Source: a virus
Strand: one strand, 5' to 3'
IMG/VR virus record: IMGVR_UViG_3300027852_000041
DNA length: 64,000 nt
How positions within the stretch are numbered: position 1 is the stretch's first letter; the number at the start of each line of letters is the position of its first letter. This document shows, piece after piece, positions 1 through 64,000 of the stretch. A program made the translations under genes and the position numbers. A model generated the notes under the pieces. It had not been told where the DNA came from and made no database searches. It saw nothing but the letters and a program-made list of their open reading frames with translations.

Positions 1-590
1 GCTCCAACCTCTTTAGCTTTAATGCTGAAACAAAGGTCTTGTCCCATTGCAAACTCTGTCGCAACATAAAATTGTCCCAATCTGTTTTCCTCACAAATAA
101 TGTTGATGTCGGTGAACCAGGGAAATGCGAGTCGCTTAAAAATTTTGGCACTGCATAGGAAACCACACGTCCCGAAACCATCGGTTTGGAAAGGTTTCTT
201 TCGTACGCTAACTTTTTTTGGGTCTTCTGCATAAAAATCTCCGTTTTGCCATTTACAAACACTTGTTTTGCCCATATATTTTCCAGATTTAATTATTGCC
301 CATCCTGTTGCAATATTATTCTCAGGGTCCTGTTGAACAATTTTCCATAGTTCTATAAAAAATTCAGAAGGAAAAGCCTGGTCTGCATCAATCATCATAA
401 CAAAATCAAAATCATTATCAATAGCCAGCTTAACTATTGCGTTTCTGGCATCTACAACGTGTCTCGCCGCTACAAAATCGAATACATGAGGTAATGGCAC
501 CAGCATATTCCGCAGAGAAAGAGAAAAAGCCGATGGGTTATAAGGAATGCTCCAAGGAGTCCCTATAAAAACTTTAGGCAAATCACTCAT
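1..590 (-). CDS. GT-A fold (family-2-like) glycosyltransferase; C-terminal part lies beyond the window edge
   Basis: Own translation from ATG at 590..588 (MSDLPKVFIGTPWSIPYNP...DFDFVMMIDADQAFP...) stays open to position 1. It has a DxD-type motif IDAD. It is absent from the ORF track because there is no stop inside the window. Confidence 0.55.
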   Translation of the reverse strand, partial: MSDLPKVFIGTPWSIPYNPSAFSLSLRNMLVPLPHVFDFVAARHVVDARNAIVKLAIDNDFDFVMMIDADQAFPSEFFIELWKIVQQDPENNIATGWAIIKSGKYMGKTSVCKWQNGDFYAEDPKKVSVRKKPFQTDGFGTCGFLCSAKIFKRLAFPWFTDINIICEENRLGQFYVATEFAMGQDLCFSIKAKEVG

Positions 591-618
591 ATTCTTCAAA
601 GACAAGTTGTCCGGTATT

Positions 619-2427
619 TTAAGCTTTGTTTTGTAATCCTGCATATCTCTCCTTACACCACCAATAATTGTGTCCAACATAAGTATTTAGTTGTCTCGAA
701 GGAACCTTAACCCTATAATGAAGCTGGTCGCTTAACTCCTTCCCAGAATAAGGATTAACTTCTGAATCTCCTATATTTTTGTAATATCCACTATTTAGCC
801 CACCGCATACTTTCTTAATTGAGCATTCCAAACATTTTGGAGCAAAGATATTTGTTCTGTCGGAAAGCCATTTGGAATATTCAAGGTATGGCGAAAATTC
901 TTTAGGCAAAATGCTGTAATCCCACTCATAACCATCATGCATCACTTGAGGAATGTTACAAATATGTTTTTCATATCCTTTCAGCAGGCACATTGGGAAG
1001 TATCGTACATTAACCATAACGCCGGCAGAGGTTAAAATATCAATCGCTTCTTTCAGGTAAAAAGCAATTTGAGAATTTCTCCCCTGAAAATCCTGTTTAT
1101 CAAGATGAGACCATTCATTATAGGGGTTAAAATTAATAAAATTACTGATTAAGGGTTTAACCTTGGCAAAATACTTAGCCAACTCTATTAAATCTTCAAA
1201 ATTACTTGTTAAGACCGTATTAGTTCTGAATTTGAAATTATTACTGTTACATTTTTCTATGGCTTTATTAACTTTTGCGAAACCATTTTTTGTCTTTGTT
1301 ACTTTATTGTGGATATCTTCAGAACCATGAATAGAAAAAAGAATATCTTCAAGCCCGGCATCCCAAAATTCATCTAATTTTGGTTCTATTTTTTGCCCAT
1401 GTGTAATAACACAGGGGAATAATCCCAACTTTCTTGCTCCCCAAAGCCATTTAGCAAAATCAGGGATGATAGTTGGCTCCCCTCCACTAAAATCGCAGAA
1501 ACGATTTCCTCTCGCCACTCCATCAACCAGAACCCTTTCCATTTCTTCCCATGTTAAAAATCTCCTTTCCTTTTTTTCCATGTGAGAATAGTAGCAAAAC
1601 TCACAACTTAGGTCGCATATACGCCCAACATCTGCCTTGAATCGCCTTGTTGGAGGAAGCCGATACGTCCCATGCCATTCCATTTTATTGTTCAAGCAAA
1701 TATCTGCCCCCCTTACCTTCACGGTATTCATTATGGAAGAATACTCAGGTTTTTTGTCTTCGTTCCCTTCAGTCTCACGGTTGTAAACATATAATGGACG
1801 ATTTATAAAACTTATCTTTCTGGCTGTTTCCAACATTGGAAGAAACAAAGCTGAATCCCCGCAAGTTTGCCAATATTTGCCGGTAGAAGGGTCAACAAGA
1901 GTATCTGAAGACACGCTTTTAAACATTTCAGCCCTGAATGTTCTAAAATGAGAATACGCAATTTTAGCGTAACGTGCCGAGGTCGGGTCTTTTAATGGAC
2001 GGGAAACCCCCATTGTTACCATTGGTGTTCCATTCTTTTGCCCGTGATAAGTAACGTGCTGGCTATAAACCATATCAGCGGATGATTTTTTATAAGCAGT
2101 TACAATTTCCTGCAAAGCCTTCGTCCCCAAAAGCCAGTCATCACCATCAAGCCATGACACAATATCGTCATCTTCAAGATTTTCTATTTTTGATATCCCA
2201 TAAAGAAAGGAAGAAAGTGGAGAGCCTGAATTGCTATCCCGCCTATATGCTTCTACGCTTCCATTATGCCTCTGTATCTTCTCCCATGTCCTGTCAGTTG
2301 AAGCATCATCGACAATAATATGCCTCATGTTTATCCCATCGGTATCTTGGTCTTTGACAGACAAAATGCAGGCATTTATATACTTTGAAGCATTATATGT
2401 TGGTGAAACAATATGAAGTTTTTTCAT
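619..2427 (-). CDS. Fusion protein: N-terminal GT2 glycosyltransferase + C-terminal radical-SAM domain with a Cys-rich SPASM/twitch-like tail
   Basis: N-terminal part: HIVSPTYNASKY...IIVDDASTDRT and the DxD motif WLDGDDW. C-terminal part: CDLSCEFC (CxxxCxxC, nt 1594..1617), the SAM-binding FSGGEPT, and a C-terminal CLECSIKKVCGG. The start overlaps the upstream stop (TAATG). Confidence 0.8.
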   Translation of the reverse strand: MKKLHIVSPTYNASKYINACILSVKDQDTDGINMRHIIVDDASTDRTWEKIQRHNGSVEAYRRDSNSGSPLSSFLYGISKIENLEDDDIVSWLDGDDWLLGTKALQEIVTAYKKSSADMVYSQHVTYHGQKNGTPMVTMGVSRPLKDPTSARYAKIAYSHFRTFRAEMFKSVSSDTLVDPSTGKYWQTCGDSALFLPMLETARKISFINRPLYVYNRETEGNEDKKPEYSSIMNTVKVRGADICLNNKMEWHGTYRLPPTRRFKADVGRICDLSCEFCYYSHMEKKERRFLTWEEMERVLVDGVARGNRFCDFSGGEPTIIPDFAKWLWGARKLGLFPCVITHGQKIEPKLDEFWDAGLEDILFSIHGSEDIHNKVTKTKNGFAKVNKAIEKCNSNNFKFRTNTVLTSNFEDLIELAKYFAKVKPLISNFINFNPYNEWSHLDKQDFQGRNSQIAFYLKEAIDILTSAGVMVNVRYFPMCLLKGYEKHICNIPQVMHDGYEWDYSILPKEFSPYLEYSKWLSDRTNIFAPKCLECSIKKVCGGLNSGYYKNIGDSEVNPYSGKELSDQLHYRVKVPSRQLNTYVGHNYWWCKERYAGLQNKA

Positions 2428-3389
2428 TATTCTTCCATCACCGATTTAATTATAGAATCTAACTTTTTTAATTGTTTATTAATCTCATATTGTTCTACCA
2501 GCTTTTTCTTTTTCTTGCTTATCTGTTGTTTTTCTTCATTGCTTAACTTTTCAAACTGTCCAAGCAAATTAACAAAACTGTCTACTCCTGTAAAACTACA
2601 GTCCTTGCCGAACCTTTCTCTTGCCCCGCAAAAATCATGAATCAGCGGTATCAAGCCACTTCCCATGCTTTCTATTATAGAATTGCCAAAAGACTCAAAA
2701 AGAGAAGTAGAAAGATTGTATGATTTATCCTCAAACCAGGCAGGAAGATTTTTATTATCTACCCAGCCTTCAAAAAAAATGGTATCAGATAAATTCATTT
2801 TTTTTATCATATCAGATAAATATAGTTCATATCTGGGGTCTTGAAAACGACCAATAACATGAAATGTGTAATCCATGCCTTTTTTCTTGAGAGCATCTGC
2901 CAAATATAAAATCATCTGGGGATTTTTCTTATAATTAATCCAGCCAATCCATGCTATTTTATTGCCATACTTTTTTTTCTTCCACTTAAATAAATTGAAA
3001 TCAACCCCGTTCGGCAAAATATCCATCGAAGAAAGCGGTATTTTTGATTTTTCTTTTACCTGCTGCATTAATGTTTCTATTTCTTTACTTACGATTAAAA
3101 GCCTATCACAATTCAACCAATAAGTATTCAAAGGAACAGGCGTAAACAGTTCAAAAGAATGAAGCCTGCAAATTACCTTTGACTCTTTGGGATGTCGCAT
3201 TGCTTCCCGGAACATATCATCGCAAAATTCAAACCAGGTCAAATCATTTTTGCGCATCAAAATTCTTATTTGATCCTGGGGGATTAGTTCGTCAATGTAA
3301 AGAACTTCATGCTTCTTCCCAAGATGAGAAACCATGTGCCCATGATGAAAATCAAAAGTTTTGTATCTGTCAAAAATAACTATTTTCAT
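2427..3389 (-). CDS. GT-B fold glycosyltransferase (GT1/GT4-like)
   Basis: C-terminal motif ESFGNSIIESMGSGLIPLI matches the E-x-FG...E-(A/S)-M-x-x-G-x-P signature of GT4 enzymes. RBS GAGGAG lies upstream. Confidence 0.7.
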   Translation of the reverse strand: MKIVIFDRYKTFDFHHGHMVSHLGKKHEVLYIDELIPQDQIRILMRKNDLTWFEFCDDMFREAMRHPKESKVICRLHSFELFTPVPLNTYWLNCDRLLIVSKEIETLMQQVKEKSKIPLSSMDILPNGVDFNLFKWKKKKYGNKIAWIGWINYKKNPQMILYLADALKKKGMDYTFHVIGRFQDPRYELYLSDMIKKMNLSDTIFFEGWVDNKNLPAWFEDKSYNLSTSLFESFGNSIIESMGSGLIPLIHDFCGARERFGKDCSFTGVDSFVNLLGQFEKLSNEEKQQISKKKKKLVEQYEINKQLKKLDSIIKSVMEE

Positions 3390-3421
3390 GCATTCTCCTC
3401 TGTTAATGTTCCACGAGAAAC

Positions 3422-3472
3422 AAAAAAGGGGATTCCCAACATATTTTTATTTTACATTGAAAATCCCCTTTT
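3422..3472 (-). terminator. 11-bp perfect hairpin (AAAAGGGGATT / AATCCCCTTTT) with flanking T-runs on both strands
   Basis: Arms at 3424..3434 and 3462..3472. On the minus strand it is followed by TTTTTTG. It lies between the 198-aa late gene and the GT genes. The loop is large (27 nt), so confidence is moderate. Confidence 0.4.
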
Positions 3473-3529
3473 GTAAATATTTTCTCCTTTTTTTGATTTG
3501 GATAGAATTTTAACCCATTTTTCTCCTTC

Positions 3530-4126
3530 TTACATCCATAGTTTTACGTACCTCAAAACCACTTCCTGAATGATTAACTCACCCTCGGCATGATCGCCAC
3601 CACAGGTTAATTGTGTATGCACCCCGTAACCTGCCGTGAAAGTAGAAGCAGCAATAGTCACCGTGTCTTTGAATAAAAAAGTTTCGCTTATCCCGGTGGC
3701 CAGTGTTCTTTCGGAAGGGTCAGTAATCCCTGACGTGGTAGTGGCATCACCAATCGCGGCAGTAGAGGCGTTCGGGTTGACAGCGTTATAGGTACACTGC
3801 CAGTTAATTACGTTCCCTTTTGTCGCACTTGCTATCGTCTGGTAATAAACATCCAGATAAGACGCTCCCGTAGAGTCGAAATCATTGGGAAGTTTTACCA
3901 GAAAATCTAACTCATCACCAGTAGCAGGAGCAATCCCGCCCAAACCAGAAGAATTTGCTTCAGCCACGACACTTTTCGCGTTACCAGTTCCCAGCATCGA
4001 CCCAGCGCCGGCAGCATCTTTGGTACTGTACGACTGCATAATAGCCTGCCATGGTATCCGCAATTCTGCATACTTCGCAGTAGTGTCAGTTGGTTTTAAT
4101 TGTGAACTCCATCTTGTTACGGCCAT
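3530..4126 (-). CDS. Late (virion-associated?) beta-rich protein, unknown function
   Basis: 198 aa. RBS GGAGGT upstream. It is the last gene of the capsid operon and has Ser/Thr/Ala-rich stretches. Confidence 0.6.
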   Translation of the reverse strand: MAVTRWSSQLKPTDTTAKYAELRIPWQAIMQSYSTKDAAGAGSMLGTGNAKSVVAEANSSGLGGIAPATGDELDFLVKLPNDFDSTGASYLDVYYQTIASATKGNVINWQCTYNAVNPNASTAAIGDATTTSGITDPSERTLATGISETFLFKDTVTIAASTFTAGYGVHTQLTCGGDHAEGELIIQEVVLRYVKLWM

Positions 4127-4175
4127 AACTATTTACCTCCTTTTGGTATAAATGAGTTTGTGAACTCATTTTTAG

Positions 4176-4631
4176 TTACTGATCTGCTTTTCCACCATAT
4201 TTGGTGTCAACAAACATCCCATAAGCATGGTCGTTTGTCCCATCTAAATCTTCATCTGTGAACCCTTCAATCAAAAAAACAGGAGCGGTAGTCGTTTCAT
4301 CGTTGTCAATCCCGTCAGCCTCATTGGTAATGGTTGCCAATGCCACCACAGTATCTACTTGAATCTGCGCTGTAGTGTCCTCACATTTAGTAATAAAACG
4401 ATTCCCCTCTACTGTAGGGTAATACGGGCAGGTTGTTGAACTGTCCCCGGTCATTGCTTTAGCCGCAATCCCGAGAATATTTACATCGGTATCAATCGTA
4501 GCAACATAAAGGTAGCCTGCCGTAGAAACCAAAGGACTACCCTTTTTTATCGCCTCGCCAGTATATGGTGTTCCATACCTGATTTGATGATCCACTAATT
4601 GATAGGGTTCGAAAACTCTTTGTATCGCCAT
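4176..4631 (-). CDS. Head decoration-like protein (paralog of 4661..5137)
   Basis: Start moved to MAIQRVFEPY because GGAGGTAAACATG precedes it. It shares FEPY, KG..V, GY and ILG(I/V)AA blocks with the neighbouring 158-aa protein. The DUF2190-like pattern was recognised by eye only. Confidence 0.6.
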   Translation of the reverse strand: MAIQRVFEPYQLVDHQIRYGTPYTGEAIKKGSPLVSTAGYLYVATIDTDVNILGIAAKAMTGDSSTTCPYYPTVEGNRFITKCEDTTAQIQVDTVVALATITNEADGIDNDETTTAPVFLIEGFTDEDLDGTNDHAYGMFVDTKYGGKADQ

Positions 4632-4660
4632 GTTTACCTCCAATTAGTACTTTTTTTGAA

Positions 4661-5137
4661 TTACGCAGTCTGATCCCCGGCATTTTGATGCCTGGTGATT
4701 TTAAACAAAACCCTGCCATTAGTGCCAAGCTCATCCGAAGGATGCACGCCGGTTACAGTAATAACTGTTTCCGTGGTAGCATCTTCGTTCACCTCCATTA
4801 CCCCGGATGCCCCTTCAATATCACATTGTTTATGAACAAGAGCCTGGGCAGAATCTCCCGAACACTGTCCGGTAAAAACCGTATCTGGTGAATCATACAC
4901 AGGAACGTCCGCGTTTGAAGCCGTAGCAGCGGCAGCTCCGGCAACGCCTAAAAGGGAACCTACCGTTGCTGAAGCTGCTTTTATATACCCCGCGTTTCCA
5001 GGGTCTTTTCTTACAGCGTCACCTTTGGTAATTTTCGCGGCATCACTCGAAGAATGTTTATACCAGTGCATTGGGGCAGAACTGTCACCTTCATGGTTGT
5101 AAGGCTCAAAACCACAAGGGCTATCTAAATTTGCCAT
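4661..5137 (-). CDS. Head decoration-like protein (paralog of 4176..4631)
   Basis: 158 aa. RBS GGAGGTAAACATTATG. It contains GFEPY...ITKGDAV...GSLLGVAGAAA and sits directly downstream of the capsid gene. Confidence 0.6.
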   Translation of the reverse strand: MANLDSPCGFEPYNHEGDSSAPMHWYKHSSSDAAKITKGDAVRKDPGNAGYIKAASATVGSLLGVAGAAAATASNADVPVYDSPDTVFTGQCSGDSAQALVHKQCDIEGASGVMEVNEDATTETVITVTGVHPSDELGTNGRVLFKITRHQNAGDQTA

Positions 5138-5158
5138 AATGTTTACCTCCTTTTTTTG

Positions 5159-6103
5159 TTAATCTCCCGCGCTACCGTAAACACCAACATAGTCCGGCCA
5201 TCCGCAAGCGAATCTTTCGTAAATGAAATAAAGAAGATTATCGGACAAATCTTCCACCGTCATTTTTGTTCTTGGTTTTTCTCTCCACTGGAACTGAAGA
5301 GGGTATTCTTTCCCCATAGATGCTTTGTCCGCCAACAGATACCAAGCATCCGCATCAACATTCCCCAACCAATACGGCCAAATTATTGACTCGATTTCGG
5401 TTCTTTTTCTGAGAGCGTTAATAGCGTTTTCAGCATTTTCCGGGTATTTGTCGGAATCTAAAAGCTCAGTAGCTTTTTGCTGCAACTGATGGGGGGTTAA
5501 AAGAATTTTGGGCGAGATAGCCTTCGGCAACCCTGCATCGTTCTTGAAGGTATAAAAAGCATTCACCGCAGCCCAAAGACTTGTAGCGGTTAAATCCGCG
5601 TCGGTAGAAGGTTTATTCGATTGAGTATCCCCGTTTTTCATGGCGTGGGAAGTACTGAAAAGATACTCAGTGGCAGACCGATTCCCACTTTGCCAGGCAG
5701 GGAGCGAATCAAAACCTCCGGTAAAAACTGAAGAAGCGTAATATTGTATCGTGGCTTCAGCGGCTTCTCTCATTACCTGCGGAAAACGGGAAATAACACT
5801 GTATCTCTCATCCGCCTGCGCTTCATGAGTGATGGTCATATACACGCCATACGCAATACTCTCAAGGTCGGTGTAATACCCTTCCCCAGGTTCGACGGCA
5901 GAATAATTTGTACCTTCATCCTTTTTTGATAAAAGCGGAACACCCTCGATAGTCATAAATCTTTCATACTGGTACCCGAAAGAAGACACATTGAAAACCT
6001 GATTTATGACGGCGAAAGGATCTGCCTTTTTCCAGGGCGAGAACAAAATCTGGTCAAGCCCGGCTTTCATTAAATTTGCAACATTAGCTCTAATAACAGC
6101 CAT
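5159..6103 (-). CDS. Major capsid protein (HK97-fold candidate)
   Basis: 314 aa. Its position after the scaffold-like gene, its size and its composition are typical of a capsid protein. Strong RBS. Confidence 0.65.
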   Translation of the reverse strand: MAVIRANVANLMKAGLDQILFSPWKKADPFAVINQVFNVSSFGYQYERFMTIEGVPLLSKKDEGTNYSAVEPGEGYYTDLESIAYGVYMTITHEAQADERYSVISRFPQVMREAAEATIQYYASSVFTGGFDSLPAWQSGNRSATEYLFSTSHAMKNGDTQSNKPSTDADLTATSLWAAVNAFYTFKNDAGLPKAISPKILLTPHQLQQKATELLDSDKYPENAENAINALRKRTEIESIIWPYWLGNVDADAWYLLADKASMGKEYPLQFQWREKPRTKMTVEDLSDNLLYFIYERFACGWPDYVGVYGSAGD

Positions 6104-6109
6104 GATATT

Positions 6110-6655
6110 TTACCTCCTTATTGATTCTTTTCTTTTAATCATATCACTAAGCACTTCCTTAATTGTGCCTAGCCCGTTTGCGCTCATTAATTTTTTCATT
6201 CCCTCTATTTGCTGCGCCTGCGTTTCTAAAAACTGGGAATTTTTATGAGCTATTCTGGCCTTACGTTCAGCGTTATACATATCCAGCGGCTTTTCCATCA
6301 AGATGGCTTCAGGAATGCCTGTGGTAGTATCAACAGGGTTTCCTTCCATTAATGCCTTCCCCGCATTTCTGTCTACAACAACCCAGCCTTTTTTCTTTAA
6401 TTCTTCTACTCTCCTGGGTTCTCTCCTTACGTGCCTATATTTCTTATCCTTTTTGCCATCTACGTGGAAAAAATCCTTTTCCTGTGAATAGTCTGCCACA
6501 AATTCAGTTACCGGAGAATCATTCACCGAAGAATCAGTTTTTTCCTGAGAAATATTTGTTTCCATAGTTTTTTTCCCTTTATTTTGCATTCTTGTTTTTC
6601 GTGCTTTCTCCCTGACCTCCGGGTTGCTAAACCCCCTGGCTTTTTTCTCTTCCAT
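6110..6655 (-). CDS. Basic Lys/Arg-rich late protein, unknown
   Basis: 181 aa. It lies between the scaffold and capsid genes. RBS AAAGGA. Confidence 0.55.
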   Translation of the reverse strand: MEEKKARGFSNPEVREKARKTRMQNKGKKTMETNISQEKTDSSVNDSPVTEFVADYSQEKDFFHVDGKKDKKYRHVRREPRRVEELKKKGWVVVDRNAGKALMEGNPVDTTTGIPEAILMEKPLDMYNAERKARIAHKNSQFLETQAQQIEGMKKLMSANGLGTIKEVLSDMIKRKESIRR

Positions 6656-6659
6656 TTAG

Positions 6660-7553
6660 TTATCCTTTCAAAAAAGCATCAAGATTATTAGCAACTTCCT
6701 CCAATTCCTTTTCTCCGGTTATCCCTAACTTTGTCATAAACGCCTTGCCTTTGTCATCAAGCGTATTCCCGGTATTACCGGAATTATTAGCAGGGGCACC
6801 AGCACCTTCCGCTATTTGCCCGGACTTTTTGTTCAAGTCGGCTAAAGCGGCTTGCCTCCCTTCCTCAATATATTTATTTTTCAATTCCTGAAGAGAAACA
6901 TTTTTGTCCTGGGTGTTTTCCTCCGCTGTTTTTTGCTGCGAAGCTAACGCTGCCGAGGCTCTTTCTTTTTTCCCAAGATGCCGTTCCTTCGCCAGCAAAG
7001 CTCTCACAAACTCAGGGTTTGACATTGCCTGATAAACAATATTGTCGGGTACTTTAGAAATTTCATCCTGAAAATCATTATACCCCGGCAAATTTTGTGC
7101 TGTTTTCTTCTCCTTGTCATGGGCAATCATCATTTGCTTAATAAAAGGAGTAAGCGCCTTTAAAGGAGTCGAAATTAATTGTTCAGCCAACTCTGCTTCA
7201 ATTTCTTCTATGCCGGGTTGCTGAACATTGGCAGGCTGGTTTTGCGAAGGCTGAGCGGCATTGTTGTCCACGCCGCCATTCGTTTCATCAAACCAATTAC
7301 TTTCTCCTGCCCCATCATCCAAAGTCGAAGTATCTTTTTGAGATAATTCCTCAAGTTTTTTCTCCAACTTTTCTATTCTCAACACCTTTGCCTGCAAAGC
7401 TTCGTATGGGACTGTTTCCGGTATTTTTGCACCATCTTTATTCTCTGCTCCTTTCGTGGAAGACGGCTCCACGCCCTCTTTAACGTCCTGGTTTTCCAAG
7501 AACGGCGTCTCCTCGGAACTATTGTCTTTAACGCCCGTTTGTTCTTCTGCCAT
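6660..7553 (-). CDS. Scaffolding protein candidate
   Basis: 297 aa, acidic, coiled-coil-like (LEKKLEELSQK...). It sits between the portal and capsid genes. RBS AGGAGG. Confidence 0.5.
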   Translation of the reverse strand: MAEEQTGVKDNSSEETPFLENQDVKEGVEPSSTKGAENKDGAKIPETVPYEALQAKVLRIEKLEKKLEELSQKDTSTLDDGAGESNWFDETNGGVDNNAAQPSQNQPANVQQPGIEEIEAELAEQLISTPLKALTPFIKQMMIAHDKEKKTAQNLPGYNDFQDEISKVPDNIVYQAMSNPEFVRALLAKERHLGKKERASAALASQQKTAEENTQDKNVSLQELKNKYIEEGRQAALADLNKKSGQIAEGAGAPANNSGNTGNTLDDKGKAFMTKLGITGEKELEEVANNLDAFLKG

Positions 7554-7564
7554 AGTTAAACCTC

Positions 7565-7948
7565 CTAAAAATTAGGGTCTTTCGACCAGTGTTGCTTATG
7601 CTTTCTTTTTTTTCTCAACCACCTGACATCACTCATTACGGTATCATATAAATCCTTAATCTCCAGAATCCTTCCTCTGGCTTCCCTGTAGTCTCCCCAA
7701 TCGCTAATAATTTTTTTATCTGTCATTCCCTGAAGGCATAATTCCGCTTTTCTTACCTCTAATGTTTTTATGAAAAATTTTCCAAGGTCAGAATTGAAGA
7801 TAAAATCCTCTAATTTTAACGCTCGTTCTTCTCTCGCGGCTCTATCAAGTTTTCTTTGCAAGTCAGTCAAAGGCTTTTTTATCTTTGATGTTGCCGGCTT
7901 TTGCGTTACCCCACCTTTTTTTTCTTTCATGTCTTTCGCATCTGTCAC
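7565..7948 (-). CDS. Hypothetical late protein
   Basis: 127 aa. GTG start overlaps the portal stop (GTGA). RBS GGGAG. Confidence 0.5.
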   Translation of the reverse strand: MTDAKDMKEKKGGVTQKPATSKIKKPLTDLQRKLDRAAREERALKLEDFIFNSDLGKFFIKTLEVRKAELCLQGMTDKKIISDWGDYREARGRILEIKDLYDTVMSDVRWLRKKRKHKQHWSKDPNF

Positions 7949-9654
7949 GAAGCTTCTCCCTCATTTTGCTGTTTGCTGATTTCTCGCATTATCTCAACGG
8001 CGATGGGCTGTATTTCCTCCGGCAAAGCGGCAACTGGAATCATCGCCTCTCTTTTTTTTACAAAATCTGACGTTTCCTTAAAATCATACAAATTGTCCAT
8101 CATTTTTAAAACATTAGGAAGGTCAAACTGGTATGTGGGATCGTTCTGTAAAATATTGGCTATTTCCCTCAGAAGGTTAGGGAATTGCTGTTGCTTGCTA
8201 TATTTTGAATATTCAGTTTCTACCGCTGTAGCGGCAAAATTAAATTCAATATTTTTAAAAAATCCATCTTCCTTCCCGCGTTTCAGAATATTGAAAGTCT
8301 TTTCTGCCAAAGGCCGCAAAGTTAATCTGTCTGCCTGCTGTATAAATAAGGTAAAAACTTTTTCAGCGGCAGCCATCAAGCCTGTAAATTCTCCCAAAGT
8401 CTCTCTCTTGGATTGCCCTATGCCTACCGTTTCAGCCGTAGCCCTGCTTGTTTTTTCAATTTCTCTGTCAAGAATACTGTGCATATTCCCGAATGCCCCA
8501 AAATTTACTTCCGGGGTGTCAACAATTTTCACATCATCATGATTTTTTAGAAACCAGAGAGAATCCGGCTTACGGATTAAATCATCTTCCGTTAAGTCTG
8601 AGCGTTCCAATACCTGAACAATGTTTGTCAACGACCTTTTATGCTGGTCAAGAAACAAATCGTGATGTTCTTTTTGCTCCACAATAAGAGATTCTACCGC
8701 CTGCAAAGCTCCTTTCCCATAAAAAGAACCGGGAACTATCTGATAAATAGAGGCAATGAAAGGCTTATAATAATTTTTTTCTCCTTCCTCCTCTGTTTCA
8801 AAATAGTTGGTAGAAGGTTCGCATCTGATGATAGTTTCTATTTTGTCTCCATTAAGAACAGCAGTGATAACATATTCTTCCCACACCCTATTCTTAACTT
8901 CAAATTCACCCCACTGTTCTATCAAGTCATATACCGGGGTGCCTGTAGCATCGGCGTTTGCTTCGCTTCCATCACTTTCTTTTGTTATAAAAGCATCTTT
9001 TTGCAAAGTCTTCTTTTTTATTAGTTTGTCTAGGTCGAAATATACGTTTTCCATCCCAGCATAAAGATAACCTGCTTTTTCGGGGTTATCAATTACCGAA
9101 GGCGCCTTCAGCCTAGAAAGTTGAGATATGCTTTTTTGGAATAAATGATAGCAATAACGCATATCATCAATTCTCCCCGGTTTATTACAGGAAGGATCAG
9201 GACCAAAATTTTCAGCTGTTACAAATTCCGTAAAAGGATATAATCCTTTCGGATATATTTTGCAAAAAGATGTTCCTATGTTAGCTGCTTCTTTAAATAA
9301 TTCTACGGCGGTTAAATAAAAGTTTGATTTTCTATCGAGGATATGGGCAAATTCTTTTTGAAGTTTCAGGAGGTCCGTTTGTTCTATGTCCGGGTTTTTT
9401 ATGGTAATCCAGTCCGCAACAGAGAAAATCGCGGCCATTATTCTTGGAGCGATTGTCTCTATAATCTGGTCGCCCTTCGGCATTATCAGGTTAGATTCCC
9501 AATCATGCTCCCTGTCGTCTTGCTGGGAAAGGTACAATTTCCTGTATTTTTCCCAGTCCGTAGATTTTTGTTTTACAAAAGCACTGGAAGCATCAAAGTT
9601 TTCCTGAAGCTGCTTTTTTGCTCTTTCCAGAATTTTTGCAGTTGGTTTTTTCAT
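7945..9654 (-). CDS. Portal protein candidate
   Basis: 569 aa after moving the start to ATG 9654 (RBS GAGG 7 nt upstream). Size and position downstream of the terminase fit a portal. Confidence 0.65.
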   Translation of the reverse strand: MKKPTAKILERAKKQLQENFDASSAFVKQKSTDWEKYRKLYLSQQDDREHDWESNLIMPKGDQIIETIAPRIMAAIFSVADWITIKNPDIEQTDLLKLQKEFAHILDRKSNFYLTAVELFKEAANIGTSFCKIYPKGLYPFTEFVTAENFGPDPSCNKPGRIDDMRYCYHLFQKSISQLSRLKAPSVIDNPEKAGYLYAGMENVYFDLDKLIKKKTLQKDAFITKESDGSEANADATGTPVYDLIEQWGEFEVKNRVWEEYVITAVLNGDKIETIIRCEPSTNYFETEEEGEKNYYKPFIASIYQIVPGSFYGKGALQAVESLIVEQKEHHDLFLDQHKRSLTNIVQVLERSDLTEDDLIRKPDSLWFLKNHDDVKIVDTPEVNFGAFGNMHSILDREIEKTSRATAETVGIGQSKRETLGEFTGLMAAAEKVFTLFIQQADRLTLRPLAEKTFNILKRGKEDGFFKNIEFNFAATAVETEYSKYSKQQQFPNLLREIANILQNDPTYQFDLPNVLKMMDNLYDFKETSDFVKKREAMIPVAALPEEIQPIAVEIMREISKQQNEGEAS

Positions 9655-9700
9655 TTGTTGCCTCAAAATATTGGTAAAACTACTTCTAACCAATTAAGAA

Positions 9701-9758
9701 GAGCGGAGGCGAGAAGACTGCCCCGCTCACTATGACGATATTAGTCTCTCGATATTAT
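9701..9758 (+). promoter_or_regulatory. Hairpin + ATATTA(T) box element, copy A
   Basis: Stem GAGCGG (9701..9706) / CCGCTC (9723..9728), inner GGC/GCC pairs and a purine-rich loop GAGAAGA. CGATATTA follows at 9736..9743 and CGATATTAT at 9750..9758. It lies upstream of plus-strand gene 9784. Confidence 0.5.
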
Positions 9759-9783
9759 CAACCTTAAACAAAAGGAGATTATT

Positions 9784-9987
9784 ATGCCCAACAAACCAAG
9801 AAAATTCATTCGGTATCAAGTCCGCAATAAAAGAAAAATCGTACATGGCGGAATTACCGAAAGAACTATAGAAGAACGATTGGGTGAACACCAACAAAAA
9901 TGGCCTGGCGCTACAATAACGCAAGTTGGGCCAAAAGTTACAGAAGAAACCGCCCGTAAATGGGAAAAGGATAAAGGCTATTCCTAA
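9784..9987 (+). CDS. Small GIY-YIG-like protein (possible free-standing nuclease remnant)
   Basis: 67 aa. Strong RBS AAAGGAG. The pattern IRYQV...KIVHGGITERTIEERLGEH resembles the GIY...YIG...R..EH layout. It is on the opposite strand to all flanking late genes. Confidence 0.4.
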   Translation: MPNKPRKFIRYQVRNKRKIVHGGITERTIEERLGEHQQKWPGATITQVGPKVTEETARKWEKDKGYS

Positions 9988-10172
9988 TCTTTCATAGGCA
10001 TAGCTGTACCATCAAATTTGCCAGTTTCTTTTTCAAAATAATATTCCCGTTTATTAATCGCTAATTTTGTAAAAAACGGGGATACGGATATTTCTATCTT
10101 GTTTCCTGTAACTAAATCTTTGTACTCAAAAGGTTGAATTATTGCTTTTTCCATAACTTCCATTATTTGCAT
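9984..10172 (-). CDS. Hypothetical protein
   Basis: 62-aa ORF. The start codon is uncertain (three in-frame ATGs, weak RBS). Confidence 0.35.
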   Translation of the reverse strand: MQIMEVMEKAIIQPFEYKDLVTGNKIEISVSPFFTKLAINKREYYFEKETGKFDGTAMPMKD

Positions 10173-10345
10173 GAAATATTGATTTTAATCAAGCGTTCAA
10201 CTTGGCGCAAAAAGGGATCGCACCGCTCAGTTAAATCGTTAAGGGAACCAAAATTGTCAAAAAAATTAAAAGTAATGCTTAAAAAAATATCTATTTTTAA
10301 TAAAGGAAACAGAATTTTAATGGAAAAACTCAAAGACACTTAGCC

Positions 10346-10543
10346 TCAATCTGTATCGTCATGGGCATCCAATATTACCTCCATACACTCTTCATCATAT
10401 TCCCAAATTAAAGGACTACCATGAATGTCTTCGTGTCCCACAATAAAACCATGTTTTTTAGACACGGATGCAATCTCTTCAAGAAAAGCATCAATTTTTT
10501 TATTTTCTACTTTCTTTGTAAATTTAGCATTCCATCTTTCCAT
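10346..10543 (-). CDS. Hypothetical acidic protein
   Basis: Start moved to MERWNAKF because AGGAGGAATTTTTATG precedes it. 65 aa. Confidence 0.55.
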   Translation of the reverse strand: MERWNAKFTKKVENKKIDAFLEEIASVSKKHGFIVGHEDIHGSPLIWEYDEECMEVILDAHDDTD

Positions 10544-10568
10544 AAAAATTCCTCCTAACAAATCACTG

Positions 10569-10613
10569 GAGAGGACGGCGAGAGGCCGCCGCCTCTCAGT
10601 TCTGCGATATTAT
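10569..10613 (+). promoter_or_regulatory. Hairpin + ATATTAT box element, copy B
   Basis: Stem GAGAGG (10569..10574) / CCTCTC (10592..10597). The loop ACGGCGAGAGGCCGCCG is nearly identical to the copy A loop. CGATATTAT at 10605..10613. A second GAGAGG at 10580..10585 offers an alternative left arm. Confidence 0.5.
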
Positions 10614-10628
10614 GAGTAGTATATTAAA

Positions 10629-10860
10629 TAATTTGCCGCAACCCCCTTTATTTTCTCGGCTAATATCGTTCTAACAGCGACGATTTTTTGTCGGGATAGG
10701 AGGTGAGCCACATGGCAAAGAAAGTCAAAAAGACCTATCAAATAGGTCGTGACGCTGGCACTGGCAGATTTATCCCTGTTGCAGTTGCCAAGCGTCGCAA
10801 GAAAACTGCTGTCGTTGAAACTGTTCAACGATAGCTACACTTTAGGGTTGCGGCAAATTA
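10629..10860. repeat. 16-bp perfect inverted repeat pair flanking a small opposite-strand gene
   Basis: TAATTTGCCGCAACCC at 10629..10644 and its reverse complement GGGTTGCGGCAAATTA at 10845..10860. Confidence 0.8.
10712..10834 (+). CDS. 40-aa highly basic protein
   Basis: MAKKVKKTYQIGRDAGTGRFIPVAVAKRRKKTAVVETVQR. RBS GGAGGTGA 6 nt upstream. It is too short for the ORF track and lies on the opposite strand to its neighbours. Confidence 0.55.
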   Translation: MAKKVKKTYQIGRDAGTGRFIPVAVAKRRKKTAVVETVQR

Positions 10861-10872
10861 ACTAAATAGGTA

Positions 10873-11070
10873 TTAACTAAAAGCTACCTTAACTTTTGCT
10901 GCTGCCTCGTATGTCTTTCTAGTAACTTTCTTTTCAGCCAAAAGGAGTAATACCCGTGCCTCTTTTATTGACAATCCATTAACTATTTTAATAATGTCAT
11001 CTATCTTGTCTTTATTTTGGCCTGCTGCCTGTTTTGCAAAATCATCATTTAAGAGAACCATAGGGTACAT
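10873..11070 (-). CDS. Hypothetical protein
   Basis: 65 aa. RBS AAAGGAAA. Confidence 0.5.
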   Translation of the reverse strand: MYPMVLLNDDFAKQAAGQNKDKIDDIIKIVNGLSIKEARVLLLLAEKKVTRKTYEAAAKVKVAFS

Positions 11071-11199
11071 AATGTTTTCCTTTTAAATAAAGTTTAGCAT
11101 AATCGTTAAATATGTATTTGTTTTTACTTTATGAAGTTCAAGTTGTTCTTTTGCGTATAACACAATGTCCATAAAATTCCCTTAACTTTTACTCATTTT

Positions 11200-11216
11200 A
11201 TGACAAAAGGCAGACA
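11200..11216 (+). repeat. 17-mer ATGACAAAAGGCAGACA, copy 1
   Basis: Identical to 15960..15976. Both copies lie in intergenic DNA upstream of minus-strand genes. Confidence 0.8.
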
Positions 11217-11255
11217 AAGTACTTCATCCAATAACCAACATTTTCGTTACCTGAG

Positions 11256-11450
11256 CTATTTCTTTTTCGATTTTATAAGTTTTTCCCAACTAAAGATTTC
11301 GTTAGGGTGTTTTTTCTCCCAGAAAGCCTTCTTTGCTTCTAAATCAGCATCTAATTCTAAATACGCTTTCCCGTATTTCAATTTGCCTGCCTTCGCATCT
11401 TTTACTATTAGTTTCCTACGAGTCTTTTCTTTTTTTTTTGGTTTTGGCAT
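11256..11450 (-). CDS. Lys-rich hypothetical protein
   Basis: 64 aa. RBS AAAGGAAA. Confidence 0.5.
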   Translation of the reverse strand: MPKPKKKEKTRRKLIVKDAKAGKLKYGKAYLELDADLEAKKAFWEKKHPNEIFSWEKLIKSKKK

Positions 11451-11542
11451 TACCGTTTCCTTTAGCTTTTTGCGTTACTTATACAAGAATAGACGCACAT
11501 AATTTAAAAATAGTCGCCACTTCTCAGTTTAATGCTAAAGCA

Positions 11543-11585
11543 AAAGTGACAAAACTTGCCATTAAATGCAGTAAATTGTCACTTT
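11543..11585 (-). terminator. 10-bp hairpin downstream of the large terminase gene
   Basis: AAAGTGACAA (11543..11552) / TTGTCACTTT (11576..11585) with a 23-nt loop. There is no clean U-tract. Confidence 0.25.
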
Positions 11586-11628
11586 AATTTTAAATTGCAC
11601 ATATAAAAAAGAATGTCAAGACTTATTT

Positions 11629-13284
11629 TCATCTACCGGCAAATTTATTTAAAGGTGGACGGGCAAAATCTCTCTTTTTCCTCTTTACACATTCATATGC
11701 ACGCTCTTCCCTTGTAGCATAGATAGACCATCCGAGAGAATAAATTGAATCATCATGGTATTTAGTTTTTACCTCCGTATGCTCGGAACGCAGCTTGTTA
11801 TATTTCCCCGGATGCCCGAACTTAGGCAAAGAATTTAAGTCACCCTTCACTGTTTGCTCAAAATCATCAAATTCTTTCCTCAGAAAAGTTCTTCCTTCTT
11901 TGTCTTCCTCATCAACCATCAGCCCGTCAGGGATAACAAGCCTTCCTTTGTGAATCTGGTATAAATCGGTGAACATCGGAATCTGGCGATTATCAGTAGC
12001 ATGGATAAGTTCTGCCTCCATCCCCATGTCTTCAGCCCACTGGCATAAATCAGCAGCCTGGTAAACCTCAAAAACAGTATTGTCTATGCGATATTTTTTA
12101 AAATCTTCAAATATAACTTTTTTTAGACTATATTCGCCGTCTAACCCCTGTAAAAAAACAACTTGGTTCAAGATAATATAAAAAGGAAGAGGGGCGTCGA
12201 ATCCAGTCAACCATCCTTTAGCTGTAACAGTCCAAACACTCCTGTCCCCTTTTTTACTGTAAGGCAAAGACCTGTCAAGCCCGCCACCGATAATAAACTT
12301 TGTCTTAAAATCATGCTCAAGTGTTTTTATCTCTTCCTTCCCAATAGGAATCTCAAGGGTTTTCCCAACGGCAAAACATTCATCCAGATGTTCCTGCCCG
12401 AATAACTTACCCCCGGCGCCAATCCAGATATTACGATGGAAGGCATTATAGTCAGGCCCGGTAAGCTGTTTTTCCCTGCTGCTAAGCCAGGCCCTGGAAA
12501 TTAAAGGAGAGATATTATACTTAACATACTCTTTCGGCTTTTCAACTTTATCGGCAAGATAAACAAAAAATATCCGCTCATCTACCGGCGTTTCCCCTTC
12601 AATTTGAATCAGCTTCCCCGAACTTTTATCATGCTCATAAACAGGAGAACCGGCCAATTCCCACAGCTTATAAAAAATATTGGACTTGGGAGAAACCTGA
12701 GACGGCAAAATAATCTGTCCGTCCCTGTCACCCGTCTGGGAAGCAAGAACCTGATACAGCCCCTCCCCGTCAGGGGCAGCATGAATCTCGTCGACAACGG
12801 CAATATCAATAGGATACCCCCAGGAAGAAGCCTTCTCGCTCGAGACTACAACAACCTTGGACTGAGTATCAAGATTTCTTATCTCTTTATCAAGAATATT
12901 CTGTTCCCCAATCATCTCAAATAATTCAGGAGAATTCAAAATTATCTTCTTGATACTGTCAAAAGCTGTAGAAGCTGACTGTTCCCTGGAGTTTGAAGCA
13001 ATAACACTTTCAACATTATAAAACATCGAAAAGTTCCAGGCTCCCAATATCGCTGCCATAAAAGTCTTGGAGTTCCTTTTGGGCAAACCGAAACAGGCAA
13101 CGGTATATTTGTGGCATCTCTCCCCGTCAATTTCAATCATCTCGGTAGCTTCCCTCAACATCCACTTCTGGGAAGTCCAGGGGGATATCTTCTCTATCTT
13201 CCTCCGAACCGGGAAAAATACCAGGTCATTCACCCACCACACAATGTCCTTCTGGTACAACTCTATCTGTTTTTGTGTAAGCAT
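11629..13284 (-). CDS. terL: Terminase large subunit
   Basis: 551 aa. Walker-B-like VVDEIHAAPDGEGLY and an N-terminal P-loop-like GLPKRNSKTF. Size and a nuclease-length C-terminal half are typical. Confidence 0.8.
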   Translation of the reverse strand: MLTQKQIELYQKDIVWWVNDLVFFPVRRKIEKISPWTSQKWMLREATEMIEIDGERCHKYTVACFGLPKRNSKTFMAAILGAWNFSMFYNVESVIASNSREQSASTAFDSIKKIILNSPELFEMIGEQNILDKEIRNLDTQSKVVVVSSEKASSWGYPIDIAVVDEIHAAPDGEGLYQVLASQTGDRDGQIILPSQVSPKSNIFYKLWELAGSPVYEHDKSSGKLIQIEGETPVDERIFFVYLADKVEKPKEYVKYNISPLISRAWLSSREKQLTGPDYNAFHRNIWIGAGGKLFGQEHLDECFAVGKTLEIPIGKEEIKTLEHDFKTKFIIGGGLDRSLPYSKKGDRSVWTVTAKGWLTGFDAPLPFYIILNQVVFLQGLDGEYSLKKVIFEDFKKYRIDNTVFEVYQAADLCQWAEDMGMEAELIHATDNRQIPMFTDLYQIHKGRLVIPDGLMVDEEDKEGRTFLRKEFDDFEQTVKGDLNSLPKFGHPGKYNKLRSEHTEVKTKYHDDSIYSLGWSIYATREERAYECVKRKKRDFARPPLNKFAGR

Positions 13285-13287
13285 AAA

Positions 13288-13866
13288 TTATTCACTTTTC
13301 TCTGAAGGGGTAACATCAATCATAGCCTTCTCAGCTTCCAAAAGCTTCCTCTTGTCTTCCTCAATCTGTAAAAACAATTTCCCGTATTCCGAAAAAGCCC
13401 GTTTCCCCTTCCTCTTCCCGCCAGCAGAATCCATATTCTCCTCGGCCATCGAATAAAACTTCTCTGACAAACGAACCACCATTTCAAGATATTTCGGATA
13501 AGTATCGGAAAGAACAGACAAAACTTTCCCGTCCCCATCAACAAGATTATGCTTCTTTTCCCCATCTATGGCAAGATTCTCAACAATCCACTTATCGAGC
13601 AGGCCCTTAACAATAATCGCGCTGGAAAGGCTGTCCAGGACAAGAGCAACCCCCTGATACTTGCTGAAGCTATCCTCCGCGATTTTGGCTTCTATCTTCA
13701 GATTCCTCCGAACTTTCCCAACATACTTCTTCAAATCCATGTGTTCATTTGGTAATTGCCCGGCAGTGACAAAAGAAACCGCGAGCTTCCGGGACTGTTC
13801 CTCATCCAGATCCTCTTCATTAACAAAAGGAACTAAAGTCTGCTTCGGTGTGTTAGTAACTGACAT
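13288..13866 (-). CDS. Putative terminase small subunit
   Basis: Start moved to MSVTNTPKQ (RBS AGGAGGTAGAAATG). 192 aa. The call rests on its position immediately upstream of terL. Confidence 0.4.
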   Translation of the reverse strand: MSVTNTPKQTLVPFVNEEDLDEEQSRKLAVSFVTAGQLPNEHMDLKKYVGKVRRNLKIEAKIAEDSFSKYQGVALVLDSLSSAIIVKGLLDKWIVENLAIDGEKKHNLVDGDGKVLSVLSDTYPKYLEMVVRLSEKFYSMAEENMDSAGGKRKGKRAFSEYGKLFLQIEEDKRKLLEAEKAMIDVTPSEKSE

Positions 13867-13895
13867 TTCTACCTCCTTTTTTAGGTTTATAATGA

Positions 13896-14090
13896 TTATG
13901 TAAAAACAACTTTGATGCCAATCGCCAGCAACATTACCCAACCAGTAACCACGATAACTTTTATAAATTTTAACAACCTCTGATGATCGGCTGTCATTCC
14001 TTTCTCACCGACAAGAGGAACTAAAAGCAATATGAGCGCCCCAAGGACAGCTCCAACACAAAATATCATTTTAGACATTGCGATTAACAT
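13896..14090 (-). CDS. Small two-TM membrane protein
   Basis: The track ORF 13896..14180 overlaps the tRNA. The internal start MLIAMSKMIFCVG has RBS AAGGAGAGAT. 64 aa. Confidence 0.5.
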   Translation of the reverse strand: MLIAMSKMIFCVGAVLGALILLLVPLVGEKGMTADHQRLLKFIKVIVVTGWVMLLAIGIKVVFT

Positions 14091-14110
14091 ATCTCTCCTT
14101 TCTACATCTT

Positions 14111-14186
14111 TGGCAGTGGCAGAAGGATTCGAACCTTCGTATATCCGGATCAAAGCCGGATGCGTTAACCTCTTCGCCATGCCACT
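14111..14186 (-). tRNA. tRNA-Gln (anticodon TTG) with encoded CCA
   Basis: Hand-folded cloverleaf. Acceptor AGTGGCA/TGCCACT. Anticodon stem TCCGG/CCGGA with loop CTTTGAT. T arm GAAGG-TTCGAAT-CCTTC. Discriminator G plus CCA. 76 nt. Confidence 0.85.
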
Positions 14187-14207
14187 GTGTTTTTTACTGT
14201 TTTAATC

Positions 14208-14372
14208 TTACAGAAAATCATTGAACAATTTTACCGCTGTGTTTTCCCCTAATTGTAACTGCAAACAAGATATAATACTTTTTAACACGTTTTTTAAGTT
14301 CGCAATATCCTTTTCTAATTTTATAACTTTTGCTTCATTCTCAATGAAGTTTTGATATTCTTCTACGTCCAC
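14208..14372 (-). CDS. Hypothetical coiled-coil protein
   Basis: GTG start preceded by GGAGGTTTAAT. 54 aa (VDVEEYQNFIENEAKV...). Confidence 0.4.
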   Translation of the reverse strand: MDVEEYQNFIENEAKVIKLEKDIANLKNVLKSIISCLQLQLGENTAVKLFNDFL

Positions 14373-14418
14373 ATTAAACCTCCAAGAACCTTTAAGTTTA
14401 TAATATATTCGCAAGTTT

Positions 14419-14640
14419 TCATTTTTTCCGTATCTCCTTGGAATCGCAATTAAAAATCGCCAACTTCTCAACTATTTCGAGAACCATAAACCCAAACAAC
14501 ATCCCAAACCCAAAAATAATCAGAAGCAACTTTATAAACTCATACACTGTCTGGTATTCATGATAAAATAAGGTACTGCTACATATTACCGCAACAAACC
14601 CAAAAAATATGTTTGCGACAAAAAGAACTATTGCTGGCAT
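14419..14640 (-). CDS. Small multi-TM membrane protein
   Basis: 73 aa. RBS AAGGAGGG. Hydrophobic throughout. Confidence 0.6.
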   Translation of the reverse strand: MPAIVLFVANIFFGFVAVICSSTLFYHEYQTVYEFIKLLLIIFGFGMLFGFMVLEIVEKLAIFNCDSKEIRKK

Positions 14641-14794
14641 AATATCCCTCCTTTTTTAGTTTGAAAAAATTTGATATCCCGTAATTTTTGAAATAAAACG
14701 CAATGAAAACGGGAGGTTAGGAAATGGGTTTGGGGAATTTGACGGGGGGATTTGAAGGGGTATATATCATTATTCCGCGCAGAAACCATGGGTA

Positions 14795-14852
14795 CCCCTA
14801 CCCCCCCCACCCCTACCCCATCAACAACTCTACCCACTCCTTACCCCACCCC
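14795..14852 (-). other. G-quadruplex-prone tract (C-runs on the plus strand)
   Basis: Plus strand reads CCCC TA CCCCCCCC A CCCC TA CCCC (14795..14819), followed by CCC, CCCC and CCCC up to 14852. It overlaps the stop codon of CDS 14813..15100. Confidence 0.7.
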
Positions 14853-15100
14853 TTACGATACCAAAGCCTAAAGGTTTCCCAAGCATTACTACCCTCCACC
14901 GGTTGTCGCTTCATCCATTCCCCATCTTTGCGCAGGAAGACAGGCCCAAGTATGGGCCGGAACTCCCATCGCCACTCCTTCCCCCTCTTGTCAACACCGC
15001 TATCCTTATACCGAGCATGTGAACACTCCCGGCAATAATCGCACCCGTAATTGTTGCAGTACATAGATGTGCAGGTAAATGCGCAGATATCCGATTTCAT
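14813..15100 (-). CDS. Cys-rich hypothetical protein
   Basis: 95 aa. RBS AAGGAGAG. The N-terminus is CAFTCTSMYCNNYGCDYCREC. Confidence 0.55.
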   Translation of the reverse strand: MKSDICAFTCTSMYCNNYGCDYCRECSHARYKDSGVDKRGKEWRWEFRPILGPVFLRKDGEWMKRQPVEGSNAWETFRLWYRKGWGKEWVELLMG

Positions 15101-15141
15101 TTAATAATCTCTCCTTAAATATGTGTACTTGCCTGAAATCA

Positions 15142-15366
15142 TTAACTTTTATGCCGGAAAACTGGCAATTCTCCTGAATATTCCCCGGAATAAGTAAAAA
15201 AATAAAAGATTCCGCTTTCATCCTCCTCCTCAGCCACCACCGGCCCCCCTTCCTCAGATTTAGAAAGTGGCGGATATAGCAGCACTTCAAGACAATCCGG
15301 GGAAAAATCAGGAATTTCAATTTCCTCCTCTTTTGCCAAGCCCTTAAATTCAAGCAACACCTTCAT
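15142..15366 (-). CDS. Acidic hypothetical protein
   Basis: 74 aa. RBS AAGGAGGA. Confidence 0.55.
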   Translation of the reverse strand: MKVLLEFKGLAKEEEIEIPDFSPDCLEVLLYPPLSKSEEGGPVVAEEEDESGIFYFFTYSGEYSGELPVFRHKS

Positions 15367-15396
15367 GATCTTATCCTCCTTAAGTGTACGGGTGAA

Positions 15397-15717
15397 CTAT
15401 TCCCCCCAGTTCCCCGCCTTAACCGGGCGACCACAGCTATCCTGCCCTATCCCAGGGCCATAGGCATCAAGCTTAACCTTGCCAGTCCTGCTGGTTTCTC
15501 CCTCCCTTGTCCGCCATTCAAACGGCCGGCCGGCAGCGTCAGAGTGCAAGCCGGAACCATAAGCATTTGTTTTATAAGGCTTAATGGTGTCATTTGCCCC
15601 TTGATTGTCCCAGGTATTACCGAAAGTCTCGGAATTATTACCTTGAGAAAAAGCACAAGTAAGTGAAAACATTAAGGTTATTGCTGTTAATATGGATATC
15701 TTGGCTATTTTAATCAT
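15397..15717 (-). CDS. Secreted protein with internal repeat
   Basis: 106 aa. Signal-peptide-like N-terminus MIKIAKISILTAITLMFSLTCAFS. Repeats NAYGSGLHSDAAGRPF and DAYGPGIGQDSCGRPV. RBS AAGGAGGA. Confidence 0.6.
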   Translation of the reverse strand: MIKIAKISILTAITLMFSLTCAFSQGNNSETFGNTWDNQGANDTIKPYKTNAYGSGLHSDAAGRPFEWRTREGETSRTGKVKLDAYGPGIGQDSCGRPVKAGNWGE

Positions 15718-15731
15718 TGCTTATCCTCCTT

Positions 15732-15881
15732 TTAAGATAAAACAAGTACCCGGATTCCTATCCCGCAACCAAGAAACAGCGCTACCCAGTTCAACCAACG
15801 GGTAGGTTTCTGAACTATAAACGGGATTTGTATTGCTGCTACAATAAAATCAGTTGTTGCTAAAAATGCCTGATTTTCCAT
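15732..15881 (-). CDS. 49-aa membrane protein
   Basis: Own translation MENQAFLATTDFIVAAIQIPFIVQKPTRWLNWVALFLGCGIGIRVLVLS. RBS GGGGAGGAG. Below the track length cut-off. Confidence 0.45.
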   Translation of the reverse strand: MENQAFLATTDFIVAAIQIPFIVQKPTRWLNWVALFLGCGIGIRVLVLS

Positions 15882-15959
15882 TTTTCTCCTCCCCTTTTAA
15901 AAAGTAAAAATTTAAGTAATTCCCTTTATTTTAGTGTATCCCAGGGGTGATGACAAAAG

Positions 15960-15976
15960 GCAGACATTGTATCCCC
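15960..15976 (+). repeat. 17-mer ATGACAAAAGGCAGACA, copy 2
   Basis: Identical to 11200..11216. A partial inverted copy TTTTGTCATCA lies at 16122..16132. Confidence 0.8.
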
Positions 15977-16246
15977 CAAACACACACATTTTTTAACCAC
16001 CTGTTTTAATTAAACTTTCTCAAAACCTCTATCTTTTAAGCAGAACATTTTTTATTTTCCCCGGTTTTTCTTTTCTCTTGCTTTTCTTTTATGCCTGAAC
16101 TTGTGCTTTTGTTTGTGTGCGTTTTGTCATCAGTTTGTGCAGTTTCTTTTTTTTTATGTTTTCTCCTTTAAAAAATCAATTTAAAAAAAGAACCAAAAAA
16201 AGCTATGTTTTTTAAATCTAATCTTACACAATTATGCTTTTTTTGT

Positions 16247-16269
16247 TTATCCTCTTAGTTATCCTCTTA
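16247..16269 (+). repeat. Tandem direct repeat TTATCCTCTTA x2 (12-bp period)
   Basis: Copies at 16247..16257 and 16259..16269, inside a 540-bp non-coding AT-rich region. Confidence 0.8.
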
Positions 16270-16345
16270 ATAATTGCAAGAATCATGCCGGGGGTTAAGC
16301 TCATGAATTTAAAGAGGAATCTCCGTTGAAAAAAAAAATAACAAA

Positions 16346-16438
16346 TAGCATATTATGCTAAGAGGGTTAGCACCTCGTGCTAATAGCGTTAGCATATCGT
16401 GCTATTTGATACCCAATAACAAACAGCATGCCGTGCTA
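16346..16438. promoter_or_regulatory. Array of four TAGCA-N5-TGCTA palindromes (operator/iteron-like)
   Basis: TAGCATATTATGCTA at 16346..16360, TAGCACCTCGTGCTA at 16368..16382, TAGCATATCGTGCTA at 16390..16404 and cAGCATGCCGTGCTA at 16424..16438. The first three are spaced exactly 22 bp apart. CGTGCTATTTGATA occurs twice. Confidence 0.75.
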
Positions 16439-16750
16439 TTTGATAAGTGGGAATATGATTAAATAATCAGTCGATTTTAATCTTTTGCCCGTGTAAGTTG
16501 TAACCTTTTTTTTAATGAAATTTTTATCAACTAAAATGTTTTTTGTATTTGTGATTGATCTTAGAGACAGCCCGGTATTTTCTTGTAACTCATGGTCTTC
16601 GCAATAGAACCACCCGCCGTTCTTGTCTCCTTTGTATTTCTGGCTGTAAAGCTCAATAAATAGTATTCTGGCAATCGGTGGCAATGTTATGAATTCTTTG
16701 GCGTGTAATAACTCATCTATTTCTAAATTAACATATTTTTTCTTTTTCAT
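16436..16750 (-). CDS. Winged-helix DNA-binding protein (replication-initiator/organiser-like N-domain)
   Basis: 104 aa. The layout resembles the N-terminal part of the 30604..31440 protein (LSLRSITNTKNILVDKNFIKK versus LYRVIKHLVKLNFLSK). Its stop codon lies inside palindrome 4. Confidence 0.45.
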   Translation of the reverse strand: MKKKKYVNLEIDELLHAKEFITLPPIARILFIELYSQKYKGDKNGGWFYCEDHELQENTGLSLRSITNTKNILVDKNFIKKKVTTYTGKRLKSTDYLIIFPLIK

Positions 16751-16854
16751 GGTTTCCCCTGTATAGAAAAAATGAAGGGGAAGGAAAACAGCAGATACAG
16801 GCTACCATTTTAATTCCGTACCCCGTCGGGCACAACTCCCCCCCTGCTGTGTAT

Positions 16855-16968
16855 TTACTCAAGACTATCAATATAACCCAGCTTTTCCCTAAGATAAAGC
16901 CATAAAGCTTTTCCTGCCAGTTTGCCCAGCCAGTAAAGGCCCTCGAAAAACTCTAATATTGCTCTCAT
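16855..16968 (-). CDS. 37-aa hypothetical peptide
   Basis: Own translation MRAILEFFEGLYWLGKLAGKALWLYLREKLGYIDSLE. RBS AGGAAAC. Short, so weak support. Confidence 0.25.
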   Translation of the reverse strand: MRAILEFFEGLYWLGKLAGKALWLYLREKLGYIDSLE

Positions 16969-17127
16969 GCTGTTTCCTTTCTAAATATCCTACCACCTAT
17001 AGACAGCCAGCACCGAAATCACCACAATATGTTGTAAAAACGCCGTTAAGGGGGCAAGGTTGGACGATCTCGCTTCCTGACTTGTCATTATACCTCTTTA
17101 CTCTTTTTAATGGCTTATTTTGGCGGT

Positions 17128-17568
17128 TTAACCGATAAAAAGCATATCATCTGAAATAGTCCGGTTATTAACCGTGCAAACCGGGCAAATTCTCAGCCCA
17201 CCCCAAGACATAAATTTTTTGTCACACTGCCGGCAAAATCGGAACTTTCCTTCTTCCTGTGGGAGTTCAAATTCCCCGTCAACTTTTTCCCTCTCCCTTG
17301 CATCCCCCCGTGTGATCTTTTCTCGGTCCCTCTTATTTTTTTCCTGACAAACTGGGTGGCCACAGGTCCGGGCGTCTCTTCTCCCCAGGAGCAATCTTTT
17401 TTTGCAGTAAGGACACAATTTTCCCTCTTTGTTCTTGTATTTCCGGTTTTTCTTTCCCCCTCCGCTGCTATGTTGAAAAAGGCACTCCGGGTTTCCGCAG
17501 GTCTTTGCATCATGTCTATTTACAAGCGGCCTTTTCCCGCAGTAAGGACACATTTCTTTTTTACTCAT
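17128..17568 (-). CDS. Protein with duplicated zinc-ribbon modules
   Basis: CPYCGKRPLVNRHDAKTCGNPEC and CPYCKKRLLLGRRDARTCGHPVC, plus a C-terminal CRQCDKKF...CPVC. Start set to ATG 17568 (RBS GGAAGGG). Confidence 0.6.
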   Translation of the reverse strand: MSKKEMCPYCGKRPLVNRHDAKTCGNPECLFQHSSGGGKKNRKYKNKEGKLCPYCKKRLLLGRRDARTCGHPVCQEKNKRDREKITRGDAREREKVDGEFELPQEEGKFRFCRQCDKKFMSWGGLRICPVCTVNNRTISDDMLFIG

Positions 17569-17842
17569 CAACCGCCCTTCCGGATTCCCGCACCATTTTT
17601 ATTAATTTATCACAATCTTTGCCGCTCCTTCTGATTTTTTCCCTTTTGCGCTTCAGCTTGATCAATTTATCATGCCTTTTTTTTCGTATCAATTTTTGTA
17701 TATCTGAACGCAATAAAAGCTTTAACGGTGGGACTTCGAACACCTCCAATTCTGTCCGTGCTATATGGTGGTAGATATTTGTGCGCCTGCAGCCCATCAA
17801 GTCCGCTGCTTCGGGAAAACTTATGTATTTTTTCAGCTTCAT
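17561..17842 (-). CDS. Excisionase/MerR-type HTH DNA-binding protein
   Basis: 93 aa. ISFPEAADLMGCRRTNIYHHI fits the HTH_17 pattern. Basic tail. RBS GGAGGG. It is the first minus-strand gene beside the divergent control region. Confidence 0.6.
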   Translation of the reverse strand: MKLKKYISFPEAADLMGCRRTNIYHHIARTELEVFEVPPLKLLLRSDIQKLIRKKRHDKLIKLKRKREKIRRSGKDCDKLIKMVRESGRAVDE

Positions 17843-17861
17843 CTGTACCCTCCGATTTTTC

Positions 17862-17891
17862 TTGACAATATTGAATAGCTCAAGATATAAT
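17862..17891 (+). promoter_or_regulatory. Consensus sigma70-type promoter (early, rightward)
   Basis: TTGACA at 17862..17867, 18-nt spacer, TATAAT at 17886..17891. It points into the plus-strand gene block. Confidence 0.65.
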
Positions 17892-17931
17892 TAACTATAT
17901 AATAACCACTCCATAGTTGTCAATCTTTTTT

Positions 17932-18440
17932 TTACCACATATAGACACCACCTTAAAAGTGTTGCATTTTATGAAAAATATTATTACTTGTAAAGTCCCT
18001 GAAATAGCACATCTTCAGACTTTCAGCGAATTGAACTTCCCGAAAATTAAAAAAGTGTTGCAGGTTATATCTATCTATAGACATGCAATACCTTTTGAGC
18101 AAAACGATTGCAGGATTGCAACGAAAATAAGCGGTGATTTCCCAAAATTACCATATATAGACATGTCCTTTCAAGATGGGACAATTTTCCCCATGAGTAT
18201 GTTCAGCAAAGTCAATGATACCGGGGTTCTTCATATTTTCTTAAAAACAGGGACTATTTGCCATACCACATATAGTGTTCCTCTGATTTTTTGGGGAATT
18301 TTGTCCCACTTTTTTTGCTGTTTTTTGTACTCATTTTACTTGCAAATTTTAACCCACCTACATATAGACATACTAAAAAAATATAATACATTATATGGGA
18401 AAGGTGCTGTGTTGGCACGACTAATGCAATTATATAGAGG
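17932..18440 (+). repeat. Dispersed same-orientation copies of TACCACATATAGACA in the early leader
   Basis: Core ATATAGACA at 17939..17947, 18155..18163 and 18362..18370. Variants at 18075..18083 (CTATAGACA), 18270..18278 (ATATAGTGT) and 18431..18440 (TATATAGAGG). An extra copy TACCACCTATAGACA lies at 16991..17005. Confidence 0.75.
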
Positions 18441-18483
18441 TAATTGCGGGGCATGATGCCCGGCTTAACAAGGAGGAAAAGCA

Positions 18484-18888
18484 ATGGAAGAAGTAGGAAA
18501 AAGAGCAGCAAAAGTTATTGATGTTTTAGTAGAGGGGCTGACTTATTCAGATGACAACAGCAGCAGAAAGATTGATAATTCCTCTTCTATGGCGGTACAC
18601 GTTGAAATAATCGGCACTGTCGGAAACGCCAAAGACCTCATCAGCATTGCCCATTATTATGAGCAAAATGGCGACCTGATGCGTGATCCCGACATGGTTT
18701 TTTTACGGGCGGCTCCTTCCCGATATTATCCTGTTTCCTTTCAACAAGATGGAGGAGTCCCGACTTTTCAGGAAGCAATTTTATTCGAGGACGGAAATCT
18801 TAAGAGTTTCAGAAAAACGCTAGGCCGGCAATTGGTATCATTCGCAAATAAATGGATGGTGAACATTAAAGCGCAGCAAAATCTTTAG
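18484..18888 (+). CDS. First early gene, unknown function
   Basis: 134 aa. RBS AGGAGG. The motif HYYEQNGDLMRDPDM recalls a conserved plasmid/phage leading-region family, but this is unverified. Confidence 0.65.
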   Translation: MEEVGKRAAKVIDVLVEGLTYSDDNSSRKIDNSSSMAVHVEIIGTVGNAKDLISIAHYYEQNGDLMRDPDMVFLRAAPSRYYPVSFQQDGGVPTFQEAILFEDGNLKSFRKTLGRQLVSFANKWMVNIKAQQNL

Positions 18889-18913
18889 AAAAATTTAATT
18901 AAGGAGAAATAAA

Positions 18914-19246
18914 GTGAAAAAAGCTGCAATTTTGGAACACTGGCAAGCAATTGAAGAAGGGCAGCCGATAGAAATGGAAATGGTCCCCTATAAACACACG
19001 GGCAGCACCTATGCCGAGGACGGCATAAGATTAACCGGGACTATGGCTTTTATTGATTCAGTCCTGTCGAATCTCAAACCATTGCTGAAGGCCGAAAACG
19101 GCAGCACCAGACTACAGCTTAATTATCAGGAATCAAAGGACAGAGAAACCGGGGAGCCTACAGGCTCATATAACTGCTATATCCAGGTTCATGAAAGAGG
19201 CGGGGAAGCAAAACATTTTAACAGAATGAGAGCTAATTTACTTTAA
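18914..19246 (+). CDS. Hypothetical early protein
   Basis: 110 aa. GTG start with RBS AAGGAG. Confidence 0.55.
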   Translation: MKKAAILEHWQAIEEGQPIEMEMVPYKHTGSTYAEDGIRLTGTMAFIDSVLSNLKPLLKAENGSTRLQLNYQESKDRETGEPTGSYNCYIQVHERGGEAKHFNRMRANLL

Positions 19247-19260
19247 GGGAGAGAAAGCCA

Positions 19261-19566
19261 ATGGAAAAAATTAATATATTTGCTCAAAAACTTTCTGGGC
19301 AAACAAAAGAAAGGATTGAAAAATTATATCCTATGTTAAGCGCATACCATGAGGCCAGAGTAAAAATAGTTCCCGGCAAAAAATATATTAAAGTAGATAT
19401 AGGAGGATCAGGAAAATACATGGTTGATAAACAAGGGAACATCTATGGAATCAAAGGTTATGGAGTTATCAACAAAAAGAAACAATTCGGGGACCTGGAC
19501 ACCATTGAAGAATATTTTTGGGGGGGTTATTCTCCTGTTAAAGTTTCCGATAAGGAGGGAAAATAA
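19261..19566 (+). CDS. Hypothetical early protein
   Basis: 101 aa. RBS GGGAGAG. Confidence 0.55.
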   Translation: MEKINIFAQKLSGQTKERIEKLYPMLSAYHEARVKIVPGKKYIKVDIGGSGKYMVDKQGNIYGIKGYGVINKKKQFGDLDTIEEYFWGGYSPVKVSDKEGK

Positions 19567-19784
19567 TGACTACTGCCGAGCAAAAAACTTTTATTGTAGA
19601 AGTTATAGAAGATATTAAAAAAGGCTTGCTAAGAAGAGCCGAGCAATACCCTGACAACTGGGACGGGGCAGAATTGAGGTGGCTAATCCGGGATAAGTTC
19701 AGCGAGGTTGTTTTTCCTCACCACGATAAAAATTCACCAAGAAAAAAAGAGTATAAAAATGAGGTTTTAATTAATAATTTTTAA
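19566..19784 (+). CDS. Hypothetical early protein
   Basis: 72 aa. ATGA overlap with the upstream stop. RBS AAGGAGGG. Confidence 0.55.
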   Translation: MTTAEQKTFIVEVIEDIKKGLLRRAEQYPDNWDGAELRWLIRDKFSEVVFPHHDKNSPRKKEYKNEVLINNF

Positions 19785-19796
19785 GGAGAAAAAACA

Positions 19797-20222
19797 ATGA
19801 GAACAAGAAACGAAAAAACAGGCCGGTATCAATCAGTAAGTCTCCCAGCGCACAAAGAAGAAGGCGATTTTCCGGGCGGCGGGAAATGGACGATTGAGCG
19901 GGTCAGGCAACAAGTGCCGGATAAAGGGGATCATGTAATCATAAGGGGAATGATTTACCTCTTAGCGGAGGGAGACAACGCACGGAGATTAGACCACGCC
20001 ATAATTTTTGGCAACCGTGCCCGGATTATAGATGAAGGTTTATATTCGAATTGGGGTTTGCCTGGGGAAAAAGAAGGGTATAGGGGAAGCACTTTTTTAG
20101 TAGAAGCCGCAACTTGGAAAAAAGGGTTTGCCCAAGCCAAAGAAAGAATCGCCGCTGAAGCAAATGTCTTGAGTACGATAATTGATGCCAGGGTAAAGGC
20201 CCTGGAAGATGCGGAACTATAA
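19797..20222 (+). CDS. Hypothetical early protein
   Basis: 141 aa. RBS AAGGAG. Confidence 0.55.
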   Translation: MRTRNEKTGRYQSVSLPAHKEEGDFPGGGKWTIERVRQQVPDKGDHVIIRGMIYLLAEGDNARRLDHAIIFGNRARIIDEGLYSNWGLPGEKEGYRGSTFLVEAATWKKGFAQAKERIAAEANVLSTIIDARVKALEDAEL

Positions 20223-20242
20223 AAAACAATCGGAGGAGAAAA

Positions 20243-20467
20243 ATGAAAACATTGAATTTTAAATCATTAGCAGGGGAAAACTATTGTTTAACTCACCCCC
20301 TGTCAAAACCTGGGAATCATGGCAGATATAGGAATTTGCGTGTTACGGGAGTACCTTTAGATACGGACGCTGCTGAAGTCCAAACTTTGGTCAATTCAAT
20401 GGCATTCCTGGACGTTTTTGAAGTAAAATTTAGGGAACTGGCGCTATGTGGAATCCTGAGAAAATAA
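20243..20467 (+). CDS. Hypothetical early protein
   Basis: 74 aa. RBS GGAGGAG. Confidence 0.5.
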   Translation: MKTLNFKSLAGENYCLTHPLSKPGNHGRYRNLRVTGVPLDTDAAEVQTLVNSMAFLDVFEVKFRELALCGILRK

Positions 20468-20530
20468 CATTGGTGATGATGGGCAGTTTTCCCAAGTGGT
20501 AATTTAAGATTTTTAAAGGAGAAAAAATTT

Positions 20531-20776
20531 ATGAGAAAATTAATTGAGGATATCGTATATAAAAACTTTAAGTATGGGCTTAGTGAGATGTCCAGGTTGG
20601 ACAGGGGATCGGAATTGGATAGATACCTTGAGCCTATGAATGATATGGACTGGAAGGAGAGGAAGCAGTGGGCATCCAACTCAAGGCTGAAAGAAATTAA
20701 GAGGTTGATAGAACTACTAAGCGATAAACAGCTACTTGATTGCCTGACCGAGCAACATTGCGAACAGTTTAGATAA
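20531..20776 (+). CDS. Hypothetical early protein
   Basis: 81 aa. RBS AAGGAG. Confidence 0.5.
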   Translation: MRKLIEDIVYKNFKYGLSEMSRLDRGSELDRYLEPMNDMDWKERKQWASNSRLKEIKRLIELLSDKQLLDCLTEQHCEQFR

Positions 20777-20794
20777 ATAAAAAGGAGTTAACCA

Positions 20795-20995
20795 GTGGGC
20801 GCGGCAAAAAGAAGAGGCACTTTTGAGGAAAGAAAGGCATTAGCGATAAAACGTGATGCAGGGAAAAAGCCTGTTGGGCGGAAGAAAAGAAGGACGTCAC
20901 CAGCCGGGAATCTTATGGCTACGGTGACAGCACTTAGCACAACAAATTTGAACGATAGGCTTTTCTATTACATAAACCCAAGGAGGAACACATGA
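20795..20995 (+). CDS. Basic hypothetical protein
   Basis: 66 aa. GTG start with RBS AAGGAG. Its stop overlaps the next start. Confidence 0.45.
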   Translation: MGAAKRRGTFEERKALAIKRDAGKKPVGRKKRRTSPAGNLMATVTALSTTNLNDRLFYYINPRRNT

Positions 20996-21315
20996 AAATA
21001 GCAATTATCGGCTCAACTGCATACGCAAAAAAAATGGACGCCCACAGGGTACTACTGAAAAAGGCCGGGCACGAGGTTTTAATCCCCTTTTTTGATGATG
21101 ATGATCCGGATATCTTGGCAGTATGCATGGGAAACCGGGACAACATCAAGGCGGCAGATAGAATCGATATTTTTTGGGATCAGCGTTCAATCGGTACAAT
21201 TTTAGATTTCGGCATGGCGTTTGCTCTTGAAAAGCCGATTAAGTTAATTTATGTTGAGAAGAAAACTATCTTGGAAGTCATGCAAAGATATGAGCAAGAG
21301 AAAGGAGGAGCATAA
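20992..21315 (+). CDS. Nucleoside 2-deoxyribosyltransferase-like (Rossmann-like) protein
   Basis: 107 aa. N-terminal MKIAIIGS and a C-terminal IGTILDFGMAFALEKPI resembling the GT.(E/D).G.A...KP signature of the NDT/DUF4406 superfamily. Recognised by eye only. Confidence 0.4.
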   Translation: MKIAIIGSTAYAKKMDAHRVLLKKAGHEVLIPFFDDDDPDILAVCMGNRDNIKAADRIDIFWDQRSIGTILDFGMAFALEKPIKLIYVEKKTILEVMQRYEQEKGGA

Positions 21316-21626
21316 TGATTTTTTTGATAATTGGTTTATCGGGGCTGGGATTGTTTCTTTTTATGCTGAAGCGGCGGAACACACGAGTATTAGAAGAATG
21401 TATCCGGGTACAAAATGTAGTGGATGCCTTAGCGAAAAAAGACATTGCCCGTGATCTTCCCTGGGAATGGCGATATGACAGCTTTGAATCCATGTCATAC
21501 GACAAAATGCTTTACGAGTTCTGGAAACCTGTTAAATCTTACTTTAAGAACTCTCCTTGTTGCCAGGAATCCCCTGAAATCAATAAAAGAAAGGAGGAGC
21601 AACGAAATGACACCGCAAGCAGCTAA
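21315..21626 (+). CDS. Membrane-anchored hypothetical protein
   Basis: 103 aa. N-terminal TM MIFLIIGLSGLGLFLFML. RBS AGGAGGAG. Confidence 0.5.
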   Translation: MIFLIIGLSGLGLFLFMLKRRNTRVLEECIRVQNVVDALAKKDIARDLPWEWRYDSFESMSYDKMLYEFWKPVKSYFKNSPCCQESPEINKRKEEQRNDTASS

Positions 21627-21789
21627 ACAAGAGGAACCCCAGTGTATTTACCACGGATTTCCCATCACGATTAAGTTTTACTTAGAAAGCGTGGAATACT
21701 GGATAGGCCCGAACTACATGGGTCGCTTCACCAAGGAGAGTGAAACCGGAAGAATTTTAATGGAATGGAGGGAAAATGAAGAAAAATAA
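21607..21789 (+). CDS. Hypothetical protein
   Basis: 60 aa from ATG 21607 (RBS AAGGAGGAG). The longer track ORF 21445..21789 was rejected. Confidence 0.45.
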   Translation: MTPQAAKQEEPQCIYHGFPITIKFYLESVEYWIGPNYMGRFTKESETGRILMEWRENEEK

Positions 21790-22138
21790 AAACATGCGCA
21801 ACGTGCTGGACTCGCAAGAAAAATACCTGAAGTCCTCCCAGCTTTGGCCGAAAAGGATTATGTGGCTAATTATGGGAGCATTGATAGGTGCTGGGGTAAT
21901 GTTATCGCTATTAATTACCCTACAAGAAGAAACAACCTTTGAGCAGGGCACGCAAGCCCTAAGAATGGCCGGCATTGAACACATAGAGGTAAGGAAAGGG
22001 TTATGGGGGCCAGCGCTCTACGACCCCCGTATGGAAGTCCAGAAAGGCCGTTGTTTTGATAGTGTGGAGGATGCGGTTCAAGCGGCACTGGCAGGGGAGC
22101 GACCGTCAAAGATGGAAGTGGTGGAAAATAAAAACTAA
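21776..22138 (+). CDS. Single-TM hypothetical protein
   Basis: 120 aa. TM segment IMWLIMGALIGAGVMLSLLI. RBS GGAGGG. Confidence 0.5.
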   Translation: MKKNKNMRNVLDSQEKYLKSSQLWPKRIMWLIMGALIGAGVMLSLLITLQEETTFEQGTQALRMAGIEHIEVRKGLWGPALYDPRMEVQKGRCFDSVEDAVQAALAGERPSKMEVVENKN

Positions 22139-22153
22139 AAAGGAGAAATACTC

Positions 22154-22447
22154 ATGGACATTAAAAAATTTCAGTACCCAAAACCCAGCTTTTGCACAAA
22201 AACAAATCGAAAACTATTGGCCGAGGCTGAAAAGCGAGGGTTTTATAACGGAGATACAGAATATAACAAATTGTTTAATAATTTGTTTTTTAACGGTGGG
22301 GAGTTAAAATTTAAGCCTGATTTAGATAAAAAGTTCAAGCAAGCAGCTTTGCCCTACCTAAAATCTTTTATGGCATCATTTGAACCAAAACACGAAGAAA
22401 AGGAAGCCATCTCGGCGTTGCTCCTGTCAGAGTTAGTGGTTGTATAA
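22154..22447 (+). CDS. Hypothetical protein
   Basis: 97 aa. RBS AAGGAG. Confidence 0.5.
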   Translation: MDIKKFQYPKPSFCTKTNRKLLAEAEKRGFYNGDTEYNKLFNNLFFNGGELKFKPDLDKKFKQAALPYLKSFMASFEPKHEEKEAISALLLSELVVV

Positions 22448-22468
22448 AAACTAAAAAGGAAGCAAAAA

Positions 22469-22690
22469 ATGAAAAGTCTTGCAGAGAAAATACTGTACCT
22501 GAATGAAGTTTGCAAAGACTCAATCGTGATTGAAAAATATGTGCTTTGGGAAGTGCATTCTTACCAGGACGGGAGTTTGTTGCGTTTAAAAAACAAGCAG
22601 AAGCATAAAGACATAGAAACAGCCATTGATATGGCCGTTGAATTTTGCGAACAAAAACTAAAGGAGGAAAAAAATGTCATTAACACTTGA
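22469..22690 (+). CDS. Hypothetical protein
   Basis: 73 aa. RBS AAGGAAG. Confidence 0.5.
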   Translation: MKSLAEKILYLNEVCKDSIVIEKYVLWEVHSYQDGSLLRLKNKQKHKDIETAIDMAVEFCEQKLKEEKNVINT

Positions 22691-23603
22691 GCAATTAAAA
22701 GAACGGCAGAAGGGTATAGGCGGCAGCGACAGCCCTGTGATTATGGGAGTCAGCCCGTTTAAAAATATTGATAAATTGTATCTGGAAAAACGGGGGTTAG
22801 TATATGAAGAAACAGAAACGCCGGTAATGAAAAGGGGGTCCGCCCTTGAACCTCTTGTTGCTGATATGTACCGGGAGGAAACGGGAAGAGAAATAAGCGT
22901 AGAAAAGAAGCTTTTACGCCATCCTCAACTTGATTTTCTTATCGGGAATATCGACCGGAAAATTATGGACTTGGAAAAAGGGGAAGGTGTTCTTGAAATT
23001 AAATGCCCCGGCCTTCAGGTTTTCGGTAAATGCAAAAGGGAAGGATTGCCGGATTATTATCAAATTCAAAAACAACATTATCTCGCTGTTACTGGCTTGG
23101 AATGGGGGGCCTTTGCCGTTTTTAACGCTGAACAGTGGGAGTTAATCCATTTTGATGTTGAGCGAGATGACGAATTGATTGACCTCATTATCGAAAAGGA
23201 CGCAAAATTTTGGGAGATGGTGAAAGCCGGAACCCCGCCGCCGGAAGAAGAACCGGCTATTGATTTGCCTGCCATTGGCGGAGATTTGGTGCAGGTAACA
23301 AGCCCGGAATGGGAGGAGGCGATAACTGATTTTGTGGAAGCCAGGGCGATTAGGCAGGAATGGGAAGAGCTTGAAAAAGTGGCAAAAGGGAAGCTTACGG
23401 GAATGATGGAAGCTGAAGGGGCTGGGGTTATAGAAGGGTTTAATTTCCGGGGATATTACAAATATCAAGCCGGACGGACAACTTTTGACAAGAAAAAACT
23501 TATCTCTGAACACCCGGAAATTGTTCTAAGCCAGTATGAAAAAAAAGGGAAGCCGTTTAAGGCATTTAGGCCATACATTTTAAAAGGAGGAAGCCATGAA
23601 TAA
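22674..23603 (+). CDS. YqaJ-type (lambda-Exo-like) recombination exonuclease
   Basis: 309 aa. N-terminal RQKGIGGSDSPVIMGVSPFKN is the classic YqaJ signature. PD-(D/E)xK-like GNIDRKI...LEIKC. Confidence 0.8.
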   Translation: MSLTLEQLKERQKGIGGSDSPVIMGVSPFKNIDKLYLEKRGLVYEETETPVMKRGSALEPLVADMYREETGREISVEKKLLRHPQLDFLIGNIDRKIMDLEKGEGVLEIKCPGLQVFGKCKREGLPDYYQIQKQHYLAVTGLEWGAFAVFNAEQWELIHFDVERDDELIDLIIEKDAKFWEMVKAGTPPPEEEPAIDLPAIGGDLVQVTSPEWEEAITDFVEARAIRQEWEELEKVAKGKLTGMMEAEGAGVIEGFNFRGYYKYQAGRTTFDKKKLISEHPEIVLSQYEKKGKPFKAFRPYILKGGSHE

Positions 23604-25050
23604 TGAAGAAATGGGACAATTGGCAGTATTAAAAAAACCTGAGTTTTCTTTGGCGCAATCTGACCCGGCTGCTGTTGCTGCGGCTGAAACGGCGAAAGCC
23701 AGGATACAATCAGCTTTTTTGATGGCATTGCACAAGCCCCGGAACGCTGACCAGGCCAGAATCAATATTCTGGAAGCTTGCAAAAGACCTATTTTCGCGG
23801 AAAGGGTTGAGTTCAGCAAGCCCGTAGGTGGAAAAAAAATTAAGGGTCCATCCATCCGATTTGCTGAATTAGCAATCAGGGAATGGGGGAATGTTCTCAC
23901 GGAAACCCAAGTAGTTTTTGAAGATGATTCTTCCAGGAGGGTAAAATTGTTCGTAACTGACTTGGAATCTAACACAAGCCATAGCAAGGAAATTGTTGTT
24001 GCTAAAACTATTGAGCGCAAATATCCCCCGAAAGATAGGGAAATTTTCAAAGAAAGAACCAACACGAAAGGGGAAAAGGTTTATATCGTAGAGGCCACAG
24101 ATGATGAATTGCATAATAAAGAAGCTGCTCTGATTTCAAAGGCGTTGAGAAATGAAGGCTTGCGCCTGATTCCAAGCGATATCATTGACGAAGGGATTAT
24201 GATTGCAAAAGAGACTTTGGGGAAAAAAGATTCGGAAGACCCGCTTGCTGCCAAAAAAATACTTTTCGATGGTTTTGCCGGGATAGGAATAAAGCCAAAG
24301 GATATTGAACAATACCTGAAGCACAAAGCAGAGACTATCAGCCCGGCAGAAATGCAGGATTTGAGGGGAATGTATAGGGCGATTAAAGATGGAGAAGCAA
24401 GCTGGAACGATTATATTAACCCGGAAGAAATTGAACAAAAAACTGAGGCTAAAAAGGAAGCACTCAAGGAAAAACTCAAAAAGGGAAAGGAGGCTAAAGC
24501 GCAACCGGCCCAAGAAGGGGAGGGGTTGCCTCTTGCCGAGGAACTAATAAAAGCAATTTCAGAAACCACGGCAGACAGACACCTCGACAACTGGTTCGGA
24601 AAACACAAGAAAGAAATTGATGCTCGCCCGGAAGCAGAAAAAGCAAAAATCATGGCAGTGTTTGGGGAGAAAAAGGAGAGCTTTAAGGCCCCCCACAAAG
24701 AAGAACCTCCCCAAGAGACTGAAAATTCTATCAGCTGCCCCAACAGAAAGGATGCCATGATTAGCAAAACTTTCTGTGAAAAATGCAGCGGGAGAAAAGG
24801 TTGCCCGTCTTGGGAAGTAAAAGATGCCGCCAAATATAAAACAATGGCCGAAGGGATTGCACACGAATTTAATGGCGCCACAAAAAAATCTTTCAAGAAT
24901 CTTCTGGGGAACAACGACAAAAATATTGAGCTACTACTGGAAACAAGTCTTCCATCCTGGCTGATTGTGGAGGATGCGATTAACGCAGCAAGAAACCGGC
25001 TGGGGATAGAAGAGGTGAAAAAGGAAGAATTTGAAACGTCTTTAATTTAA
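23596..25050 (+). CDS. Putative single-strand annealing protein with a long C-terminal extension carrying a Cys cluster
   Basis: 484 aa. The call rests mainly on synteny (directly after the exonuclease) and an N-terminal 200-aa domain. C-terminal CPNRKDAMISKTFCEKCSGRKGCPSW. Confidence 0.45.
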   Translation: MNNEEMGQLAVLKKPEFSLAQSDPAAVAAAETAKARIQSAFLMALHKPRNADQARINILEACKRPIFAERVEFSKPVGGKKIKGPSIRFAELAIREWGNVLTETQVVFEDDSSRRVKLFVTDLESNTSHSKEIVVAKTIERKYPPKDREIFKERTNTKGEKVYIVEATDDELHNKEAALISKALRNEGLRLIPSDIIDEGIMIAKETLGKKDSEDPLAAKKILFDGFAGIGIKPKDIEQYLKHKAETISPAEMQDLRGMYRAIKDGEASWNDYINPEEIEQKTEAKKEALKEKLKKGKEAKAQPAQEGEGLPLAEELIKAISETTADRHLDNWFGKHKKEIDARPEAEKAKIMAVFGEKKESFKAPHKEEPPQETENSISCPNRKDAMISKTFCEKCSGRKGCPSWEVKDAAKYKTMAEGIAHEFNGATKKSFKNLLGNNDKNIELLLETSLPSWLIVEDAINAARNRLGIEEVKKEEFETSLI

Positions 25051-25062
25051 AAGGAGGTAAGC

Positions 25063-26388
25063 ATGGAAATTATTGAATTGCAGGTAGAAAATGTAAAAAG
25101 AATAAACGCCCTTACTATCAAGCCCACCGAGGCGGTAGTAGAAATTACCGGTAAAAATGAACAAGGGAAAAGTTCAACACTCGATAGCATTCTTTTTGCC
25201 CTGGGCGGTAAGGGGAAAATCGGGGATATGCCTCTCAGGAAAGGAAAAGATAAAGGGGAAGTCTTGATAGTTCTGGGGGATAACGGTATCCCAAAATACC
25301 GGGTATCCCGAACATTTACAAAGGCGGGCAAAAGTACCTTAAAGGTTGAAAGTGCCGATGGAGCAACTTTTAAATCTCCACAGTCCTTGATTGACTCATT
25401 CAAAGAGGACGTAGCTTTCAACCCTGAAGATTTTGCCAATGCGGATGAAACCACCCAAAGGAGAATGCTTTTCAGCGTTTCCGAAGTCAATCTTGATACG
25501 GAAAAATTAAAAAGTTTGTCCGGGGTTACTGCTACCGGGGATGATCCCCTTGCCATAATCCAGAACACCTACAGGGTAGTTTATAACAACAGAACTCTTG
25601 CCGGCCATAGCCTGAAAAATGCGAAAAGTCTTGTTGAATCATCCCCGGAAGTAAAAAAAATTGCCCCCGTTAGTTCTGCGGAACTTTTGAAGGAAAGGAA
25701 AGAGATTGAGGAAAGAATTTGGGAGGTAGCCGAGCAAAAAGAACACCTTGTTGACTTAAGGAACTCTGAAGCAGAGGGAAAAGAAGAGGCAACTGCTTTA
25801 AGGCAAAAGATTGAAGCATTGGAAAAAGAATTAGGGGAAAATGAAGCGAACCAAGTTCCTTTGGCTGAAAAGGTTAAAGCCCAAGAGAAAAAAATAGCAG
25901 CTTACCCCAAATATTCGCTCGCCGAAATAGACGAAAAAATCAATAACGCCGATGCCGTCAACCAGCAAGCCAGAGATTATGAAACCCGGCAGGCAAAGGT
26001 TGCTGAGTTGGCAAAACAGCAAAAGGCATGGGATGCCTATACTGAAAAACTCATGGGTATCAAAGACTATGAGCAAGAAGTTATTGCTTCCGCAAAATTC
26101 CCTATTCCAAAGCTGGGATTTGATGAAAGCGGAGTTACACTGGAGGGCATCCCTCTGAATCAAAGAGGGGAATCAAAAAAGATTCTGTTGGGAATGACTA
26201 TTTTGTCAGCCCTTAATCCTAAATTAAGAATAATCTTAATCCGGGCCGGGAATGATTTTGACTCGGAAACGAAAACTAAAATATTCGCATGGGCAAGACA
26301 AAACAATTTTCAGGTCTGGATTGAGCGGGTAGCAGATAAAAAAGAAGGAGTTTGTTTTTATATTGAAGATGGGGCGGTGTCCTCGTAA
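25063..26388 (+). CDS. SMC/RecF/SbcC-like AAA ATPase with a central coiled coil
   Basis: 441 aa. Walker A ITGKNEQGKSS. Long E/K-rich coiled coil. C-terminal LRIILIRAGNDFD is Walker B/D-loop-like. Confidence 0.7.
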   Translation: MEIIELQVENVKRINALTIKPTEAVVEITGKNEQGKSSTLDSILFALGGKGKIGDMPLRKGKDKGEVLIVLGDNGIPKYRVSRTFTKAGKSTLKVESADGATFKSPQSLIDSFKEDVAFNPEDFANADETTQRRMLFSVSEVNLDTEKLKSLSGVTATGDDPLAIIQNTYRVVYNNRTLAGHSLKNAKSLVESSPEVKKIAPVSSAELLKERKEIEERIWEVAEQKEHLVDLRNSEAEGKEEATALRQKIEALEKELGENEANQVPLAEKVKAQEKKIAAYPKYSLAEIDEKINNADAVNQQARDYETRQAKVAELAKQQKAWDAYTEKLMGIKDYEQEVIASAKFPIPKLGFDESGVTLEGIPLNQRGESKKILLGMTILSALNPKLRIILIRAGNDFDSETKTKIFAWARQNNFQVWIERVADKKEGVCFYIEDGAVSS

Positions 26389-26407
26389 ATAGAAAGGAGT
26401 TAATCGG

Positions 26408-26545
26408 ATGTTACACGAAAACATACCCTTTCCTGAATGCTCTAATATTTGCAATGTGGTAAAGTATTTTGGAGTCTGTGAATGCGAATCAATTTGTCCT
26501 GCCAAGTTCGACGAAAATGGCGACCCTATTGACAAAATTGATTAA
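26408..26545 (+). CDS. 45-aa Cys-rich peptide
   Basis: Own translation MLHENIPFPECSNICNVVKYFGVCECESICPAKFDENGDPIDKID. RBS AAAGGAG. Confidence 0.45.
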   Translation: MLHENIPFPECSNICNVVKYFGVCECESICPAKFDENGDPIDKID

Positions 26546-26571
26546 ACTTTTTTAAGAATTGACCCCGCCTG

Positions 26572-26597
26572 CCGGCTGGCGGTAATAGCCGGTTTTT
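26572..26597 (+). terminator. Rho-independent terminator candidate
   Basis: CCGGCT (26572..26577) / AGCCGG (26587..26592) with a 9-nt loop, followed by TTTTT (26593..26597). Confidence 0.5.
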
Positions 26598-26683
26598 CTC
26601 CCTCCTGTTTTGCGGGTTTCCAGGAGCTAAGAACCAAATCCGCGAAAACTTTTTTAGTAATCTTATATAAAAGGAGCTTTAAA

Positions 26684-26881
26684 ATGGGTGAAAAGAAAAG
26701 ACCAGAAAATTGCACTGAAGAACATCTCAAATATTTGGATGACCTCAGAGATAGTGGCATTACCAATATGCTTGGGGCAAGACCATATTTATTGAAGGCA
26801 TTCCCCGAATTATCCAAGAAAGATGCTTTAGATATTTTAAATTATTGGATGGATTCTTTCTCCGAAAGACATCCAGCATAA
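26684..26881 (+). CDS. Hypothetical protein
   Basis: 65 aa. RBS AAGGAG. Confidence 0.55.
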   Translation: MGEKKRPENCTEEHLKYLDDLRDSGITNMLGARPYLLKAFPELSKKDALDILNYWMDSFSERHPA

Positions 26882-26934
26882 CCAAACTAATTTTTTAAAA
26901 CTTAGAAAACAAATTGAGAAAGGGGTATAATACT

Positions 26935-27150
26935 ATGACTGTTGCAGAACAAAGAGAAGCTATTTACATTGCAGAAAGAGAAATCGAGACAGCACTGGAC
27001 AAATTGAGAAAAACTGCACGGATAAATGCAGACGAGATTAAAATCCAGGCACTCCTTGATGATAACATGGATGAAATACCAGTGATTAAAGTTAATGTCA
27101 TTCTTTCCAAAATAACGCCTTCTGCCTTAACCCCCGGCAAGAAAGGATAA
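26935..27150 (+). CDS. Hypothetical protein
   Basis: 71 aa from ATG 26935. The track start at 26914 is TTG. Confidence 0.45.
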   Translation: MTVAEQREAIYIAEREIETALDKLRKTARINADEIKIQALLDDNMDEIPVIKVNVILSKITPSALTPGKKG

Positions 27151-27154
27151 CCAA

Positions 27155-27355
27155 ATGGAATGGCTAAGTATTGAAAAAGATGGACCCCCGAAAACAAACC
27201 GGAGAGTATTAACATATTCTGAATGCTATGCTGGCAAACCAGAATTGGCTTTTAGGATTATTGATGGGCAATTTGTTCGTATTTGCCCAGAGGTTACACT
27301 TTATTTTTATTTACAGGAACCGGGGAGGCTACAACAAGAAAGGAAACCAAAATGA
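27155..27355 (+). CDS. Hypothetical protein
   Basis: 66 aa. RBS AAAGGA. Confidence 0.45.
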   Translation: MEWLSIEKDGPPKTNRRVLTYSECYAGKPELAFRIIDGQFVRICPEVTLYFYLQEPGRLQQERKPK

Positions 27356-27576
27356 TAATAGAACTTTGCCGAACAGGAATAGAAATCTTGCCTGAAAATG
27401 AGCAGGATGTATGTTATATCAATGATACTTTAGGACTCACAAAACCAGGGGATTCACTGGAAATTATTAGGTATCACAACAATTTTATGGGGATAAAGCA
27501 GGAGGAAGAAAAACCGGGCCTTAAAAAATGCAGTGAAAGTTACGGGCTATGTTTGGGCGTTAGGATAGATAACTAA
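27352..27576 (+). CDS. Hypothetical protein
   Basis: 74 aa from ATG 27352 (ATGA overlap with the upstream stop). Confidence 0.45.
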   Translation: MIIELCRTGIEILPENEQDVCYINDTLGLTKPGDSLEIIRYHNNFMGIKQEEEKPGLKKCSESYGLCLGVRIDN

Positions 27577-27605
27577 GCAAGGCAACAAGAAAGGATAATT
27601 GCGAA

Positions 27606-27758
27606 ATGAATGAAAAAATGTCGCTATCAGAAGATTTACAATATTGGCGCATCGAAAGACCGGATGAATGGATAATGGATAGATTTATTCGTAAGGCAAA
27701 AAAACTTGAGTTACTGGTTAAGCAACAACAGAGAATAATAGAAAGGAAATCAAAATGA
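27606..27758 (+). CDS. 50-aa hypothetical protein
   Basis: Own translation MNEKMSLSEDLQYWRIERPDEWIMDRFIRKAKKLELLVKQQQRIIERKSK. Its stop overlaps the dcd start. Confidence 0.4.
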   Translation: MNEKMSLSEDLQYWRIERPDEWIMDRFIRKAKKLELLVKQQQRIIERKSK

Positions 27759-28318
27759 TCTCCGATAAAGAAATTTTAAAAGTTTTAAAAGATGGCCGAA
27801 TAATCATTGAACCTTTTCAACAAATAAACCTTGGTACCAATAGTTACGATGTGACTTTAGGGTCAAACACTTATGTGCCCAATAATTCAGTGCGTATAGT
27901 AGATTTATGGAGTAAGGAAGATTGCACTGATTTTTGGACGTATAAAAAATCAGAATCAGTTGTTACAGTATTTCCCGGAGAAACTATTTTAGGACATACT
28001 CAGGAAATTGTGGGTTGTTTGAGAGATTATACAACTCAAATGTTTGCCCGTTCTTCTATTGCCAGATGTGGTGTATCCGTTTGCAAATGTGCTGGACTCG
28101 GTGATGTTGGATTCGTTAATCATTGGACAATGGAAATAACAAATCATTTATCTGTTCCAGTATCTTTAAGAGTAGGGATGAGGATAGCACAAATTACTTT
28201 TGAATTTGTTGGACCAACAAAAAATATTTATATGGGTAAATACAAATCGGATTGCCAAAATTGGGAACCAAGTGATATGCTTCCTAAATTGTGGTTAGAT
28301 AGAGAACTTTCTTTATAA
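27755..28318 (+). CDS. dcd: dCTP deaminase family protein (dUTPase-fold)
   Basis: 187 aa. ARSSIARCG matches the GRSSLARLG motif of Dcd. WTMEITN matches the catalytic-Glu strand. The N-terminal I...L.DGRI.I.P layout is also conserved. Confidence 0.8.
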   Translation: MISDKEILKVLKDGRIIIEPFQQINLGTNSYDVTLGSNTYVPNNSVRIVDLWSKEDCTDFWTYKKSESVVTVFPGETILGHTQEIVGCLRDYTTQMFARSSIARCGVSVCKCAGLGDVGFVNHWTMEITNHLSVPVSLRVGMRIAQITFEFVGPTKNIYMGKYKSDCQNWEPSDMLPKLWLDRELSL

Positions 28319-28331
28319 AAGGAAACTAAAA

Positions 28332-28457
28332 ATGACAACCTACAGAAAAATAGCTAAAGCATGGGAAAACTTTGAGTTGAACAGGTATCTTGACAGGATA
28401 GACAGGGAAGAAGCAGAGGAGGAAATGGAGGACTATGAAGACGAATATGAGGATTAA
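28332..28457 (+). CDS. 41-aa acidic peptide
   Basis: Own translation MTTYRKIAKAWENFELNRYLDRIDREEAEEEMEDYEDEYED. Weak RBS. Confidence 0.35.
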   Translation: MTTYRKIAKAWENFELNRYLDRIDREEAEEEMEDYEDEYED

Positions 28458-28662
28458 ATCCGGTATGTTTCTGAAAAAACTCCGTGATATTTTTATGGAG
28501 CCGATATCAGAAGGTGAATTGTGGACCCGGCATGGAGTAGCCACAAAGACGATATTCCTGGAAGAGGAAAAGAGGCGGGCATTTCTGGCAAGGGAGAGGG
28601 GGGCGGTCTCGGAATATGAAACTTACCGGGAGTGGAAAAAGAGTTTGGTAAAAACATTATAA
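28435..28662 (+). CDS. Hypothetical protein
   Basis: 75 aa. RBS GGAGGA. Confidence 0.5.
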   Translation: MKTNMRIKSGMFLKKLRDIFMEPISEGELWTRHGVATKTIFLEEEKRRAFLARERGAVSEYETYREWKKSLVKTL

Positions 28663-28674
28663 AGAAAGGAACCC

Positions 28675-28857
28675 ATGACGCAGAACGAATTATATGAGTA
28701 TATAAAAAATAAAAAGTATCTTTGCCATCTCTGCCAAAATTTGAGAAAAGAGGTAATTTTATACGGACTGGAAGCGATTAAAAATTACAAGGGTATGGCT
28801 TGCAAGGGCATAGAGGATATGCAAATTAAGTTTTCAGAGGTGACGGATAATCCTTGA
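28675..28857 (+). CDS. Hypothetical protein
   Basis: 60 aa. RBS AAAGGAA. Confidence 0.45.
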   Translation: MTQNELYEYIKNKKYLCHLCQNLRKEVILYGLEAIKNYKGMACKGIEDMQIKFSEVTDNP

Positions 28858-29063
28858 ATTTATTTTAATAAAGGAGATTAAGCTATAAAACTTGAAGAAG
28901 CAGAAAAAGTGTTAGGTTCTATAATACAAGATAATGGTAATCTGGATTCCCTGGAATGGCATTTTAGCTGGGCATTCGGGGATGAGGAAGCAAATCTTGA
29001 TGGTCCTTTTACAGCAGAAGTGTTAGAAGCAATCGCCTGTTGGATGAAAAGTAAAACAGGGAG

Positions 29064-29102
29064 TTAATGCCCCGCTTGGAAGAGTGGGGGCGTTAATATT
29101 AT
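29064..29102 (+). promoter_or_regulatory. Hairpin + AATATTAT box element, divergent copy D
   Basis: TTAATGCCCC (29064..29073) pairs with GGGGCGTTAA (29087..29096), including one G-U pair. The loop contains GGAAGAG. AATATTAT at 29095..29102. It lies 17 nt upstream of ATG 29119. Confidence 0.4.
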
Positions 29103-29118
29103 CTATTAGGAGGTAATT

Positions 29119-29373
29119 ATGAAAGAAAATACGGGTGAGATTTTACAAAGATTATACGATTCAGAAATACACTTAAGAATTGGTTGGATGTGGGACGGTG
29201 GTCTCGAATATTCAGTGGGGTCAACAAGTAACGATATTTGGGATTCAAATTTTAATAAAGCTGAGATTGTTTACACCGGCAAAGCAAATTTGGCAGACGG
29301 AATCGAAGAAATGGCGAATGCTATTGCTGCCGAATATCCTAAGTCGGCGTTTGCTGAGTGGTGGAACGAATAA
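29119..29373 (+). CDS. Hypothetical protein
   Basis: 84 aa. RBS AGGAGG. Confidence 0.55.
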   Translation: MKENTGEILQRLYDSEIHLRIGWMWDGGLEYSVGSTSNDIWDSNFNKAEIVYTGKANLADGIEEMANAIAAEYPKSAFAEWWNE

Positions 29374-29400
29374 TAGAACCTAGGAGAAAGGAGATTAAAC

Positions 29401-29601
29401 ATGGCGGACAAAGAAATAATTGAAACTTTAGTGCTGATAATGGAAAAAATGGAAGAGGGTGTAAAGAATTTTGACAGGCGTCCCTTCGACAGGGATGCCG
29501 TTGCTGAAGGTTTAGGGGGCCTTGGAGCAGCTATATCCGCATTGGCTCTTATCATAATCTCAAGGATAGAGAAAGGAGACCCAAATGCAAAATTGGCTTG
29601 A
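29401..29601 (+). CDS. Hypothetical protein
   Basis: 66 aa. RBS AAGGAG. Confidence 0.5.
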   Translation: MADKEIIETLVLIMEKMEEGVKNFDRRPFDRDAVAEGLGGLGAAISALALIIISRIEKGDPNAKLA

Positions 29602-29851
29602 AAAACACCATAAAGCTGGTGATAAATTATTTCGTATCCCCCTCCATTTACGTGAATTAGCACAAGCTTTTTCAATAGTCGGGAATGATGTTGTCGGAGA
29701 AAAGCTTCATGAAATTGCTGATATAATTGAAAAAAGCAGGGAAGAAATGAACCAAGCGGTAGGACAGTCAATTAATGAGGCGATTGAAAATTCACAGAAA
29801 ACTACTGCTGTGATGTTTGAATCTGTATTGAAGAAGGAGCTAAACCAATGA
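29585..29851 (+). CDS. Hypothetical protein
   Basis: 88 aa. RBS AAGGAG. Confidence 0.5.
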   Translation: MQNWLEKHHKAGDKLFRIPLHLRELAQAFSIVGNDVVGEKLHEIADIIEKSREEMNQAVGQSINEAIENSQKTTAVMFESVLKKELNQ

Positions 29852-30156
29852 ATCTAATCCCAAGAATTACCTTGTTTTGCCTCAGTCTTTTTATAGCTTC
29901 CTGGTTTATTCTGGGGTGCGCTACTATCCCCCCCAGAGTTTATGAACTGGATGACATTAATCTTACTGTTGTTGTTTCCGATAGCCCCGGATATCTCAAG
30001 AAATGCTGCGGAAGCGCGCCGGGTTGCCGGGTCCAGGGTTGCTGGGATTCCCGGAATAGAGTTCTATACACGAAGCCCGATTTTGAAACTTTCCTCCATG
30101 AGCTACGACATGCGGGGGGAGAACATCATTATGGGAAATTGAATTTTAATGATTAA
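29848..30156 (+). CDS. Small lipoprotein with an HExxH motif
   Basis: 102 aa. Lipobox-like FILGC after a hydrophobic N-terminus. HELRH near the C-terminus, followed by GGEHH. Confidence 0.55.
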   Translation: MNLIPRITLFCLSLFIASWFILGCATIPPRVYELDDINLTVVVSDSPGYLKKCCGSAPGCRVQGCWDSRNRVLYTKPDFETFLHELRHAGGEHHYGKLNFND

Positions 30157-30174
30157 AAATTAAGGAGATTTAAA

Positions 30175-30363
30175 ATGGCGTTAGAAAATGTTGAAGTTCC
30201 ACTTTATATTTTGCCAGTGTCAGACGAAAAACGTAGATTAATCGTCAATGAACTTGCGGGACGAATCCAGCTAACCATTGAAAGAGAGGGCAAGGAAGAA
30301 ATAACCATCGCATTTTTTTTTGATAATCTTGAGTTGGCGTGGAATGCGGTAAAGCGTTCTTAA
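30175..30363 (+). CDS. Hypothetical protein
   Basis: 62 aa. RBS AAGGAG. Confidence 0.5.
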   Translation: MALENVEVPLYILPVSDEKRRLIVNELAGRIQLTIEREGKEEITIAFFFDNLELAWNAVKRS

Positions 30364-30391
30364 TTTTGTTGATTAAAAAGTAAAAAAATGC

Positions 30392-30419
30392 TTGACATTC
30401 TGTAATTAACTGTTATAAT
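30392..30419 (+). promoter_or_regulatory. Consensus sigma70-type promoter with extended -10
   Basis: TTGACA at 30392..30397, 16-nt spacer ending in TGT, TATAAT at 30414..30419. It lies upstream of the replication module. Confidence 0.7.
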
Positions 30420-30446
30420 TATGTTTATTTACAGAAAGGAAATCCA

Positions 30447-30617
30447 ATGGAAACGAAAGAGTTAATCTCGCACTACCAGGCCGCTAAAATATTAGAAGTC
30501 AGCCCTCCTACAGTTTACCGCTTAACTGATAGGCGAATCCTCAAGCTTTACCCTGTGGGAAAGGGGAATTTTTTGGATAAAAAAGAAGTTGAAGCGTATA
30601 AAAATGCAAAAAGCTAA
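30447..30617 (+). CDS. Excisionase/MerR-type HTH protein
   Basis: Own translation METKELISHYQAAKILEVSPPTVYRLTDRRILKLYPVGKGNFLDKKEVEAYKNAKS (56 aa). RBS AAAGGAAA. Confidence 0.6.
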   Translation: METKELISHYQAAKILEVSPPTVYRLTDRRILKLYPVGKGNFLDKKEVEAYKNAKS

Positions 30618-31440
30618 TCCAATCCCCTGGTTTTCTAAAATAACAACGGATGAGTATAATGAAGCATTCCAGTTTTTACAACAGGCAGATGGCCTGTATT
30701 GGAAAGTTCTTATGGCTGCACAAGCAAGAGCAAGCAGGAAAAATAATAAATTAACCGGATTAGATGAATGTGAGTTTTATCTTTCCCAAACGGAAACGAG
30801 GTCTTTTGGGTTGGAAGATTCTCAACACGGGAAACTGTATCGGGTGATAAAACACTTGGTAAAATTAAATTTCTTGTCAAAAGTAGGTAACAAAACAGGT
30901 AGCAAAAATGCTGCCGTATATCGTTTGAATAAAGGCTTTATGGGGCTTTTAGATTTTCAAATAGGTAGCGAAACAGATATCAAACAGGTAGCAGGCAGGT
31001 ATCAAACAGGTAGCAGGCAGGTAGAAAATAAGAATGTATTAGAGTGCAAAAGAGTGAATAAGAATGATCAGACAAAAGAAAAAAAAGAAATTAAAAAAGA
31101 AAAAGAAATTTTAATTTTACCAGATTTTTTAGATGAAAAACTTTGGAATGATTTTATAAATTTTCGTATCAGTATAAAAGCTAAGATGACTCATAAAGCC
31201 AAAGAACTTGCCATTAAAAAATTAACCGGTTTTCATGAGCAAGGTGAAAACATCTCCGGCATAATAGAGCAAAGCATAATGAACGGGTATAAGGGACTTT
31301 TCTTAGTAAATAAAGGAAATAACAATGGACGAAATTCAAGCAGCGCAGGATCGACTAGAGAAGAAGCGGGGAAAGCTCAAAGTGATGACGAACCCTACCC
31401 CGCACCTGAAGTCTTCCCAGCCGATGAAGGTTATTCTTGA
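30604..31440 (+). CDS. Replication organiser/initiator-like protein (wHTH N-domain + DnaD/phage-Rep-like C-domain)
   Basis: 278 aa from ATG 30604. C-terminal FLDEKLWNDFINFRISIKAKMTHKAKELAIKKL...IIEQSIMNGYKGLF is typical of phage replication-organiser C-domains. Iterons lie inside the gene. A DnaC-like gene follows. Confidence 0.55.
   Translation: MQKANPIPWFSKITTDEYNEAFQFLQQADGLYWKVLMAAQARASRKNNKLTGLDECEFYLSQTETRSFGLEDSQHGKLYRVIKHLVKLNFLSKVGNKTGSKNAAVYRLNKGFMGLLDFQIGSETDIKQVAGRYQTGSRQVENKNVLECKRVNKNDQTKEKKEIKKEKEILILPDFLDEKLWNDFINFRISIKAKMTHKAKELAIKKLTGFHEQGENISGIIEQSIMNGYKGLFLVNKGNNNGRNSSSAGSTREEAGKAQSDDEPYPAPEVFPADEGYS
30979..31022 (+). repeat. Perfect 22-bp tandem duplication ATCAAACAGGTAGCAGGCAGGT x2, within a wider AGGTAGC iteron cluster (30883..31024)
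   Basis: Units at 30979..31000 and 31001..31022. Further AGGTAGC cores lie at 30897..30903 and 30963..30969, and AGGTAAC at about 30884. Confidence 0.8.
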
Positions 31441-32248
31441 TCCTATTATGGGTGAAACTTGTCACCACCATGTCCCTATCGCGATAGAATGTGGCAAGTG
31501 TAAGAGGGAGGAAGCGATTCTTAAATTACCAGAGGATCACCCGGTTTGTATCCACGGGGAACCTGAAGGACTTTGCGCTACCTGCGATGCACTGGCAAAA
31601 CAGGCAGAGATGGAGGAAAGGGATAGAGGGGAAATTGAAAGACAAACAAAATTAGAACTTGCCCGGATAGCGGGGCTTAAAGAAAATCCGGAAACAAAAT
31701 TAAGAGAATGCGGAATCCCTAAAAAATACCTCTTTTCTTCTTTTGAAAACTTCGCCGGCAATAATAAATTAATCGAAGGGTGCAAGGAATACCAGTCTGA
31801 AGGGTTAGTTTTAACCGGCAAAACAGGTGGAGGCAAAACGCACCTGGCAGTGGCAATTTTAAGGGACATGGTTAGAAATGACAAAATTACCGAAGCCGGA
31901 TTCATAACGATCCCGGATTTGCTGATGAAAATCAGAGCATCTTTTAAGGATGATGCACAGGAAACAGAAGAAGAAATTGTTGACTTTTACTCTAAGGTTC
32001 CTTTCCTGATCTTAGACGACCTGGGGAGTGAAAAAACTACAGATTTTGCTATTACTACCCTGTATATCATTATTGATCGCCGTGACAGGGAACTACTCTC
32101 AACTATCATTACCACGAATTTAAGTTTGCTGGACATTGAAAAAAAACTGGACGCTCGGATCGCCTCAAGATTGGCGGGGATGAAAAATATCAAAGTTGAT
32201 ATGGCGGATTACCGGAAAATTAAGAAAGCAGTTGGAGCAAAAGGGTAA
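31325..32248 (+). CDS. DnaC/IstB-like AAA+ helicase loader
   Basis: Walker A LTGKTGGGKTHLAVAI, Walker B FLILDDLGSE. The N-terminus has CxxC pairs. The start is uncertain because ATG 31325 overlaps the upstream gene by 116 nt. Confidence 0.75.
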   Translation: MDEIQAAQDRLEKKRGKLKVMTNPTPHLKSSQPMKVILDPIMGETCHHHVPIAIECGKCKREEAILKLPEDHPVCIHGEPEGLCATCDALAKQAEMEERDRGEIERQTKLELARIAGLKENPETKLRECGIPKKYLFSSFENFAGNNKLIEGCKEYQSEGLVLTGKTGGGKTHLAVAILRDMVRNDKITEAGFITIPDLLMKIRASFKDDAQETEEEIVDFYSKVPFLILDDLGSEKTTDFAITTLYIIIDRRDRELLSTIITTNLSLLDIEKKLDARIASRLAGMKNIKVDMADYRKIKKAVGAKG

Positions 32249-32279
32249 GAGAATCTAAGGAAGAGGGAGTAGAAACAAA

Positions 32280-32930
32280 TTGAGCATAAAAGATACATAT
32301 CGTGTACAGAGTATAAAAAAGGAAGAATGCAAAGAATGGTTCTTGCATAAACATTATGCCCATCGTATGGCAAATATTATTTATGCTTTTGGTTTGTATT
32401 GTAGTAACGTCCTTTGTGGGGTGTGCTCTTTTGGCCCGGCTCCAAATATAAACACAAACAATATCGTTGGTGACGTGAAGGTTTATGAACTGAATAGGCT
32501 TGTAATAAACCAGGATACGCCCAAGAACACATTGTCATTTTTTGTTTCAAAAGCATTGATTTCGCTTCCTACACCAACCTGTATAATTTCATACGCAGAC
32601 ACGGGAAGAGGGCATCACGGGTACATTTATCAAGCAACGAATTGGATATATACTGGAGAAAGTTCCCCAGGGGGTGCCACCGAATTTGAAAAAGATGGAA
32701 TAATTTATCACGCACGAAATCTTTATGGTGAAAATTATGATAAAAATAAATTTATGTTTACGCCAATTCCAAGAAGCCCAAAACACAGATATTTTTACTT
32801 TTTAGGTAGCAAAAAACAGAAAAAAGAAATGTTGTCTAAGCTACCTTTCGCCGTGTTGCCATATCCGAAAGGCGATAATAAACGATATGACGCAAGTTAT
32901 GAGGTTAGGACTCAACTATCTTTGTTGTAG
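32280..32930 (+). CDS. Mom-like GNAT-fold protein (candidate DNA-modification acyltransferase)
   Basis: 216 aa. The block CIISYADTGRGHHGYIYQATNWIYTG, together with YELNRLVI and KNTLSFFVSKAL, matches my recollection of the Mom adenine-modification family. TTG start. Confidence 0.5.
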   Translation: MSIKDTYRVQSIKKEECKEWFLHKHYAHRMANIIYAFGLYCSNVLCGVCSFGPAPNINTNNIVGDVKVYELNRLVINQDTPKNTLSFFVSKALISLPTPTCIISYADTGRGHHGYIYQATNWIYTGESSPGGATEFEKDGIIYHARNLYGENYDKNKFMFTPIPRSPKHRYFYFLGSKKQKKEMLSKLPFAVLPYPKGDNKRYDASYEVRTQLSLL

Positions 32931-32944
32931 TCCTAACCTCATAA
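32897..32944 (+). other. 16-bp perfect hairpin spanning the stop codon of the Mom-like gene
   Basis: TTATGAGGTTAGGACT (32897..32912) / AGTCCTAACCTCATAA (32929..32944). The 16-nt loop contains the TAG stop. No U-tract follows. Confidence 0.8.
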
Positions 32945-33128
32945 CAAAAGGTTATCAGGAGTCCCTTTATGACTGAAAACGAGTTTGACAGATGCTTCGA
33001 AAAATTATGCAAACGTTGGGGTAAGAAATTCAATGAAGGCCAAGCGGAAATTTACTAATGGCAGAAACAGCAAAAGTAATCCTACTTAAAGGGAATCAAG
33101 GGGCTTAGGCTACCATAACAAATCGTCA

Positions 33129-33169
33129 AAGCGGACGGGGGAAGATTCCACCGCTTAACTTAATATTAT
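33129..33169 (+). promoter_or_regulatory. Hairpin + AATATTAT box element, copy C
   Basis: Stem AAGCGG (33129..33134) / CCGCTT (33151..33156). The loop ACGGGGGAAGATTCCA is homologous to the loops of copies A and B. AATATTAT at 33162..33169. Confidence 0.5.
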
Positions 33170-33175
33170 AAAAAT

Positions 33176-33331
33176 ATGATAGAAAAATTATACATAAAAC
33201 AAAGGCTGGTTTTAGACGATTTGGTTTTAGATATTGGCGATATTGTCGATGGAATAAAAGTTAGACCAGACACATATAAGGTTTTTGTAAGAAATGGTTG
33301 GTGGGCAGTCCCATCAAATTATTTTTTATAA
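33176..33331 (+). CDS. 51-aa hypothetical protein
   Basis: Own translation MIEKLYIKQRLVLDDLVLDIGDIVDGIKVRPDTYKVFVRNGWWAVPSNYFL. No recognisable RBS. Confidence 0.3.
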   Translation: MIEKLYIKQRLVLDDLVLDIGDIVDGIKVRPDTYKVFVRNGWWAVPSNYFL

Positions 33332-33350
33332 CAAGCTCAGGAGGTAAAAA

Positions 33351-33581
33351 ATGCACTACAAAGAAACACAATACGGATTTGAATGGGGAGACGCAAAAGT
33401 TACCCGGATAGCCTCAGATGAAAAAAATAAGTGGGTAATGTTGGGTATTAAATCATCAAAATATTCAAAACATGGTCTCCAGATTTACGTGACGAAAACT
33501 GGGAAAATAAGAATCCACTCAAATGGGGTAGAGTGGTTTCCTTGTGAGAAGAAGCGGACGGGGAAGGGCTCTGTTGGGTAG
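33351..33581 (+). CDS. Hypothetical protein
   Basis: 76 aa. RBS AGGAGG. Confidence 0.55.
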   Translation: MHYKETQYGFEWGDAKVTRIASDEKNKWVMLGIKSSKYSKHGLQIYVTKTGKIRIHSNGVEWFPCEKKRTGKGSVG

Positions 33582-33589
33582 TTTAAACA

Positions 33590-33691
33590 TTATGCCACTT
33601 TGCGCGGGGTGTCGTGAAAAGTCGGTCACAAGCGGGTCGCACCCGATCATGAGGGGGATGACGTCCTTCCGCCCCGTCCAAAGTGGCATAA
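33590..33691 (+). ncRNA. GC-rich structured element R1 (candidate ncRNA or long hairpin)
   Basis: 13-bp perfect closing stem TTATGCCACTTTG (33590..33602) / CAAAGTGGCATAA (33679..33691), extended by GCGGGG/CCCCGT pairing. It is visibly more GC-rich than its surroundings. TTTAAACATTA immediately precedes it. Confidence 0.4.
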
Positions 33692-33734
33692 CAAGCAAGC
33701 TCGTTTTGATGATTAACCACTATAAGGAGGAATT

Positions 33735-33986
33735 ATGAAAATTATCGAAATTACAAGAACGGTTTCAGGTCTTAACTATGACAATATATCTGCAAAAGCC
33801 ACCCTGGAGGATGGGGATGATTTTACCCAAAAGGCCATTGAGCTTGAAATTATGTTACAAAAAGCCCTACAAGAAATTAGCAATAGACAAATTGCCGCAA
33901 GCCAGGCGGCAAGGGAAAAGGATAACACGGTATCGTTGCTCCAAGATGCGTTAGATTATGCCAAACAAAACGACATACCTTTTTAA
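33735..33986 (+). CDS. Hypothetical protein
   Basis: 83 aa. RBS AAGGAGG. Confidence 0.55.
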   Translation: MKIIEITRTVSGLNYDNISAKATLEDGDDFTQKAIELEIMLQKALQEISNRQIAASQAAREKDNTVSLLQDALDYAKQNDIPF

Positions 33987-34032
33987 AAATATCTCCCAAG
34001 TATTAACAATTAAGGATTATAAAGGAGAAATT

Positions 34033-34350
34033 ATGGATATCAACGAACGAGTAAAATGTGCAGAAAAATTTCCTTGGGGTAAACCTTTGGAGTGGTTTGA
34101 AATTGGTCCATATACCATTTTGAAATTTAATCCTCGTATAGTTGAAAATGGGTGCGCATCCACCAAAAGTCATATTAGTAAAGAGGTATCCTATCACGGA
34201 TGGATAGACGGCAAGGATTCCAATGAATCATGGCCTACACCCGAAACTTGTATTGCGGGTTTAATTGGCCGGAAATGGGCGGGGGATAATAACGGGGGTG
34301 TCGGGTATTATTTTTGCAGAATGGTTGAAGCACCTCCTTATAACAAATAG
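34033..34350 (+). CDS. Hypothetical protein
   Basis: 105 aa from ATG 34033 (RBS AAAGGAG). Confidence 0.5.
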   Translation: MDINERVKCAEKFPWGKPLEWFEIGPYTILKFNPRIVENGCASTKSHISKEVSYHGWIDGKDSNESWPTPETCIAGLIGRKWAGDNNGGVGYYFCRMVEAPPYNK

Positions 34351-34462
34351 TGTATAGCACTGACAACAAATGGCCTATCCTGTGGCCTACAGGGGGTCAA
34401 ATTTGGTATCAAAAGAAAGAAGGGTAGGGTTACACCTATTAATAACTTTAGGAGGCTAAAAA

Positions 34463-34663
34463 ATGACTTGTTGCGAAAGGGCGATAACCACATATATTAT
34501 TAAAGAGTCTTTATTGATTCGAGGTATGGATAAGAATGTAAATTCTATTGTAGAACAAATGATCGATGGTGCTGGCATCAGCATGAATAACCCGGAAGAT
34601 ATGGCTATTATTAAAGAGATAGGGGCAGAAGCAATGAAGTTAATGGAAGATTTAAATAGATAA
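34463..34663 (+). CDS. Hypothetical protein
   Basis: 66 aa. RBS AGGAGG. Confidence 0.5.
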   Translation: MTCCERAITTYIIKESLLIRGMDKNVNSIVEQMIDGAGISMNNPEDMAIIKEIGAEAMKLMEDLNR

Positions 34664-34782
34664 CCAACGGTTGGCTTGACCGGGGAACCCCAAGGCGAAT
34701 TTCGCAGTGTGGGGGTACGAAAAGAGCTTGATCGTGTGAGTTGTTTTGGCAAGTTAGCTTAAATCATTAGGAGGTTTAAAAA

Positions 34783-35043
34783 ATGGAACAGGCGGTGCAA
34801 AGAATAAGAAAGTTGGTCAGAACTCATAAGGGAAGAAAGCCGACAGTAGAGAAAAACACTTTTGACCAGGGGGTTGATGCTGGGCTAATACTGGCACGGC
34901 AGGCTCTTTTAACTGCAAAATTCGCCTCCAAACAAGGCGTTGAAGCTGACGGGTCTCAAGCATGGGAATATTGTAAAAACTTTATTTCAAGTATTTTGTC
35001 ATATTTTCGTAAGGTGTGCGGGCGAAAGTTGCCTACAGCTTAA
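34783..35043 (+). CDS. Hypothetical protein
   Basis: 86 aa. RBS AGGAGG. Confidence 0.5.
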   Translation: MEQAVQRIRKLVRTHKGRKPTVEKNTFDQGVDAGLILARQALLTAKFASKQGVEADGSQAWEYCKNFISSILSYFRKVCGRKLPTA

Positions 35044-35085
35044 CTAAGACGTTATGAATAATCAAACGGGAGGAGGGTTGTTGAG

Positions 35086-35499
35086 ATGACAAAAAAGAAA
35101 GTCTGGCGGTACTACTGCGAATATTGCAAGAAGGCAAATTGCTCCGGTGGGTCAATAGCAAAGCATGAAAAACATTGCACTATGAACCCAAATAGAAAAT
35201 GCCGAATGTGTGCAATGTTTGATAATCCAACTACCTCAATAGATAAAATGCTGGCTATTTTGCCAGACCCAAATGCTTCTTACGAAAGACCAAGTGAGAA
35301 TGAATGGATGAGCTTCGATGGCCTAGGTGCAGCAGTTGAAAAAGTAATGCCTAAGCTACGGGAAATAACTGGTGGGTGCCCTGCTTGTATTTTGGCAGCT
35401 TTACGGCAAAAAGGTATTCCTGTTAGAGCTATTTATTCGTTTAACTTCAAGCAAGAAGTGAACGATTGGTGGAGTTCATTTAATCAAGACCAGATGTAG
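35086..35499 (+). CDS. Cys-rich (zinc-binding?) protein
   Basis: 137 aa. Contains CEYCKK...C, HEKHC, CRMC and GGCPAC. RBS GGAGGAGGG. Confidence 0.55.
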   Translation: MTKKKVWRYYCEYCKKANCSGGSIAKHEKHCTMNPNRKCRMCAMFDNPTTSIDKMLAILPDPNASYERPSENEWMSFDGLGAAVEKVMPKLREITGGCPACILAALRQKGIPVRAIYSFNFKQEVNDWWSSFNQDQM

Positions 35500-35579
35500 A
35501 GAGATCATGCCGCTTTTCAATATGGCTAATCAGCATCAAGCGTTATCGCTACATTATCTACCCAAAAAAGGAGAAAACC

Positions 35580-35912
35580 ATGAGAACTTTTAAACACTTT
35601 CCAAAAGACGAAATATGCCTTCTGTGTGGCACAAATGAGGATAAAGAATGTATTTTGATCCCCATTGACAGGACAAGTGATGGTAGTATTTGCGAAGCTA
35701 TCCCGGTTCATGCCGAATGCGCAAGAAAAGGTGATTTGCGTTATAATAGTGGCGCAAATATTTTTTATAAGGTGGGCGTACCATGCAAGGAAAGGGTGGC
35801 AGAAATAGCTGAATTAAACAGGAAGAACCAAAAGAATAAAGCCCGGATACACAAAATTAATTCTGAATTGGGGAAGAAAAGCAGTGTTAATAAAAAAAGG
35901 AGGGTATCATGA
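35580..35912 (+). CDS. Cys-rich protein with a basic tail
   Basis: 110 aa. Contains CLLCG...C...C...HAEC. RBS AAGGAG. Confidence 0.55.
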   Translation: MRTFKHFPKDEICLLCGTNEDKECILIPIDRTSDGSICEAIPVHAECARKGDLRYNSGANIFYKVGVPCKERVAEIAELNRKNQKNKARIHKINSELGKKSSVNKKRRVS

Positions 35913-36385
35913 AAACAACATTAGGTGAAGCAAGAGGCGGGGAAAAGTTAAAAGAAATACTGTTGGAGAGCGAAAATGCCAAGGAATATTCCATAGATTT
36001 AATCAGCAAAATAAGTCCTGTCCCCACAGACATTATCCAGAAATATTTTACCAATGAAATGCGCAGATATGGCAGGACACCGTTTTGTACCCGCCTGTGG
36101 AAACTGTGCTACATGATATCCAAGTCCCCCGGATTGCCGATAACGGAGATTACCAGGACTTTCGCCGACAGTATTGGCATTTCGGAACATACAATAAAAA
36201 AATTCCGGTTGCGCTGGGGAATCAAGAATCACTCAAGGAAGAAAAAAGTAGAAGTAGAGCCGAAAGAAATAGTAGAGCCGGATGTAAAAGCTCCTCCTGA
36301 AGAGCAAGAAGAACCTGTTTCCTTTTACGCCGCTGTTGCTGACGCACTGGTTATCTTTGCTGAATATTTTAGAGGTAAGAAATAG
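35909..36385 (+). CDS. Hypothetical protein (possible HTH)
   Basis: 158 aa. RBS AAGGAGGG. Confidence 0.5.
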   Translation: MKTTLGEARGGEKLKEILLESENAKEYSIDLISKISPVPTDIIQKYFTNEMRRYGRTPFCTRLWKLCYMISKSPGLPITEITRTFADSIGISEHTIKKFRLRWGIKNHSRKKKVEVEPKEIVEPDVKAPPEEQEEPVSFYAAVADALVIFAEYFRGKK

Positions 36386-36397
36386 GAGGGAACTACC

Positions 36398-36988
36398 ATG
36401 GACGAAAAAACAAAAAGCAATAGTCTTAATTTGTTGGCTGATTTTTGTGGTGGGAGGTTTGACAGACCATTCAGCGAGGGTAAATACACTTACGCCACTG
36501 ATGGCATAGTGATTGTTCGGTTGCCGGCCATAGGGATTGCCGAACCACTTGACAGCTTTACCGGCGTATCAAACCAATTGTTTGAACAAAAAGGAAAGCT
36601 TGTGTCTCTTCCTAAATTGCCTAAAGAGACAAAAAACACTTGTGGTATTTGTGGAGGGCGGGGGAAGGTTACAAAATGCCCAGATTGCGATGGTAACGGA
36701 AAGATTTATTATAGTACAAACAATCATGAATACGAATGGGACTGCAAAGAATGTGATTCTATGGGGTATCTCCCCGGTGAAGTAAAAATTTGTTCTGAAT
36801 GTAACGGAACAGGGAAGGTAATCGACAACTTTCACAAAATTATCACTATTAACGGCCACAAACTGCAATTAGGCTATTTAAGAAAATTGTCAAAATTGCC
36901 TGGGATTAAAATAGCTGCTCACCCTGTTGAATATCGGCACTATTTTAAATTTGATGGTGGAGATGGCATTTTAATGGGGATGAGATAA
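36398..36988 (+). CDS. Protein with a DnaJ-type CxxCxGxG x4 zinc-finger domain and no J-domain
   Basis: CGICGGRGKV, CPDCDGNGKI, CKECDSMGYL and CSECNGTGKV (nt 36641..36817). RBS AGGAGGG. Confidence 0.65.
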   Translation: MDEKTKSNSLNLLADFCGGRFDRPFSEGKYTYATDGIVIVRLPAIGIAEPLDSFTGVSNQLFEQKGKLVSLPKLPKETKNTCGICGGRGKVTKCPDCDGNGKIYYSTNNHEYEWDCKECDSMGYLPGEVKICSECNGTGKVIDNFHKIITINGHKLQLGYLRKLSKLPGIKIAAHPVEYRHYFKFDGGDGILMGMR

Positions 36989-36998
36989 GGAGGAACCA

Positions 36999-37217
36999 AT
37001 GGCGAAACAATTAAATCACAGTCTAAATACCACTTGGGTTGATACGGTTGAAGTTGGAAAAAGGAATGATGACCTCGTTTTTATCCGGTTTTTAACAAAT
37101 TTACCGGAAGGGGTATTTGAACAAATGAGGATAATAACGGGGGAAGAGAGGTTAAGGGACTTTGTGGACAAATTTTGTGATGTTTTGGATTATTACCCTA
37201 GGGAGAAAGAAAAATAA
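36999..37217 (+). CDS. Hypothetical protein
   Basis: 72 aa. RBS AAGGAGG. Confidence 0.5.
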   Translation: MAKQLNHSLNTTWVDTVEVGKRNDDLVFIRFLTNLPEGVFEQMRIITGEERLRDFVDKFCDVLDYYPREKEK

Positions 37218-37229
37218 AGGAGGGGTCTG

Positions 37230-37868
37230 TTGGAAAAAATTATAAAAATCAAGCAAGGCCGGAAGAATAAGTATCAATACCAAAGCATCATTTATGACTC
37301 CAAAGAGGAAATCTGGTTTTTGTGGTATCTGGAAGAGCTACGGGAAGCAGGATTTACCGGAGCAATATTTTATCACCCTCCACCACGGGTTTTAAGCTCT
37401 CCTGTTTCTTATTCCTGGAATAAGCAACTCAAAACAAAAAAGAAGTTAATGCAGTCTCAGTTATTGCCGGGATGTTCATACACCCCTGATTTTTGGTGGA
37501 CATGGGAAGACAAAGCTGAAGGTATTTTTTTTGAAAACATTGAGAGCAGGAACAAACTTCAGCCATTCTTCTGGTCTCAGTATGATTGTTCTCACGTGGA
37601 CATAAAAGGGACCCATTCAATTTATAAAGATTCACGAGAATTTGAAGCTAAGCGAAAATGGGTGTGGTATATATACAACATATATGTTCAAAAAGTAATC
37701 CCAGAGAATTTGTTTAAAACTACTTTCACCCCGGAAAGATTTTTAGTCTGTGATGCCTTGCTTACTCGGAAAAGGGTAATTAAATTTGAGGTTAGGGAGT
37801 TGGGGGAATTTTTGGATGGAGTAAAAGAACGTTACTCGAAAGGAGGAAATAATGGCAATACACTATGA
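37230..37868 (+). CDS. PD-(D/E)xK-like nuclease candidate
   Basis: 212 aa. The layout YDSKEEIWFLWYLEEL ... SYTPDF ... HVDIKG resembles DUF1064/VRR-NUC-type nucleases. TTG start with RBS AAGGAGGGG. Confidence 0.4.
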   Translation: MEKIIKIKQGRKNKYQYQSIIYDSKEEIWFLWYLEELREAGFTGAIFYHPPPRVLSSPVSYSWNKQLKTKKKLMQSQLLPGCSYTPDFWWTWEDKAEGIFFENIESRNKLQPFFWSQYDCSHVDIKGTHSIYKDSREFEAKRKWVWYIYNIYVQKVIPENLFKTTFTPERFLVCDALLTRKRVIKFEVRELGEFLDGVKERYSKGGNNGNTL

Positions 37869-38070
37869 TCTTATCAAAGTAGGCGATAAAGTTCAGCAAG
37901 TTGGTTTTTTACCAGCTATGTCTTGTCTGGAAAAAGATAAAGTTTATACTGTGATAGAAACAGATGGCCACCAGACACTACCAGATCTTTTACTGGAGGG
38001 CATAAAAGATATAATGTCATGCACGAACTTTAAACGACTATACCCAGTTACTTCATTCTTGGAGGAATAA
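37852..38070 (+). CDS. Hypothetical protein
   Basis: 72 aa. RBS AAGGAGG. Confidence 0.5.
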   Translation: MAIHYDLIKVGDKVQQVGFLPAMSCLEKDKVYTVIETDGHQTLPDLLLEGIKDIMSCTNFKRLYPVTSFLEE

Positions 38071-38072
38071 TT

Positions 38073-38282
38073 ATGGCACATCCAATAAATGATTTATTGA
38101 ACCGTAAATGGGGAGTTAAAGCGATACCATGTTCCAAGGAATGTGAATATTTTAAGTTTCCGCATCTCGAGAGGGCCTGTGTGCTTTCAGATGTATTCTC
38201 AGTATTACAAGGAGAACCTTGTGGCGAATTTAAGCCCAAAAAAGGACAACCAAAAAATGTACCGGATGAAAATAGCGGGTAA
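38073..38282 (+). CDS. Hypothetical protein
   Basis: 69 aa. RBS GGAGGA. Confidence 0.5.
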   Translation: MAHPINDLLNRKWGVKAIPCSKECEYFKFPHLERACVLSDVFSVLQGEPCGEFKPKKGQPKNVPDENSG

Positions 38283-38320
38283 TTTTGGCAATACACATAC
38301 AGCACAGAGGAGGTCCAATT

Positions 38321-38629
38321 ATGAGTAAGTTTAAAATATCAGTAATTGATTTTATCCCCGAAACCGGAAGGCATCCTATTGGTGAGGTCGATTCAAACGG
38401 TGAAGCCATCACGGTTGGTGATATCGTTACCCTGAATGGTGAAAAACATATGGTCGCTTATCGGTACGGTGACTTTGTACTCAAACAGCCGATGACCATG
38501 CACACCCTTGGTATTTCAGATTGGTCTAAAACAACGAAACTAAACGAAATATGGTCAACGCCAGACAATATAGCATGTGGCGATATATCGGAAGCTTTTT
38601 ATAATAGGGTTAAGCATTTGTGTGTATAA
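38321..38629 (+). CDS. Hypothetical protein
   Basis: 102 aa from ATG 38321 (RBS GAGGAGG). Confidence 0.5.
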   Translation: MSKFKISVIDFIPETGRHPIGEVDSNGEAITVGDIVTLNGEKHMVAYRYGDFVLKQPMTMHTLGISDWSKTTKLNEIWSTPDNIACGDISEAFYNRVKHLCV

Positions 38630-38662
38630 CCAGTAATTCCAGCCTTCCCAAACCACGGGCGG

Positions 38663-38677
38663 CTGATTTAACCATTA
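38663..38677 (+). repeat. 15-mer CTGATTTAACCATTA, copy 1
   Basis: Identical copies at 39499..39513 and 40743..40757. Copies 1 and 2 share about 28 further upstream nt (ATTCCAgCC..CC.AAA..CACGG.CGG). Confidence 0.8.
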
Positions 38678-38690
38678 GGAGGAAAATATA

Positions 38691-39001
38691 ATGAAGACTC
38701 CGAGACAACAACTGGATAAATTAGCACGATATTTGATCAATAATCATGGTGATATTGTCTGTGTTGACGATTTATCAAACGAAGAGGCCGTAGATGAAGC
38801 GATCCGAGTAATGGAAGCTTTAACTGCCTTAAATATGAAATGGATCAGCGTAAAAGACGAATTGCCTGACAAATCAGATGATGTTTTACTGTGGAATGGA
38901 GCAGAAAGAGAAATATATCTCTGCTAACGAAAGAACACTTTGAAGCACATTATAAAGACATTACCCATTGGATGATATTACCAGAACCGCCGTCCTTATA
39001 A
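38691..39001 (+). pseudogene. DUF551-like gene split by a frame change
   Basis: Frame A (38691..38927) contains MKWISVKDELPDKSDDVLLWNG and then stops. A second frame continues ...KEHFEAHYKDITHWMILPEPPSL to the stop at 38999..39001, which is the hallmark C-terminus of this family. Confidence 0.45.
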
Positions 39002-39066
39002 CCAAAAAACTTACCCGGCTAAAAAAAGAGCGGGTGATTTTGCAGTTTATGCCATAGGAGGAAATT

Positions 39067-39465
39067 ATGAGGCATCAAGATAAAATCAACTGGATGATTC
39101 AGTGGGCGCACAAAAATAAGTTGCGTCTTGAGCTTGAAGGTGAGTGTGGGTTTGGACGTGAATGTGTCGGAGTTGTCGCAGATACGGTTGGATACCCGGA
39201 TTATGAGTGGTCGGACGACAAAACATGGGAACGCCTCGATGAGAATGGAGAGGTTTGGACACCAGAAGACGCTTACCACAAACACCCCTGCGTTGCGGTT
39301 CTTGGCCGTGGGGTTGATGTGGAGGGGCAGCTTTACGATTGGCTCAAGTGGTTCGAAGCTAATAACTTCGTGGTCGAAACCGGGCAAACCAAAAAGAAGA
39401 ACCTTAATTCAATACATATTATGCTTGGAAAACACAGATATGCCAGAATGGTTAAACAGGCATAA
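39067..39465 (+). CDS. Hypothetical protein
   Basis: 132 aa. RBS AGGAGG. Confidence 0.55.
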   Translation: MRHQDKINWMIQWAHKNKLRLELEGECGFGRECVGVVADTVGYPDYEWSDDKTWERLDENGEVWTPEDAYHKHPCVAVLGRGVDVEGQLYDWLKWFEANNFVVETGQTKKKNLNSIHIMLGKHRYARMVKQA

Positions 39466-39498
39466 CAAATCATTCCATCCGACCGAAAAGCACGGCGG

Positions 39499-39513
39499 CT
39501 GATTTAACCATTA
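39499..39513 (+). repeat. 15-mer CTGATTTAACCATTA, copy 2
   Basis: Directly abuts structured element R2. Confidence 0.8.
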
Positions 39514-39663
39514 TGCGCCAGAAAGAGAAAGATGCTTGCCAGCAACCCCACTGTGCAGGGGAGACCATGACCTTTACCGAACCGGATGGCGCCGGTAGAT
39601 GATGAATATCGCAAAGTAAAGGTGGGCGTTTGAAGCCCTTAAAATCGGGTGCAGTGGCGCATA
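39512..39663 (+). ncRNA. GC-rich structured element R2 (candidate ncRNA)
   Basis: Closing stem TATGCGCCA (39512..39520) / TGGCGCATA (39655..39663). Internal hairpins CCCC-ACTGTGCA-GGGG, CCGG-ATGGCG-CCGG and GGGC-GTTTGAA-GCCC. No ORF longer than 12 codons. A weak AGCTA/TAGCT + TTTTT hairpin follows. Confidence 0.4.
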
Positions 39664-39704
39664 GCTAACAAATAATAGCTTTTTATTAAAGAAAGGAGCC
39701 TACC

Positions 39705-39935
39705 ATGTTAAACTACATCAAAAAAGTTTTCCTGTTATTTTTATTAATTATGTTTTCTGCCGGGGATTGGATAAAAGAACTTTTTATGCCTCGGGAAGAC
39801 AAGAAAAGTCAGAGTGCTTTTTCTCCGGGGATGGTGGTTAAAATAGGGGTAGGCATTTTATTGGGGGCGCTTATGTATGGGGTGAGTTGCCTCTCTTACT
39901 TGTTTTGGAAAATGATATTTTTAATAGGAGGGTAA
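39705..39935 (+). CDS. Two-TM membrane protein
   Basis: 76 aa. RBS AAGGAG. Confidence 0.55.
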   Translation: MLNYIKKVFLLFLLIMFSAGDWIKELFMPREDKKSQSAFSPGMVVKIGVGILLGALMYGVSCLSYLFWKMIFLIGG

Positions 39936-39936
39936 A

Positions 39937-40419
39937 ATGGATTTAGAGTATGCCCGGCACATTTCAAGAAGCGGGATGGAAACAGCGGCTTTTGTAGCAG
40001 AAAGCAACAAAATTGAGGGAATTTTAAGGGATCCTACCATGGAAGAAATCAAAGAACATGATCGTTTTATCAGCCTTCGAGTTATTAAATTGGGAGACTT
40101 AAAGAAATTTGTAAAAATTTGCCAACCCGGCGCTGTCCTTCGAGACAAGTTTGGGATGAATGTGCGTGTCGGTAATTACACTCCCCCAGCAGGGAATCCC
40201 AACATGGGCAAACTTGTATCAAAGTTGCTCAGTACCGCAGGGCTTAAAACTCCCTTTGAATTGCATAATGAGTACGAAACACTGCATCCCTTCACGGACG
40301 GAAACGGGAGAAGCGGCAGGGCTTTGTGGGCATGGAGGATGATGAGAACCGAAGGCAATTATAGCCTTGGGTTTCTGCATTCGTTTTATTATCAAGCTTT
40401 GGAGGCATGGAGGAAATAG
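39937..40419 (+). CDS. fic: Fic-domain protein (minimal, 160 aa)
   Basis: Canonical HPFTDGNGRSGR (nt 40285..40320) fits HxFx(D/E)GNGRxxR. The N-terminal SNKIEG (nt 40003..40020) fits the (S/T)xxxE(G/N) inhibitory-helix motif. Confidence 0.85.
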   Translation: MDLEYARHISRSGMETAAFVAESNKIEGILRDPTMEEIKEHDRFISLRVIKLGDLKKFVKICQPGAVLRDKFGMNVRVGNYTPPAGNPNMGKLVSKLLSTAGLKTPFELHNEYETLHPFTDGNGRSGRALWAWRMMRTEGNYSLGFLHSFYYQALEAWRK

Positions 40420-40467
40420 GTTAAAGCCGTGCCGGTAGTTAAAAACTTTATCTGGGAGAAGAATAAA

Positions 40468-40746
40468 ATGGATGCTCAGGACAGAATAGCACAAGTAAAA
40501 GGGTTGGCAAAAAGTGACAAGGAAGCAATTACCATGTTGCTGTCTTCCTGCGCTGATATGGGAAGCGCAAATGGGGTATTGTTAAGCGTCTCCAAGTTTG
40601 ATGAAGCCGCAGAACTTATCCTTGGTTATTTTTCACAAAGCCACATAATACCCAATATAGGCGACGGTGCCAAAGAGCCTTTGGATTGTAAAGGGATAGA
40701 GATAGGTGGAAACACAATTGCCGGGAAGATTGTACCCCGTACCTGA
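40468..40746 (+). CDS. Hypothetical protein
   Basis: 92 aa from ATG 40468. Its TGA stop is part of 15-mer copy 3. Confidence 0.45.
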   Translation: MDAQDRIAQVKGLAKSDKEAITMLLSSCADMGSANGVLLSVSKFDEAAELILGYFSQSHIIPNIGDGAKEPLDCKGIEIGGNTIAGKIVPRT

Positions 40747-40757
40747 TTTAACCATTA
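40743..40757 (+). repeat. 15-mer CTGATTTAACCATTA, copy 3
   Basis: Identical to copies 1 and 2. Confidence 0.8.
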
Positions 40758-40781
40758 ATTTTTTACAAAAAGGAGAACTCC

Positions 40782-41969
40782 ATGAACATCGCTCGAAAAT
40801 ATACTGTTTACCGACAAAATATTATAGATTACCACCTTACCGATGAGGGTCAGCTACATTACCGGGACCGGGTAGACGTCACCCCCGGCCATGCAAGATT
40901 AGCGGACGCTACAGCATGGACGGCAATGCTGCTTTCCTCTGAGGTTATGAGATATGCAAGACAGCCGGGTCAAGAAGGCTTGAAAATAATAAATAAACTG
41001 TTTTCCTACTTTGAGCTATATCCCAAAATTTTCGGAATGCCGCTGTTAGGGCGTTGTATCCATGTAAGACAAAATGGGGAGTGGCCGGCAGGGGCAAGAA
41101 AAGACCGGAAATATTTTGAGGGTAAGGGGGAATATGCAAAATATGTGATAGCGGCAGATGTAAGCCCGGACCAATATAGCTATTTTATGCAGGCAATGGC
41201 GCTGGTTTATTGCTATATTCCTTCTTTAAGAAGCCGGGTAGTTCATCTGGTTATCCCGATGCTGGAAAAAATTGAGCGAGACGGGTTTAATATTTTTGAT
41301 TTTGACGGGGAGCAGACAAAACACGGGGATTTGCGCACGTGGTTCGGTCCTGTGCCTATTACCTTCTATGCGTACTTAAAGTATGCTTTTTATTATTTCG
41401 GCAACATCATAGCACCCGGTAAATTTGAGCATACCCTTAAAAAATGGCGCTGGCATGGCTACAATTATCTGCTCGCGCGCCCCCGGTTAGGCGGCAGAAT
41501 GTCAAAGGAGAGCAACGTGATTTATCTGATTACAAATATGTTCACCCTTTGGCTGTGCGCTTACAAAACAAATGATGTGAAGCTGTTAACACAAATAGAG
41601 AAAGGAGCACGTTTTGCATGGAGCAGAATTGGACGCCGTGGGAATGCCCCGGTTAATTTTATTCTTGGCCACATTGGTCTTACTGGTGATACTCAACAGG
41701 AAGCATTTAAGCAAGGAGTTCAAACACTGGTGGACTTCCCGGAAAATAAAAGATGGTACGAAAATGTGATAGACGAGAAGGAAAGGAGGGAGGTAGTACC
41801 GATAGGCAAGCGGAAAAAGAATACCGTGTACTGGAAGGGGGATCACTATCTTGAGGAAATCCGGGCGGACAATAAGCTGTGCAGAAAAGAAAAGGAATAT
41901 ACCGGAGTTGACTTTCTGTATGCAGTGGAGTTGGAGAAGGCGTTGGGGGAAGGAAGATATAAAATCTAA
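40782..41969 (+). CDS. 395-aa orphan protein, helical-repeat-like
   Basis: The largest early ORF of unknown function. RBS AAGGAG. No motif I recognise. Confidence 0.6.
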   Translation: MNIARKYTVYRQNIIDYHLTDEGQLHYRDRVDVTPGHARLADATAWTAMLLSSEVMRYARQPGQEGLKIINKLFSYFELYPKIFGMPLLGRCIHVRQNGEWPAGARKDRKYFEGKGEYAKYVIAADVSPDQYSYFMQAMALVYCYIPSLRSRVVHLVIPMLEKIERDGFNIFDFDGEQTKHGDLRTWFGPVPITFYAYLKYAFYYFGNIIAPGKFEHTLKKWRWHGYNYLLARPRLGGRMSKESNVIYLITNMFTLWLCAYKTNDVKLLTQIEKGARFAWSRIGRRGNAPVNFILGHIGLTGDTQQEAFKQGVQTLVDFPENKRWYENVIDEKERREVVPIGKRKKNTVYWKGDHYLEEIRADNKLCRKEKEYTGVDFLYAVELEKALGEGRYKI

Positions 41970-42126
41970 TATACTTGGAGACCCAAGAATGAACAAAAAT
42001 CCCTACGGTGACATTTTGCTTGAATTATAATCCGGGTTATAGGAGCATGACTGTAGAATTGAGGAAGGAATTGCCGAGCCATATGGGTTCACCAACCAGC
42101 ATTTCCATGCCTGTCTAAAAATTTTC

Positions 42127-42279
42127 ATGGATGCTTTTCTCTGGAAAATATTGGAAAATATGAAAGACGAAAAAGACAATGGGAAAAAAGCGGACGTAGT
42201 TCAAAAAGCGGGGGAAGCATTGAGAAAAATTATCCTTGAATTTACGGGGATTGATCCTCATGAGCTTCATAAAAGTTAA
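42127..42279 (+). CDS. 50-aa hypothetical protein
   Basis: Own translation MDAFLWKILENMKDEKDNGKKADVVQKAGEALRKIILEFTGIDPHELHKS. No clear RBS. Confidence 0.3.
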   Translation: MDAFLWKILENMKDEKDNGKKADVVQKAGEALRKIILEFTGIDPHELHKS

Positions 42280-42308
42280 ATTAATTATAGTTTTTAAAGG
42301 AGACTCAA

Positions 42309-42503
42309 ATGGAAGAACAAGGCCTTTTCCATGCAAGTATTAATATACCAAAAGCATCAAAATGGAAATGTTATATGTTCGGCAATACCCCAGAAACAAA
42401 TAATGGTATTTGCTATTTTCCTGTTGAGGGGCAAGTGCCAAATATTTTTGTTAGATTTATGATGAAAATATGTTTTGCTTGTACGTGGGTTAAAACTGAA
42501 TAA
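42309..42503 (+). CDS. Hypothetical protein
   Basis: 64 aa. RBS AAGGAG. Confidence 0.5.
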   Translation: MEEQGLFHASINIPKASKWKCYMFGNTPETNNGICYFPVEGQVPNIFVRFMMKICFACTWVKTE

Positions 42504-42548
42504 TAAAAAACTATCTGGCTTAACCGTTATCTTCCAAGGAGTACCCAA

Positions 42549-43022
42549 ATGATGTTTTTAGATAGGTTTGATTCAGTCTCAGAGTTGCGAGGCAAAAATA
42601 GGACTTACGAAAACATAAAGAAGGCTGTTCTGAAAGCAGGCAGATTCTCGGTTTTCGATGTTAAGACAAAAGAGGACAAAATATTATTCACACGCCTTTG
42701 TAATGATCCTGATCTTGAAATTTACAAAAAGGAATACCCATGGACGTATGTGAGAAGCCGAAACAATATCCCCATTTCAAGTAAGCTGTATTTAGAAGGA
42801 AAAGCGATTAAGTGGTGTGCCGATAACGATAGGACTTCAAGCCCGTTCAATGTTATCTCTGCGTTGTGCGCTATGGGGTGGATAAAGGAGGAGGTTCGCC
42901 AATATCAATTATTAGTTGGTAAATGGAAAGCACAAGCTGATAAAACGGCTGACGAACGGGAACAAATGTGGTTATACGCTTGTGCGTCAGATTTGGAATC
43001 ATTAATTAGACAGTCCCACTAA
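42549..43022 (+). CDS. Hypothetical protein
   Basis: 157 aa. RBS AAGGAG. Confidence 0.55.
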   Translation: MMFLDRFDSVSELRGKNRTYENIKKAVLKAGRFSVFDVKTKEDKILFTRLCNDPDLEIYKKEYPWTYVRSRNNIPISSKLYLEGKAIKWCADNDRTSSPFNVISALCAMGWIKEEVRQYQLLVGKWKAQADKTADEREQMWLYACASDLESLIRQSH

Positions 43023-43102
43023 CAATCGCATCCACACAGATGCCATACTACCGGCGCGGGTGATGCAAAATTTTATGCCCTTTGGGCAAAAGGAGAATAA
43101 AT

Positions 43103-43333
43103 ATGTCAAGCACATTAAATCCAAGCGAAGCTGTTTATGGTTTTGCAGCATGGTTAACGACCCGGAGTGAAAAAACGGTAATGTCTGCCTCGAATGATGC
43201 AGCACCAATTGCTGACCTTGTAAAGCAATTTTGTGAAACAAACTCTTTGCCGGAGATATCGGAACATTGGCCAGATAATTTAATACATCCAACTGGTGAA
43301 GTGGCAGTGCCGGAAATTGTGCATAACCAATAA
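43103..43333 (+). CDS. Hypothetical protein
   Basis: 76 aa from ATG 43103 (RBS AAGGAG). Confidence 0.5.
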   Translation: MSSTLNPSEAVYGFAAWLTTRSEKTVMSASNDAAPIADLVKQFCETNSLPEISEHWPDNLIHPTGEVAVPEIVHNQ

Positions 43334-43396
43334 ATGCACTGGACGGCAAACAGCCGCCGCCCGTGATTAAAGACGATAACGCTTGGAGGTAAAACA

Positions 43397-43612
43397 ATGT
43401 GCGGAATGCCAACGGAAGATGAAATATTAAAACTCCAAAAAGAAGGGCATACTTTTCATTGTGCTATGCGAATTTTAACAGGCGACGGTGAATGTGAGTG
43501 CGGCAAAAAAGACTTCATCCCAAGTGGCATTTCCCGTGCAATGTATAAGGGACGCTGCCCCGTTTGCTTAAAAAGCGAAGGGCATACTCCGTGGTGTAGA
43601 AACGCAGGGTAA
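43397..43612 (+). CDS. Cys-rich small protein
   Basis: 71 aa. Contains C..HC, CEC and CPVC...H..C. RBS GGAGG. Confidence 0.5.
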   Translation: MCGMPTEDEILKLQKEGHTFHCAMRILTGDGECECGKKDFIPSGISRAMYKGRCPVCLKSEGHTPWCRNAG

Positions 43613-43622
43613 CATAAAAAAA

Positions 43623-43636
43623 GGGCCTTTCGGCCC
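43623..43636. terminator. Short GC hairpin GGGCC-TTTC-GGCCC
   Basis: An A7 run precedes it on the plus strand, which becomes a T-run after the hairpin on the minus strand. No T-run follows on the plus strand, so the direction of action is unclear. Confidence 0.35.
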
Positions 43637-43745
43637 CCGATGGCAAGTCACCATCCACCTCCATGATTATGGATTAAAAACAGTGTACTAAATTTGCTTA
43701 TTGTTGTCAATACTTAATTAGCTTGTTCCAAAGGGAGGTTTTGCA

Positions 43746-44054
43746 ATGATACAACATAAACCATTTATTCTTATAGGTCCGGGAGATACTATTCAGGAAG
43801 AAATCACTGCAAGAGGATGGAGCCAGCAATACTTCGCAGAAGTTATTAATATGTCCTCGAAGTCAGTAAATTTATTGATTAACAACAAGCAACCGATTAC
43901 CCTTGAAATGGCATCACGGTTAAGCAAAGTCTTTGGGCAGTCCGTTCAATTTTGGCTGAATCAAGATGCAATTTATCGAGAACATTTAGATTGGCAATTT
44001 ATCCCAAAGTGTAGAAAAAGGAGAGGAGAAAAAATGAAGGAGGAAAGGAGGTGA
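43746..44054 (+). CDS. HigA/VapI-like XRE-family HTH protein
   Basis: 102 aa. GDTIQEEITARGWSQQYFAEVINMSSKSVNLLINNKQPITLEMASRLSKVFGQSVQFWLNQD is typical of HigA-type antidote proteins. No HigB-like ORF is adjacent. Confidence 0.7.
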   Translation: MIQHKPFILIGPGDTIQEEITARGWSQQYFAEVINMSSKSVNLLINNKQPITLEMASRLSKVFGQSVQFWLNQDAIYREHLDWQFIPKCRKRRGEKMKEERR

Positions 44055-44058
44055 TATT

Positions 44059-44298
44059 GTGGAATTTGGTAGAGCAATAGAGCATAAGATTATCATTGAA
44101 CCAACAAGTAACAAGGGTTTTTATGTTCGTGTAGGGTGTGGAAGATTTTCTTTTAGTAACAACGAAGATCTTTTGCAAGGGTTAAGAGATTATCTTGTTA
44201 ATCCTGAGAAGTTGGAAAAGGAATATAACAGATTACAATCTCAACTAGAAGAAGTAGCCCGTGAACCAGTAGAAGATCCACCTATTACAGTAACATAA
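44059..44298 (+). CDS. Hypothetical protein
   Basis: 79 aa. GTG start with RBS AAGGAGG. Last plus-strand gene. Confidence 0.45.
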   Translation: MEFGRAIEHKIIIEPTSNKGFYVRVGCGRFSFSNNEDLLQGLRDYLVNPEKLEKEYNRLQSQLEEVAREPVEDPPITVT

Positions 44299-44305
44299 AG
44301 CAAAG

Positions 44306-44342
44306 GGCTTGCTACCTACAGAGCATACGTAGGTAGCAAGCC
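44306..44342. terminator. 14-bp perfect hairpin at the convergent junction of the early and late blocks
   Basis: GGCTTGCTACCTAC (44306..44319) / GTAGGTAGCAAGCC (44329..44342) with a 9-nt loop. Confidence 0.6.
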
Positions 44343-44351
44343 ACAGAACTA

Positions 44352-44555
44352 TTAATTATCGTCATCCGGGATATTAAACGTAGCCCGAATCATATCGCAG
44401 ATAGGCAGAACACTTTTGTCGTCTATCTTGTTTTCACTGTTTATCACTGCATCCTCAGCGAAGTCTAACAGCTTATCGGCAAATGACCTTAATAGTTCCG
44501 GGGTTAACAGCCCCATTAACATTTCAATCAAATATACTAATAACTTGGTTTTCAT
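44352..44555 (-). CDS. Small lysis-cassette-associated protein
   Basis: 67 aa from ATG 44555. Hydrophobic N-terminus, acidic C-terminus (IPDDDN). Confidence 0.45.
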   Translation of the reverse strand: MKTKLLVYLIEMLMGLLTPELLRSFADKLLDFAEDAVINSENKIDDKSVLPICDMIRATFNIPDDDN

Positions 44556-44575
44556 GTAATTCAACACCTCCCTTC

Positions 44576-44824
44576 TTATTCAGATTCTTCCATTCTTAAT
44601 TCCTGATATGTTTTTTTCCCAAAATATTTACGGGGATTCCCGCAGGCATGGCAAGAGCAACGCACCTTTGTCTTTCGATAGCCTCCCAGTATCCAGTTAA
44701 TGTGGTTTTCTCCCGAAAAATGTTCTCTTTCTTCTCCAGAAAGCGTATCAGGGTAATGCCCATGATATTTCTTGAAAGTTTTCCTTGCTATTCTGTTAGC
44801 AACTTGCAAACGATTATAGTTCAT
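44576..44824 (-). CDS. Hypothetical protein with a C-terminal CSCHACGNPR motif
   Basis: 82 aa from ATG 44824. It overlaps the upstream stop. Confidence 0.45.
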   Translation of the reverse strand: MNYNRLQVANRIARKTFKKYHGHYPDTLSGEEREHFSGENHINWILGGYRKTKVRCSCHACGNPRKYFGKKTYQELRMEESE

Positions 44825-45290
44825 TTTTACTATTCTCAATATATTTTTTCTGAGTCAGGCTGTTCACAACTTTTTCAGTTACCATCTGGACAGTTCTTGC
44901 GCCAAAATAGAAGGCGATTATCGTGAGAACTGCCGTTTCATGAAACTTTGTCAATGTGATATATTCAAAAGCACTCGCCAGGTAAACAACAAGCCCTCCT
45001 AAAGCATATAATGGCCGGGGCAATATTCGTAGTATTTCCGCCCATGCTGGAGGTTTGATATTGATAGCTTCCTGAATTGCTAATTGTCTTGCCGAATCCC
45101 TGTCCCCGTAAACTTTTTCAAGCACGTCCGACAAAACTTTATCATTATATTTTAACGCCCTGATAACTTCAATCCTGATTCTTGATTCAATAGTTTTTTG
45201 TTCTTTCTCGGATATTTTGTCGGGCCAAAACTTATCAAGAACTTTCGAGACAATATCAGTTACAGGTGCGACTAAGGTTTTCCACCACAT
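44814..45290 (-). CDS. Holin candidate (GTA-type 3-TM holin-like)
   Basis: Start set at MWWKTLVAPV (RBS GAGGA). The VLDKFWPDK...coiled region...hydrophobic C-terminal half resembles the holin-of-3TMs family. Recognised by eye only. Confidence 0.4.
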   Translation of the reverse strand: MWWKTLVAPVTDIVSKVLDKFWPDKISEKEQKTIESRIRIEVIRALKYNDKVLSDVLEKVYGDRDSARQLAIQEAINIKPPAWAEILRILPRPLYALGGLVVYLASAFEYITLTKFHETAVLTIIAFYFGARTVQMVTEKVVNSLTQKKYIENSKNEL

Positions 45291-45295
45291 TGTTA

Positions 45296-45475
45296 TTATT
45301 CCTCTGTTTTGTGCTTTTCCAACAACAGCAATACCCGCCACGAAGGATACTCAGCAAGAATATCCAGCAAATGTTTCTGGACCTCCTTAATTTGAGCAAT
45401 AGGCAAATTTATTACCCCCCCCTCTTTTTCTGCAACTTTGACGGCAAGCGATGTTTCGTTTATTGTAGTTTTCAT
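45296..45475 (-). CDS. 59-aa hypothetical protein
   Basis: Own translation MKTTINETSLAVKVAEKEGGVINLPIAQIKEVQKHLLDILAEYPSWRVLLLLEKHKTEE. One residue below the track cut-off. Confidence 0.4.
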   Translation of the reverse strand: MKTTINETSLAVKVAEKEGGVINLPIAQIKEVQKHLLDILAEYPSWRVLLLLEKHKTEE

Positions 45476-45484
45476 AGTCCTCCC

Positions 45485-45796
45485 CTACTTATGTTTTGCC
45501 GCCAGCTTCAATACCAAAGTGTAAATATCATCTACTTTTTTTCGTAAATATTCATATTCTTTTTTGTTCTCTTTCCCCCGCTCACAGCTATGATAAATGA
45601 TTTCGCTGTCTCTTTCCATACTTTGTGCTTCCACCCGTTCTAATTCTGCGCTACTCGCCTTTGTTGCAATGACAGTATTTATTTTGTCTAATTTCCCCCC
45701 CATAATAGTTCCTACCCCAAGGCTGGCAACTGCCAGAAAAGCCAGAAAAGCAATTACAACTTTTGCTTGTGTTAATGTTATATTTTCTCCGGCCAT
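45485..45796 (-). CDS. N-terminal TM + coiled-coil protein (spanin- or holin-accessory-like)
   Basis: 103 aa. TM segment VVIAFLAFLAVASLGVGTIMGG. RBS GGGAGGGG. Confidence 0.5.
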   Translation of the reverse strand: MAGENITLTQAKVVIAFLAFLAVASLGVGTIMGGKLDKINTVIATKASSAELERVEAQSMERDSEIIYHSCERGKENKKEYEYLRKKVDDIYTLVLKLAAKHK

Positions 45797-46254
45797 CGTC
45801 TTTTTTCCCCTCCCAAGTCAATGTAAAAAAATGTAGCATACCTATGAAATCCACCCGGCCAATCTTTTCCCAACATATCATCCACCTCATCTAATAATTG
45901 TCTTGTACTTATTATCCCCAACTTGGAGATAGGAGTTATCTCAAGTGCGGTTGCCACAGGCTTGGAAGGCCAGATAAGATGACAAGAATTGTAGGGAATT
46001 TTATCTTCAGCGACTCCCATCTTTTTGTAAATATCGACATGGTGCTTTACACATCTTGCCCCGGAGTTTACTTTTAACATAATCTCATCCTGTTCCCGGC
46101 AACGGCTGTTCAGAGCGGCTCTGATTGCCTCTGCTACCCACAGGATAGATATATCAATCCTTACCTCTTCATCGTCCCTGCAACGCCTACAGGGACATCT
46201 AATCGTATCATATTTGCCGGTATAGTTAAAGTGGGGAGTTAGTTGCATATTCAT
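45778..46254 (-). CDS. Peptidase M15-like endolysin candidate
   Basis: 158 aa. The layout VNSGARCVKHH ... SCH ... ATALEI ... FFYIDLG resembles the SGyRc..hN / S.H / A.D / vD motifs of M15A D-Ala-D-Ala carboxypeptidase-type lysins. Confidence 0.45.
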   Translation of the reverse strand: MNMQLTPHFNYTGKYDTIRCPCRRCRDDEEVRIDISILWVAEAIRAALNSRCREQDEIMLKVNSGARCVKHHVDIYKKMGVAEDKIPYNSCHLIWPSKPVATALEITPISKLGIISTRQLLDEVDDMLGKDWPGGFHRYATFFYIDLGGEKRRWPEKI

Positions 46255-46592
46255 TTCTGCCCGTTTTTCTTTTCTGTCATCACCGGCTTTTTTCCATGCT
46301 CATATTTCACCGATACCTCTTTGTTCAATTTCTCTTCGTCCCCGCTATAGCCCTTTCGGGTAATGGTGTCCAATACCCCATCTTTCGTGTAAGTATATTC
46401 CTCTACCCTGCTGGAAATCACTTTGCCATCAATGTCTACTATTTTTTCTTTCCATTTCTTATACCCTCTGCCTTGTGCGTCCTGCTCTGTTTCAACAACC
46501 GATTGCGGCAGATGTTCTCCGGCTTCAATAGCCTCCACTAAGTCAGGACGGTCAAGAACAATATCACTTAATGTTGCATCTTTTAAGTCCAT
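46251..46592 (-). CDS. Hypothetical late protein
   Basis: 113 aa. RBS AAGGAG. Confidence 0.55.
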   Translation of the reverse strand: MDLKDATLSDIVLDRPDLVEAIEAGEHLPQSVVETEQDAQGRGYKKWKEKIVDIDGKVISSRVEEYTYTKDGVLDTITRKGYSGDEEKLNKEVSVKYEHGKKPVMTEKKNGQK

Positions 46593-46601
46593 GTTATCTC
46601 C

Positions 46602-47441
46602 TTATAGGTCTCTGACGAGACGGCAGTTATATTTGTTGAGTTTTCGAGGTGTTGTACTAAAATAGAACTGGCTAAAAAGCAATCTTGCCGCATAAGTAGG
46701 ATTTTTGTCTGTGACCGACGACATCCAGGTATAACCCGTCGGGGTAGAAGGAAACACCGTAGTGTCGACATGTGGGTCTTTTTCGGATATGTCTACAATA
46801 GAAAATAATTGGAACAAATTCGGCACATACCAATCACTATGCCCCCCAAGACTATTAGCATTCGCCTGATCTGCAAAATTCCAAATCAAGTCATCTGTTG
46901 TTGCCAAGTCAATACTTACGCTGGCTTCATTTACAACCGCTTCCGATACCGTGATAACGGAAGAGGTGATTCCTGCTACTGTAAACGGCCCTGGATTATT
47001 CCCAGATGTGGTGGGGAATATTCGTCCCCCGCATAACGCAGCTGTGCTAAACGGCGTCCCTGCATCAGCAGTGATTGTTTTCCCTGCGGCGTCAAAAGTG
47101 CAGGTTTCTCCGGTGATGGCGTACTGTTCCCAGAATAGTACGCCATCACCGGCAGGCCCAATATCGCTTTGAGGAACCGCTGACCATTCCAGATTATTAA
47201 CGTGGTCTTTAGTGCAATTATTAGACAATGCACAAGTTTTACTATTGATAGTAATATTAGTAGTTCCCGCATATTGCCCGGCAATCATTAGTTCGAAATC
47301 TCTGGCTAATCCTTTTTGTAATGCACCATCATCTCCGGCATGGTAGCTGGTTGTTTGGCCGGTTGTTAAAAGGCCACCTGCAGTTCCCCCCGACACCGAT
47401 GGCCCTGGTGGGTACATCGCAGGATACATAGTAGGATTCAT
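46602..47441 (-). CDS. Fibre-like protein with a DUF1566 (Lcl C-terminal)-like domain
   Basis: 279 aa. GGHSDWYVPNLFQLFSIVD and YTWMSSV resemble the dWRLPt..EL / YWSS motifs. The N-terminus MNPTMYP is shared with the next gene. Confidence 0.55.
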   Translation of the reverse strand: MNPTMYPAMYPPGPSVSGGTAGGLLTTGQTTSYHAGDDGALQKGLARDFELMIAGQYAGTTNITINSKTCALSNNCTKDHVNNLEWSAVPQSDIGPAGDGVLFWEQYAITGETCTFDAAGKTITADAGTPFSTAALCGGRIFPTTSGNNPGPFTVAGITSSVITVSEAVVNEASVSIDLATTDDLIWNFADQANANSLGGHSDWYVPNLFQLFSIVDISEKDPHVDTTVFPSTPTGYTWMSSVTDKNPTYAARLLFSQFYFSTTPRKLNKYNCRLVRDL

Positions 47442-47511
47442 ACTCCCCCCTCCTAAAGTCTAAATACATTATCTTTTGCTATTGCTTTCATTTAATTCCA
47501 AGCTCCCATGT

Positions 47512-48240
47512 TTAGTTCTTATACCCCATAGCTCCTTGATAAATGCTTATTATATTATTTGCGTCTGCACTTGCCCATTGTGCTGTGATTGTTACATCCA
47601 TATTCAAAGTTGTATTAATGGTTGTGACAGCAATAATCTCCTCTGTGGTCCCATCTATGTCCAAGTCAACATGAATTGCTCTTGAACCTGTTGCTCCTAT
47701 AGTTCTTTGTGTCGCATCTGCATCTATCTGCCAGAATGAACCAACGCCTATCGCTTTTGTTGTAGGGTTTAAGGTGACTATTGTATTGCCACCTACTTTA
47801 ATTCTTAAAGTGACTTCATCTGCAGCGGTTGCTCCACCATTTTGGATAACTCCATCGCAATGAAATTTAAATATATTGCCAGCTTTCAAGCTATCGGCAG
47901 CCATCGCACCAGTCCATAGAGTAGTTTCATCAGTAGTATTTTCGCAAGTTACGGTTTCCAGCAACACATCGGAAGTTCTGTCTATGACCCTTTGATGAGC
48001 TACATTGGTAATGTAAAATCTTCCGTCCGCAAATTCAAGACTCCCTGTTTCAGGAGTTGTTAATTTTGTACTGGCCTCGAACTTGATTTGTGGAATTAAA
48101 GCTGTCCCTGCCGCTAAATTAAGCAGTGCTGTTGTAGAATATACCCAACGCTTCAACTCAGCGTCCCAAAATGCTATTTGCCCTTGCGCAGAACCCTCAG
48201 CACCAGGCATACAGGATATCGGATACATTTGTGGGTTCAT
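47512..48240 (-). CDS. Fibre-like late protein
   Basis: 242 aa. N-terminus MNPQMYPISCMPG. Beta-rich. Confidence 0.5.
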   Translation of the reverse strand: MNPQMYPISCMPGAEGSAQGQIAFWDAELKRWVYSTTALLNLAAGTALIPQIKFEASTKLTTPETGSLEFADGRFYITNVAHQRVIDRTSDVLLETVTCENTTDETTLWTGAMAADSLKAGNIFKFHCDGVIQNGGATAADEVTLRIKVGGNTIVTLNPTTKAIGVGSFWQIDADATQRTIGATGSRAIHVDLDIDGTTEEIIAVTTINTTLNMDVTITAQWASADANNIISIYQGAMGYKN

Positions 48241-48254
48241 AGGTTGCCCTTTTC

Positions 48255-48680
48255 CTAAAGTCTGAATAGTTTAAAATAAACCGTAACCGCCCCACTATCT
48301 ACGGCAAACTTCGCCCCTATTTTTACGCTTCCTTCCCCGACAAACAATCCCTGGATTAATTTGCATTCGTAAACAACCGCTCCGGTTGAATCCCCAATGG
48401 CGAAAGAGGAAAGTTCGGTATCTCTTGAATCCGTCCCGTTAATCTTGATTTCATTATATACCGTTACCGTTAATGTTTCCGCTGTTGCCTCAATTGGCTT
48501 TTCGATAGCCAGCAAATAATAATCGTGGGGATGGCATGGTTCCGCTATGCTGATAGAAGCAGTTTTCTTCTCGGTTGTCAAATCATCCCCTGCGTCAAAA
48601 GCAATGCTTGATTCGGCGATTTTCCCTGAATCTATTTCAGCCCGGTCATATACATATATTGCCTTTTCTCCTGCTTTCAT
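48255..48680 (-). CDS. Hypothetical late protein
   Basis: 141 aa. RBS AAGGAG. Confidence 0.55.
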   Translation of the reverse strand: MKAGEKAIYVYDRAEIDSGKIAESSIAFDAGDDLTTEKKTASISIAEPCHPHDYYLLAIEKPIEATAETLTVTVYNEIKINGTDSRDTELSSFAIGDSTGAVVYECKLIQGLFVGEGSVKIGAKFAVDSGAVTVYFKLFRL

Positions 48681-48697
48681 TTAACCATCTCCTTTTC

Positions 48698-51600
48698 TTA
48701 ATAAATTTCTTTTCTTGTCCGCTTTTTTTTATAGAAAAACAAATGTTCAATTCCTTCGTCCATAGCTTTCTGCATATCTTTGTGAGCTAAATACCCCGGC
48801 ACAAAAAGAAGAAGAGAAGACCACGCCTCTTTCCTGTATTTTTTTATATTTCTTTTGTCCCCAACGCCTACAGCTTGCAAAAACTTGGCAAGAACGATGA
48901 GCTTGGAAGGAATAACCCCGATCCCGGTAGGAATAACACCGAGCAAAACAGTTTTTAAATAATCGTAATCAAAGTTTTTCGCTACAAAAGCCAATATCGC
49001 CCATTGGATAGCGGTTCTCGCAGCCTTATCTCCCTTTCTTTCTTTTACTGTTCTATGCATGTGGTCAAAATACCACATACACCAAGAGCTATACTGCCCC
49101 ATTAATTTTCCTGTAGGCGATTTAAAAAAAACAGGCAAGTCTATTCCGTATCCCCACTGTGTATTTGTGATAGCTTTCTCCCCCGCCCTTATTAAATCTT
49201 TATCGGAAGCATTCGGATTTCTTTTTTTGGCAACCATATACCCGGTAGCAAAAGCAGTTTTAACATTATCTACGTCAGCCGCTCGGTAAAATACCATCAT
49301 CGCGTCCCTGGCCTTGTCCCCGATATCGGTTATCCCTGAAATTTTTTCTTCCCAAACCTGATATTGTTTTTTCCTAATTTGCACTAAATCAGACAACTCC
49401 ATCGCTATTTTGACTTCCTGGTTCATCCGTCCAGCAGTTCTACCTTTGAGATAGGGGATTAGCTTATATTCATTAATAATAAGCCATTGCTGAAGTGCGT
49501 TTCTTATCCCAAGTTTAGGTCTCAGCCCCATAAAAGAAGAATAGTTCGCGCTTTGTAATTCATGAACAAAGGTACGATAAAGCCTTGGATTCTGGGAAAC
49601 ACTAATCCCTGCCTTTTTGAATATTTTTTGAGTTGTTTTTTCATTGGCAACTTCAATACCCCTCATTAGCCTCGAAATTGCAACATCTCCAACCTTCTCG
49701 TCTTTTGTCGGGTGTTTTTTAATAACTGTGTTAATCCAGCTTTGGGCGAAAGTCTTTTTTTGTTCATTAAACGAATCCAGAAGCGGCTGTATTTTTTCAA
49801 TAGCTTCTTCCCCGTATTTATGCCTGAACCCAACAGTTATGTAACTTTGCAACAACCGTAAAGAATCCTTTTCTGTCTTGGAAAGCTGCCCTGTTCTTGC
49901 GTGTTCAGCCCAAAAATCAAACTTTACCGCCCCCTGCGGAGAAAAAACCCAGTTGACAAGTTGAGTTTTATTCTTGAAAGATGGCCTTCGAGGGTTATAT
50001 TTCTCAATATAAGCTTCTATCTCAAAAACTTCCCAAAGATTATCATATATTTTTGACACGGCATTACTGGCACGTTTTTCTTCATTGCTTAACTTTTCCC
50101 CAGGCAATCTTCCTTCCCTGAACTCCGTTATTCTTCTTCTGCTGGCTTTCCCCAAACCTTTAAATATTTTTTTAGATTCTTCATATAAGGGATGGGAAGA
50201 TTCCTGAACCTTTAAAGCCATGTGCCTGAAAGGGGCTATAAATTTTTCTCCGAAAATCCTTTTAACCGGCGTAAAATAGGGAAAAATAACATCTTCTCCT
50301 GGCCGTATTTCATTAGTTATTTTAATAAACTCAACAATATCCTTAACCTCTGACTCTTTTAAGTAATCCCCTTTCTGGTACTGTAAGGCATAATCTATTA
50401 AATCAAGATCATCAACATCATAAATTCTAATAGCTCTTTCCAGTTTTTCTTTTGTCTTTTTTGAAATAGCAGCACTTTTATCAATTTCTTTAAAACTTTC
50501 AACGCCATGCAGTACTACTTTCTCTCTATCCATAATAAGAAGTTTTAATATGTCTGCTTCTTCCCTGTCTAATTCTTCTACCGTAGTCGCTTCTCTTGTG
50601 CTTGATCTAACAATATCGTCAATATCTGCCTTGGTTAAATTTTTCGATTCTGCGAGTTTATGAATTTCCTTAATATCTTTTCCGGTGATAGCCTCTCCTG
50701 CTTCTTCCCAATCTTTTATGGCCTTTCTTGTCTCTTTCCGTTCCTTTCTTTTGCTTATACCCTCGATAACTTCTTCGTAAACTGTCTGGACTTCCCGGCC
50801 TTTCTTTTTTAAGGCATCAATAACCGCACGGGCTTCTTTTATATCCATGCCGGCCATGCTTTTTATCTTGCCCAAAGCTTCAATTTTAGCGGCGTCAAGG
50901 TCTTCCTTAACAGGGGCAAGACGATGGGCGAGTGCCTTTAAGTGGTTGAGTTCTTTTTTCTCTTTTTTTGATAATGGTTTCTGTGGTTTTGCCCCCGGCT
51001 CTTTTTCAACAGCATATTTTACCCCAACCTTTTTCCCAGCTTTCTTAATCTTCCCCGTCTCAACAGCCCTTTTCCCTTTTGCCAACCACCCCATCAATTC
51101 AGAGTCAGTAACTTTGAAATTGAATCCCATCTTACGCAACCAGACTTTGATAGAGCGAAGTACACGCCTCATCAATGGCGTGTTATCGTTTATCTTAGCC
51201 ATACGCCCTAATTTTTCTTTTACGGCATCCCTGCGCCCTTTTGCGGTGTTTAAATCGAATTTGTAATCTTTGGCTACTTTATAGAGATTCGTGGCTGGAA
51301 CATCTTTCCCGGAGTCAAATATCGCTTTATCTTTTGCTATAAATGATTTCCATATCTGGTCGTAAAACTTTTTGCCTACTATTTTTTCAAGACCGGCATG
51401 GTTAAAGGTTTCATGTGCCAAAGTCTGGAGAGCGTCATCAACGCTTTTAAGATTCTTGCTAAGAAGAAAAACTGTATTTTCTTTTGAGTCATAGAAACCT
51501 TTGACAATTTTGCCTTCTTTCGCTTGCTGGCTAACTCTGTCTTGGTGTTGCAAAGGAAGCTCACTGATATCTTGCGCAACTTTGACGTGGGGCGTCACCC

Positions 51601-54600
51601 CTGCAACTTTTTTCCATCTGCTGATAATAGGATTAATGGCTTTGTTTATATCCGCAATCGGGGTTCCGGTAGCAGGTTTCTTTTTAGGCGAAACTACTGG
51701 CCTTGTCTCCAATGCAAATTGCGGCTCTGCTTTTTCTTCTTTTACCTCATACCCTTGATCAACCGCTTTTTTAATAGAAGTCTGGAAAGTGGTATATTTC
51801 CCTTTGAGTTTGAGAATATCCTTGGCGGCGTCAACTTTCAGAACCTTGAATTGCTTGCCTTTATAGGTTATCGTATCGCCTTTTTTGTAGGGGCGGGGAG
51901 GTTTTGTTGCGGCAGGCTTAGCAACTTCGGCAGGTTTTTCTTTGGCAACTTTTTTCTCTTTTTTTACTCCCGGCAATTCAGGTGCTTTCGGTTCTTTCTT
52001 TTTAAAAAGTTCGGTTTCTTCAATTGGTTTAGCCTTTCCATCAACTTTTATTCCGCCTTCAGGAAGTTTGGGCCGTCCTAAATCTACATCTAAAACTTGC
52101 TGAACTGGTTTTTCTTTTTTTTTCTTTTCTTTCTGGGCAACTAATTCAAGCCCAGCTTTTTCTGCTTTTAATTCTTCCTTCATTTCATCAAAAAAATCAT
52201 TCAGTTCTTTTATGTTTTCCGAGGGGATATTTTCCTCTGCCGCCATTTCGCTGACAACTTCTTTTTTAAGCTCGGCTTCAGCAATTTCTTTATCTCGTCT
52301 ATATTCTTCCGATTCTGTCCATTCTTTTCCATAAGCATCCTCCAACACTTTCCCGGATTTATATTGTCTTAAATTCTCATCTAATAAATTCCACAAATCA
52401 GTTATCGTACTATTTTCTTGAAGATATCCTTCCTCTTCAAGCCTTGAACGCAAGTCATCCGGTTTCCTTCCTGACTTCCTATTTACGAGACCAGGATAAC
52501 CACCCTCTTTAATGGAAAATTTTGTTTGTTCCCCCCTCGCATAATCGGGATGAATGCCACCTTCTCTCTTAACAAAAAGAAGAATTTCGGAACCAGCTTT
52601 TTCAGGAGGAGGTTCTTTTCTCGCTACTGTTGGTTTTTCAACAGCCTCCCCCTGCTTCTCTACTTCTTTCCACTCTATGGCTTCCCGGTAAAATTGCCCT
52701 CTTGTCGCTTCGTCAGACAACGCCTGCAAATCATCAGTAGACTTGTCTTTCTTCCCCCTCATCTCGGTGAAGCGTTCATTGCTTTCCTTTTTAAGCCGTG
52801 CCAATTCCCCCATCTGTTCAGGAGTGGCTTTCTTGCCGAACTCAAGAGCTTCGTTGGTTGACTTAAGTTCGGGAATGGCAGGGCGTTTTTCTTTGGCTTC
52901 AGCAACCTTCTTCTCTGCCGCAGGCAGTTCTTTTGTCTTCCCAACTATCTTCTTAAATTCCGGGAATTGCTTAACTAAATCTGGCCTGCTCTCAGCAATT
53001 CCTTTAACCATATTCGGCAAAGAACTGAGGGTGTGAGTATCAAGTTTTAAATCAGCAACATCAGTGCTGGGACCACGGACGATAATAGAACGAACATGCT
53101 CCGAAAATAATGGATTTTCCATTAAATCGGCTACAACAGAAGCAGGAAGATGATGCCGCCCACCATTAACATCCTTTATTCCCAACATTCTATCGCCATA
53201 TTTTTTAACCATTCCACGTAAATCATGTTCACCAGTAATATAAGAATCATAACCATGCTCAGGTTTTTTGTCCCACGGTACGATTCCCACCCCTGTCTCT
53301 TGCTTGGGAAGAATTTCTTTTGTTTCTGGTGCAATTATTTCTGACAATTTCTTGCCAGTTGGCTTGAAAAGAAGAAGTTCCTGGTCCGCTTTTGAAAGTT
53401 GGTCAAATAAAGAAAAAATTTGAGACACTGATTCTTTAGGATTTTTCTCGAAGTTTTCCGCATATCCAGGACTATCTTTTTTAAGCAACTCAATATTTCT
53501 TTTTACAACATCATTAAGCTGAGATTTTTCTTTGCTATTCGATAAGGTGTACATCAAATGCCCTATTTCATGCAAATAAGTCTTGTCTATTTCAGAAGCA
53601 TTAGGGTTAAGCCTTATCTTGCCTGTTTTGGTTACGGCTCCATCTTGGGACAATTCAAAAGTATGCGGTTTGTCAATTACAATCTCTTCGATGCCTACGT
53701 TTTTGGATAATTTTTCCGCAACCGGATTTTCAGATAAAGCAACTAATGTCTTTGTCGCCTGCGGTGAGGTAGGGAAGTTAAAGGTAGTTTTAATTTTCGT
53801 CGTAGGCTCTTCTACCTTCTTTTCTACTTTAGGGGCTAATTTGGGAAGTTTGGGGGCTTCCTGTGGAAGTTTTTCTTCTGCCGCTATCCTGGCTTTTATC
53901 GCAGGAGTTTCCGCTGCTATTTTTTGTCGTATTTTCTTTTCATGTTCGAGTTTAGCTTTCTCAAGCCTTGCTTCTCTTTCAAGTTTCCTTTCTTTCGCAA
54001 TTTCTTCTTCTGTTTTTTCTACAGGCTTAATGTATTCTTCACTAATTTTCTCTGGCAAAAATTCTGTTGGCTTTTTTACTTTTCTGCCAGAAATATCTTT
54101 CTTGGCTTTTATCCTTGGGGTTTCTTCTCTTATTTTTCGCCGTATTTTTTCCTCATGTTCCCGGTTTGCTCTTTCTAACCTTTCTTCTTTTTCTATCCTT
54201 CTTTCTTCAATTTTTCTTTCAGCAGTAGCTTTTTTTTCAGAGACCTCTTTGGCCCCTGCCACGCCCTTTAAGGTTTCCCCAAGTTTTATCCTTGCGGCTT
54301 TTAGCAAATCTTGCTGACGCTTGAGTATTTCTTGTCTTGCTTTGTCTTTCTGCGCTCTTGCTTCTTTTAATTTTTTGGCAATAAGAATTTCTGCTTTTCT
54401 TATTTGCTTTCTCTTTGATTGTACTCTCGATGTGTTGGCTTGCCCCATGCCAGCACCTAATAAAGCAAGAGGTAAGACAACAGTCCCTTCGTAAGCACCT
54501 TCCTTTAAAGCTTCAGGCAACTCGCTTAAAAAAGTATCAAGATTTGTAAGCATTTTTTTATCAGGATTCAAAGCAAAAAGATTTGTAAAAGCTTCTGGAA

Positions 54601-55582
54601 TCGCTTGCGCTGTTTCTGTTAACCATTCCGTTCCGCCTGCTTCCACCATTCTTCTAATCTTTTGAATCAAATTTTTTTGTGGTTTCCATGCTTTCATTAT
54701 TTTGGAAACCCCTAACCCCTCCAAGCTACTTTGGGTTAACGCATTTACTAAAGAATAAATAAAAGCACGTTCCGGTTTTGCCCCTTCTTCCCTTAGAGAC
54801 AAATATTGCGACCCCATAATTTGGGAACCAATAAAACTTATCCCAAGAGCAGGGTTAAGAATGCTTGACCCAATCAATGCCCCAAATTGTGGAATTTGGC
54901 CAAAAACATCTTCAAGCCACCCAGAACTTGTTTTGTATTTTTCAGGAATTTGCAGTGCCTTAGATTGTATTGTTTTTCCCAACAGTGGCTTAATATCATA
55001 TTGCTGGCCTATTGCTCCCGGACGTGGCTCAAGAGGTTGTATCGCAGTCTCATCATATTGCTGGCCTATTGCCGCTGTTTCAGGAGGCATTACCCCTCTC
55101 TCTTCATACAGTGTACCCCTTGTGCGCTTTTCCCTTAAAGATTCTTGAGCTTCGATACCTCCCAAAATAGAACCCAAAGCTCCGGTGGCTATTCTTTTTG
55201 TTTCTGCTCCTATTCTCCCAGCAACTCTGCCTAAAGTTAAATCAGGAGTTTTCGGCTCAAGCTCTGATAAATCAATTCCAGTTTCCTCGTATATCCCCGG
55301 CCTTATCTCCTCAAACCCATAGACGACACCATCTTCCTCATATGTCTCAGGAGTTTTCGGGTTAAGCATTGAATACTGCGCCTGCACAAAATTATTTTTT
55401 ACTTTCGCCTGTTTTTCAGCAGGGAATGCCTTAAACGCATCATCAGAATAATATTCGTCAAAATGGCCATGAAGAGCTTTTTCTTTCTGGTCGGGAGGAA
55501 GAACCCGAAATTCTTCATCTTGTTCCCATTCTTGGAGAATATTGTCTTCTTCTTCCCCTATGTTCTGTTGTGGTATTGGCAT
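48698..55582 (-). CDS. Giant (2294-aa) polyvalent virion/ejection-type protein with two HExxH motifs and a C-terminal membrane-active region
   Basis: HEIGH at nt 53558..53572 and HETFNH at nt 51398..51415. A long K/E-rich region contains an internal duplication. The C-terminus is hydrophobic (AILAFVAKNF...GVIPTGIGVIPSKLIVLAKFLQAVGVG). Its position after the smaller internal-protein-like genes follows T7 gp14-16 logic. Confidence 0.7.
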   Translation of the reverse strand: MPIPQQNIGEEEDNILQEWEQDEEFRVLPPDQKEKALHGHFDEYYSDDAFKAFPAEKQAKVKNNFVQAQYSMLNPKTPETYEEDGVVYGFEEIRPGIYEETGIDLSELEPKTPDLTLGRVAGRIGAETKRIATGALGSILGGIEAQESLREKRTRGTLYEERGVMPPETAAIGQQYDETAIQPLEPRPGAIGQQYDIKPLLGKTIQSKALQIPEKYKTSSGWLEDVFGQIPQFGALIGSSILNPALGISFIGSQIMGSQYLSLREEGAKPERAFIYSLVNALTQSSLEGLGVSKIMKAWKPQKNLIQKIRRMVEAGGTEWLTETAQAIPEAFTNLFALNPDKKMLTNLDTFLSELPEALKEGAYEGTVVLPLALLGAGMGQANTSRVQSKRKQIRKAEILIAKKLKEARAQKDKARQEILKRQQDLLKAARIKLGETLKGVAGAKEVSEKKATAERKIEERRIEKEERLERANREHEEKIRRKIREETPRIKAKKDISGRKVKKPTEFLPEKISEEYIKPVEKTEEEIAKERKLEREARLEKAKLEHEKKIRQKIAAETPAIKARIAAEEKLPQEAPKLPKLAPKVEKKVEEPTTKIKTTFNFPTSPQATKTLVALSENPVAEKLSKNVGIEEIVIDKPHTFELSQDGAVTKTGKIRLNPNASEIDKTYLHEIGHLMYTLSNSKEKSQLNDVVKRNIELLKKDSPGYAENFEKNPKESVSQIFSLFDQLSKADQELLLFKPTGKKLSEIIAPETKEILPKQETGVGIVPWDKKPEHGYDSYITGEHDLRGMVKKYGDRMLGIKDVNGGRHHLPASVVADLMENPLFSEHVRSIIVRGPSTDVADLKLDTHTLSSLPNMVKGIAESRPDLVKQFPEFKKIVGKTKELPAAEKKVAEAKEKRPAIPELKSTNEALEFGKKATPEQMGELARLKKESNERFTEMRGKKDKSTDDLQALSDEATRGQFYREAIEWKEVEKQGEAVEKPTVARKEPPPEKAGSEILLFVKREGGIHPDYARGEQTKFSIKEGGYPGLVNRKSGRKPDDLRSRLEEEGYLQENSTITDLWNLLDENLRQYKSGKVLEDAYGKEWTESEEYRRDKEIAEAELKKEVVSEMAAEENIPSENIKELNDFFDEMKEELKAEKAGLELVAQKEKKKKEKPVQQVLDVDLGRPKLPEGGIKVDGKAKPIEETELFKKKEPKAPELPGVKKEKKVAKEKPAEVAKPAATKPPRPYKKGDTITYKGKQFKVLKVDAAKDILKLKGKYTTFQTSIKKAVDQGYEVKEEKAEPQFALETRPVVSPKKKPATGTPIADINKAINPIISRWKKVAGVTPHVKVAQDISELPLQHQDRVSQQAKEGKIVKGFYDSKENTVFLLSKNLKSVDDALQTLAHETFNHAGLEKIVGKKFYDQIWKSFIAKDKAIFDSGKDVPATNLYKVAKDYKFDLNTAKGRRDAVKEKLGRMAKINDNTPLMRRVLRSIKVWLRKMGFNFKVTDSELMGWLAKGKRAVETGKIKKAGKKVGVKYAVEKEPGAKPQKPLSKKEKKELNHLKALAHRLAPVKEDLDAAKIEALGKIKSMAGMDIKEARAVIDALKKKGREVQTVYEEVIEGISKRKERKETRKAIKDWEEAGEAITGKDIKEIHKLAESKNLTKADIDDIVRSSTREATTVEELDREEADILKLLIMDREKVVLHGVESFKEIDKSAAISKKTKEKLERAIRIYDVDDLDLIDYALQYQKGDYLKESEVKDIVEFIKITNEIRPGEDVIFPYFTPVKRIFGEKFIAPFRHMALKVQESSHPLYEESKKIFKGLGKASRRRITEFREGRLPGEKLSNEEKRASNAVSKIYDNLWEVFEIEAYIEKYNPRRPSFKNKTQLVNWVFSPQGAVKFDFWAEHARTGQLSKTEKDSLRLLQSYITVGFRHKYGEEAIEKIQPLLDSFNEQKKTFAQSWINTVIKKHPTKDEKVGDVAISRLMRGIEVANEKTTQKIFKKAGISVSQNPRLYRTFVHELQSANYSSFMGLRPKLGIRNALQQWLIINEYKLIPYLKGRTAGRMNQEVKIAMELSDLVQIRKKQYQVWEEKISGITDIGDKARDAMMVFYRAADVDNVKTAFATGYMVAKKRNPNASDKDLIRAGEKAITNTQWGYGIDLPVFFKSPTGKLMGQYSSWCMWYFDHMHRTVKERKGDKAARTAIQWAILAFVAKNFDYDYLKTVLLGVIPTGIGVIPSKLIVLAKFLQAVGVGDKRNIKKYRKEAWSSLLLFVPGYLAHKDMQKAMDEGIEHLFFYKKKRTRKEIY

Positions 55583-55593
55583 GTTTGCCCTCT

Positions 55594-56853
55594 TTAATCG
55601 AGATACTTACGATAAGATTTTTTCTTTATTTTTTCGCCTTCACCCTCTGTTTCCAATGGTTCTACACCGACAAAATCATACGTAGCGAAAATATCATATA
55701 ACTGCTCTTTGCCAGTTAATTCTTTCAATTTGGCTTTCAGCCCGTATGGTCTTAATTTTGAGTTTAAATTTTCAACCTCTTCTTCGTCTAAGCCTTCACC
55801 AATGCCAAAATCACGGATAATTGCTTCAACATTTTTATCCATTTGATGTTGCTGATATGGCGTAAACTTTTCTTTCGGGGGCTTGATTTCTTTCACAGGC
55901 TTGGTTATTTTCAGCGGCGGGGTTCCTTTCGGCAAGGCTTCCCCGAAAAGATTATGCCTCGCATGTAGTCTGCCGGCCGCAAGAGAAACCCCAAAAGTTT
56001 TCGCTAAACCTTGAGCAGTTTTTAAAAGAGTCAGTTTGTCTATTTTTTTATCACCATAGTCTTTGCCATATAGCGTGTTTATCAACTTTACCGGGTCTTT
56101 TATGTTATACTTTATCGCAAAAGTAAACAATTCGGCTCTTTGTTTCTTGTCTTTAGGGTCTGCCCCGGTAGCAAGAATCCCCTGGATGGTTGACAACATT
56201 TTCTTTTTATCTTTTTGTTTTTGGACATACTCATATAAAGCAAGTTCTTCTTTGTTTAGCGACATCGGATTTTGTGATTGTACCGCTTCCGCAAGTCTAG
56301 CAAGCCCTTCCTTGTCTTCTCTCGCAGTTTCTTCTCTTTTAATCCGTGCTTTTGTTGTTTCTCTCGCCTCAGTGATATCACCTTCAGCTTGTATTTTTCT
56401 CTGTGCTTTTTCTCCCTGGGTAGGATATGTGAAAGGCTCAAATCTTGGCTGCCGGGGAATTTCTTCAAAGCCCCCTTGCGAAGTAGGCAAGACAATATTA
56501 GGAACTGCCGAGGCTTGGGGAGAAGTAAAGGTTCCGGTTCTGCCTAACATTCTCCCAAACTCCGGGAAATTATCCACTCTTCCCCCGACTGCCTGCAAAT
56601 GCTTTTCCTGATAAGCGGCTTTCTCCATGTCCCGTTCGTATTGTTGCTCTTCCATTTCCTGAACTTTTTTTTGAAGCTCTTTTTCCCTCATAGTTTTGAA
56701 CAATTCATCTATTTTGCTACGACGGGCAGCTTCTTTTTTAAACCCGCCTCCGAGAGCATACCCTATTGTTGCCCAAGGGCTTCTCCCTGGGTCAGGTCTT
56801 TGAGACTGCTGTTGCAATAATTGTGCTATTTGCTGTTCTTCTATTGATGGCAT
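55594..56853 (-). CDS. Internal virion protein candidate
   Basis: 419 aa, charged and coiled. It lies directly upstream of the giant gene. Confidence 0.45.
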   Translation of the reverse strand: MPSIEEQQIAQLLQQQSQRPDPGRSPWATIGYALGGGFKKEAARRSKIDELFKTMREKELQKKVQEMEEQQYERDMEKAAYQEKHLQAVGGRVDNFPEFGRMLGRTGTFTSPQASAVPNIVLPTSQGGFEEIPRQPRFEPFTYPTQGEKAQRKIQAEGDITEARETTKARIKREETAREDKEGLARLAEAVQSQNPMSLNKEELALYEYVQKQKDKKKMLSTIQGILATGADPKDKKQRAELFTFAIKYNIKDPVKLINTLYGKDYGDKKIDKLTLLKTAQGLAKTFGVSLAAGRLHARHNLFGEALPKGTPPLKITKPVKEIKPPKEKFTPYQQHQMDKNVEAIIRDFGIGEGLDEEEVENLNSKLRPYGLKAKLKELTGKEQLYDIFATYDFVGVEPLETEGEGEKIKKKSYRKYLD

Positions 56854-56888
56854 TTTAAGCCTCCATTTTTGTCTATTTATTGCTTTCC

Positions 56889-57347
56889 CTACAAAGTAGA
56901 CGCCCAGCCTGCTCCCATTTGCCCCGCCGCTTGTGGCAACCCACTCATCATGGAATACCCAAGCCCGGCGCCGGAAGAATTCCCACCTCCACCAAACATG
57001 CCTGTCATCCCTGATATAGCCAAGCGCCGTCTTTCTTCTTCCATAGCCTTCGCTTTTAAATAGGCGTTTGCTATATTTGAAAGATACGACCTGTCGAGTT
57101 TTGACTGCTCATATCCTGCTAACCCAGAGCCGTGGGATAAACCCCTTAATGCTAAATTTTGTTCCATCCCTCTCTGCCTCCCGGCTCTTTGAGTTTGCAT
57201 CCCTGACAAAAGGTCGCCCAACAAAGAATTATAATATTGAGGGCTGAAAATTTTGGCATAATAAGGGTCTATAATGCCTTTATATTCATCCGGGGTTTTT
57301 TCGTAGGGAGTATAGGTTTTTGACTTGCTTGAAGAAAAGATACTCAT
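56889..57347 (-). CDS. Gly-rich internal virion protein candidate
   Basis: Start moved to MSIFSSSK (RBS AGGAGGAATAACATG). The C-terminus is GGGGNSSGAGLGYSMMSGLPQAAGQMGAGW. Confidence 0.45.
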   Translation of the reverse strand: MSIFSSSKSKTYTPYEKTPDEYKGIIDPYYAKIFSPQYYNSLLGDLLSGMQTQRAGRQRGMEQNLALRGLSHGSGLAGYEQSKLDRSYLSNIANAYLKAKAMEEERRRLAISGMTGMFGGGGNSSGAGLGYSMMSGLPQAAGQMGAGWASTL

Positions 57348-57348
57348 G

Positions 57349-57567
57349 TTATTCCTCCTGTTCTGCTTTTTTGGATTTTTCAACAGCCTTGATTTCGGCG
57401 TGTACTTTTTTCAACTCTTCTTGCGTATTGTCAAAAGCTACCTGCAAAAGCTGGGCCTGAAATTTTATTCTTCCTATTCGCTCTGAGTAAAGTTCTACTT
57501 TTAGTTTTAGTGTCTCGATACTATCGCTCACTTTTGCCACCTGTTTCTCTAAAATAATGTTTTTCAT
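57349..57567 (-). CDS. Small coiled-coil protein
   Basis: Start moved to MKNIILEK (RBS GGTGGAG). 72 aa. Confidence 0.45.
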   Translation of the reverse strand: MKNIILEKQVAKVSDSIETLKLKVELYSERIGRIKFQAQLLQVAFDNTQEELKKVHAEIKAVEKSKKAEQEE

Positions 57568-57578
57568 AACTCCACCAT

Positions 57579-58697
57579 CTAAACAAGACAAAGAAATCTA
57601 TAATTTGTCCCACTTAAATTGATAACTGCGGTATGAGTAGCTACCGGCGTTTCGGCGGTTGGAGTTATGTCTATTCTAAGCCCGTCCATTTGAACAGTTC
57701 CATTTATATTTGCCCCGGTATCTTTTATATAATATGTTCCGGTAGCCCCGTCTAAATTGATAGGTTTTCCGGAAAGCACTCTGATAGCAGTGGTAGCACT
57801 GGCATCAAGCTCAGTCAAGTTTAACCCATGTTCAAATTTACCTTTGATATTAAGCCCATATCTACAAAGCTGTGCCCCGGTTGACTGGATAATCCCACCG
57901 TCAAAATAATGCCCGGCATCAGCGGCAACTACGGTTTCCTTTCTCACCACAAAATTGAAAAGGTTCCCGCCTTTTTTAACAGTTGTCCCTGCGATAACAT
58001 CAATAGTCGATTCCATAAAAGAGTAATAACCACAGGTATCTGACAGCCCTGTTCTTCCTACCAGCAATGCCCCACCGAAAATCTGCCCTTCGTTATAGTC
58101 GTCCCCTCCGCTATCGGCATCGCCTAACTCCATATTCCCAATAAAAGAGTGTGCTGAACCATCCCCTGTTTTATACACAGCATCGTAATGAGAATATTGA
58201 TAAGTTTGCCCTACCCCGAGGCCAACCCCGTCAGTAAAGTGGGATTCTGTCCTATGGCAAGCCTGACTTTTTGACTCATTGTAGGTTATTTTACTGTTAT
58301 GGAGCCAGTTTGCTGTTTCGGAGGAAACCGTAATGTCTTGTCTGGCAAAGCCGGTATCCCCGTCGATTACATATTTTTCACTCCCCAACATCCCGGAATA
58401 AAGCTTTAAACTCGCCCCACCTCTCAGATAAACATCTCTATTGCTGGCAGGAGCAACGTAGGTTGTTTCATTTTCCCACAAAGAACTGACATTCGGGGTG
58501 CTGACAGTAACAGTATCGCCGGAAGTATCAACATCAATCCCGTCGCCACCTGTGAAAGAAACCGGGCCGGTTAAATCATTTAAGGACTTAACCAAATCTT
58601 CTGCGTTTTCAATTTTCTTTAAATGCTGGTAAACATCTTCAAAAAGTCTATTTACGCCGGTGATATCTAAATTTGTGAGTTTAAAAGGTCGTAACAT
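57579..58697 (-). CDS. Tail fibre/spike-like protein
   Basis: 372 aa. Gly/Thr/Ser-rich beta-type composition. Confidence 0.5.
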   Translation of the reverse strand: MLRPFKLTNLDITGVNRLFEDVYQHLKKIENAEDLVKSLNDLTGPVSFTGGDGIDVDTSGDTVTVSTPNVSSLWENETTYVAPASNRDVYLRGGASLKLYSGMLGSEKYVIDGDTGFARQDITVSSETANWLHNSKITYNESKSQACHRTESHFTDGVGLGVGQTYQYSHYDAVYKTGDGSAHSFIGNMELGDADSGGDDYNEGQIFGGALLVGRTGLSDTCGYYSFMESTIDVIAGTTVKKGGNLFNFVVRKETVVAADAGHYFDGGIIQSTGAQLCRYGLNIKGKFEHGLNLTELDASATTAIRVLSGKPINLDGATGTYYIKDTGANINGTVQMDGLRIDITPTAETPVATHTAVINLSGTNYRFLCLV

Positions 58698-58706
58698 TTT
58701 GTAACC

Positions 58707-60800
58707 TTACTGTAAAATACAGGGAAGAAATAAAAAAGTCAGTGGCGGCTCAATTTTCCCTGTACAAGTTATTTCCAGGTCAAAAGTTTTACATTTTAAT
58801 GTGGCAGGAAAACTAAATTCCTGCCTTGTTATTGAAGAAGTTTCGGCGGTTCCTGTATAGCTTGCGGTATCCGAGCCATCTAGGTAAATACTAAAAGATA
58901 AAGTCCCGTTTATGTTTATCCACATTTTACGCAAATAAGAATACAAATTGGCATATTCAAATTTTATTTGATTTTTCCTCCAGGTAAATTGTTCCTCGGC
59001 TCCGCTTCCAATTGTATATATTCCCGTGATATCACCTGAATAAAGAACCAGATTTTCTTTGTCATAAAAAAAACAATTAGGGTTGTAGTCATGTCTGACA
59101 AAAGATATTTTTTCTGGGAAAGAAAGCAAGTCAGCGACTATTACCTTGCTGTTATTCGATACAAAATATTTATTATCTGAAACTTCGGCGTGGGCGTCAG
59201 TGTCGGCTGACGTAAAATAATCACCTATTTTCCCTGAAAGCAAAGCCGGGACATCGTTACCGGTTGTTATATAAACTCCATCATGCCCTCTTAGAACAAG
59301 ATATCCTCTAAAAAAACGTACAGATTCAGGGCTGTAGCATGTCCCGTCCCAAGCCATATCATTTTTATCAAAATTATCAACGGTATCCCCAATAATTTTG
59401 TAATTTCCTTTTTTGGTGAAAACAACTAAATTTTCATTAATATTTTTGATCCCGGTAATATCGTCTGAAAAACCTATTGTATAATCAAGAGGCCATGCTT
59501 CTTTATAAATTCCCGGCCTTGAAATATATAAAGTTTTCGGGTTATCCGTATCCCCTGCCATCCAAAAACGTCCATCGCATTCTTCAAGCCATTTCCCGAC
59601 ATTCGCTTGCGGGGAAGTGTGGTCTGATGTTGAGCAAACAGTGGTTAAATCAGTGTCTTTAGTTTTGTCAGTGTACGTAGTGGTGGTGTTATCTTCTATA
59701 GTATCCACCAGCATTATGCTTGAAAGAGTTCCGCCTGTTCTCCATATTTTCCTTCCTTCTACTTGTGAATCAGAGCTTAGAGGAATACCTGTAATAGATA
59801 TCTGGGAATCTGATACCCATGTTGTCGCAGCGGCATCAGAGGCGGCTGAAAGAGCAGAATCTTGTCCATACTCGCTATAATAAGAAACGTAATAAACATA
59901 TCTTCCGGAGAGCGGCCCACCCCCTGCTACTATGCCGTCAATTCTGGCAACTGCCGGGTATGATGTCCCTGAAGGGAGTTTAAGCCCAACACAGATTATG
60001 GCCGTATCACTCGCCGGGTTTGCCAGGTCAACAACGACATACGTCCATGTATTGGCCCGAATCGTGGGGAGGCTTATTGTTTCCAATGGAGAAGCGCAGG
60101 CGGTAGTGTCATCCAGTAAAAGTTGAATTTCCCCAGCGGCAGCTCCGGTATTTACTTTTATCCAAAATCCAACGTCAGTGCTTGAAGAAAGATCGACAGC
60201 CGTAAAATCAGAACTATGAGCGACAACGGCAGTAGCCCCAAGCCCACCGGGAACAGTTATTTTGACTGAGCCTGCTCCTTCCCTGAAATCAGATTCATCG
60301 TAAGATGACGTTACCCCCAAACCTGCCGGTACTGCCGGGATTGTCCACGCAGCTGTACAATAATCAAGCCCATTCTTAGTTTTTTCAGCAACCGCAAGTC
60401 CTGTGTTAACCGGCGTTTCTATGCCAACCTGAGTTATATCCGTCCCATTATATTTATAGAAATACGTCCCATTAAGAAAATATAAAAAATCACCATACTC
60501 AATGGCCTGAAATTCTCCACCAAACCCGGATTTTAACGTAGAGGACACTCCTTCTCCCGAAACGGTGTAAAGGTTGCTGTTGTCAGTCGCAAGCAAATTG
60601 TCGCCATATTTAAGGATAGTCTGAATATTGGCTTTCGTTAAATATAGTTCATTCTCCAGTCTGCTTTCTATTGCTCCCGCTTCGTCAAGAAGGGCATCAT
60701 CAACAACAAAAGCTTCATCCGGCTTTATCAGCTTGGACGTTGTTTTTAAGTTTAAGCCACCTTGAAAAGATTCTATTTCGTGATATTTATGTCTTGGCAT
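58707..60800 (-). CDS. Large tail protein (nozzle/hub-like) with an inserted carbohydrate-binding-like segment
   Basis: 697 aa. Repeated Y/F/G-rich blade-like segments. The central region is SVKITVPGG...FWIKVNTGAAAGEIQLLLDD. Confidence 0.5.
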   Translation of the reverse strand: MPRHKYHEIESFQGGLNLKTTSKLIKPDEAFVVDDALLDEAGAIESRLENELYLTKANIQTILKYGDNLLATDNSNLYTVSGEGVSSTLKSGFGGEFQAIEYGDFLYFLNGTYFYKYNGTDITQVGIETPVNTGLAVAEKTKNGLDYCTAAWTIPAVPAGLGVTSSYDESDFREGAGSVKITVPGGLGATAVVAHSSDFTAVDLSSSTDVGFWIKVNTGAAAGEIQLLLDDTTACASPLETISLPTIRANTWTYVVVDLANPASDTAIICVGLKLPSGTSYPAVARIDGIVAGGGPLSGRYVYYVSYYSEYGQDSALSAASDAAATTWVSDSQISITGIPLSSDSQVEGRKIWRTGGTLSSIMLVDTIEDNTTTTYTDKTKDTDLTTVCSTSDHTSPQANVGKWLEECDGRFWMAGDTDNPKTLYISRPGIYKEAWPLDYTIGFSDDITGIKNINENLVVFTKKGNYKIIGDTVDNFDKNDMAWDGTCYSPESVRFFRGYLVLRGHDGVYITTGNDVPALLSGKIGDYFTSADTDAHAEVSDNKYFVSNNSKVIVADLLSFPEKISFVRHDYNPNCFFYDKENLVLYSGDITGIYTIGSGAEEQFTWRKNQIKFEYANLYSYLRKMWININGTLSFSIYLDGSDTASYTGTAETSSITRQEFSFPATLKCKTFDLEITCTGKIEPPLTFLFLPCILQ

Positions 60801-60823
60801 TATTCACCGTTTTCTTAAAATAT

Positions 60824-62269
60824 TTATACCGCCAAATTTGCCATAGCTTTCCAAGTACCAGGCGTTCCTGCTGTTACACACACCCAGCCGGGAGGTCCAC
60901 CTGCTGACGGTGTCCTGTTCCAACGAATATCCCCTCGTTTACGTGCTCCTGTTGTTGGAGCGGCAGTCCCATTTGTAACACTCGCAAAACTCTCATCCGT
61001 CCTTTGCAGCACGCCAGCAGCGTCATACCATTTAGTAGTGAAGCCGGTGCTATACCAATATCCCCCGTGAATTTGTGCTATTCTACCCATAGATTTGTAT
61101 GAATCGGTCCCACCTGATTCCGCATAAGTTCTATAATCAATAAAGGTATTCCCAGCTACGTTTGTTATATGGGAATCCCAGCCATACAGATAGGGTGTAT
61201 CAATAACAAACCCACGGGAACTGGCTGCACTGTTAAAATCTATCAAGTTGCTTCCTGCACCGTGTGAGGTATTGTAGCTGCCACCAAAGATATGAAGTCC
61301 ATGCACAGCCATCCCTGATGTAGCCAATTTAACATGATTCGTGATATCACCATAACTATACCCACCAAAAAAACTAAGCCCGGTTAAGTTAGATGAATTT
61401 ATCAAAACATTTGTTGGTTGTGCCTCAAAATAAGTTCCGTGAAAAGAAATATCTTTTATCTCGATCCCACTGGCATCCCCGATTTTTACCCCGTTTGTGA
61501 TATTATATTCGATATCACCACCGTGGAAGGAAATACCAGAGGTAGTTGACCCAGCCTCTATATAGCAACCAGTATCGCAATGTTGCAAGCTACAGCCAAC
61601 AAAAGTTATTCCATTTGCCGCTGAGCCTAAAAGCCAACCCACGCTATTCGCAGTATCAGAACCATGCGCCCTGCAATGATCAAAATAGTTAAGCCAGTTA
61701 TTCGCTGTGTTATTCCACAGGTTTGCAAAAGCCCCCCTAACACGCACATTCCTATAGTTTGTGGGATGTGAGGTAATGTATATGCCATTAGTATAAGTTC
61801 CATCGCACACTATATCAAGGTCCGAAACTTCGCCATTTCCTATATCACAGGCCAAAGCTGAGGTTGCAGAGCCTTGAAAATTTAAGGTTGCGAAAGAGCC
61901 GGATATTTTTCTGACAGTCGAGGGGGCAGATAAAGCATTTGTATTGTATGTTCCATAAGGGATAAGAATATTCTCTTTCCCGGAATCGAAAGCTGCCTGA
62001 ATACAGGTGGTGTTGTTTGCCGCTGTTTCAGAGGTTGACGCTCCGTAAGCTCTAATATCTGCCCACGGCCCCTTAGAATAAATATCCCCAGGACGTATTA
62101 TCCTTGTATATTCATTTGTCCAAGGTAAGGCATCCCCAGCAACTTTACTGATGGATTGGTTCCCGCCGGTTGATGTTGTTCTGCTGAATGTTTCTTGAGC
62201 AGTGTCATCCGCCTGAAAATCAAAATCTTCCTGTCCTATTTTCTCAACTGTTACTTGTTTTCTCGCCAT
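60824..62269 (-). CDS. Tailspike with a right-handed beta-helix (pectate-lyase-3-like) domain
   Basis: 481 aa. ADIRAYGASTSETAANNTTCIQAAFDSGKENILIPYGTYNTN fits the Pectate_lyase_3 N-terminal signature. Repetitive G/N/T turns. The N-terminal 40 aa is shared with 62471..63583. Confidence 0.65.
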   Translation of the reverse strand: MARKQVTVEKIGQEDFDFQADDTAQETFSRTTSTGGNQSISKVAGDALPWTNEYTRIIRPGDIYSKGPWADIRAYGASTSETAANNTTCIQAAFDSGKENILIPYGTYNTNALSAPSTVRKISGSFATLNFQGSATSALACDIGNGEVSDLDIVCDGTYTNGIYITSHPTNYRNVRVRGAFANLWNNTANNWLNYFDHCRAHGSDTANSVGWLLGSAANGITFVGCSLQHCDTGCYIEAGSTTSGISFHGGDIEYNITNGVKIGDASGIEIKDISFHGTYFEAQPTNVLINSSNLTGLSFFGGYSYGDITNHVKLATSGMAVHGLHIFGGSYNTSHGAGSNLIDFNSAASSRGFVIDTPYLYGWDSHITNVAGNTFIDYRTYAESGGTDSYKSMGRIAQIHGGYWYSTGFTTKWYDAAGVLQRTDESFASVTNGTAAPTTGARKRGDIRWNRTPSAGGPPGWVCVTAGTPGTWKAMANLAV

Positions 62270-62462
62270 TTTCGGCTTTCTTTTCTTTTTTTATAGATTG
62301 GCTGAATAAATTCAATTCTCCCTGTACCGCATGAATAATCCCTCCCACTAACCATTTTGTCGGTTGTTGGCTAGGCTTATCAATTAACAAAGAAATATCA
62401 TTCCCAAAGTTTGCAAGGAGAGTAACGATATTTTTGCTAAGTTTTTCAATTTGCTCTGTCAT
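62244..62462 (-). CDS. Small protein between the two receptor-binding genes
   Basis: 72 aa. RBS AAGGAAA. Confidence 0.45.
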   Translation of the reverse strand: MTEQIEKLSKNIVTLLANFGNDISLLIDKPSQQPTKWLVGGIIHAVQGELNLFSQSIKKEKKAENGEKTSNS

Positions 62463-62470
62463 AATTTTCC

Positions 62471-63583
62471 TTATGTGCTAACAAATCCATTCGTGTCAAT
62501 ATAGCCTTCCACCACTCCGTTTAAATAAAAATCAATTCTGTCATCCGCAGAATTATAAACTATTTTTGTTGAATTAGGGGAAGAATCACCATCTAAATCA
62601 ATGCTCATATCCGCCGCGACACGTAACCCCGGAACCCCTGCTGTAAAAGTAGCACCGGATATATCTATTCCACAAACTGAAAAATCACATTTGGGAGCAA
62701 AAACATACCCGCCGCTTGCAGCACTGTCAGCCGATTCTACATTCATTAAATTTTGCCATTTACCTCTCAAGAGAAGCCCATCTTTTGCCCTGAAATCATT
62801 ATAATTCGCAGCAGGCGAATCTTTCATCACGCACATTATTAATCCATAATGATTCCAGGTTCCGGCAGAATTGTGGACTAAAACTCTATGATGCCCGACA
62901 GAAGAACCCCCGCCACCTGTTGCCGTACTTTCAACATTTATCTGCCCTTCCGCAAAAGCATACATCATACCCGGAGTATTCCCGGAGACTGAAGCACCGT
63001 AAGTTATCACGTCCATGTCGGTGTGCTGGTCTGCCGTGCCATCGCCTCCATCGTAGTCCATGACAGTAAAAGTACGAATTGTCGCGTTATCGTAAGCCGG
63101 GCCTGAAGCGTGAAGGTCGTGCAAAAAACCGATCGCCCTGTTGTCTTGCCTATGAGCCATGTTTGAATGAATTTTAGCGTAATAAGCGGCAGTAAAGGTA
63201 GGGGTGCCAGCTTCATAACTATGGCTTACGGTAAGGTCAACAACATTCGCAGGTTCTACGTAAATTTCTGGATGTTGGTAAAGCCTGTAACCAGTGGAAG
63301 ACGGGTCCCCGGATTGTGTTTTTTCTATTTTGCTCCAGGTATTTGTTGCCTGTGAAATACTGTATTTGCTTGGTTTTATCTCGACATCACACCCACCGTC
63401 TACCAAGTCTTCTATTTGTTTCGCGATAGAACGAAACTGAATATGAGTGGCGTCTATTTGCTTTATTGTCTGAGAACCACCAGTAGAAGTGGTTCGGCTA
63501 AAAGTAGCCTCAACAACCCCGGAAGTTTTAAGGTTTAAATCTTCGTACCCTATCTTTTCAACTGTTACTTGTTTGTCTGCCAT
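62471..63583 (-). CDS. Second receptor-binding/tail-fibre protein
   Basis: 370 aa. The N-terminus MADKQVTVEKIGYEDL...ATFSRTTSTGGSQ parallels MARKQVTVEKIGQEDF...ETFSRTTSTGGNQ of the tailspike. Confidence 0.55.
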   Translation of the reverse strand: MADKQVTVEKIGYEDLNLKTSGVVEATFSRTTSTGGSQTIKQIDATHIQFRSIAKQIEDLVDGGCDVEIKPSKYSISQATNTWSKIEKTQSGDPSSTGYRLYQHPEIYVEPANVVDLTVSHSYEAGTPTFTAAYYAKIHSNMAHRQDNRAIGFLHDLHASGPAYDNATIRTFTVMDYDGGDGTADQHTDMDVITYGASVSGNTPGMMYAFAEGQINVESTATGGGGSSVGHHRVLVHNSAGTWNHYGLIMCVMKDSPAANYNDFRAKDGLLLRGKWQNLMNVESADSAASGGYVFAPKCDFSVCGIDISGATFTAGVPGLRVAADMSIDLDGDSSPNSTKIVYNSADDRIDFYLNGVVEGYIDTNGFVST

Positions 63584-63590
63584 GGTTTAA

Positions 63591-64000
63591 TTATCCCAGT
63601 CTACTTTGTCTGCCTCTTTTACGCTTTAAGCTTGGCTTTTTAAACTTGGTCGCTTTAGAATAAAATTCGCCAAGATACCCTTTTGCTTCAACTATCTTAC
63701 TGCTATCCATCTCTTTCATCATTAACTTATACATGCAAAATAATACTATGCAATCATGCAGAGAACTGTCCAGCGTAGAAATATCGGTGGAGATAGAAAG
63801 AGCTTCCGGGATTTGCACATAATCAACCTGGATTGTGGTATCTGTCTGAAAAGGTTTATCCATATAAAGCTTTTTATTCACATCGTAAAGAAAAAAATAA
63901 TCCGGGATTCCCCATGAATCGCTCTCCCATCCTTCGTTATTGTCATCCAAAAAGTCCCATGTTTCCCAATCAAGTACTCTTTCGCTACCTGATTCCTCAT
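63591..64000 (-). CDS. Late protein (adaptor/connector-like by position); N-terminus beyond the window edge
   Basis: The reading frame of track ORF 63591..63950 stays open upstream to position 64000 (...EESGSERVLDWETWDFLDDNNEGW...). Confidence 0.45.
   Translation of the reverse strand, partial: EESGSERVLDWETWDFLDDNNEGWESDSWGIPDYFFLYDVNKKLYMDKPFQTDTTIQVDYVQIPEALSISTDISTLDSSLHDCIVLFCMYKLMMKEMDSSKIVEAKGYLGEFYSKATKFKKPSLKRKRGRQSRLG

Follow-up and report, generated by a model that had tools for sequence, protein, structure and literature searches.

Integron attC-type recombination sites as the probable identity of a hairpin family in an uncultivated phage genome

The window analysed here, a 64,000-nucleotide stretch of an uncultivated phage genome of about 66 kb (IMG/VR record IMGVR_UViG_3300027852_000041), carries a family of short hairpins, all on the plus strand. 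The candidate sites they form fall into a three-site cluster in antisense orientation between the genes for terminase and portal, and an early-region series from 33 to 43 kb whose members share one orientation. In the list below, which includes neighbouring genes, the parts of each copy are named after those of an integron attC site, their predicted identity; the box is an ATATTAT-like motif 3' of the hairpin, and an arrow marks the predicted crossover point.

9684..9758, + strand: copy A, a degenerate putative attC-type site; R'' TTCTAAC at 9684-9690; L box and variable loop form the hairpin at 9701-9728; unpaired A at 9707; G at 9738, then ATATTAG (9739-9745) at the R' position; second CGATATTAT at 9750-9758.
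9784..10172: cassette cargo, a 67-aa GIY-YIG-like gene (9784-9987, + strand) and a convergent 62-aa gene (9984-10172, - strand).
10181..10248, + strand: copy H, probably the decayed attC of the 67/62-aa cassette; R'' TTTTAAT, R' GTTAAGG; includes the CACCGCTCAGTTAAATCG singled out in the initial annotation.
10346..10543, - strand: 65-aa gene in the H-B interval, running opposite to the attC-type sites, with a GGAGG ribosome-binding site.
10551..10619, + strand: copy B, the best candidate attC-type site; R'' CCTAAC at 10554-10559, spacer AAATC, L'' ACT[G]GAGAGG, unpaired A at 10575, variable loop, L' CCTCTCAGT, spacer, G at 10606, then ATA+TTATGAG (box at 10607-13).
10712..10834, + strand: 40-aa basic ORF 3' of B with a ribosome-binding site, flanked by a perfect 15-nt inverted repeat (10630-10644 / 10845-10859).
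29064..29102, + strand: copy D, a hairpin directly 3' of a stop codon, then GTTAATATTAT; box present, attC body absent.
33111..33175, + strand: copy C, a putative attC-type site about 180 nt 3' of the Mom-family gene; R'' CATAAC; A-ATA-TTATAA at the R' position.
34925..35061, + strand: copy K, a long (137-nt) putative attC-type site; canonical L'' GTTGAAGCTG-A-CGGG, L' CAGCTTAAC, spacer TAAGAC, R' GTTATGA.
38622..38684, + strand: copy G, a degenerate paralogue of F; R'' GTATAAC holds the stop codon of the upstream gene; ATTAGGAGG at the R' position overlaps the next ribosome-binding site.
39458..39520, + strand: copy F, a putative attC-type site; R'' contains the stop codon of a 132-aa gene; R box closes (GCATAA/TTATGC); A replaces G at the crossover position.
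40744..40760, + strand: fragment J, a third F/G-type 3' end (TGATTTAACCATTA), read directly, just 5' of the gene at 40782.
43319..43383, + strand: copy I, a putative attC-type site 3' of an 83-aa ORF; R'' GCATAAC; G↓ATAACG at the R' position.

The stems of copies A, B and C lie where the initial annotation had placed them: GAGCGG..CCGCTC at 9701-9728, GAGAGG..CCTCTC at 10569-10597 and AAGCGG..CCGCTT at 33129-33156. The compensatory changes claimed for their outer stems are present, with both sides altered in two of the six pairs and no pair broken, and the folding check proposed at the time gives z-scores of -4.3 (A), -3.0 (B), -1.7 (C) and -3.3 (D). A leave-one-out profile built from B, C and a relative's copy of B recovers A at E 0.005; judged by this profile, the likeness of the three is not a chance match and marks a single paralogous family. 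Their subtype sequence is ..GGACGGCGAGA.., and the conserved unit includes some 15 nt on the 5' side of the hairpin (CTAAC(A/C)AAT..); a MAFFT alignment in which A is off by one base gives a misleadingly poor consensus fold. The degenerate relative reported near 10240 is real, being the 3' half of the further copy H (10181-10248), and the family extends to F, G, I, K and fragment J, all on the + strand.

Boxes of the form ATATTA(T/G) are found beside hairpins A, B, C and D, as had been described (A, ATATTAG and, at 9752-9758, ATATTAT; B, 10607-10613; C, 33163-33169; D, 29096-29102). The hairpin can occur without the box: it is absent in F, G, I and K, and in a relative, contig L148, a B hairpin of 96% identity has a different sequence after the G. 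Across the window ATATTAT is only mildly enriched, with 24 occurrences observed versus 14.6 expected. For C, the claim that every element precedes a plus-strand gene is weak: the 51-aa ORF at 33176 is not called on the near-identical contig L165 and is probably no gene.

On sequence grounds, and with a probability of about 0.8, the hairpin family is one of integron attC-type recombination sites, once known as '59-base elements'. Read 5' to 3', the copies show the attC layout: R'' (..TAAC) is separated by a 5-nt spacer from the L box, in which two bases stay unpaired at a distance of 7 nt; the variable loop comes next, then L', and a second spacer leads to R'. The outer stem of the initial description would be the inner portion of the L box, and the conserved unpaired A between the tiers would be the second extrahelical base, which the bottom strand carries as T. 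The variable terminal structure would comprise the inner tier and the purine-rich loop, the CTAAC(A/C)AAT about 10 nt 5' of the hairpin would represent R'' and the central spacer, and the (CG)ATATTA(T) box would occupy the position of the R' core, which reads G↓TTRRRY in canonical sites.

In B, C, F, I and all seeds of the covariance model introduced below, L'' has one unpaired base followed, 7 nt on in the top arm, by an invariant unpaired A, and this second unpaired A is present in copy A too; attCaadA7 has the same 7-nt extrahelical spacing (G16/T23; PMC5027507). The spacers measure 5 nt (AAATC) and 5-6 nt, the loops vary in sequence and length, and the sites are 63-69 nt (B, C, F, I) or 137 nt (K) long, against an attC range of about 57-141 bp. 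R'' ends in ..TAAC in A, B, C, F, G and I, and in ..AAAC in K. What counts against the attC reading is the GTT triplet, said to be the sole sequence conserved in all attC sites, which at R' is present only in K, H and D and is non-canonical in the six copies A, B, C, F, G and I. An ATA intervenes between the conserved G and TTA in A and B (G-ATA-TTA), while C has A-ATA-TTA, F and G have ATTA, and I has G↓AT. In minimum-energy DNA folds the R box is closed for F only, on both strands, and open in A, B, C and I. No consistent bias towards bottom-strand stability is seen, the two strands lying within +/-0.8 kcal/mol of each other except in F (bottom -9.5 versus top -7.3), and the loops are purine-rich on the top strand, opposite to the trend in attC sites of mobile integrons; bottom-strand stability and purine richness are a statistical trend of those sites, not a strict criterion (PMC5027507).

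Covariance model R1 was seeded with the aadA1 attC of plasmid R100 and nine elements from other viral contigs, the window sequence being excluded. The aadA1 query, which recurs at 100% identity in more than 1,900 plasmids and in R100 lies directly 3' of aadA1, next to intI1, aligns column for column with the nine viral-contig elements, and TAAC, the unpaired A and GTT are among the invariant columns. On this seed alignment the attC structure is 90% paired with both sides changed in ten pairs, a result matched by 0 of 500 shuffles, and controls with the structure slid along are 29-47% paired. In the window, R1 matches five copies, on the + strand only, at E-values (4e-9 to 3e-3) that are rough: B (42.8 bits, E 4e-9), F (36.7 bits, E 2e-7), C (34.1 bits, E 1e-6), I (29.4 bits, E 2e-5) and K (22.1 bits, E 0.0026), the last matched on L165 as well. 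Copies G (13.3 bits, E 0.66), A (13.2 bits, E 0.72, hairpin part only) and H (10.5 bits only, E 4) are matched weakly. In a background of 754 kb, comprising contigs of 80 unrelated phages retrieved via Mom, nothing exceeds a best match of 16.6 bits (E 0.95). Five window sites resemble an experimentally used attC by way of R1, a narrow model that on the dfrA1-aadA1 array finds the aadA1 site only and misses the dfrA1 attC. A motif derived from B and C served to fetch nine of its ten seeds, which makes the scores of these two copies partly circular; the matches to F, I and K and the aadA1 row are free of this. Copy D, proposed as a divergent fourth copy, does share the hairpin and the box, but R1 gives no match to it at E<=10, and its membership in the attC family is unproven. 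The tally for the phage is five significant and about five decayed predicted sites.

The covariation check suggested in the initial annotation is borne out twice, by both-sided pair changes in the R1 seed alignment and in the copies of the window, L148 and the metagenome contig L086. In the latter set, the helix of L box and variable loop is 92% paired with both sides changed in 10 of 13 pairs, and the R box is 69% paired. Selection of the structure, as first claimed, is upheld by the compensatory changes, although the structure they point to is a folded single-stranded DNA substrate of an integron integrase and not an RNA.

The proposal that the elements are boundaries of imported gene cassettes was essentially right, since homology with other genomes breaks at them. 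The 67/62-aa gene pair is 87% identical in nucleotides over 452 nt to L086:789-1238, where the pair lies between two attC matches; the homology begins about 7 nt past the R' G and stops in the next R''. Copy A has been aligned with an L086 attC, and by alignment H is the positional equivalent of L086 attC2, a site that scores 34.7 bits. Contig L148, with a terminase 95% identical, has B at 96% identity with different genes on both sides, and the common segment is exactly CTAAC...G. In L001, the closest full relative, the content of the terminase-portal interval is entirely different. Searches for relatives via DnaC-like and SMC-like proteins returned nothing, or one 30% relative only.

Among the genes at these sites, the 67-aa protein has 70 homologues and a weak GIY-YIG match; a genome scan with it returned only homologues of <=63% identity, from diverse phyla, and no hairpin lies upstream of the gene in the more distant metagenome homologues inspected (L084, L085). 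The 65-aa gene has no family match. The Mom-family gene upstream of C is a Pfam assignment, and a Fic/DOC gene lies downstream of another site. The 132-aa gene was considered as a classical cassette with site F and rejected, as it is common in other phages, where GCATAAC forms its end and no attC follows.

In integrons, the bottom strand of a single-stranded attC site folds, and the integron integrase binds the R and L boxes and reads the extrahelical bases. Cleavage falls between the A and C of AAC on the bottom strand, equivalent to G↓TT on the top, and the partner for the cassette exchange that follows can be attI, a further attC or a GWT site in the genome (PMC5027507). One seed element of R1 lies inside a complete integron (contig L151), in which the integrase (TIGR02249, 280 bits, cut-off 265) is divergent from five co-oriented R1 matches, evidence that applies to the family and not to the window itself; contig L150 has four R1 matches within 1.6 kb. 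A scan of the larger window ORFs, and of the genes in the roughly 2.3 kb beyond the window, detected neither an integron integrase nor any other tyrosine recombinase; the arrangement of a complete integron, intI with attI and Pc beside the array, is not seen. The phage may have picked up, or may exchange, small accessory genes as attC-tagged cassettes. As no integron integrase was detected in it, recombination would need a host enzyme in trans, and because most R' cores are altered, many of the sites are probably decaying relics or junctions with secondary sites; many may be fossils. Homologous recombination between similar attC sites may contribute to the shuffling.

Phage-specific promoters, as first suggested, do not appear to be the primary nature of the elements, since a -35 is lacking, a sigma-70 scan is silent at all copies, and the box lies in the R' core and is missing from the L148 copy of B. 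A box function in addition to, or instead of, attC is an alternative of low probability, in which ATATTAT (TATTAT, 5/6 of TATAAT) would be the -10 element of the + strand cassette genes, as a primary or second job, with the ATA insertion or G-to-A change in R' selected by the phage lineage. The + strand genes behind A and B are antisense in the late operon and would need their own promoter, and the box-to-ATG spacing implies short leaders, of 26 nt for A and 16 nt for D, with C leaderless. In A, moreover, the R' position and a second site 12 nt 3' both read CGATATTA(G/T), where the homologous L086 cassette has GTTAAAA and AATAACG, a hint of motif convergence. However, no copy has a TG extension or the -35/-10 pair at 16-18 nt spacing of the sigma-70/PeSL criterion, even though perfect consensus TTGACA/TATAAT promoters (N16/18) are present elsewhere in the phage (17862-17891, 17923-17894 and 30392-30419). 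The box is also palindrome-like, the - strand reading NATAAT equally well, so that strand and function are ambiguous; four copies are without it, it is missing at B in L148, and C has probably no gene to serve. N4-type hairpin promoters were rejected, the 2294-aa and other large proteins having given no match to a phage-encoded RNA polymerase, as was a minus-strand arrangement (NATAAT -10, then a 5'-UTR hairpin), which suits A and B but not the early-region copies.

Somewhat less probable again is a combination of the two, in which host integron integrases would actively use the genome as a substrate. Recombination of the attC x attG (GWT) type would have dropped single cassettes at many places, and the lineage would later have reshaped the resulting hybrid R' junctions (G↓AT...) into ATATTAT -10 boxes, through which promoterless cassettes are expressed even against the late operon. 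If true, this would be natural evidence for a genome-wide insertion route so far laboratory-only, and for phage domestication of attC as promoters.

The other suggestion of the initial annotation, RNA processing or stability elements, fares poorly. A role in 3'-end stabilisation, weak termination, RNA processing or translational control of the following gene is improbable for the hairpins, even though the early-region sites lie directly 3' of stop codons and few nt 5' of the next ribosome-binding site, and D folds far better on the + strand through G-U pairs (-17.7 vs -9.8 kcal/mol). Known attC sites may themselves be weak terminators (PMC9892861), which could be a side effect of genuine attC. 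A T-tract is absent after the hairpins, though the genome has canonical intrinsic terminators, and the hairpins match no Rfam family: in an Rfam 15 scan the sole gathering-score match is a tRNA, with none at E<=1 in 9600-10900. Although the surrounding operon runs in the opposite direction to copies A, H and B, these three share their strand with the early-region copies, and an RNA role leaves the unpaired bases, the spacers and the R''/R' covariation unexplained.

It is very improbable that the elements are PeSL-like 'mobile regulatory cassettes' or selfish palindromes (REP/MITE type), with gene shuffling by homologous recombination and no relation to integrons. They do form short conserved intergenic islands between variable genes in a hyperplastic region, a pattern like that of PeSLs in T4-type phages (PMC2839356, PMC4122927), but a PeSL combines a terminator stem-loop with a sigma-70 early promoter, neither of which is present here, and the family aligns to a verified attC and has one member in an integrase-linked array. 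Lambda nut/boxB-like sites (the loops contain GAAGA) were discarded, A, H and B being antisense to transcription and the loops varying in relatives, as were RNase E/RNase III and IHF sites in GATTTGTTA, resemblances with no consistent strand logic.

The attC reading would explain the repeat family without a new regulatory system. It suggests exchange between phages and cassette arrays at the level of cassettes, with breakpoints at the attC core, and would support phages as both vehicles and users of integron cassettes; a host lineage carrying an integron would be implied. Candidate cargo includes the Mom-family DNA-modification gene upstream of one site, the small GIY-YIG-like gene, and the Fic/DOC gene downstream of another. 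In practice, GC-rich intergenic phage hairpins without a T-tract should be checked against attC models before they are labelled as promoters, terminators or RNAs.

Compared with known systems, the elements share with the PeSLs of T4-type phages a short conserved intergenic motif that borders shuffled small ORFs; PeSLs recombine by homology, whereas the window elements lack the terminator tail and the -35, and their motif is that of attC. Insertion of cassettes by integron integrases at secondary sites (attG, 5'-GWT-3') is described in bioRxiv 10.1101/2022.09.11.507474. Recombination of attC x attG would leave attC...G↓WT plus target at the right junction, and A and B (G↓ATATT..) and I (G↓ATAAC..) fit GWT, whereas C, F and G are without the G and L148 reads G↓TAA; secondary-site insertion at A, B and I is a lead only.

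The closest single site is the aadA1 attC of R100, from a class 1 integron. It has the same order and spacing of parts as the window sites (R''-TAAC, 5-nt spacer, GTT[C]AAGC.G[A]CG.., loop, ..GCTTAAC, 6-nt spacer, GTTA...), a 5' arm with two unpaired bases spaced by 7 nt, and a length of about 60 nt. It differs in its closing R box, its GTT crossover triplet and its pyrimidine-rich top-strand loop, and in belonging to an integrase-linked array driven by the cassette promoter Pc.

As an assemblage, the sites resemble the attC clusters without an integron integrase (CALIN, defined in PMC4889954) that Qi et al. 2023 (PMC9892861) described in phage genomes, being attC-type sites in a phage without intI. 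As in CALIN, they lie on one strand less than 4 kb apart: by R1 scoring C-K spans 1.8 kb and F-I 3.8 kb on the + strand, with a continuous C-K-G-F-I series if the weak G is counted, and A-H-B fall within 0.9 kb. The window differs from the genomes of PMC9892861 in that its sites were predicted by a home-made narrow model and not by IntegronFinder, occupy two genome modules and mostly deviate from the canonical R' core. In that study, activity with IntI1 was seen for five of six phage sites; those of the window are candidates. As in some of those phages, several ORFs lie between sites, some of them inverted, and the cargo includes a DNA-modification gene, of the Mom family here and methyltransferases there. 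With attC clusters in phages already described in 2023, the present phage would add to the 21 phages then reported with integron components.

The hairpins A, B and C and their ATATTA(T/G) boxes lie exactly where the initial annotation placed them, and their outer stems covary as it described, with two both-side changes and no broken pairs. Folding is better than that of shuffled sequence for each of them and for a fourth copy, D, at 29064-29102 (z = -4.3 for A, -3.0 for B, -1.7 for C and -3.3 for D), and A is recovered at E 0.005 by a profile of B, C and a relative's copy of B. The exact sequence TAACAAATC, 4-5 nt 5′ of the hairpin, is common to B and C, while A carries TAACCAATT at the equivalent position. 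The plus-strand genes said to follow A and B are present (67 aa after A; a 40-aa ORF with a ribosome-binding site after B), and A and B are also each located just upstream of a minus-strand gene start. The proposed hairpin family is thus real, but it is larger, and its elements longer, than had been described; the "degenerate relative" near 10240 is the 3′ half of copy H.

Copies of the element in the window
9684-9758, plus strand, copy A
10181-10248, plus strand, copy H, between A and B
10551-10619, plus strand, copy B
33111-33175, plus strand, copy C
34925-35061, plus strand, copy K, early region
38622-38684, plus strand, copy G, early region
39458-39520, plus strand, copy F, early region
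~40744-40760, plus strand, fragment J, 3′ part only, early region
43319-43383, plus strand, copy I, early region

The further early-region copies (F, G, I, K and J) come after stop codons. For the octamer TAAC(A/C)AAT, the whole window gives 12 occurrences, all of them on the plus strand; only 5 of the 12 are inside recognised attC-type copies.

The pattern TAACAAATC-N5-AG-N-GGACGG, derived from B and C, retrieved nine viral contigs whose elements have a common 3′ motif, ..CCGCT.-AAyTCArrC-GTTA(G/T), the last bases of which covary with a 5′ (C/A)TAAC. This covarying layout is the architecture of an integron attC site, and the viral elements resemble the aadA1 "59-base element". The 60-mer of that element has 100% identical copies in over 1,900 plasmids and is located in R100 directly after aadA1 and beside intI1; the viral elements match it position by position in the alignment. 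When the published attC structure, consisting of an R box, a 5-nt spacer, an L box with two unpaired bases and a variable loop (PMC5027507), is imposed on the alignment, 90% of cells pair and 10 pairs are changed on both sides; none of 500 shuffles reaches the same level, and slid controls pair at 29-47%.

R1, a covariance model trained on these ten sequences with window sequence excluded, matches F (36.7 bits, E 2e-7), I (29.4 bits, E 2e-5) and K (22.1 bits, E 0.003) on the plus strand, and also B (42.8 bits, E 4e-9) and C (34.1 bits, E 1e-6), whose scores are partly circular since the B/C motif served to retrieve nine of the ten seeds. That motif had no part in the aadA1 row, nor in F, I and K. 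Matches to G, H and the hairpin of A are weak, and the minus strand of the window has no significant match. Unrelated phage contigs totalling 754 kb score at most 16.6 bits; R1 is narrow, missing the dfrA1 attC, and its E-values are rough. One seed element belongs to a complete integron (L151), in which the integron integrase (TIGR02249, 280 bits, cut-off 265) is divergent from five co-oriented R1 matches, while another contig, L150, has four matches within 1.6 kb.

On the attC structure, the outer stem of the initial annotation corresponds to the inner L box, its invariant unpaired A between tiers to the second extrahelical base, its inner tier and loop to the variable terminal structure, and its "ATATTAT box" to the R′ position. 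In the R1 alignment R′ reads ..GCG-(ATA)-TTATGAG in B and G-(ATA)-TTAG in A, in each case the canonical G and TTA(K) separated by ATA. The other R′ positions are A-ATA-TTAT in C, ATTA(K) in F and G, and G|ATAAC in I; GTT is retained in K, H and D. Across the copies in the window and in contigs L148 and L086, pairing reaches 92% in the helix of the L box and loop and 69% in the R box. When folded as DNA, F is the only window copy whose R box closes; the aadA1 site closes fully. Site bodies are thus well preserved, and crossover cores for the most part are not. As a lead only, the G|AT at A, B and I fits GWT, the consensus for secondary (attG) insertion sites.

The window is nearly the entire genome of a phage, near-identical contigs extending to 66 kb, and no DNA-level resemblance to any GenBank phage was found. 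Minus-strand genes, at 1-17.8 kb and 44.3-64 kb, form a block that holds the structural and packaging genes, while the plus-strand genes are early genes.

Main genes of the two blocks
5159-6103, minus strand, Mu-like capsid, late block
7945-9693, minus strand, portal, late block
11629-13284, minus strand, large terminase, late block
17.9-44.3 kb, plus strand, early genes: YqaJ exonuclease, O-like and DnaC-like replication proteins, dCTP deaminase, Mom family, Fic/DOC

The structural block carries at its end (619-3389, minus strand) genes for a 602-aa glycosyltransferase/radical-SAM fusion and for a further glycosyltransferase of 320 aa, an unusual cargo for a phage of such size.

Comparison with relatives reveals precise breakpoints. 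The closest long relative, L001, has a terminase 91% identical and a completely different set of genes between terminase and portal, and no copy of A or B was found in it. L148 (terminase 95% identical) carries hairpin B at 96% identity with different genes on both sides; the homology covers 52 nt, beginning precisely at CTAAC (10555) and stopping at the G of 10606, and TAATTTTC takes the place of ATATTAT. Metagenome contig L086 has a counterpart, 87% identical, of the 67-aa gene and its convergent 62-aa neighbour, with a similar hairpin element on each side of the pair; since both elements match R1, the pair is a cassette. The 67-aa GIY-YIG-like protein (9784-9987) belongs to a very widespread family of 64-69 aa (70 metagenome homologues, 59 loci in genomes of many phyla), with invariant residues including Y11, HGGIT at 21-25, R32 and E35. 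The Fic/DOC-domain gene (39937-40419) is 74% identical to L001:8325-8768, which adjoins the terminase region in opposite orientation relative to the structural genes, which makes the gene a mobile module in this phage group.

An altered R′ co-opted as a -10 element seems unlikely, even though the antisense cassette genes need a promoter and the L086 cassette is unrelated in sequence at the positions of two CGATATTA(G/T) motifs in A. The copies have no -35 and no promoter-scan match, and the box is missing from the L148 copy of B. The box reads TATTAT on the plus strand and NATAAT on the minus, almost a palindrome, so the strand of any promoter function is ambiguous. No RNA polymerase gene of the phage was found, and it evidently depends on the host polymerase. 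Textbook sigma-70 promoters occur back-to-back at the strand switch (17862-17891, plus; 17923-17894, minus), with perfect or near-perfect consensus, and another at 30392-30419, with a TG extension, precedes the replication genes. PeSL-type promoter-terminator cassettes (PMC2839356, PMC4122927) behave similarly in evolution, but their defining features are absent at these copies. Against an RNA element, the copies match no Rfam family and lack a T-tract, and the strand logic is wrong for A, H and B. Canonical T-tract terminators do exist in the genome, and a perfect 15-bp hairpin at 44306-44342, exactly at the convergent early/late junction, is probably a bidirectional terminator.

Several other stretches are structured or repeated. 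About 100 nt of non-coding sequence at 33550-33700 (plus strand), between two small genes, is strongly structured (-64.6 kcal/mol, z -3.8 for the 161-nt segment 33540-33700) and has no Rfam match; its 5′ flank, AAGCGGACGGGGAAGG, is a repeat of the 5′ arm of C able to base-pair with CCTTCCGCCCCGTCC ~110 nt downstream, and CATAAC follows at ~33686. A long, rearranged attC is one possible explanation of this stretch, an unrelated RNA another. A highly structured non-coding stretch of ~185 nt (39520-39704, plus strand) separates F from the 76-aa and Fic/DOC genes, segment 39460-39710 folding at -62 kcal/mol. The 40-aa basic ORF downstream of B is flanked by a perfect 15-nt inverted repeat (10630-10644 / 10845-10859; AATTTGCCGCAACCC / GGGTTGCGGCAAATT), resembling those that would end a tiny insertion. 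Another short inverted repeat, AAGTGACAAA..TTGTCACTT, located immediately upstream of where the terminase gene starts (11542-11588, plus strand), has a weak R1 score (14.5 bits); given its conservation in L001 and L148, it may serve the packaging operon as a regulatory site.

No tyrosine-recombinase match was found among the larger window ORFs scanned, and the ~2.3 kb of genome outside the window holds adaptor-like structural genes. By the rule of sites within 4 kb on the same strand (PMC4889954), the early-region sites constitute a CALIN, an attC cluster without an integron integrase. A, H and B are a second cluster, mostly decayed and antisense to the late operon. Phage attC clusters and even complete integrons were reported in 2023, with 17 CALINs across 21 phages, and IntI1 recombined five of the six phage sites tested (PMC9892861). 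The present genome is another case of an attC-bearing phage, the phage itself being novel; its distinctive features are the many dispersed candidate sites, the cassette-precise breakpoints relative to its relatives and the systematically altered R′ cores.

What the first reader, a model, noticed from the sequence alone, without database searches (positions are those of the whole stretch)
16991..18483. TACCACATATAGACA motif repeated 6-7 times in one orientation across a 590-nt leader downstream of a consensus early promoter
A perfect TTGACA-18-TATAAT promoter (17862..17891) fires into about 590 nt with no convincing gene before the first early RBS at 18484. Within this leader the 15-mer or close variants occur at 17932, 18071, 18148, 18263, 18354 and 18431, plus one copy at 16991. 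AAAAGTGTTGCA also occurs twice (17955..17966 and 18049..18060). The motif falls in two different frames of the open 179-aa ORF, so the conservation is at nucleotide level. Possible roles are repressor or activator operators at the divergent switch, antitermination or RNA-binding-protein sites on a long leader RNA, or a non-coding decoy RNA.
Basis: seen in the sequence. Interest (0 to 1): 0.6.

Follow-up and report, generated by a model that had tools for sequence, protein, structure and literature searches.

The report
Conserved repeat array in phage switch
A 15-base DNA word repeated five to seven times, always on one strand, in a gene-free stretch between the early and late genes of an uncultured phage is real and kept by evolution, and is most likely a row of docking sites for a regulatory protein, an ordinary kind of phage control element whose reader is still unknown.

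Summary
TACCACATATAGACA and close variants occur at 16991, 17933, 18069, 18149, 18264 and 18356, with a core-only copy at 18432. All lie on the + strand and far exceed chance. The 586-nt stretch after the consensus promoter is non-coding. Its ORF has no homologues, is not kept in relatives, shows no codon-position bias and has neutral strand skew.

Two relatives keep the module: a 4-kb metagenome contig and a complete 67.5-kb IMG/VR phage. The shared parts are an HTH gene, a zinc-ribbon gene, the promoters and a leader with three copies. Between window and relatives the 15-mers are 80-93% identical. The spacers sit at shuffle level (58-67%) yet keep their lengths (121/124 and 65/65 nt).

Two near-consensus promoters fire face to face, and a conserved antisense promoter overlaps a sigma-54-like element just before the first early gene.

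The most likely reading (about 0.4) is an array of DNA sites for a sequence-specific protein. The adjacent HTH_17-like protein is the best candidate. It would gate early rightward against leftward (late) transcription. RNA-level, host-factor/sigma-54 enhancer and packaging readings remain open.

This is an ordinary kind of element, and this scan has reported similar motif arrays in other phages.

The parts
16991..17005 (+). Outlying 15-mer copy TACCACCTATAGACA, between the zinc-ribbon gene and a 37-aa ORF / wHTH module. The relative L274 has no copy here.
17128..17571 (-). 147-aa protein with three CxxC zinc-ribbon units. It is conserved next to the leader in L083 and L274 at 37-47% identity.
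17561..17842 (-). 93-aa HTH protein, an HTH_17 (excisionase/MerR-like) look-alike and the first gene of the leftward operon. Its N-terminal 56 aa are 57-59% identical in L083 and L274.
17862..17891 (+). P_R, the rightward early promoter TTGACA-18-TATAAT (12/12). It is kept in L083 and L274.
17894..17923 (-). P_L, the leftward promoter TTGACA-18-TATAGT (11/12). It faces P_R and the two start sites overlap. It is kept in L083 and L274.
17933..17947 (+). 15-mer copy A, TACCACATATAGACA. It is syntenic with copy 1 of the relatives.
17955..17966 (+). AAAAGTGTTGCA, repeated at 18051-18062 and in degenerate form at 18101-18114. It occupies the position where the relatives carry AAAAGTGTCCCA / AAAAGTGGGACA.
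17987..18017 (+). 31-nt block, 87-90% identical to the relatives. It is the only long conserved stretch between copies A and B.
18069..18083 (+). 15-mer copy B, with the core CTATAGACA and a degenerate left half. It is syntenic with copy 2 of the relatives.
18149..18163 (+). 15-mer copy C, TACCATATATAGACA.
18177..18308 (+). 17-nt inverted repeat TGGGACAATTTTCCCCA / TGGGGAATTTTGTCCCA, 88% complementary with 98 nt between the arms. It encloses copy D and is followed by a T-run, so it looks like a terminator on the + strand. The relatives carry GGGACA/TGTCCC inverted repeats.
18264..18278 (+). 15-mer copy D, TACCACATATAGTGT, degenerate at its 3' end.
18356..18370 (+). 15-mer copy E, ACCTACATATAGACA. 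It sits 50-51 nt before the TTGGCAC element in both the window and L083.
18390..18418 (-). P_as, the antisense promoter GTGCCA-17-TATAAT (10/12). L083 has GTGCCA-17-TATAAT and L274 has GTGCCA-17-TAAAAT, while the spacer sequence has diverged. Its -10 is half of the palindrome ATATAATACATTATAT (18381-18396).
18413..18428 (+). Sigma-54-like element TGGCACGACTAATGCA, one mismatch from TGGCAC-N5-TTGCW. GG-N10-GC is kept in L083 and L274. It overlaps the -35 of P_as.
18432..18440 (+). Core-only copy ATATAGAGG. It is kept in L083 but not in L274.
18446..18464 (+). Hairpin GCGGGGCATGATGCCCGGC just before the RBS. The same type of hairpin precedes other early genes in L083, L084 and L274, and marks where the variable early cargo begins.

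Best explanation
The 15-mers are DNA docking sites for one sequence-specific protein. They form a co-oriented array inside a gene-free control region of a probably virulent phage that uses the host RNA polymerase.

The region holds two strong host-type promoters that fire into each other. P_R runs rightward to the early genes. P_L runs leftward to HTH, the zinc-ribbon gene and then the roughly 39-kb late block. A third, antisense promoter (P_as) lies at the far end.

Inferred mechanism. A protein bound at the sites has two effects. It blocks or slows polymerases coming from P_R, since the sites lie from about +35 to +470. It also favours leftward transcription, since the same sites lie just upstream of P_L and at +13 to +27 of P_as. 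Early expression is thereby switched towards the leftward, late unit.

The best candidate reader is the adjacent small HTH_17-like protein, possibly acting with the zinc-ribbon protein. These two genes and the leader travel together as a module while the early genes downstream differ.

Shown: the motif, its conservation, its non-coding setting, the promoters and the module synteny. Inferred: that binding is at DNA level, which protein binds, and the direction of the effect.
For: - **Enrichment and strand bias:**, 0 of 100 shuffles, 2 hits in L083 against 0.09 expected.
- **Restricted distribution:** the motif is confined to the leader in the complete relative genome.
- **Selective conservation:** window against L083 gives 15-mers 0.93/0.80/0.93. 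Spacers score 0.58-0.67, against a shuffle mean of 0.56-0.59. Spacer lengths are 121/124 and 65/65.
- **Copy number changes:** five or six copies against three, as in binding-site arrays.
- **Non-coding setting:**
  - the ORF has no homologue but itself;
  - L083 against L274 differences by codon position are 9/10/9, with 16 non-synonymous to 6 synonymous, while the HTH control gives 12/10/21;
  - skew is neutral and GC is 34.8%.
- **No RNA signal:** there is no Rfam family and no marked RNA stability.
- **Promoters:** P_R, P_L and P_as are predicted at homologous places in all three genomes.
- **Module synteny:** HTH and the zinc-ribbon gene always flank the leader, and the first early gene differs in each genome.
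- **Candidate reader:** the HTH looks like HTH_17. From general knowledge, that family often binds asymmetric sites in direct repeat.
- **Not the replication origin:** the lambda-type origin iterons lie elsewhere, inside the O-like gene.
Against: - No binding data exist, and only two independent lineages are available (L083 and L274 leaders are 91% identical).
- The recognition helix of the HTH differs between window and relatives (RRTNIYHHIA against GRTHIYYIAA) while the motif is unchanged. That fits a host factor, or a more conserved phage protein, better.
- Site spacing of 80-137 bp is not helically phased. It is much wider than in known HTH_17 direct-repeat arrays.
- Pfam does not place the HTH in any family at threshold, and the AF2 model is poor.
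- P_L is near consensus, so the HTH would be made at once. Immediate shut-off of early genes would be odd.
- The uniform orientation could simply be a legacy of duplication.
Confidence: 0.4

Rival explanations
1. The sites serve a host factor or act as an enhancer. A conserved host DNA-binding protein (nucleoid protein, global regulator or activator) would bind them. Together with the GGGACA inverted repeats they would act as upstream elements of a sigma-54-type promoter (18413-18428) that drives the early genes. P_R transcripts would stop at the terminator-like hairpin with its T-run (18292-18328).
For: - The motif is unchanged between phages whose own regulators have diverged.
- GG-N10-GC, with one mismatch to TGGCAC-N5-TTGCW, is kept in all three genomes while its spacer is fully diverged.
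- The proximal 15-mer lies about 50 nt, and an inverted repeat about 95-120 nt, upstream of the TGGCAC element in both the window and L083.
- A second 28-nt sigma-54-like element sits at 16263-16290 on the minus strand. It shares a perfect GCAATTATWWAGAGG and lies downstream of four phased palindromes.
- A terminator-like site lies before it on the + strand.
Against: - One-mismatch sigma-54-like sites occur at shuffle frequency, about 1 per 69 kb, in 1.24 Mb of other loci. The window hit alone is therefore not significant.
- Neither the window nor the complete relative encodes an enhancer-binding protein.
- TTGGCAC is equally well explained as the -35 of the conserved antisense promoter.
- Enhancer sites are normally palindromic, and the 15-mer is not.
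- The host is unknown.
- The terminator-like call is not reproduced in L083.
Confidence: 0.15
2. The element acts at RNA level. The word would be read on a transcript as a site for an RNA-binding or antitermination factor. On the P_R leader it reads UACCACAUAUAGACA. On the leftward P_as/P_L transcript it reads UGUCUAUAUGUGGUA, and in that direction all copies, including 16991, are sense. A sponge RNA is a variant of this reading.
For: - All copies are co-oriented, and every one, including 16991, lies within the path of leftward transcription from P_as/P_L.
- The roughly 39-kb leftward unit would plausibly need processive antitermination. This is my inference from the architecture.
- Terminator-like elements and alternative GGGACA/TGTCCC pairings occur in the leader.
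Against: - Folding energies are close to shuffles (z -1.45, -1.87 and -0.66).
- The copies sit in no consistent structural context.
- There is no Rfam match.
- Conservation of spacer length without spacer sequence points to DNA geometry.
- No RNA-binding protein was recognised.
Confidence: 0.15
3. The array is a packaging (pac/cos-type) or replication-linked site. A small-terminase-like HTH protein or a replication factor would recognise it, at the head of the operon that contains the terminase.
For: - The HTH has an N-terminal HTH followed by a long helix, which resembles small terminases.
- Some Atlas neighbours carry Terminase_5 together with HTH_17.
- No small terminase has been identified by family searches.
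- In both phages, origin-like repeat modules sit just beyond the zinc-ribbon gene.
Against: - The HTH homologues in the relatives are only 60 aa and lack the long helix.
- A conserved 193-217-aa gene lies directly upstream of TerL, the usual small-terminase position.
- The O-like initiator has its own iterons and an A-rich tract inside its gene.
- The sites are not tandem or phased like iterons.
- The 49-bp terminal repeat of the relative contig looks like a circular-assembly overlap (my inference), so it says nothing about the true genome ends.
Confidence: 0.12
4. The region is coding, or partly coding. Either the 179-aa ORF or a short leader peptide containing CxxPEIAHLQ would be translated, and the motif would be incidental.
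For: - An ORF stays open through the 31-nt conserved block in all three genomes. Four of the six variable sites in the block fall at third codon positions.
- L083 has GGAG 8 nt before its ATG.
Against: - The ORF is 161-179 aa in the window and 59-60 aa in the relatives.
- There is no homologue.
- There is no codon-position bias over the whole ORF.
- Skew is neutral.
- The window ATG has no Shine-Dalgarno sequence.
- The 4-of-6 pattern is not significant (about p 0.1, my calculation).
- The motif falls in two frames.
Confidence: 0.06

Closest known systems
Operators and stoperators of Cluster A mycobacteriophages (L5 gp71, TipsytheTRex repressor; PMC9283540)
   Same: Both have asymmetric 13-15-bp sites in several copies with one orientation. 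In both, the sites lie downstream of an early promoter, where a bound monomer could stop elongation.
   Different: Stoperators number more than 20 and are spread through the genome in short intergenic gaps of temperate phages, and a 183-aa two-domain repressor reads them. Here the sites cluster in one 450-bp leader, with one outlier. The complete relative has no integrase, and no gp71-like protein was seen.
Direct-repeat site arrays of small HTH_17 / excisionase-like proteins (lambda Xis X1-X2, BldC and similar; from general knowledge)
   Same: A small HTH_17-like protein is encoded next to co-oriented, non-palindromic sites.
   Different: Known arrays are packed head to tail at about 10-20 bp and act in recombination or local promoter control. 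Here the spacing is 80-137 bp and there is no attP or integrase.
Face-to-face lytic/lysogenic promoters of P2 and 186 type phages, with Cox/Apl direct-repeat boxes (from general knowledge)
   Same: Two strong promoters fire into each other, and a small HTH protein with multiple co-oriented boxes could tip the balance.
   Different: Those phages are temperate and also encode a C/CI repressor, and their boxes are closely phased. None of this is seen here.
Q / AlpA type promoter-proximal antitermination (PMC9371919)
   Same: A strong constitutive promoter is followed by a terminator-like element ahead of a long operon.
   Different: Q and AlpA use one binding element inside the promoter plus a -10-like pause site. 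Here the motif is multi-copy, lies beyond +35 and carries no good -10-like hexamer.

Membership tests
Cluster A mycobacteriophage stoperator system | Asymmetric site of about 13 bp | tested here: met
   The 15-mer is not self-complementary, and all copies lie on the + strand.
Cluster A mycobacteriophage stoperator system | More than 20 sites dispersed in intergenic gaps across the genome | tested here: not met
   Sites occur only in the leader plus one outlier in 64 kb. The 67.5-kb relative has two exact copies, both in its leader.
Cluster A mycobacteriophage stoperator system | Orientation tied to the direction of transcription | tested here: inconclusive
   The orientation is uniform, but the region is transcribed both ways (P_R against P_L/P_as).
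Cluster A mycobacteriophage stoperator system | Temperate phage with an immunity repressor | tested here: not met
   The complete relative has no tyrosine integrase. The Pfam and PHROG scans found no repressor family.
Sigma-54 promoter with enhancer | GG-N10-GC core matching TGGCAC-N5-TTGCW | tested here: met
   There is one mismatch in each of the window, L083 and L274.
Sigma-54 promoter with enhancer | The match is more than chance would give | tested here: inconclusive
   Such sites occur at shuffle frequency in 1.24 Mb of other loci. Conservation across two lineages is the only support.
Sigma-54 promoter with enhancer | An AAA+ enhancer-binding protein is available | tested here: not met
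   The six-frame translation has no GAFTGA or Walker motif. The complete relative has no PF00158 match. A host protein could not be tested.
Sigma-54 promoter with enhancer | The host has rpoN | not testable with these tools
   The host is unknown and no genome is held for the window.
Iteron-type replication origin | Tandem, helically phased direct repeats beside an A/T-rich unwinding region and an initiator gene | tested here: not met
   Spacings are 136, 80, 115 and 92 bp and are not phased. Classic 22-bp iterons with an A-rich tract lie inside the O-like gene at 30893-31110.
HTH_17 / excisionase direct-repeat arrays | The adjacent protein belongs to HTH_17 | tested here: inconclusive
   Pfam gives nothing at threshold. 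Atlas features score 0.92, and structure TM is 0.6-0.75 to HTH_17 clusters.
HTH_17 / excisionase direct-repeat arrays | Closely packed head-to-tail sites, with a recombinase partner | tested here: not met
   Spacing is 80-137 bp and there is no integrase.
Known structured RNA family | A match to an Rfam model, or clearly stabilised folding | tested here: not met
   Rfam gives nothing relevant. Folding z-scores are -0.66 to -1.87.

The most novel reading that the evidence does not exclude
The early genes of this virulent phage are started not by the consensus sigma-70 promoter but by a host sigma-54-type promoter at 18413-18440. A mirror copy at 16263-16290 points the other way. The 15-mers and GGGACA inverted repeats would then be its enhancer, read by a host activator. 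The phage would thereby tie its early programme to a host signalling state, and P_R would make only a short non-coding RNA.
Probability: 0.1. Interest if true: 0.7.

Novelty: new member of a known kind. Interest (0 to 1): 0.35.

Why it matters
Repeated asymmetric sites at a phage early/late switch are a familiar theme, so the main value is descriptive. The work defines a compact, portable control module in an uncultivated phage lineage with no cultured relatives. The module comprises an HTH gene, a zinc-ribbon gene, face-to-face promoters, the motif array and an antisense promoter. If the reader protein were found, the array would be a simple test bed for orientation-dependent control of elongation in a virulent phage. 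The sigma-54-like elements, if real, would be more unusual.

Tried and rejected
- **Cultured relatives.** There is no DNA or protein match for the region, the HTH or TerL in 50,697 phage records.
- **Distant DUF6908 loci.** In the 32 viral loci scanned for repeats, nothing comparable lies upstream. None of the 192 loci (32 viral, 80 metagenome, 80 genome) except L083 carries the HTH or zinc-ribbon genes.
- **Exact 15-mer scan of IMG/VR.** It returned 50 chance-level single hits. One jumbo-phage contig (L038) carries the word inside an unrelated palindromic repeat, which I judged a coincidence.
- **Two-copy pattern scan.** It returned noise plus the known relative.
- **Promoters for an injected phage RNA polymerase.** Rejected. 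The 2294-aa protein has no Pfam, PHROG or PDB match, has no DxDxD motif and carries HEIGH. The relative has no sigma-70_r2 match.
- **The motif as a sigma-70 promoter.** Rejected. A -35-like hexamer at 17 nt occurs only beside copies A and E of the window and is not conserved (my reading).
- **DnaA, IHF, Spo0A and PhoB box resemblances.** I checked these by eye, and all are too poor.
- **Literature.** A search for the word itself found only primers.
- **L273.** It matches TTGGCACG-N6-GCA-N3-ATATAGAGG exactly but is otherwise unrelated. By my estimate about 0.1 chance hits were expected, so it is not informative.
- **Structure of the HTH.** The AF2 model was too poor for a fold search.

Full report
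**Setting**

The window is most of a roughly 66-kb phage contig. It carries these genes:
- On the minus strand: TerL at 11629-13284, a portal/adaptor, a Mu-gpT-like capsid protein and an internal virion protein.
- On the plus strand, a block from 18484: DUF6908, a RecE-like exonuclease, an O-like initiator, a DnaC-like loader, a dCTP deaminase and a Mom-like gene.

Strand skew flips at about 17.9 kb. No cultured phage is related.

A complete 67,497-bp IMG/VR genome (L274/G001) has TerL at 91% identity, structural proteins mostly at 65-95% and mosaic early genes. It lacks a tyrosine integrase, an enhancer-binding protein and a sigma-70 family sigma factor. The lineage is therefore probably virulent and uses the host polymerase. 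Its 49-bp 'terminal repeat' looks like an assembly overlap, which is my inference.

**The observation**

With up to three mismatches, TACCACATATAGACA gives seven hits in 64 kb. Five cluster between 16991 and 18370, all on the + strand. Shuffles average 1.03 and none of 100 reaches seven. The core [A/C]TATAGACA adds the copy at 18075. Degenerate copies lie at 18264 and 18432.

Over the twelve copies in the three genomes, the right half of the word (A5, T8 to A15) is almost invariant. The left half (TACCAC) varies more. This is my tabulation.

**Not coding**

- The 161/179-aa ORF finds only itself among 5.8 billion proteins.
- The relatives have only a 59-60-aa ORF in the same place.
- Between L083 and L274 that ORF differs at codon positions 9/10/9, with 16 non-synonymous and 6 synonymous codons. 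The neighbouring HTH gene gives 12/10/21.
- The leader has GC 34.8% and no strand skew. The flanking genes have skews of 0.15-0.26 in magnitude.
- A 31-nt block (17987-18017) keeps an open frame, CxxPEIAHLQ, and four of its six variable sites are at third positions. This is not significant.

**Conservation**

L083 is a 4-kb metagenome contig whose DUF6908 is 87% identical. L083 and L274 both carry the same module: a zinc-ribbon gene, an HTH gene, promoters and a leader with three copies. The L083 copies are TACTACATATAGACA, CATATATAGACA and TACCACATATAGACA.

The two relatives are 91% identical to each other here, so they count as one lineage. Comparing window with L083:
- The 15-mers are 0.93, 0.80 and 0.93 identical.
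- The A-B and B-C spacers are 0.67 and 0.58 identical, against a shuffle mean of 0.59.
- The spacer lengths are kept, at 121/124 and 65/65 nt.

So the word and its spacing are under constraint while the sequence between copies has randomised. The window has two extra copies. The whole relative genome has exact copies nowhere else. The first early gene differs in all three genomes. In each it follows a GC hairpin of one type, which looks like a cassette junction.

**Anatomy of the switch**

The scan finds three promoters at homologous places in all three genomes.

| Promoter | Strand | Window coordinates | Window sequence | Score | In the relatives |
|---|---|---|---|---|---|
| P_R | + | 17862-17891 | TTGACA-18-TATAAT | 12/12 | 12/12 in both |
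| P_L | - | 17923-17894 | TTGACA-18-TATAGT | 11/12 | 11/12 in both |
| P_as | - | 18418-18390 | GTGCCA-17-TATAAT | 10/12 | -35 and -10 kept, spacer diverged |

P_R and P_L fire face to face and their start sites overlap.

The array is therefore three things at once: downstream of P_R, upstream of P_L, and inside the path of P_as. Read leftward, every copy, including 16991, has the same sense as the leftward unit. On a circular map that unit runs about 39 kb through all the structural genes.

The + strand also carries a sigma-54-like TGGCAC-N5-TTGCW overlapping the -35 of P_as. It has one mismatch, at a different place in each genome, and a diverged spacer. Such one-mismatch sites occur at shuffle frequency elsewhere, so conservation is the only support.

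A 17-nt inverted repeat with a T-run (18177-18328) is terminator-like on the + strand. The relatives have GGGACA/TGTCCC repeats at corresponding places.

**What it most likely is**

The following point to a DNA-level array of protein-binding sites, and I give that reading about 0.4:
- The word is kept, and the spacer lengths are kept without their sequence.
- Copy number changes between genomes.
- RNA stability is unremarkable (z -1.45, -1.87 and -0.66), and the RNA context of the copies is inconsistent.
- There is no Rfam hit.

The adjacent 93-aa protein is the natural candidate reader. It resembles HTH_17 proteins, although Pfam does not reach threshold. It and the zinc-ribbon protein are the only genes always linked to the leader. 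Against this, its recognition helix differs between window and relatives while the word does not, which would suit a host factor.

The proposed action is inferred from geometry only: hindering P_R elongation and favouring leftward transcription.

**Rivals**

- Host factor or sigma-54 enhancer: 0.15.
- RNA-level site on either transcript: 0.15.
- Packaging or replication signal: 0.12. This is weakened by clear iterons inside the O-like gene and by a conserved gene in the usual small-terminase position.
- Coding: 0.06.

**Comparison with known systems**

The closest known systems are the asymmetric operators and stoperators of Cluster A mycobacteriophages (PMC9283540). Others are the direct-repeat arrays of small excisionase-like proteins, the face-to-face switches of P2/186-type phages, and Q/AlpA antitermination (PMC9371919). 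The element fails at least one defining feature of each (see the membership table), so I do not file it as a member of any of them.

This scan has reported comparable motif arrays in the early regions of other uncultured phages, so the kind is common.

**Verdict**

It is an ordinary kind of thing whose reader and direction of action are unknown. Interest is 0.35.

Noticed in passing
window 17862-17923: Two near-consensus sigma-70 promoters (12/12 and 11/12) fire face to face with adjacent -10 boxes and overlapping start sites. The arrangement is kept in both relatives.
   Followed up: partly
window 16263-16290 (-) and 18413-18440 (+): Two copies of a 28-nt sigma-54-like element (xGGCAyGAyTnnTGCAATTATwwAGAGG) lie in inverted orientation. 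Between them is the 2.2-kb control module: palindromes, wHTH, zinc-ribbon gene, HTH, promoters and leader. The 15-nt part GCAATTATWWAGAGG is perfect in both copies and occurs nowhere else in the window.
   Followed up: partly
window 16340-16440: Four palindromes of the type TAGCAC-N4-GTGCTA lie just downstream of a 104-aa winged-helix protein with weak RepL / replication-initiator similarity (16436-16750). A 400-nt A/T-rich stretch without ORFs follows. The module looks like a replication origin and is absent from the relative L274.
   Followed up: partly
window 30893-31110: A lambda-type origin lies inside the O-like initiator gene. There are two tandem 22-bp iterons, CAGrTATCAAACAGGTAGCAGG, a third AAACAGGTAGCA, and then an A-rich tandem repeat.
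   Followed up: no
L274:2780-3400: In the relative phage, the non-coding stretch after the zinc-ribbon gene holds tandem repeats of about 89 bp. These carry the O-type iteron ACAGGTAGCA and AATAGGTAAC words. It is a second origin-like array, at the place where the window has the 16991 copy and the wHTH module.
   Followed up: no
window 18446-18464; L083:1047-1066 and 1665-1683; L084:125-146; L274:1634-1654: GC hairpins of one type (GCSGGGCA...TGCCCGGC) sit immediately before the RBS of successive early genes. They mark where the early gene content differs between relatives, so they look like cassette junctions. They may relate to the hairpin family that another report on this genome read as attC-like.
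   Followed up: no
window 48698-55582 (-): A 2294-aa protein sits among the virion genes with no Pfam, PHROG or PDB match. It has an HEIGH metallopeptidase-like motif near residue 672 and long charged, lysine- and glutamate-rich tracts (seen by eye). It is probably a large internal or ejected virion protein.
   Followed up: partly
L038:170-420: An unrelated 333-kb phage contig carries the identical 15-mer twice inside a 45-nt repeat, paired with an inverted copy. The word is therefore part of a palindrome upstream of a gene there. I judged this a coincidence.
   Followed up: partly
L273:4850-5640: An unrelated viral contig has three good sigma-54-type elements and a 16-bp-arm palindrome about 150 nt upstream of one of them. 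This looks like a real sigma-54/enhancer region on viral DNA.
   Followed up: no

Follow-up and report, generated by a model that had tools for sequence, protein, structure and literature searches.

An intergenic island of about 150 nt, R2, raises the question whether a gap in the early gene array of a phage holds a structured RNA, or whether its inverted repeats could be there by chance. In the window, that is the whole stretch of 64,000 nt of viral DNA analyzed here (IMG/VR record IMGVR_UViG_3300027852_000041), the gap is found where the original prediction placed it, between genes 39067-39465 and 39705-39935 and inside a long run of small rightward genes; it spans positions 39466-39704 and measures 239 nt instead of the 240 nt given. 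The closing stem is likewise present, with TATGCGCCA (39512-39520) and TGGCGCATA (39655-39663) forming a perfect 9-bp inverted repeat, and so are the internal hairpins CCCC-N8-GGGG (39546-39561), CCGG-N6-CCGG (39582-39595) and GGGC-N7-GCCC (39624-39638). The description of the island as GC-rich holds insofar as its GC content is ~0.53 against a window mean of 0.41, yet 100-nt segments of at least 0.56 are common in the window, mostly in genes. The weak terminator-like AGCTA/TAGCT hairpin followed by T5 also exists (39663-39684), but it is not scored as a terminator by the terminator scan and is missing from the related copy described below. On the plus strand of the gap, the promoter/terminator scan returned nothing.

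Single-sequence fold z-scores for R2 are weak (-1.2 and -1.9). The z-score of the island folded on its own is -1.2, with 23 of 200 dinucleotide shuffles folding equally well, and the gap as a whole gives -1.0 on either strand. By our own estimate, a gap of 240 nt would contain ~0.1 inverted repeats of 9 bp by chance. Judged from the window alone, R2 could have a chance origin.

A second copy resides in a related phage, G001 (IMGVR_UViG_3300027852_000003; 67,497 nt, direct terminal repeats, rated complete in IMG/VR), which was located through its large terminase (TerL, 91% aa identical) and is the only close relative recovered. When this record was searched with window 38600-40500, positions 39513-39664 aligned to G001:C1:6567-6714 (minus strand there) with 84% nucleotide identity over 152-153 nt. 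The first homologous base is the A of the closing stem and the last lies just past the stem's 3' strand; the sequences flanking this stretch are unrelated in the two phages. The two genomes are colinear, with 80-86% identity in the structural genes, but homology in the early region is a patchwork of short, mosaic-like segments, and R2 is there the sole similarity for several hundred bases on each side. R2 lies to one side of gene 37230-37868 in the window and to the other side of its homologue in G001, and in both phages its orientation matches that of the early genes. In G001 it occupies a gap of 186 nt, preceded by a gene of 99 aa and followed by one of 92 aa; 15 nt are left upstream and 23 nt downstream, the latter including the next ribosome-binding site. 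The features of R2 and its borders in the window are as follows.

39513..39664, plus strand: R2 element, with bounds set by homology with G001 (84% identity, unrelated flanks)
39513..39520, plus strand: 5' strand of the closing stem P1, AUGCGCCA, pairing with 39655-39662; 8 bp in both copies
39655..39662, plus strand: 3' strand of P1, UGGCGCAU, from the inverted repeat and the consensus fold
39521..39545, plus strand: purine-rich 5' segment GAAAGAGAAAGAUGC..., apparently unpaired, with (A-R-N)-like repeats in both copies
39546..39561, plus strand: predicted hairpin P2, CCCC-N8-GGGG; stem identical in both copies, one change in the loop
39570..39623, plus strand: predicted helix P3, ACCUUUAC / GUAAAGGU, 8 bp, recovered by the consensus fold as well as by the MFE and centroid folds of the window copy alone
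39581-39596, plus strand: predicted hairpin P3a inside P3, ACCGG-N6-CCGGU; stem unchanged, two changes in the loop
39624..39650, plus strand: two mutually exclusive predicted hairpins sharing GCCC 39635-39638, either GGGC/GCCC or GCCC/GGGU
39548..39556, plus strand: long-range helix of 9 bp, an alternative pairing; 5' strand CCACUGUGC with GUGCAGUGG at 39649-39657
39499..39513, plus strand: intergenic 15-mer CTGATTTAACCATTA, abutting R2 and outside the element; three exact copies in the window
39663..39684, plus strand: weak AGCTA/TAGCT hairpin plus T5; not conserved

The original prediction had also tied R2 to the membrane-protein/Fic gene pair that follows it, a linkage that does not extend to G001, where the Fic gene is ~23 kb from the R2 copy. 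The small Fic-domain gene of the window (39937-40419, HPFTDGNGRSGR motif) belongs to the early array; its homologue, G001:29483-29919, is found ~1 kb upstream of the terminase gene and on the terminase strand, without the 76-aa membrane-protein partner. A DUF551-like gene matches at a third place in G001.

The comparison of the two genomes yielded several observations besides R2. The most conserved stretch is window 9978-10161, which is 95.7% identical over 184 nt (structural genes, 80-86%) and falls within a small minus-strand ORF. A second conserved non-coding patch, window 26551-26643, is 83% identical to G001:18331-18425 and sits in a 138-nt gap; with its TTGAC box and a GC-rich hairpin that runs into a stretch of T, it probably represents a junction of terminator and promoter. 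The 420-nt gap that follows a Mom-like gene contains, at window 32969-33058, an ORF of 29 codons with a ribosome-binding site (MTENEFDRCFEKLCKRWGKKFNEGQAEIY) that is 84% identical to G001; as the G001 frame extends further, this ORF may be truncated in the window.

How strongly is the sequence of R2 held? The alignment of the two copies has 122 identical columns out of 152, whereas third codon positions of nine genes shared by the phages are only 0.54-0.68 identical. Against a baseline of 0.64 the identity of R2 has a binomial P of 1e-5, and against 0.68 one of 5e-4. Because even the synonymous sites of shared genes have diverged this far, R2 would be either under purifying selection or recently exchanged; an apparent constraint could also arise if R2 had passed from one lineage to the other not long ago.

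The distribution of the substitutions relative to the predicted fold speaks to the first of these. The stem tests used helices fixed before the G001 copy was seen, namely the four of the original prediction and P3 from the window-only folds. Changes affect 4 of the 42 columns in the four helices and 26 of the 110 elsewhere (Fisher P 0.037); with P3 included, the figures are 5/60 and 25/92 (P 0.003). Furthermore, the changes that do fall in stems are mostly neutral for pairing. Pair 39516:39659 of P1 goes from C-G to U-A in G001, a compensatory change, and pair 39570:39623 of P3 from A-U to G-U. Two pairs are lost in G001, the outermost U-A pair of the closing stem (39512:39663) and one pair of the GGGC/GCCC hairpin. 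Under random mutation, at most two broken pairs together with at least one compensatory pair occur with P 0.04, or 0.007 when P3 is included.

The consensus fold agrees with this picture. RNAalifold gives -40.7 kcal/mol, as compared to -22.4 +/- 3.8 in column shuffles (0 of 500 as good), and the structure conservation index is 0.88 versus 0.60 +/- 0.08 (1 of 500); the z-score from this control is inflated, since column shuffling does not preserve dinucleotide content. The minus strand reaches an equally good consensus fold of -42.2 kcal/mol, whereas the plus strand is favoured by its G.U pairs, which correspond to A.C mismatches on the minus strand, and by the shared orientation of R2 and the early genes in both phages. 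Covariation is thin because there are only two copies, and a compensatory change in some helix of at least 5 bp arises in 79% of random-mutation simulations. Loops and junctions of R2 are conserved in sequence as well. Elsewhere in the element, a UGCU/AGCA hairpin predicted within 39521..39545 is not conserved in G001, and P3 encloses, besides P3a, a 19-nt asymmetric loop.

We then have to consider whether R2 belongs to a family already described. In the whole window, Rfam 15 at gathering threshold matched a single tRNA (14114-14186), and ARAGORN, searching for tRNA and tmRNA, reported only tRNA-Gln at 14111-14186 and nothing at R2. With all 4227 Rfam 15 models, small ribozyme families included, and E-values up to 10, the two R2 copies gave snoRNA/sRNA noise and no common family, so that neither copy matched a riboswitch, any other family or a ribozyme, the last being an idea raised in the original prediction.

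Further copies were sought in several ways. A covariance model built from both copies finds exactly one copy per phage and none in ~100 other loci; one match of 18 bits was discarded, as it was seeded by the scan pattern and is without P1 and P3. Exact seeds run against viral contigs (34-, 16- and 15-mer) and species genomes (20-mer) returned only G001 plus chance matches, which amounts to no further copy in 2.9 million viral contigs (two seed scans) and none in 185,579 species genomes (one seed scan). Neither blastn of R2 against phage and plasmid records nor a search at the protein level with the 73-aa ORF on the opposite strand in G001, used as a proxy for more copies, added any. The gene upstream of R2 leads to 66 loci (14 IMG/VR and 52 metagenome), among which blastn, tblastx and the covariance model detected no island; L015, which comes closest at 79% aa, lacks a gap altogether, its next gene overlapping the stop codon. 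Searches for relatives through the Fic gene and a 395-aa gene found none in the viral or species-genome collections. The upstream gene itself, 39067-39465, encodes 132 aa and has a GC content of 0.51-0.55, above its surroundings. The 66 phage and metagenome loci with relatives of this gene range from 0.40 to 0.64 in GC, identity to Aeromonas phage phiA047 reaches 76% in one patch, and the gene is missing from G001; it looks like a widely travelling accessory gene.

A second island in the window, R1 (33590-33691), had been described as parallel to R2 in its borders. R1 is a long hairpin whose stem is perfect over 13 bp and can be extended to 20 bp; its fold has a z-score of -3.3 (0 of 200 shuffles as good). 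It is traversed by a 48-codon ORF (33592-33738), the end of which overlaps the following gene in an ATGA. The parallel is confined to a 14-mer border, TTTAAMCATTATGC, whose first 11 bases belong to an intergenic motif specific to the window. We rejected a single family comprising R1 and R2: only this border is common, the R2 model misses R1, and R1 has no homologue in G001. For the same reasons, the likeness would mostly reflect a shared insertion context and not shared ancestry.

The border motif itself, the 15-mer CTGATTTAACCATTA, occurs in three exact copies (38663-38677, 39499-39513 and 40743-40757), just before ribosome-binding sites or after stop codons. A 52-nt repeat, 38626-38677 versus 39462-39513 (77% identity), follows stop codons and ends in this 15-mer, and looser variants flank R1 (33583 and ~33703) and appear at 34759 and 42515. 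A seed scan with a 16-mer of the flanking motif found chance matches only, three of them within a coding sequence. Since the motif is absent both beside the G001 copy of R2 and from the whole of G001, it may mark the joints of gene blocks that were recombined into the window phage.

R2 is a discrete unit whose sequence is constrained, which carries no coding signature and whose predicted stems are spared by substitutions, and the proposal that it is a candidate phage ncRNA is supported to this extent. Since R2 is maintained at ~80-84% identity among different neighbouring genes in G001, it probably represents a small structured RNA of a new kind, known from two copies only. We infer that it acts as an RNA through its plus strand, and the same applies to its processing and to any binding partner or target. 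More specifically, positions 39513-39664 would form a self-contained structured RNA module of a family so far undescribed, folding as a domain that is closed by the 8-9 bp P1 and holds three to four internal helices. It would be co-transcribed with the rightward early genes, as the 186-nt gap in G001 leaves no room for a promoter or terminator of its own, and no such signal kept in both copies was found. The module would act without dependence on its neighbours; most likely it would serve either as a processed small RNA with a protein or another RNA as its partner, or between cistrons as an element governing how the transcript is processed or how stable it is. No conserved processing signal was found in R2. 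To this full reading, which joins a new candidate structured RNA with co-transcription in the early operon and independence from the adjacent genes, we assign about an even chance.

A bolder extension is that R2 may be the first member of a new class of phage structured RNAs, functioning as a conformational switch such as a new riboswitch or sensor, as a new self-cleaving ribozyme or as a decoy against a host factor or defence, and constituting a gene-less, stand-alone accessory element that is shuffled among the cassettes of the early region. We hold this to be possible, though doubtful.

The structured-RNA reading has to be weighed against a cis-acting leader, be it a riboswitch, a thermosensor or an attenuator-like switch, whose alternative pairings would control translation of, or read-through into, the downstream gene. 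Such a role would suit a multi-helix junction closed by P1 that in both phages lies 10-40 nt upstream of a ribosome-binding site. It would also suit the mutually exclusive helices in the 3' part of R2, where the GGGC/GCCC hairpin has four changes and a deletion in its loop in G001 and loses one pair through the substitution of G39635 by A, the same substitution that improves the competing GCCC/GGGU hairpin (G.U to A-U), whose loop UUAAAAUC is invariant between the copies. The alternative 9-bp helix 39548-39556/39649-39657 competes with P2, with the GCCC/GGGU hairpin and with the inner part of P1; it is perfect in G001, contains two G.U pairs in the window, and folds that include it are 2.4-4.9 kcal/mol above the MFE. 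The fully switched fold, however, is 19 kcal/mol less stable than the MFE. A further argument comes from five transitions at complementary positions of two UGYGCC and three GNRCA words, which hint at a switch or a pseudoknot. We had taken these five concerted substitutions for strong covariation and downgraded them, since their P-value by simulation is 0.03-0.04 when helices are considered, but 0.25 by columns. The surroundings of R2 do not support control in cis: what follows R2 is a 76-aa membrane protein plus Fic in the window and an unrelated 92-aa protein in G001, the spacer between R2 and the ribosome-binding site differs, and the riboswitch families gave no match. Altogether, a cis-acting leader appears unlikely.

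A site that works at the DNA level is a less probable explanation still. Here the repeats GGCGC (three times) and GTGCA (twice) would bind a protein, as in an origin, a partition-like or a recombination site, or R2 would form a hairpin in single-stranded DNA. All five short repeats are altered at the same relative position in G001, and a concerted change of this kind is typical of binding sites that co-evolve with their protein; the equally good fold of the minus strand is also in line with it. Yet the repeats are two different words that have complementarity as their sole common property, and the substitutions avoid stems and strike loops, which fits pairing better than protein contacts. Moreover, inspection by eye found no complementary pair of attC boxes (RYYYAAC/GTTRRRY) at the ends of either copy, and no recombinase or initiator gene is linked to R2 in both phages.

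That R2 is a selfish palindromic insert (MITE-, ERIC- or REP-like), or a neutral remnant recently exchanged, we regard as improbable. Terminal inverted repeats, sharp borders and the differing positions in the two phages would be expected of such an insert, and the window copy adjoins the repeated 15-mer that may mark gene-block joints and has TA on both sides. Against this, there is one copy per genome, the seed scans and blastn mentioned above found no copies in viral contigs, phage and plasmid records or species genomes, and a transposase is absent. In G001 the TA is not duplicated (CA on the left, TA on the right), and the uneven spread of changes, few in stems and more in loops, speaks for selection acting on the fold.

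That R2 is a small protein gene, intact or decayed, is highly improbable, even though the original prediction of no coding capacity, with longest ORFs of 11-12 codons, overlooked a 29-codon ORF running from ATG 39513 to TGA 39602. The ATG at the left border is kept in both copies, both retain the 29-codon ORF with similar ends (MxQKxKDA...FTxPxGAGR), there is a 50-codon ORF in G001, and on the minus strand R2 is overlapped by two ORFs, of 32 and 36 aa. The ORF survives in both copies because a 2-nt and a 1-nt indel jointly restore the frame. In all other respects the non-coding character stands: the 26-27 substitutions are evenly distributed over codon positions in every frame with no excess at third positions, the indels of 2, 1 and 1 nt disrupt reading frames, and the 60 nt beyond the stop codon are conserved at least as well as the ORF itself. 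No Shine-Dalgarno sequence precedes the ORF, although every called gene of the array has a strong one, its presence having been a criterion of the gene map. The 73-aa opposite-strand ORF of G001 found no match among proteins, and tblastx against the 66 loci gave none either.

Taken together, the observations behind the original prediction are partly confirmed and its interpretation is partly supported. Phage early regions are interpreted almost wholly as series of small accessory genes, and R2, though non-coding, behaves likewise: it is retained while its neighbours turn over, and is conserved better than synonymous sites of core genes. Should R2 prove to function as an RNA, the few structured RNAs known to be encoded by phages would gain a candidate family, and probing, cleavage and binding assays a 150-nt target. 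R2 further illustrates that in AT-rich phage genomes a GC-rich island between genes can flag a real element despite an unremarkable single-sequence fold energy.

How does R2 compare with known systems? It is in no curated family, and attC sites, MITEs, riboswitches, retrons and ribozymes each have a testable defining feature that R2 lacks. Self-cleaving ribozymes were dismissed since neither copy has a hammerhead, twister, pistol, hatchet or HDV-like match, and a CUGAUGA-like stretch in the window copy is not conserved in G001. A retron msr-msd RNA was rejected on the grounds that the downstream genes of the window (76-aa membrane protein, 160-aa Fic) are without a reverse transcriptase domain; the downstream gene of G001 has 92 aa and was judged as a retron partner by size only. 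With integron attC sites R2 shares an imperfect palindrome, an attC-like length and its place at a gene-block joint, but attC sites conserve structure whereas the interior of R2 is conserved in sequence, and there is no array of similar sites. By eye, ATTTAAC is found left of the window copy with no complementary GTTAAAT on the right, and the G001 copy has neither box.

ERIC/IRU, REP/BIME and Correia-type MITEs are transcribed intergenic palindromic repeats within operons, present in multiple copies per genome. R2 resembles the ERIC, REP and Correia repeats in its 100-150 nt, its terminal inverted repeat, its sharp borders and its position between cistrons; it differs from them in being single-copy and in the lack of a target duplication in G001. 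MITEs of the IS630/Tc1 type were likewise rejected: terminal inverted repeats of 8-9 bp are present in both copies, while the TA duplication is absent in G001 and R2 is single-copy with no dispersed copies. R2 is similar to riboswitch aptamers by virtue of P1, the conservation of nucleotides in its junction and loops, the alternative pairings it may form and a location just upstream of a start site; it differs in that no expression platform is conserved, the genes that follow it in the two phages are unrelated and no known class matches.

The nearest parallel is offered by structured ncRNA candidates that the GC-IGR approach recovered from AT-rich genomes by their GC-rich intergenic regions (Stav et al. 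2019, PMC6429828) and by related motif surveys from the Breaker and Weinberg labs (e.g. PMC2864571). R2 has two representatives, whereas published motifs comprise many sequences and statistically supported covariation. Many motifs of this type are of phage or metagenome origin and their function is unknown (PMC6429828, PMC2864571). Like them, R2 occupies a GC-rich, ORF-poor gap in an AT-rich genome (PMC6429828, PMC2864571), spans ~150 nt, is predicted to adopt a multi-helix fold with a terminal closing stem, and is kept across gene contexts.
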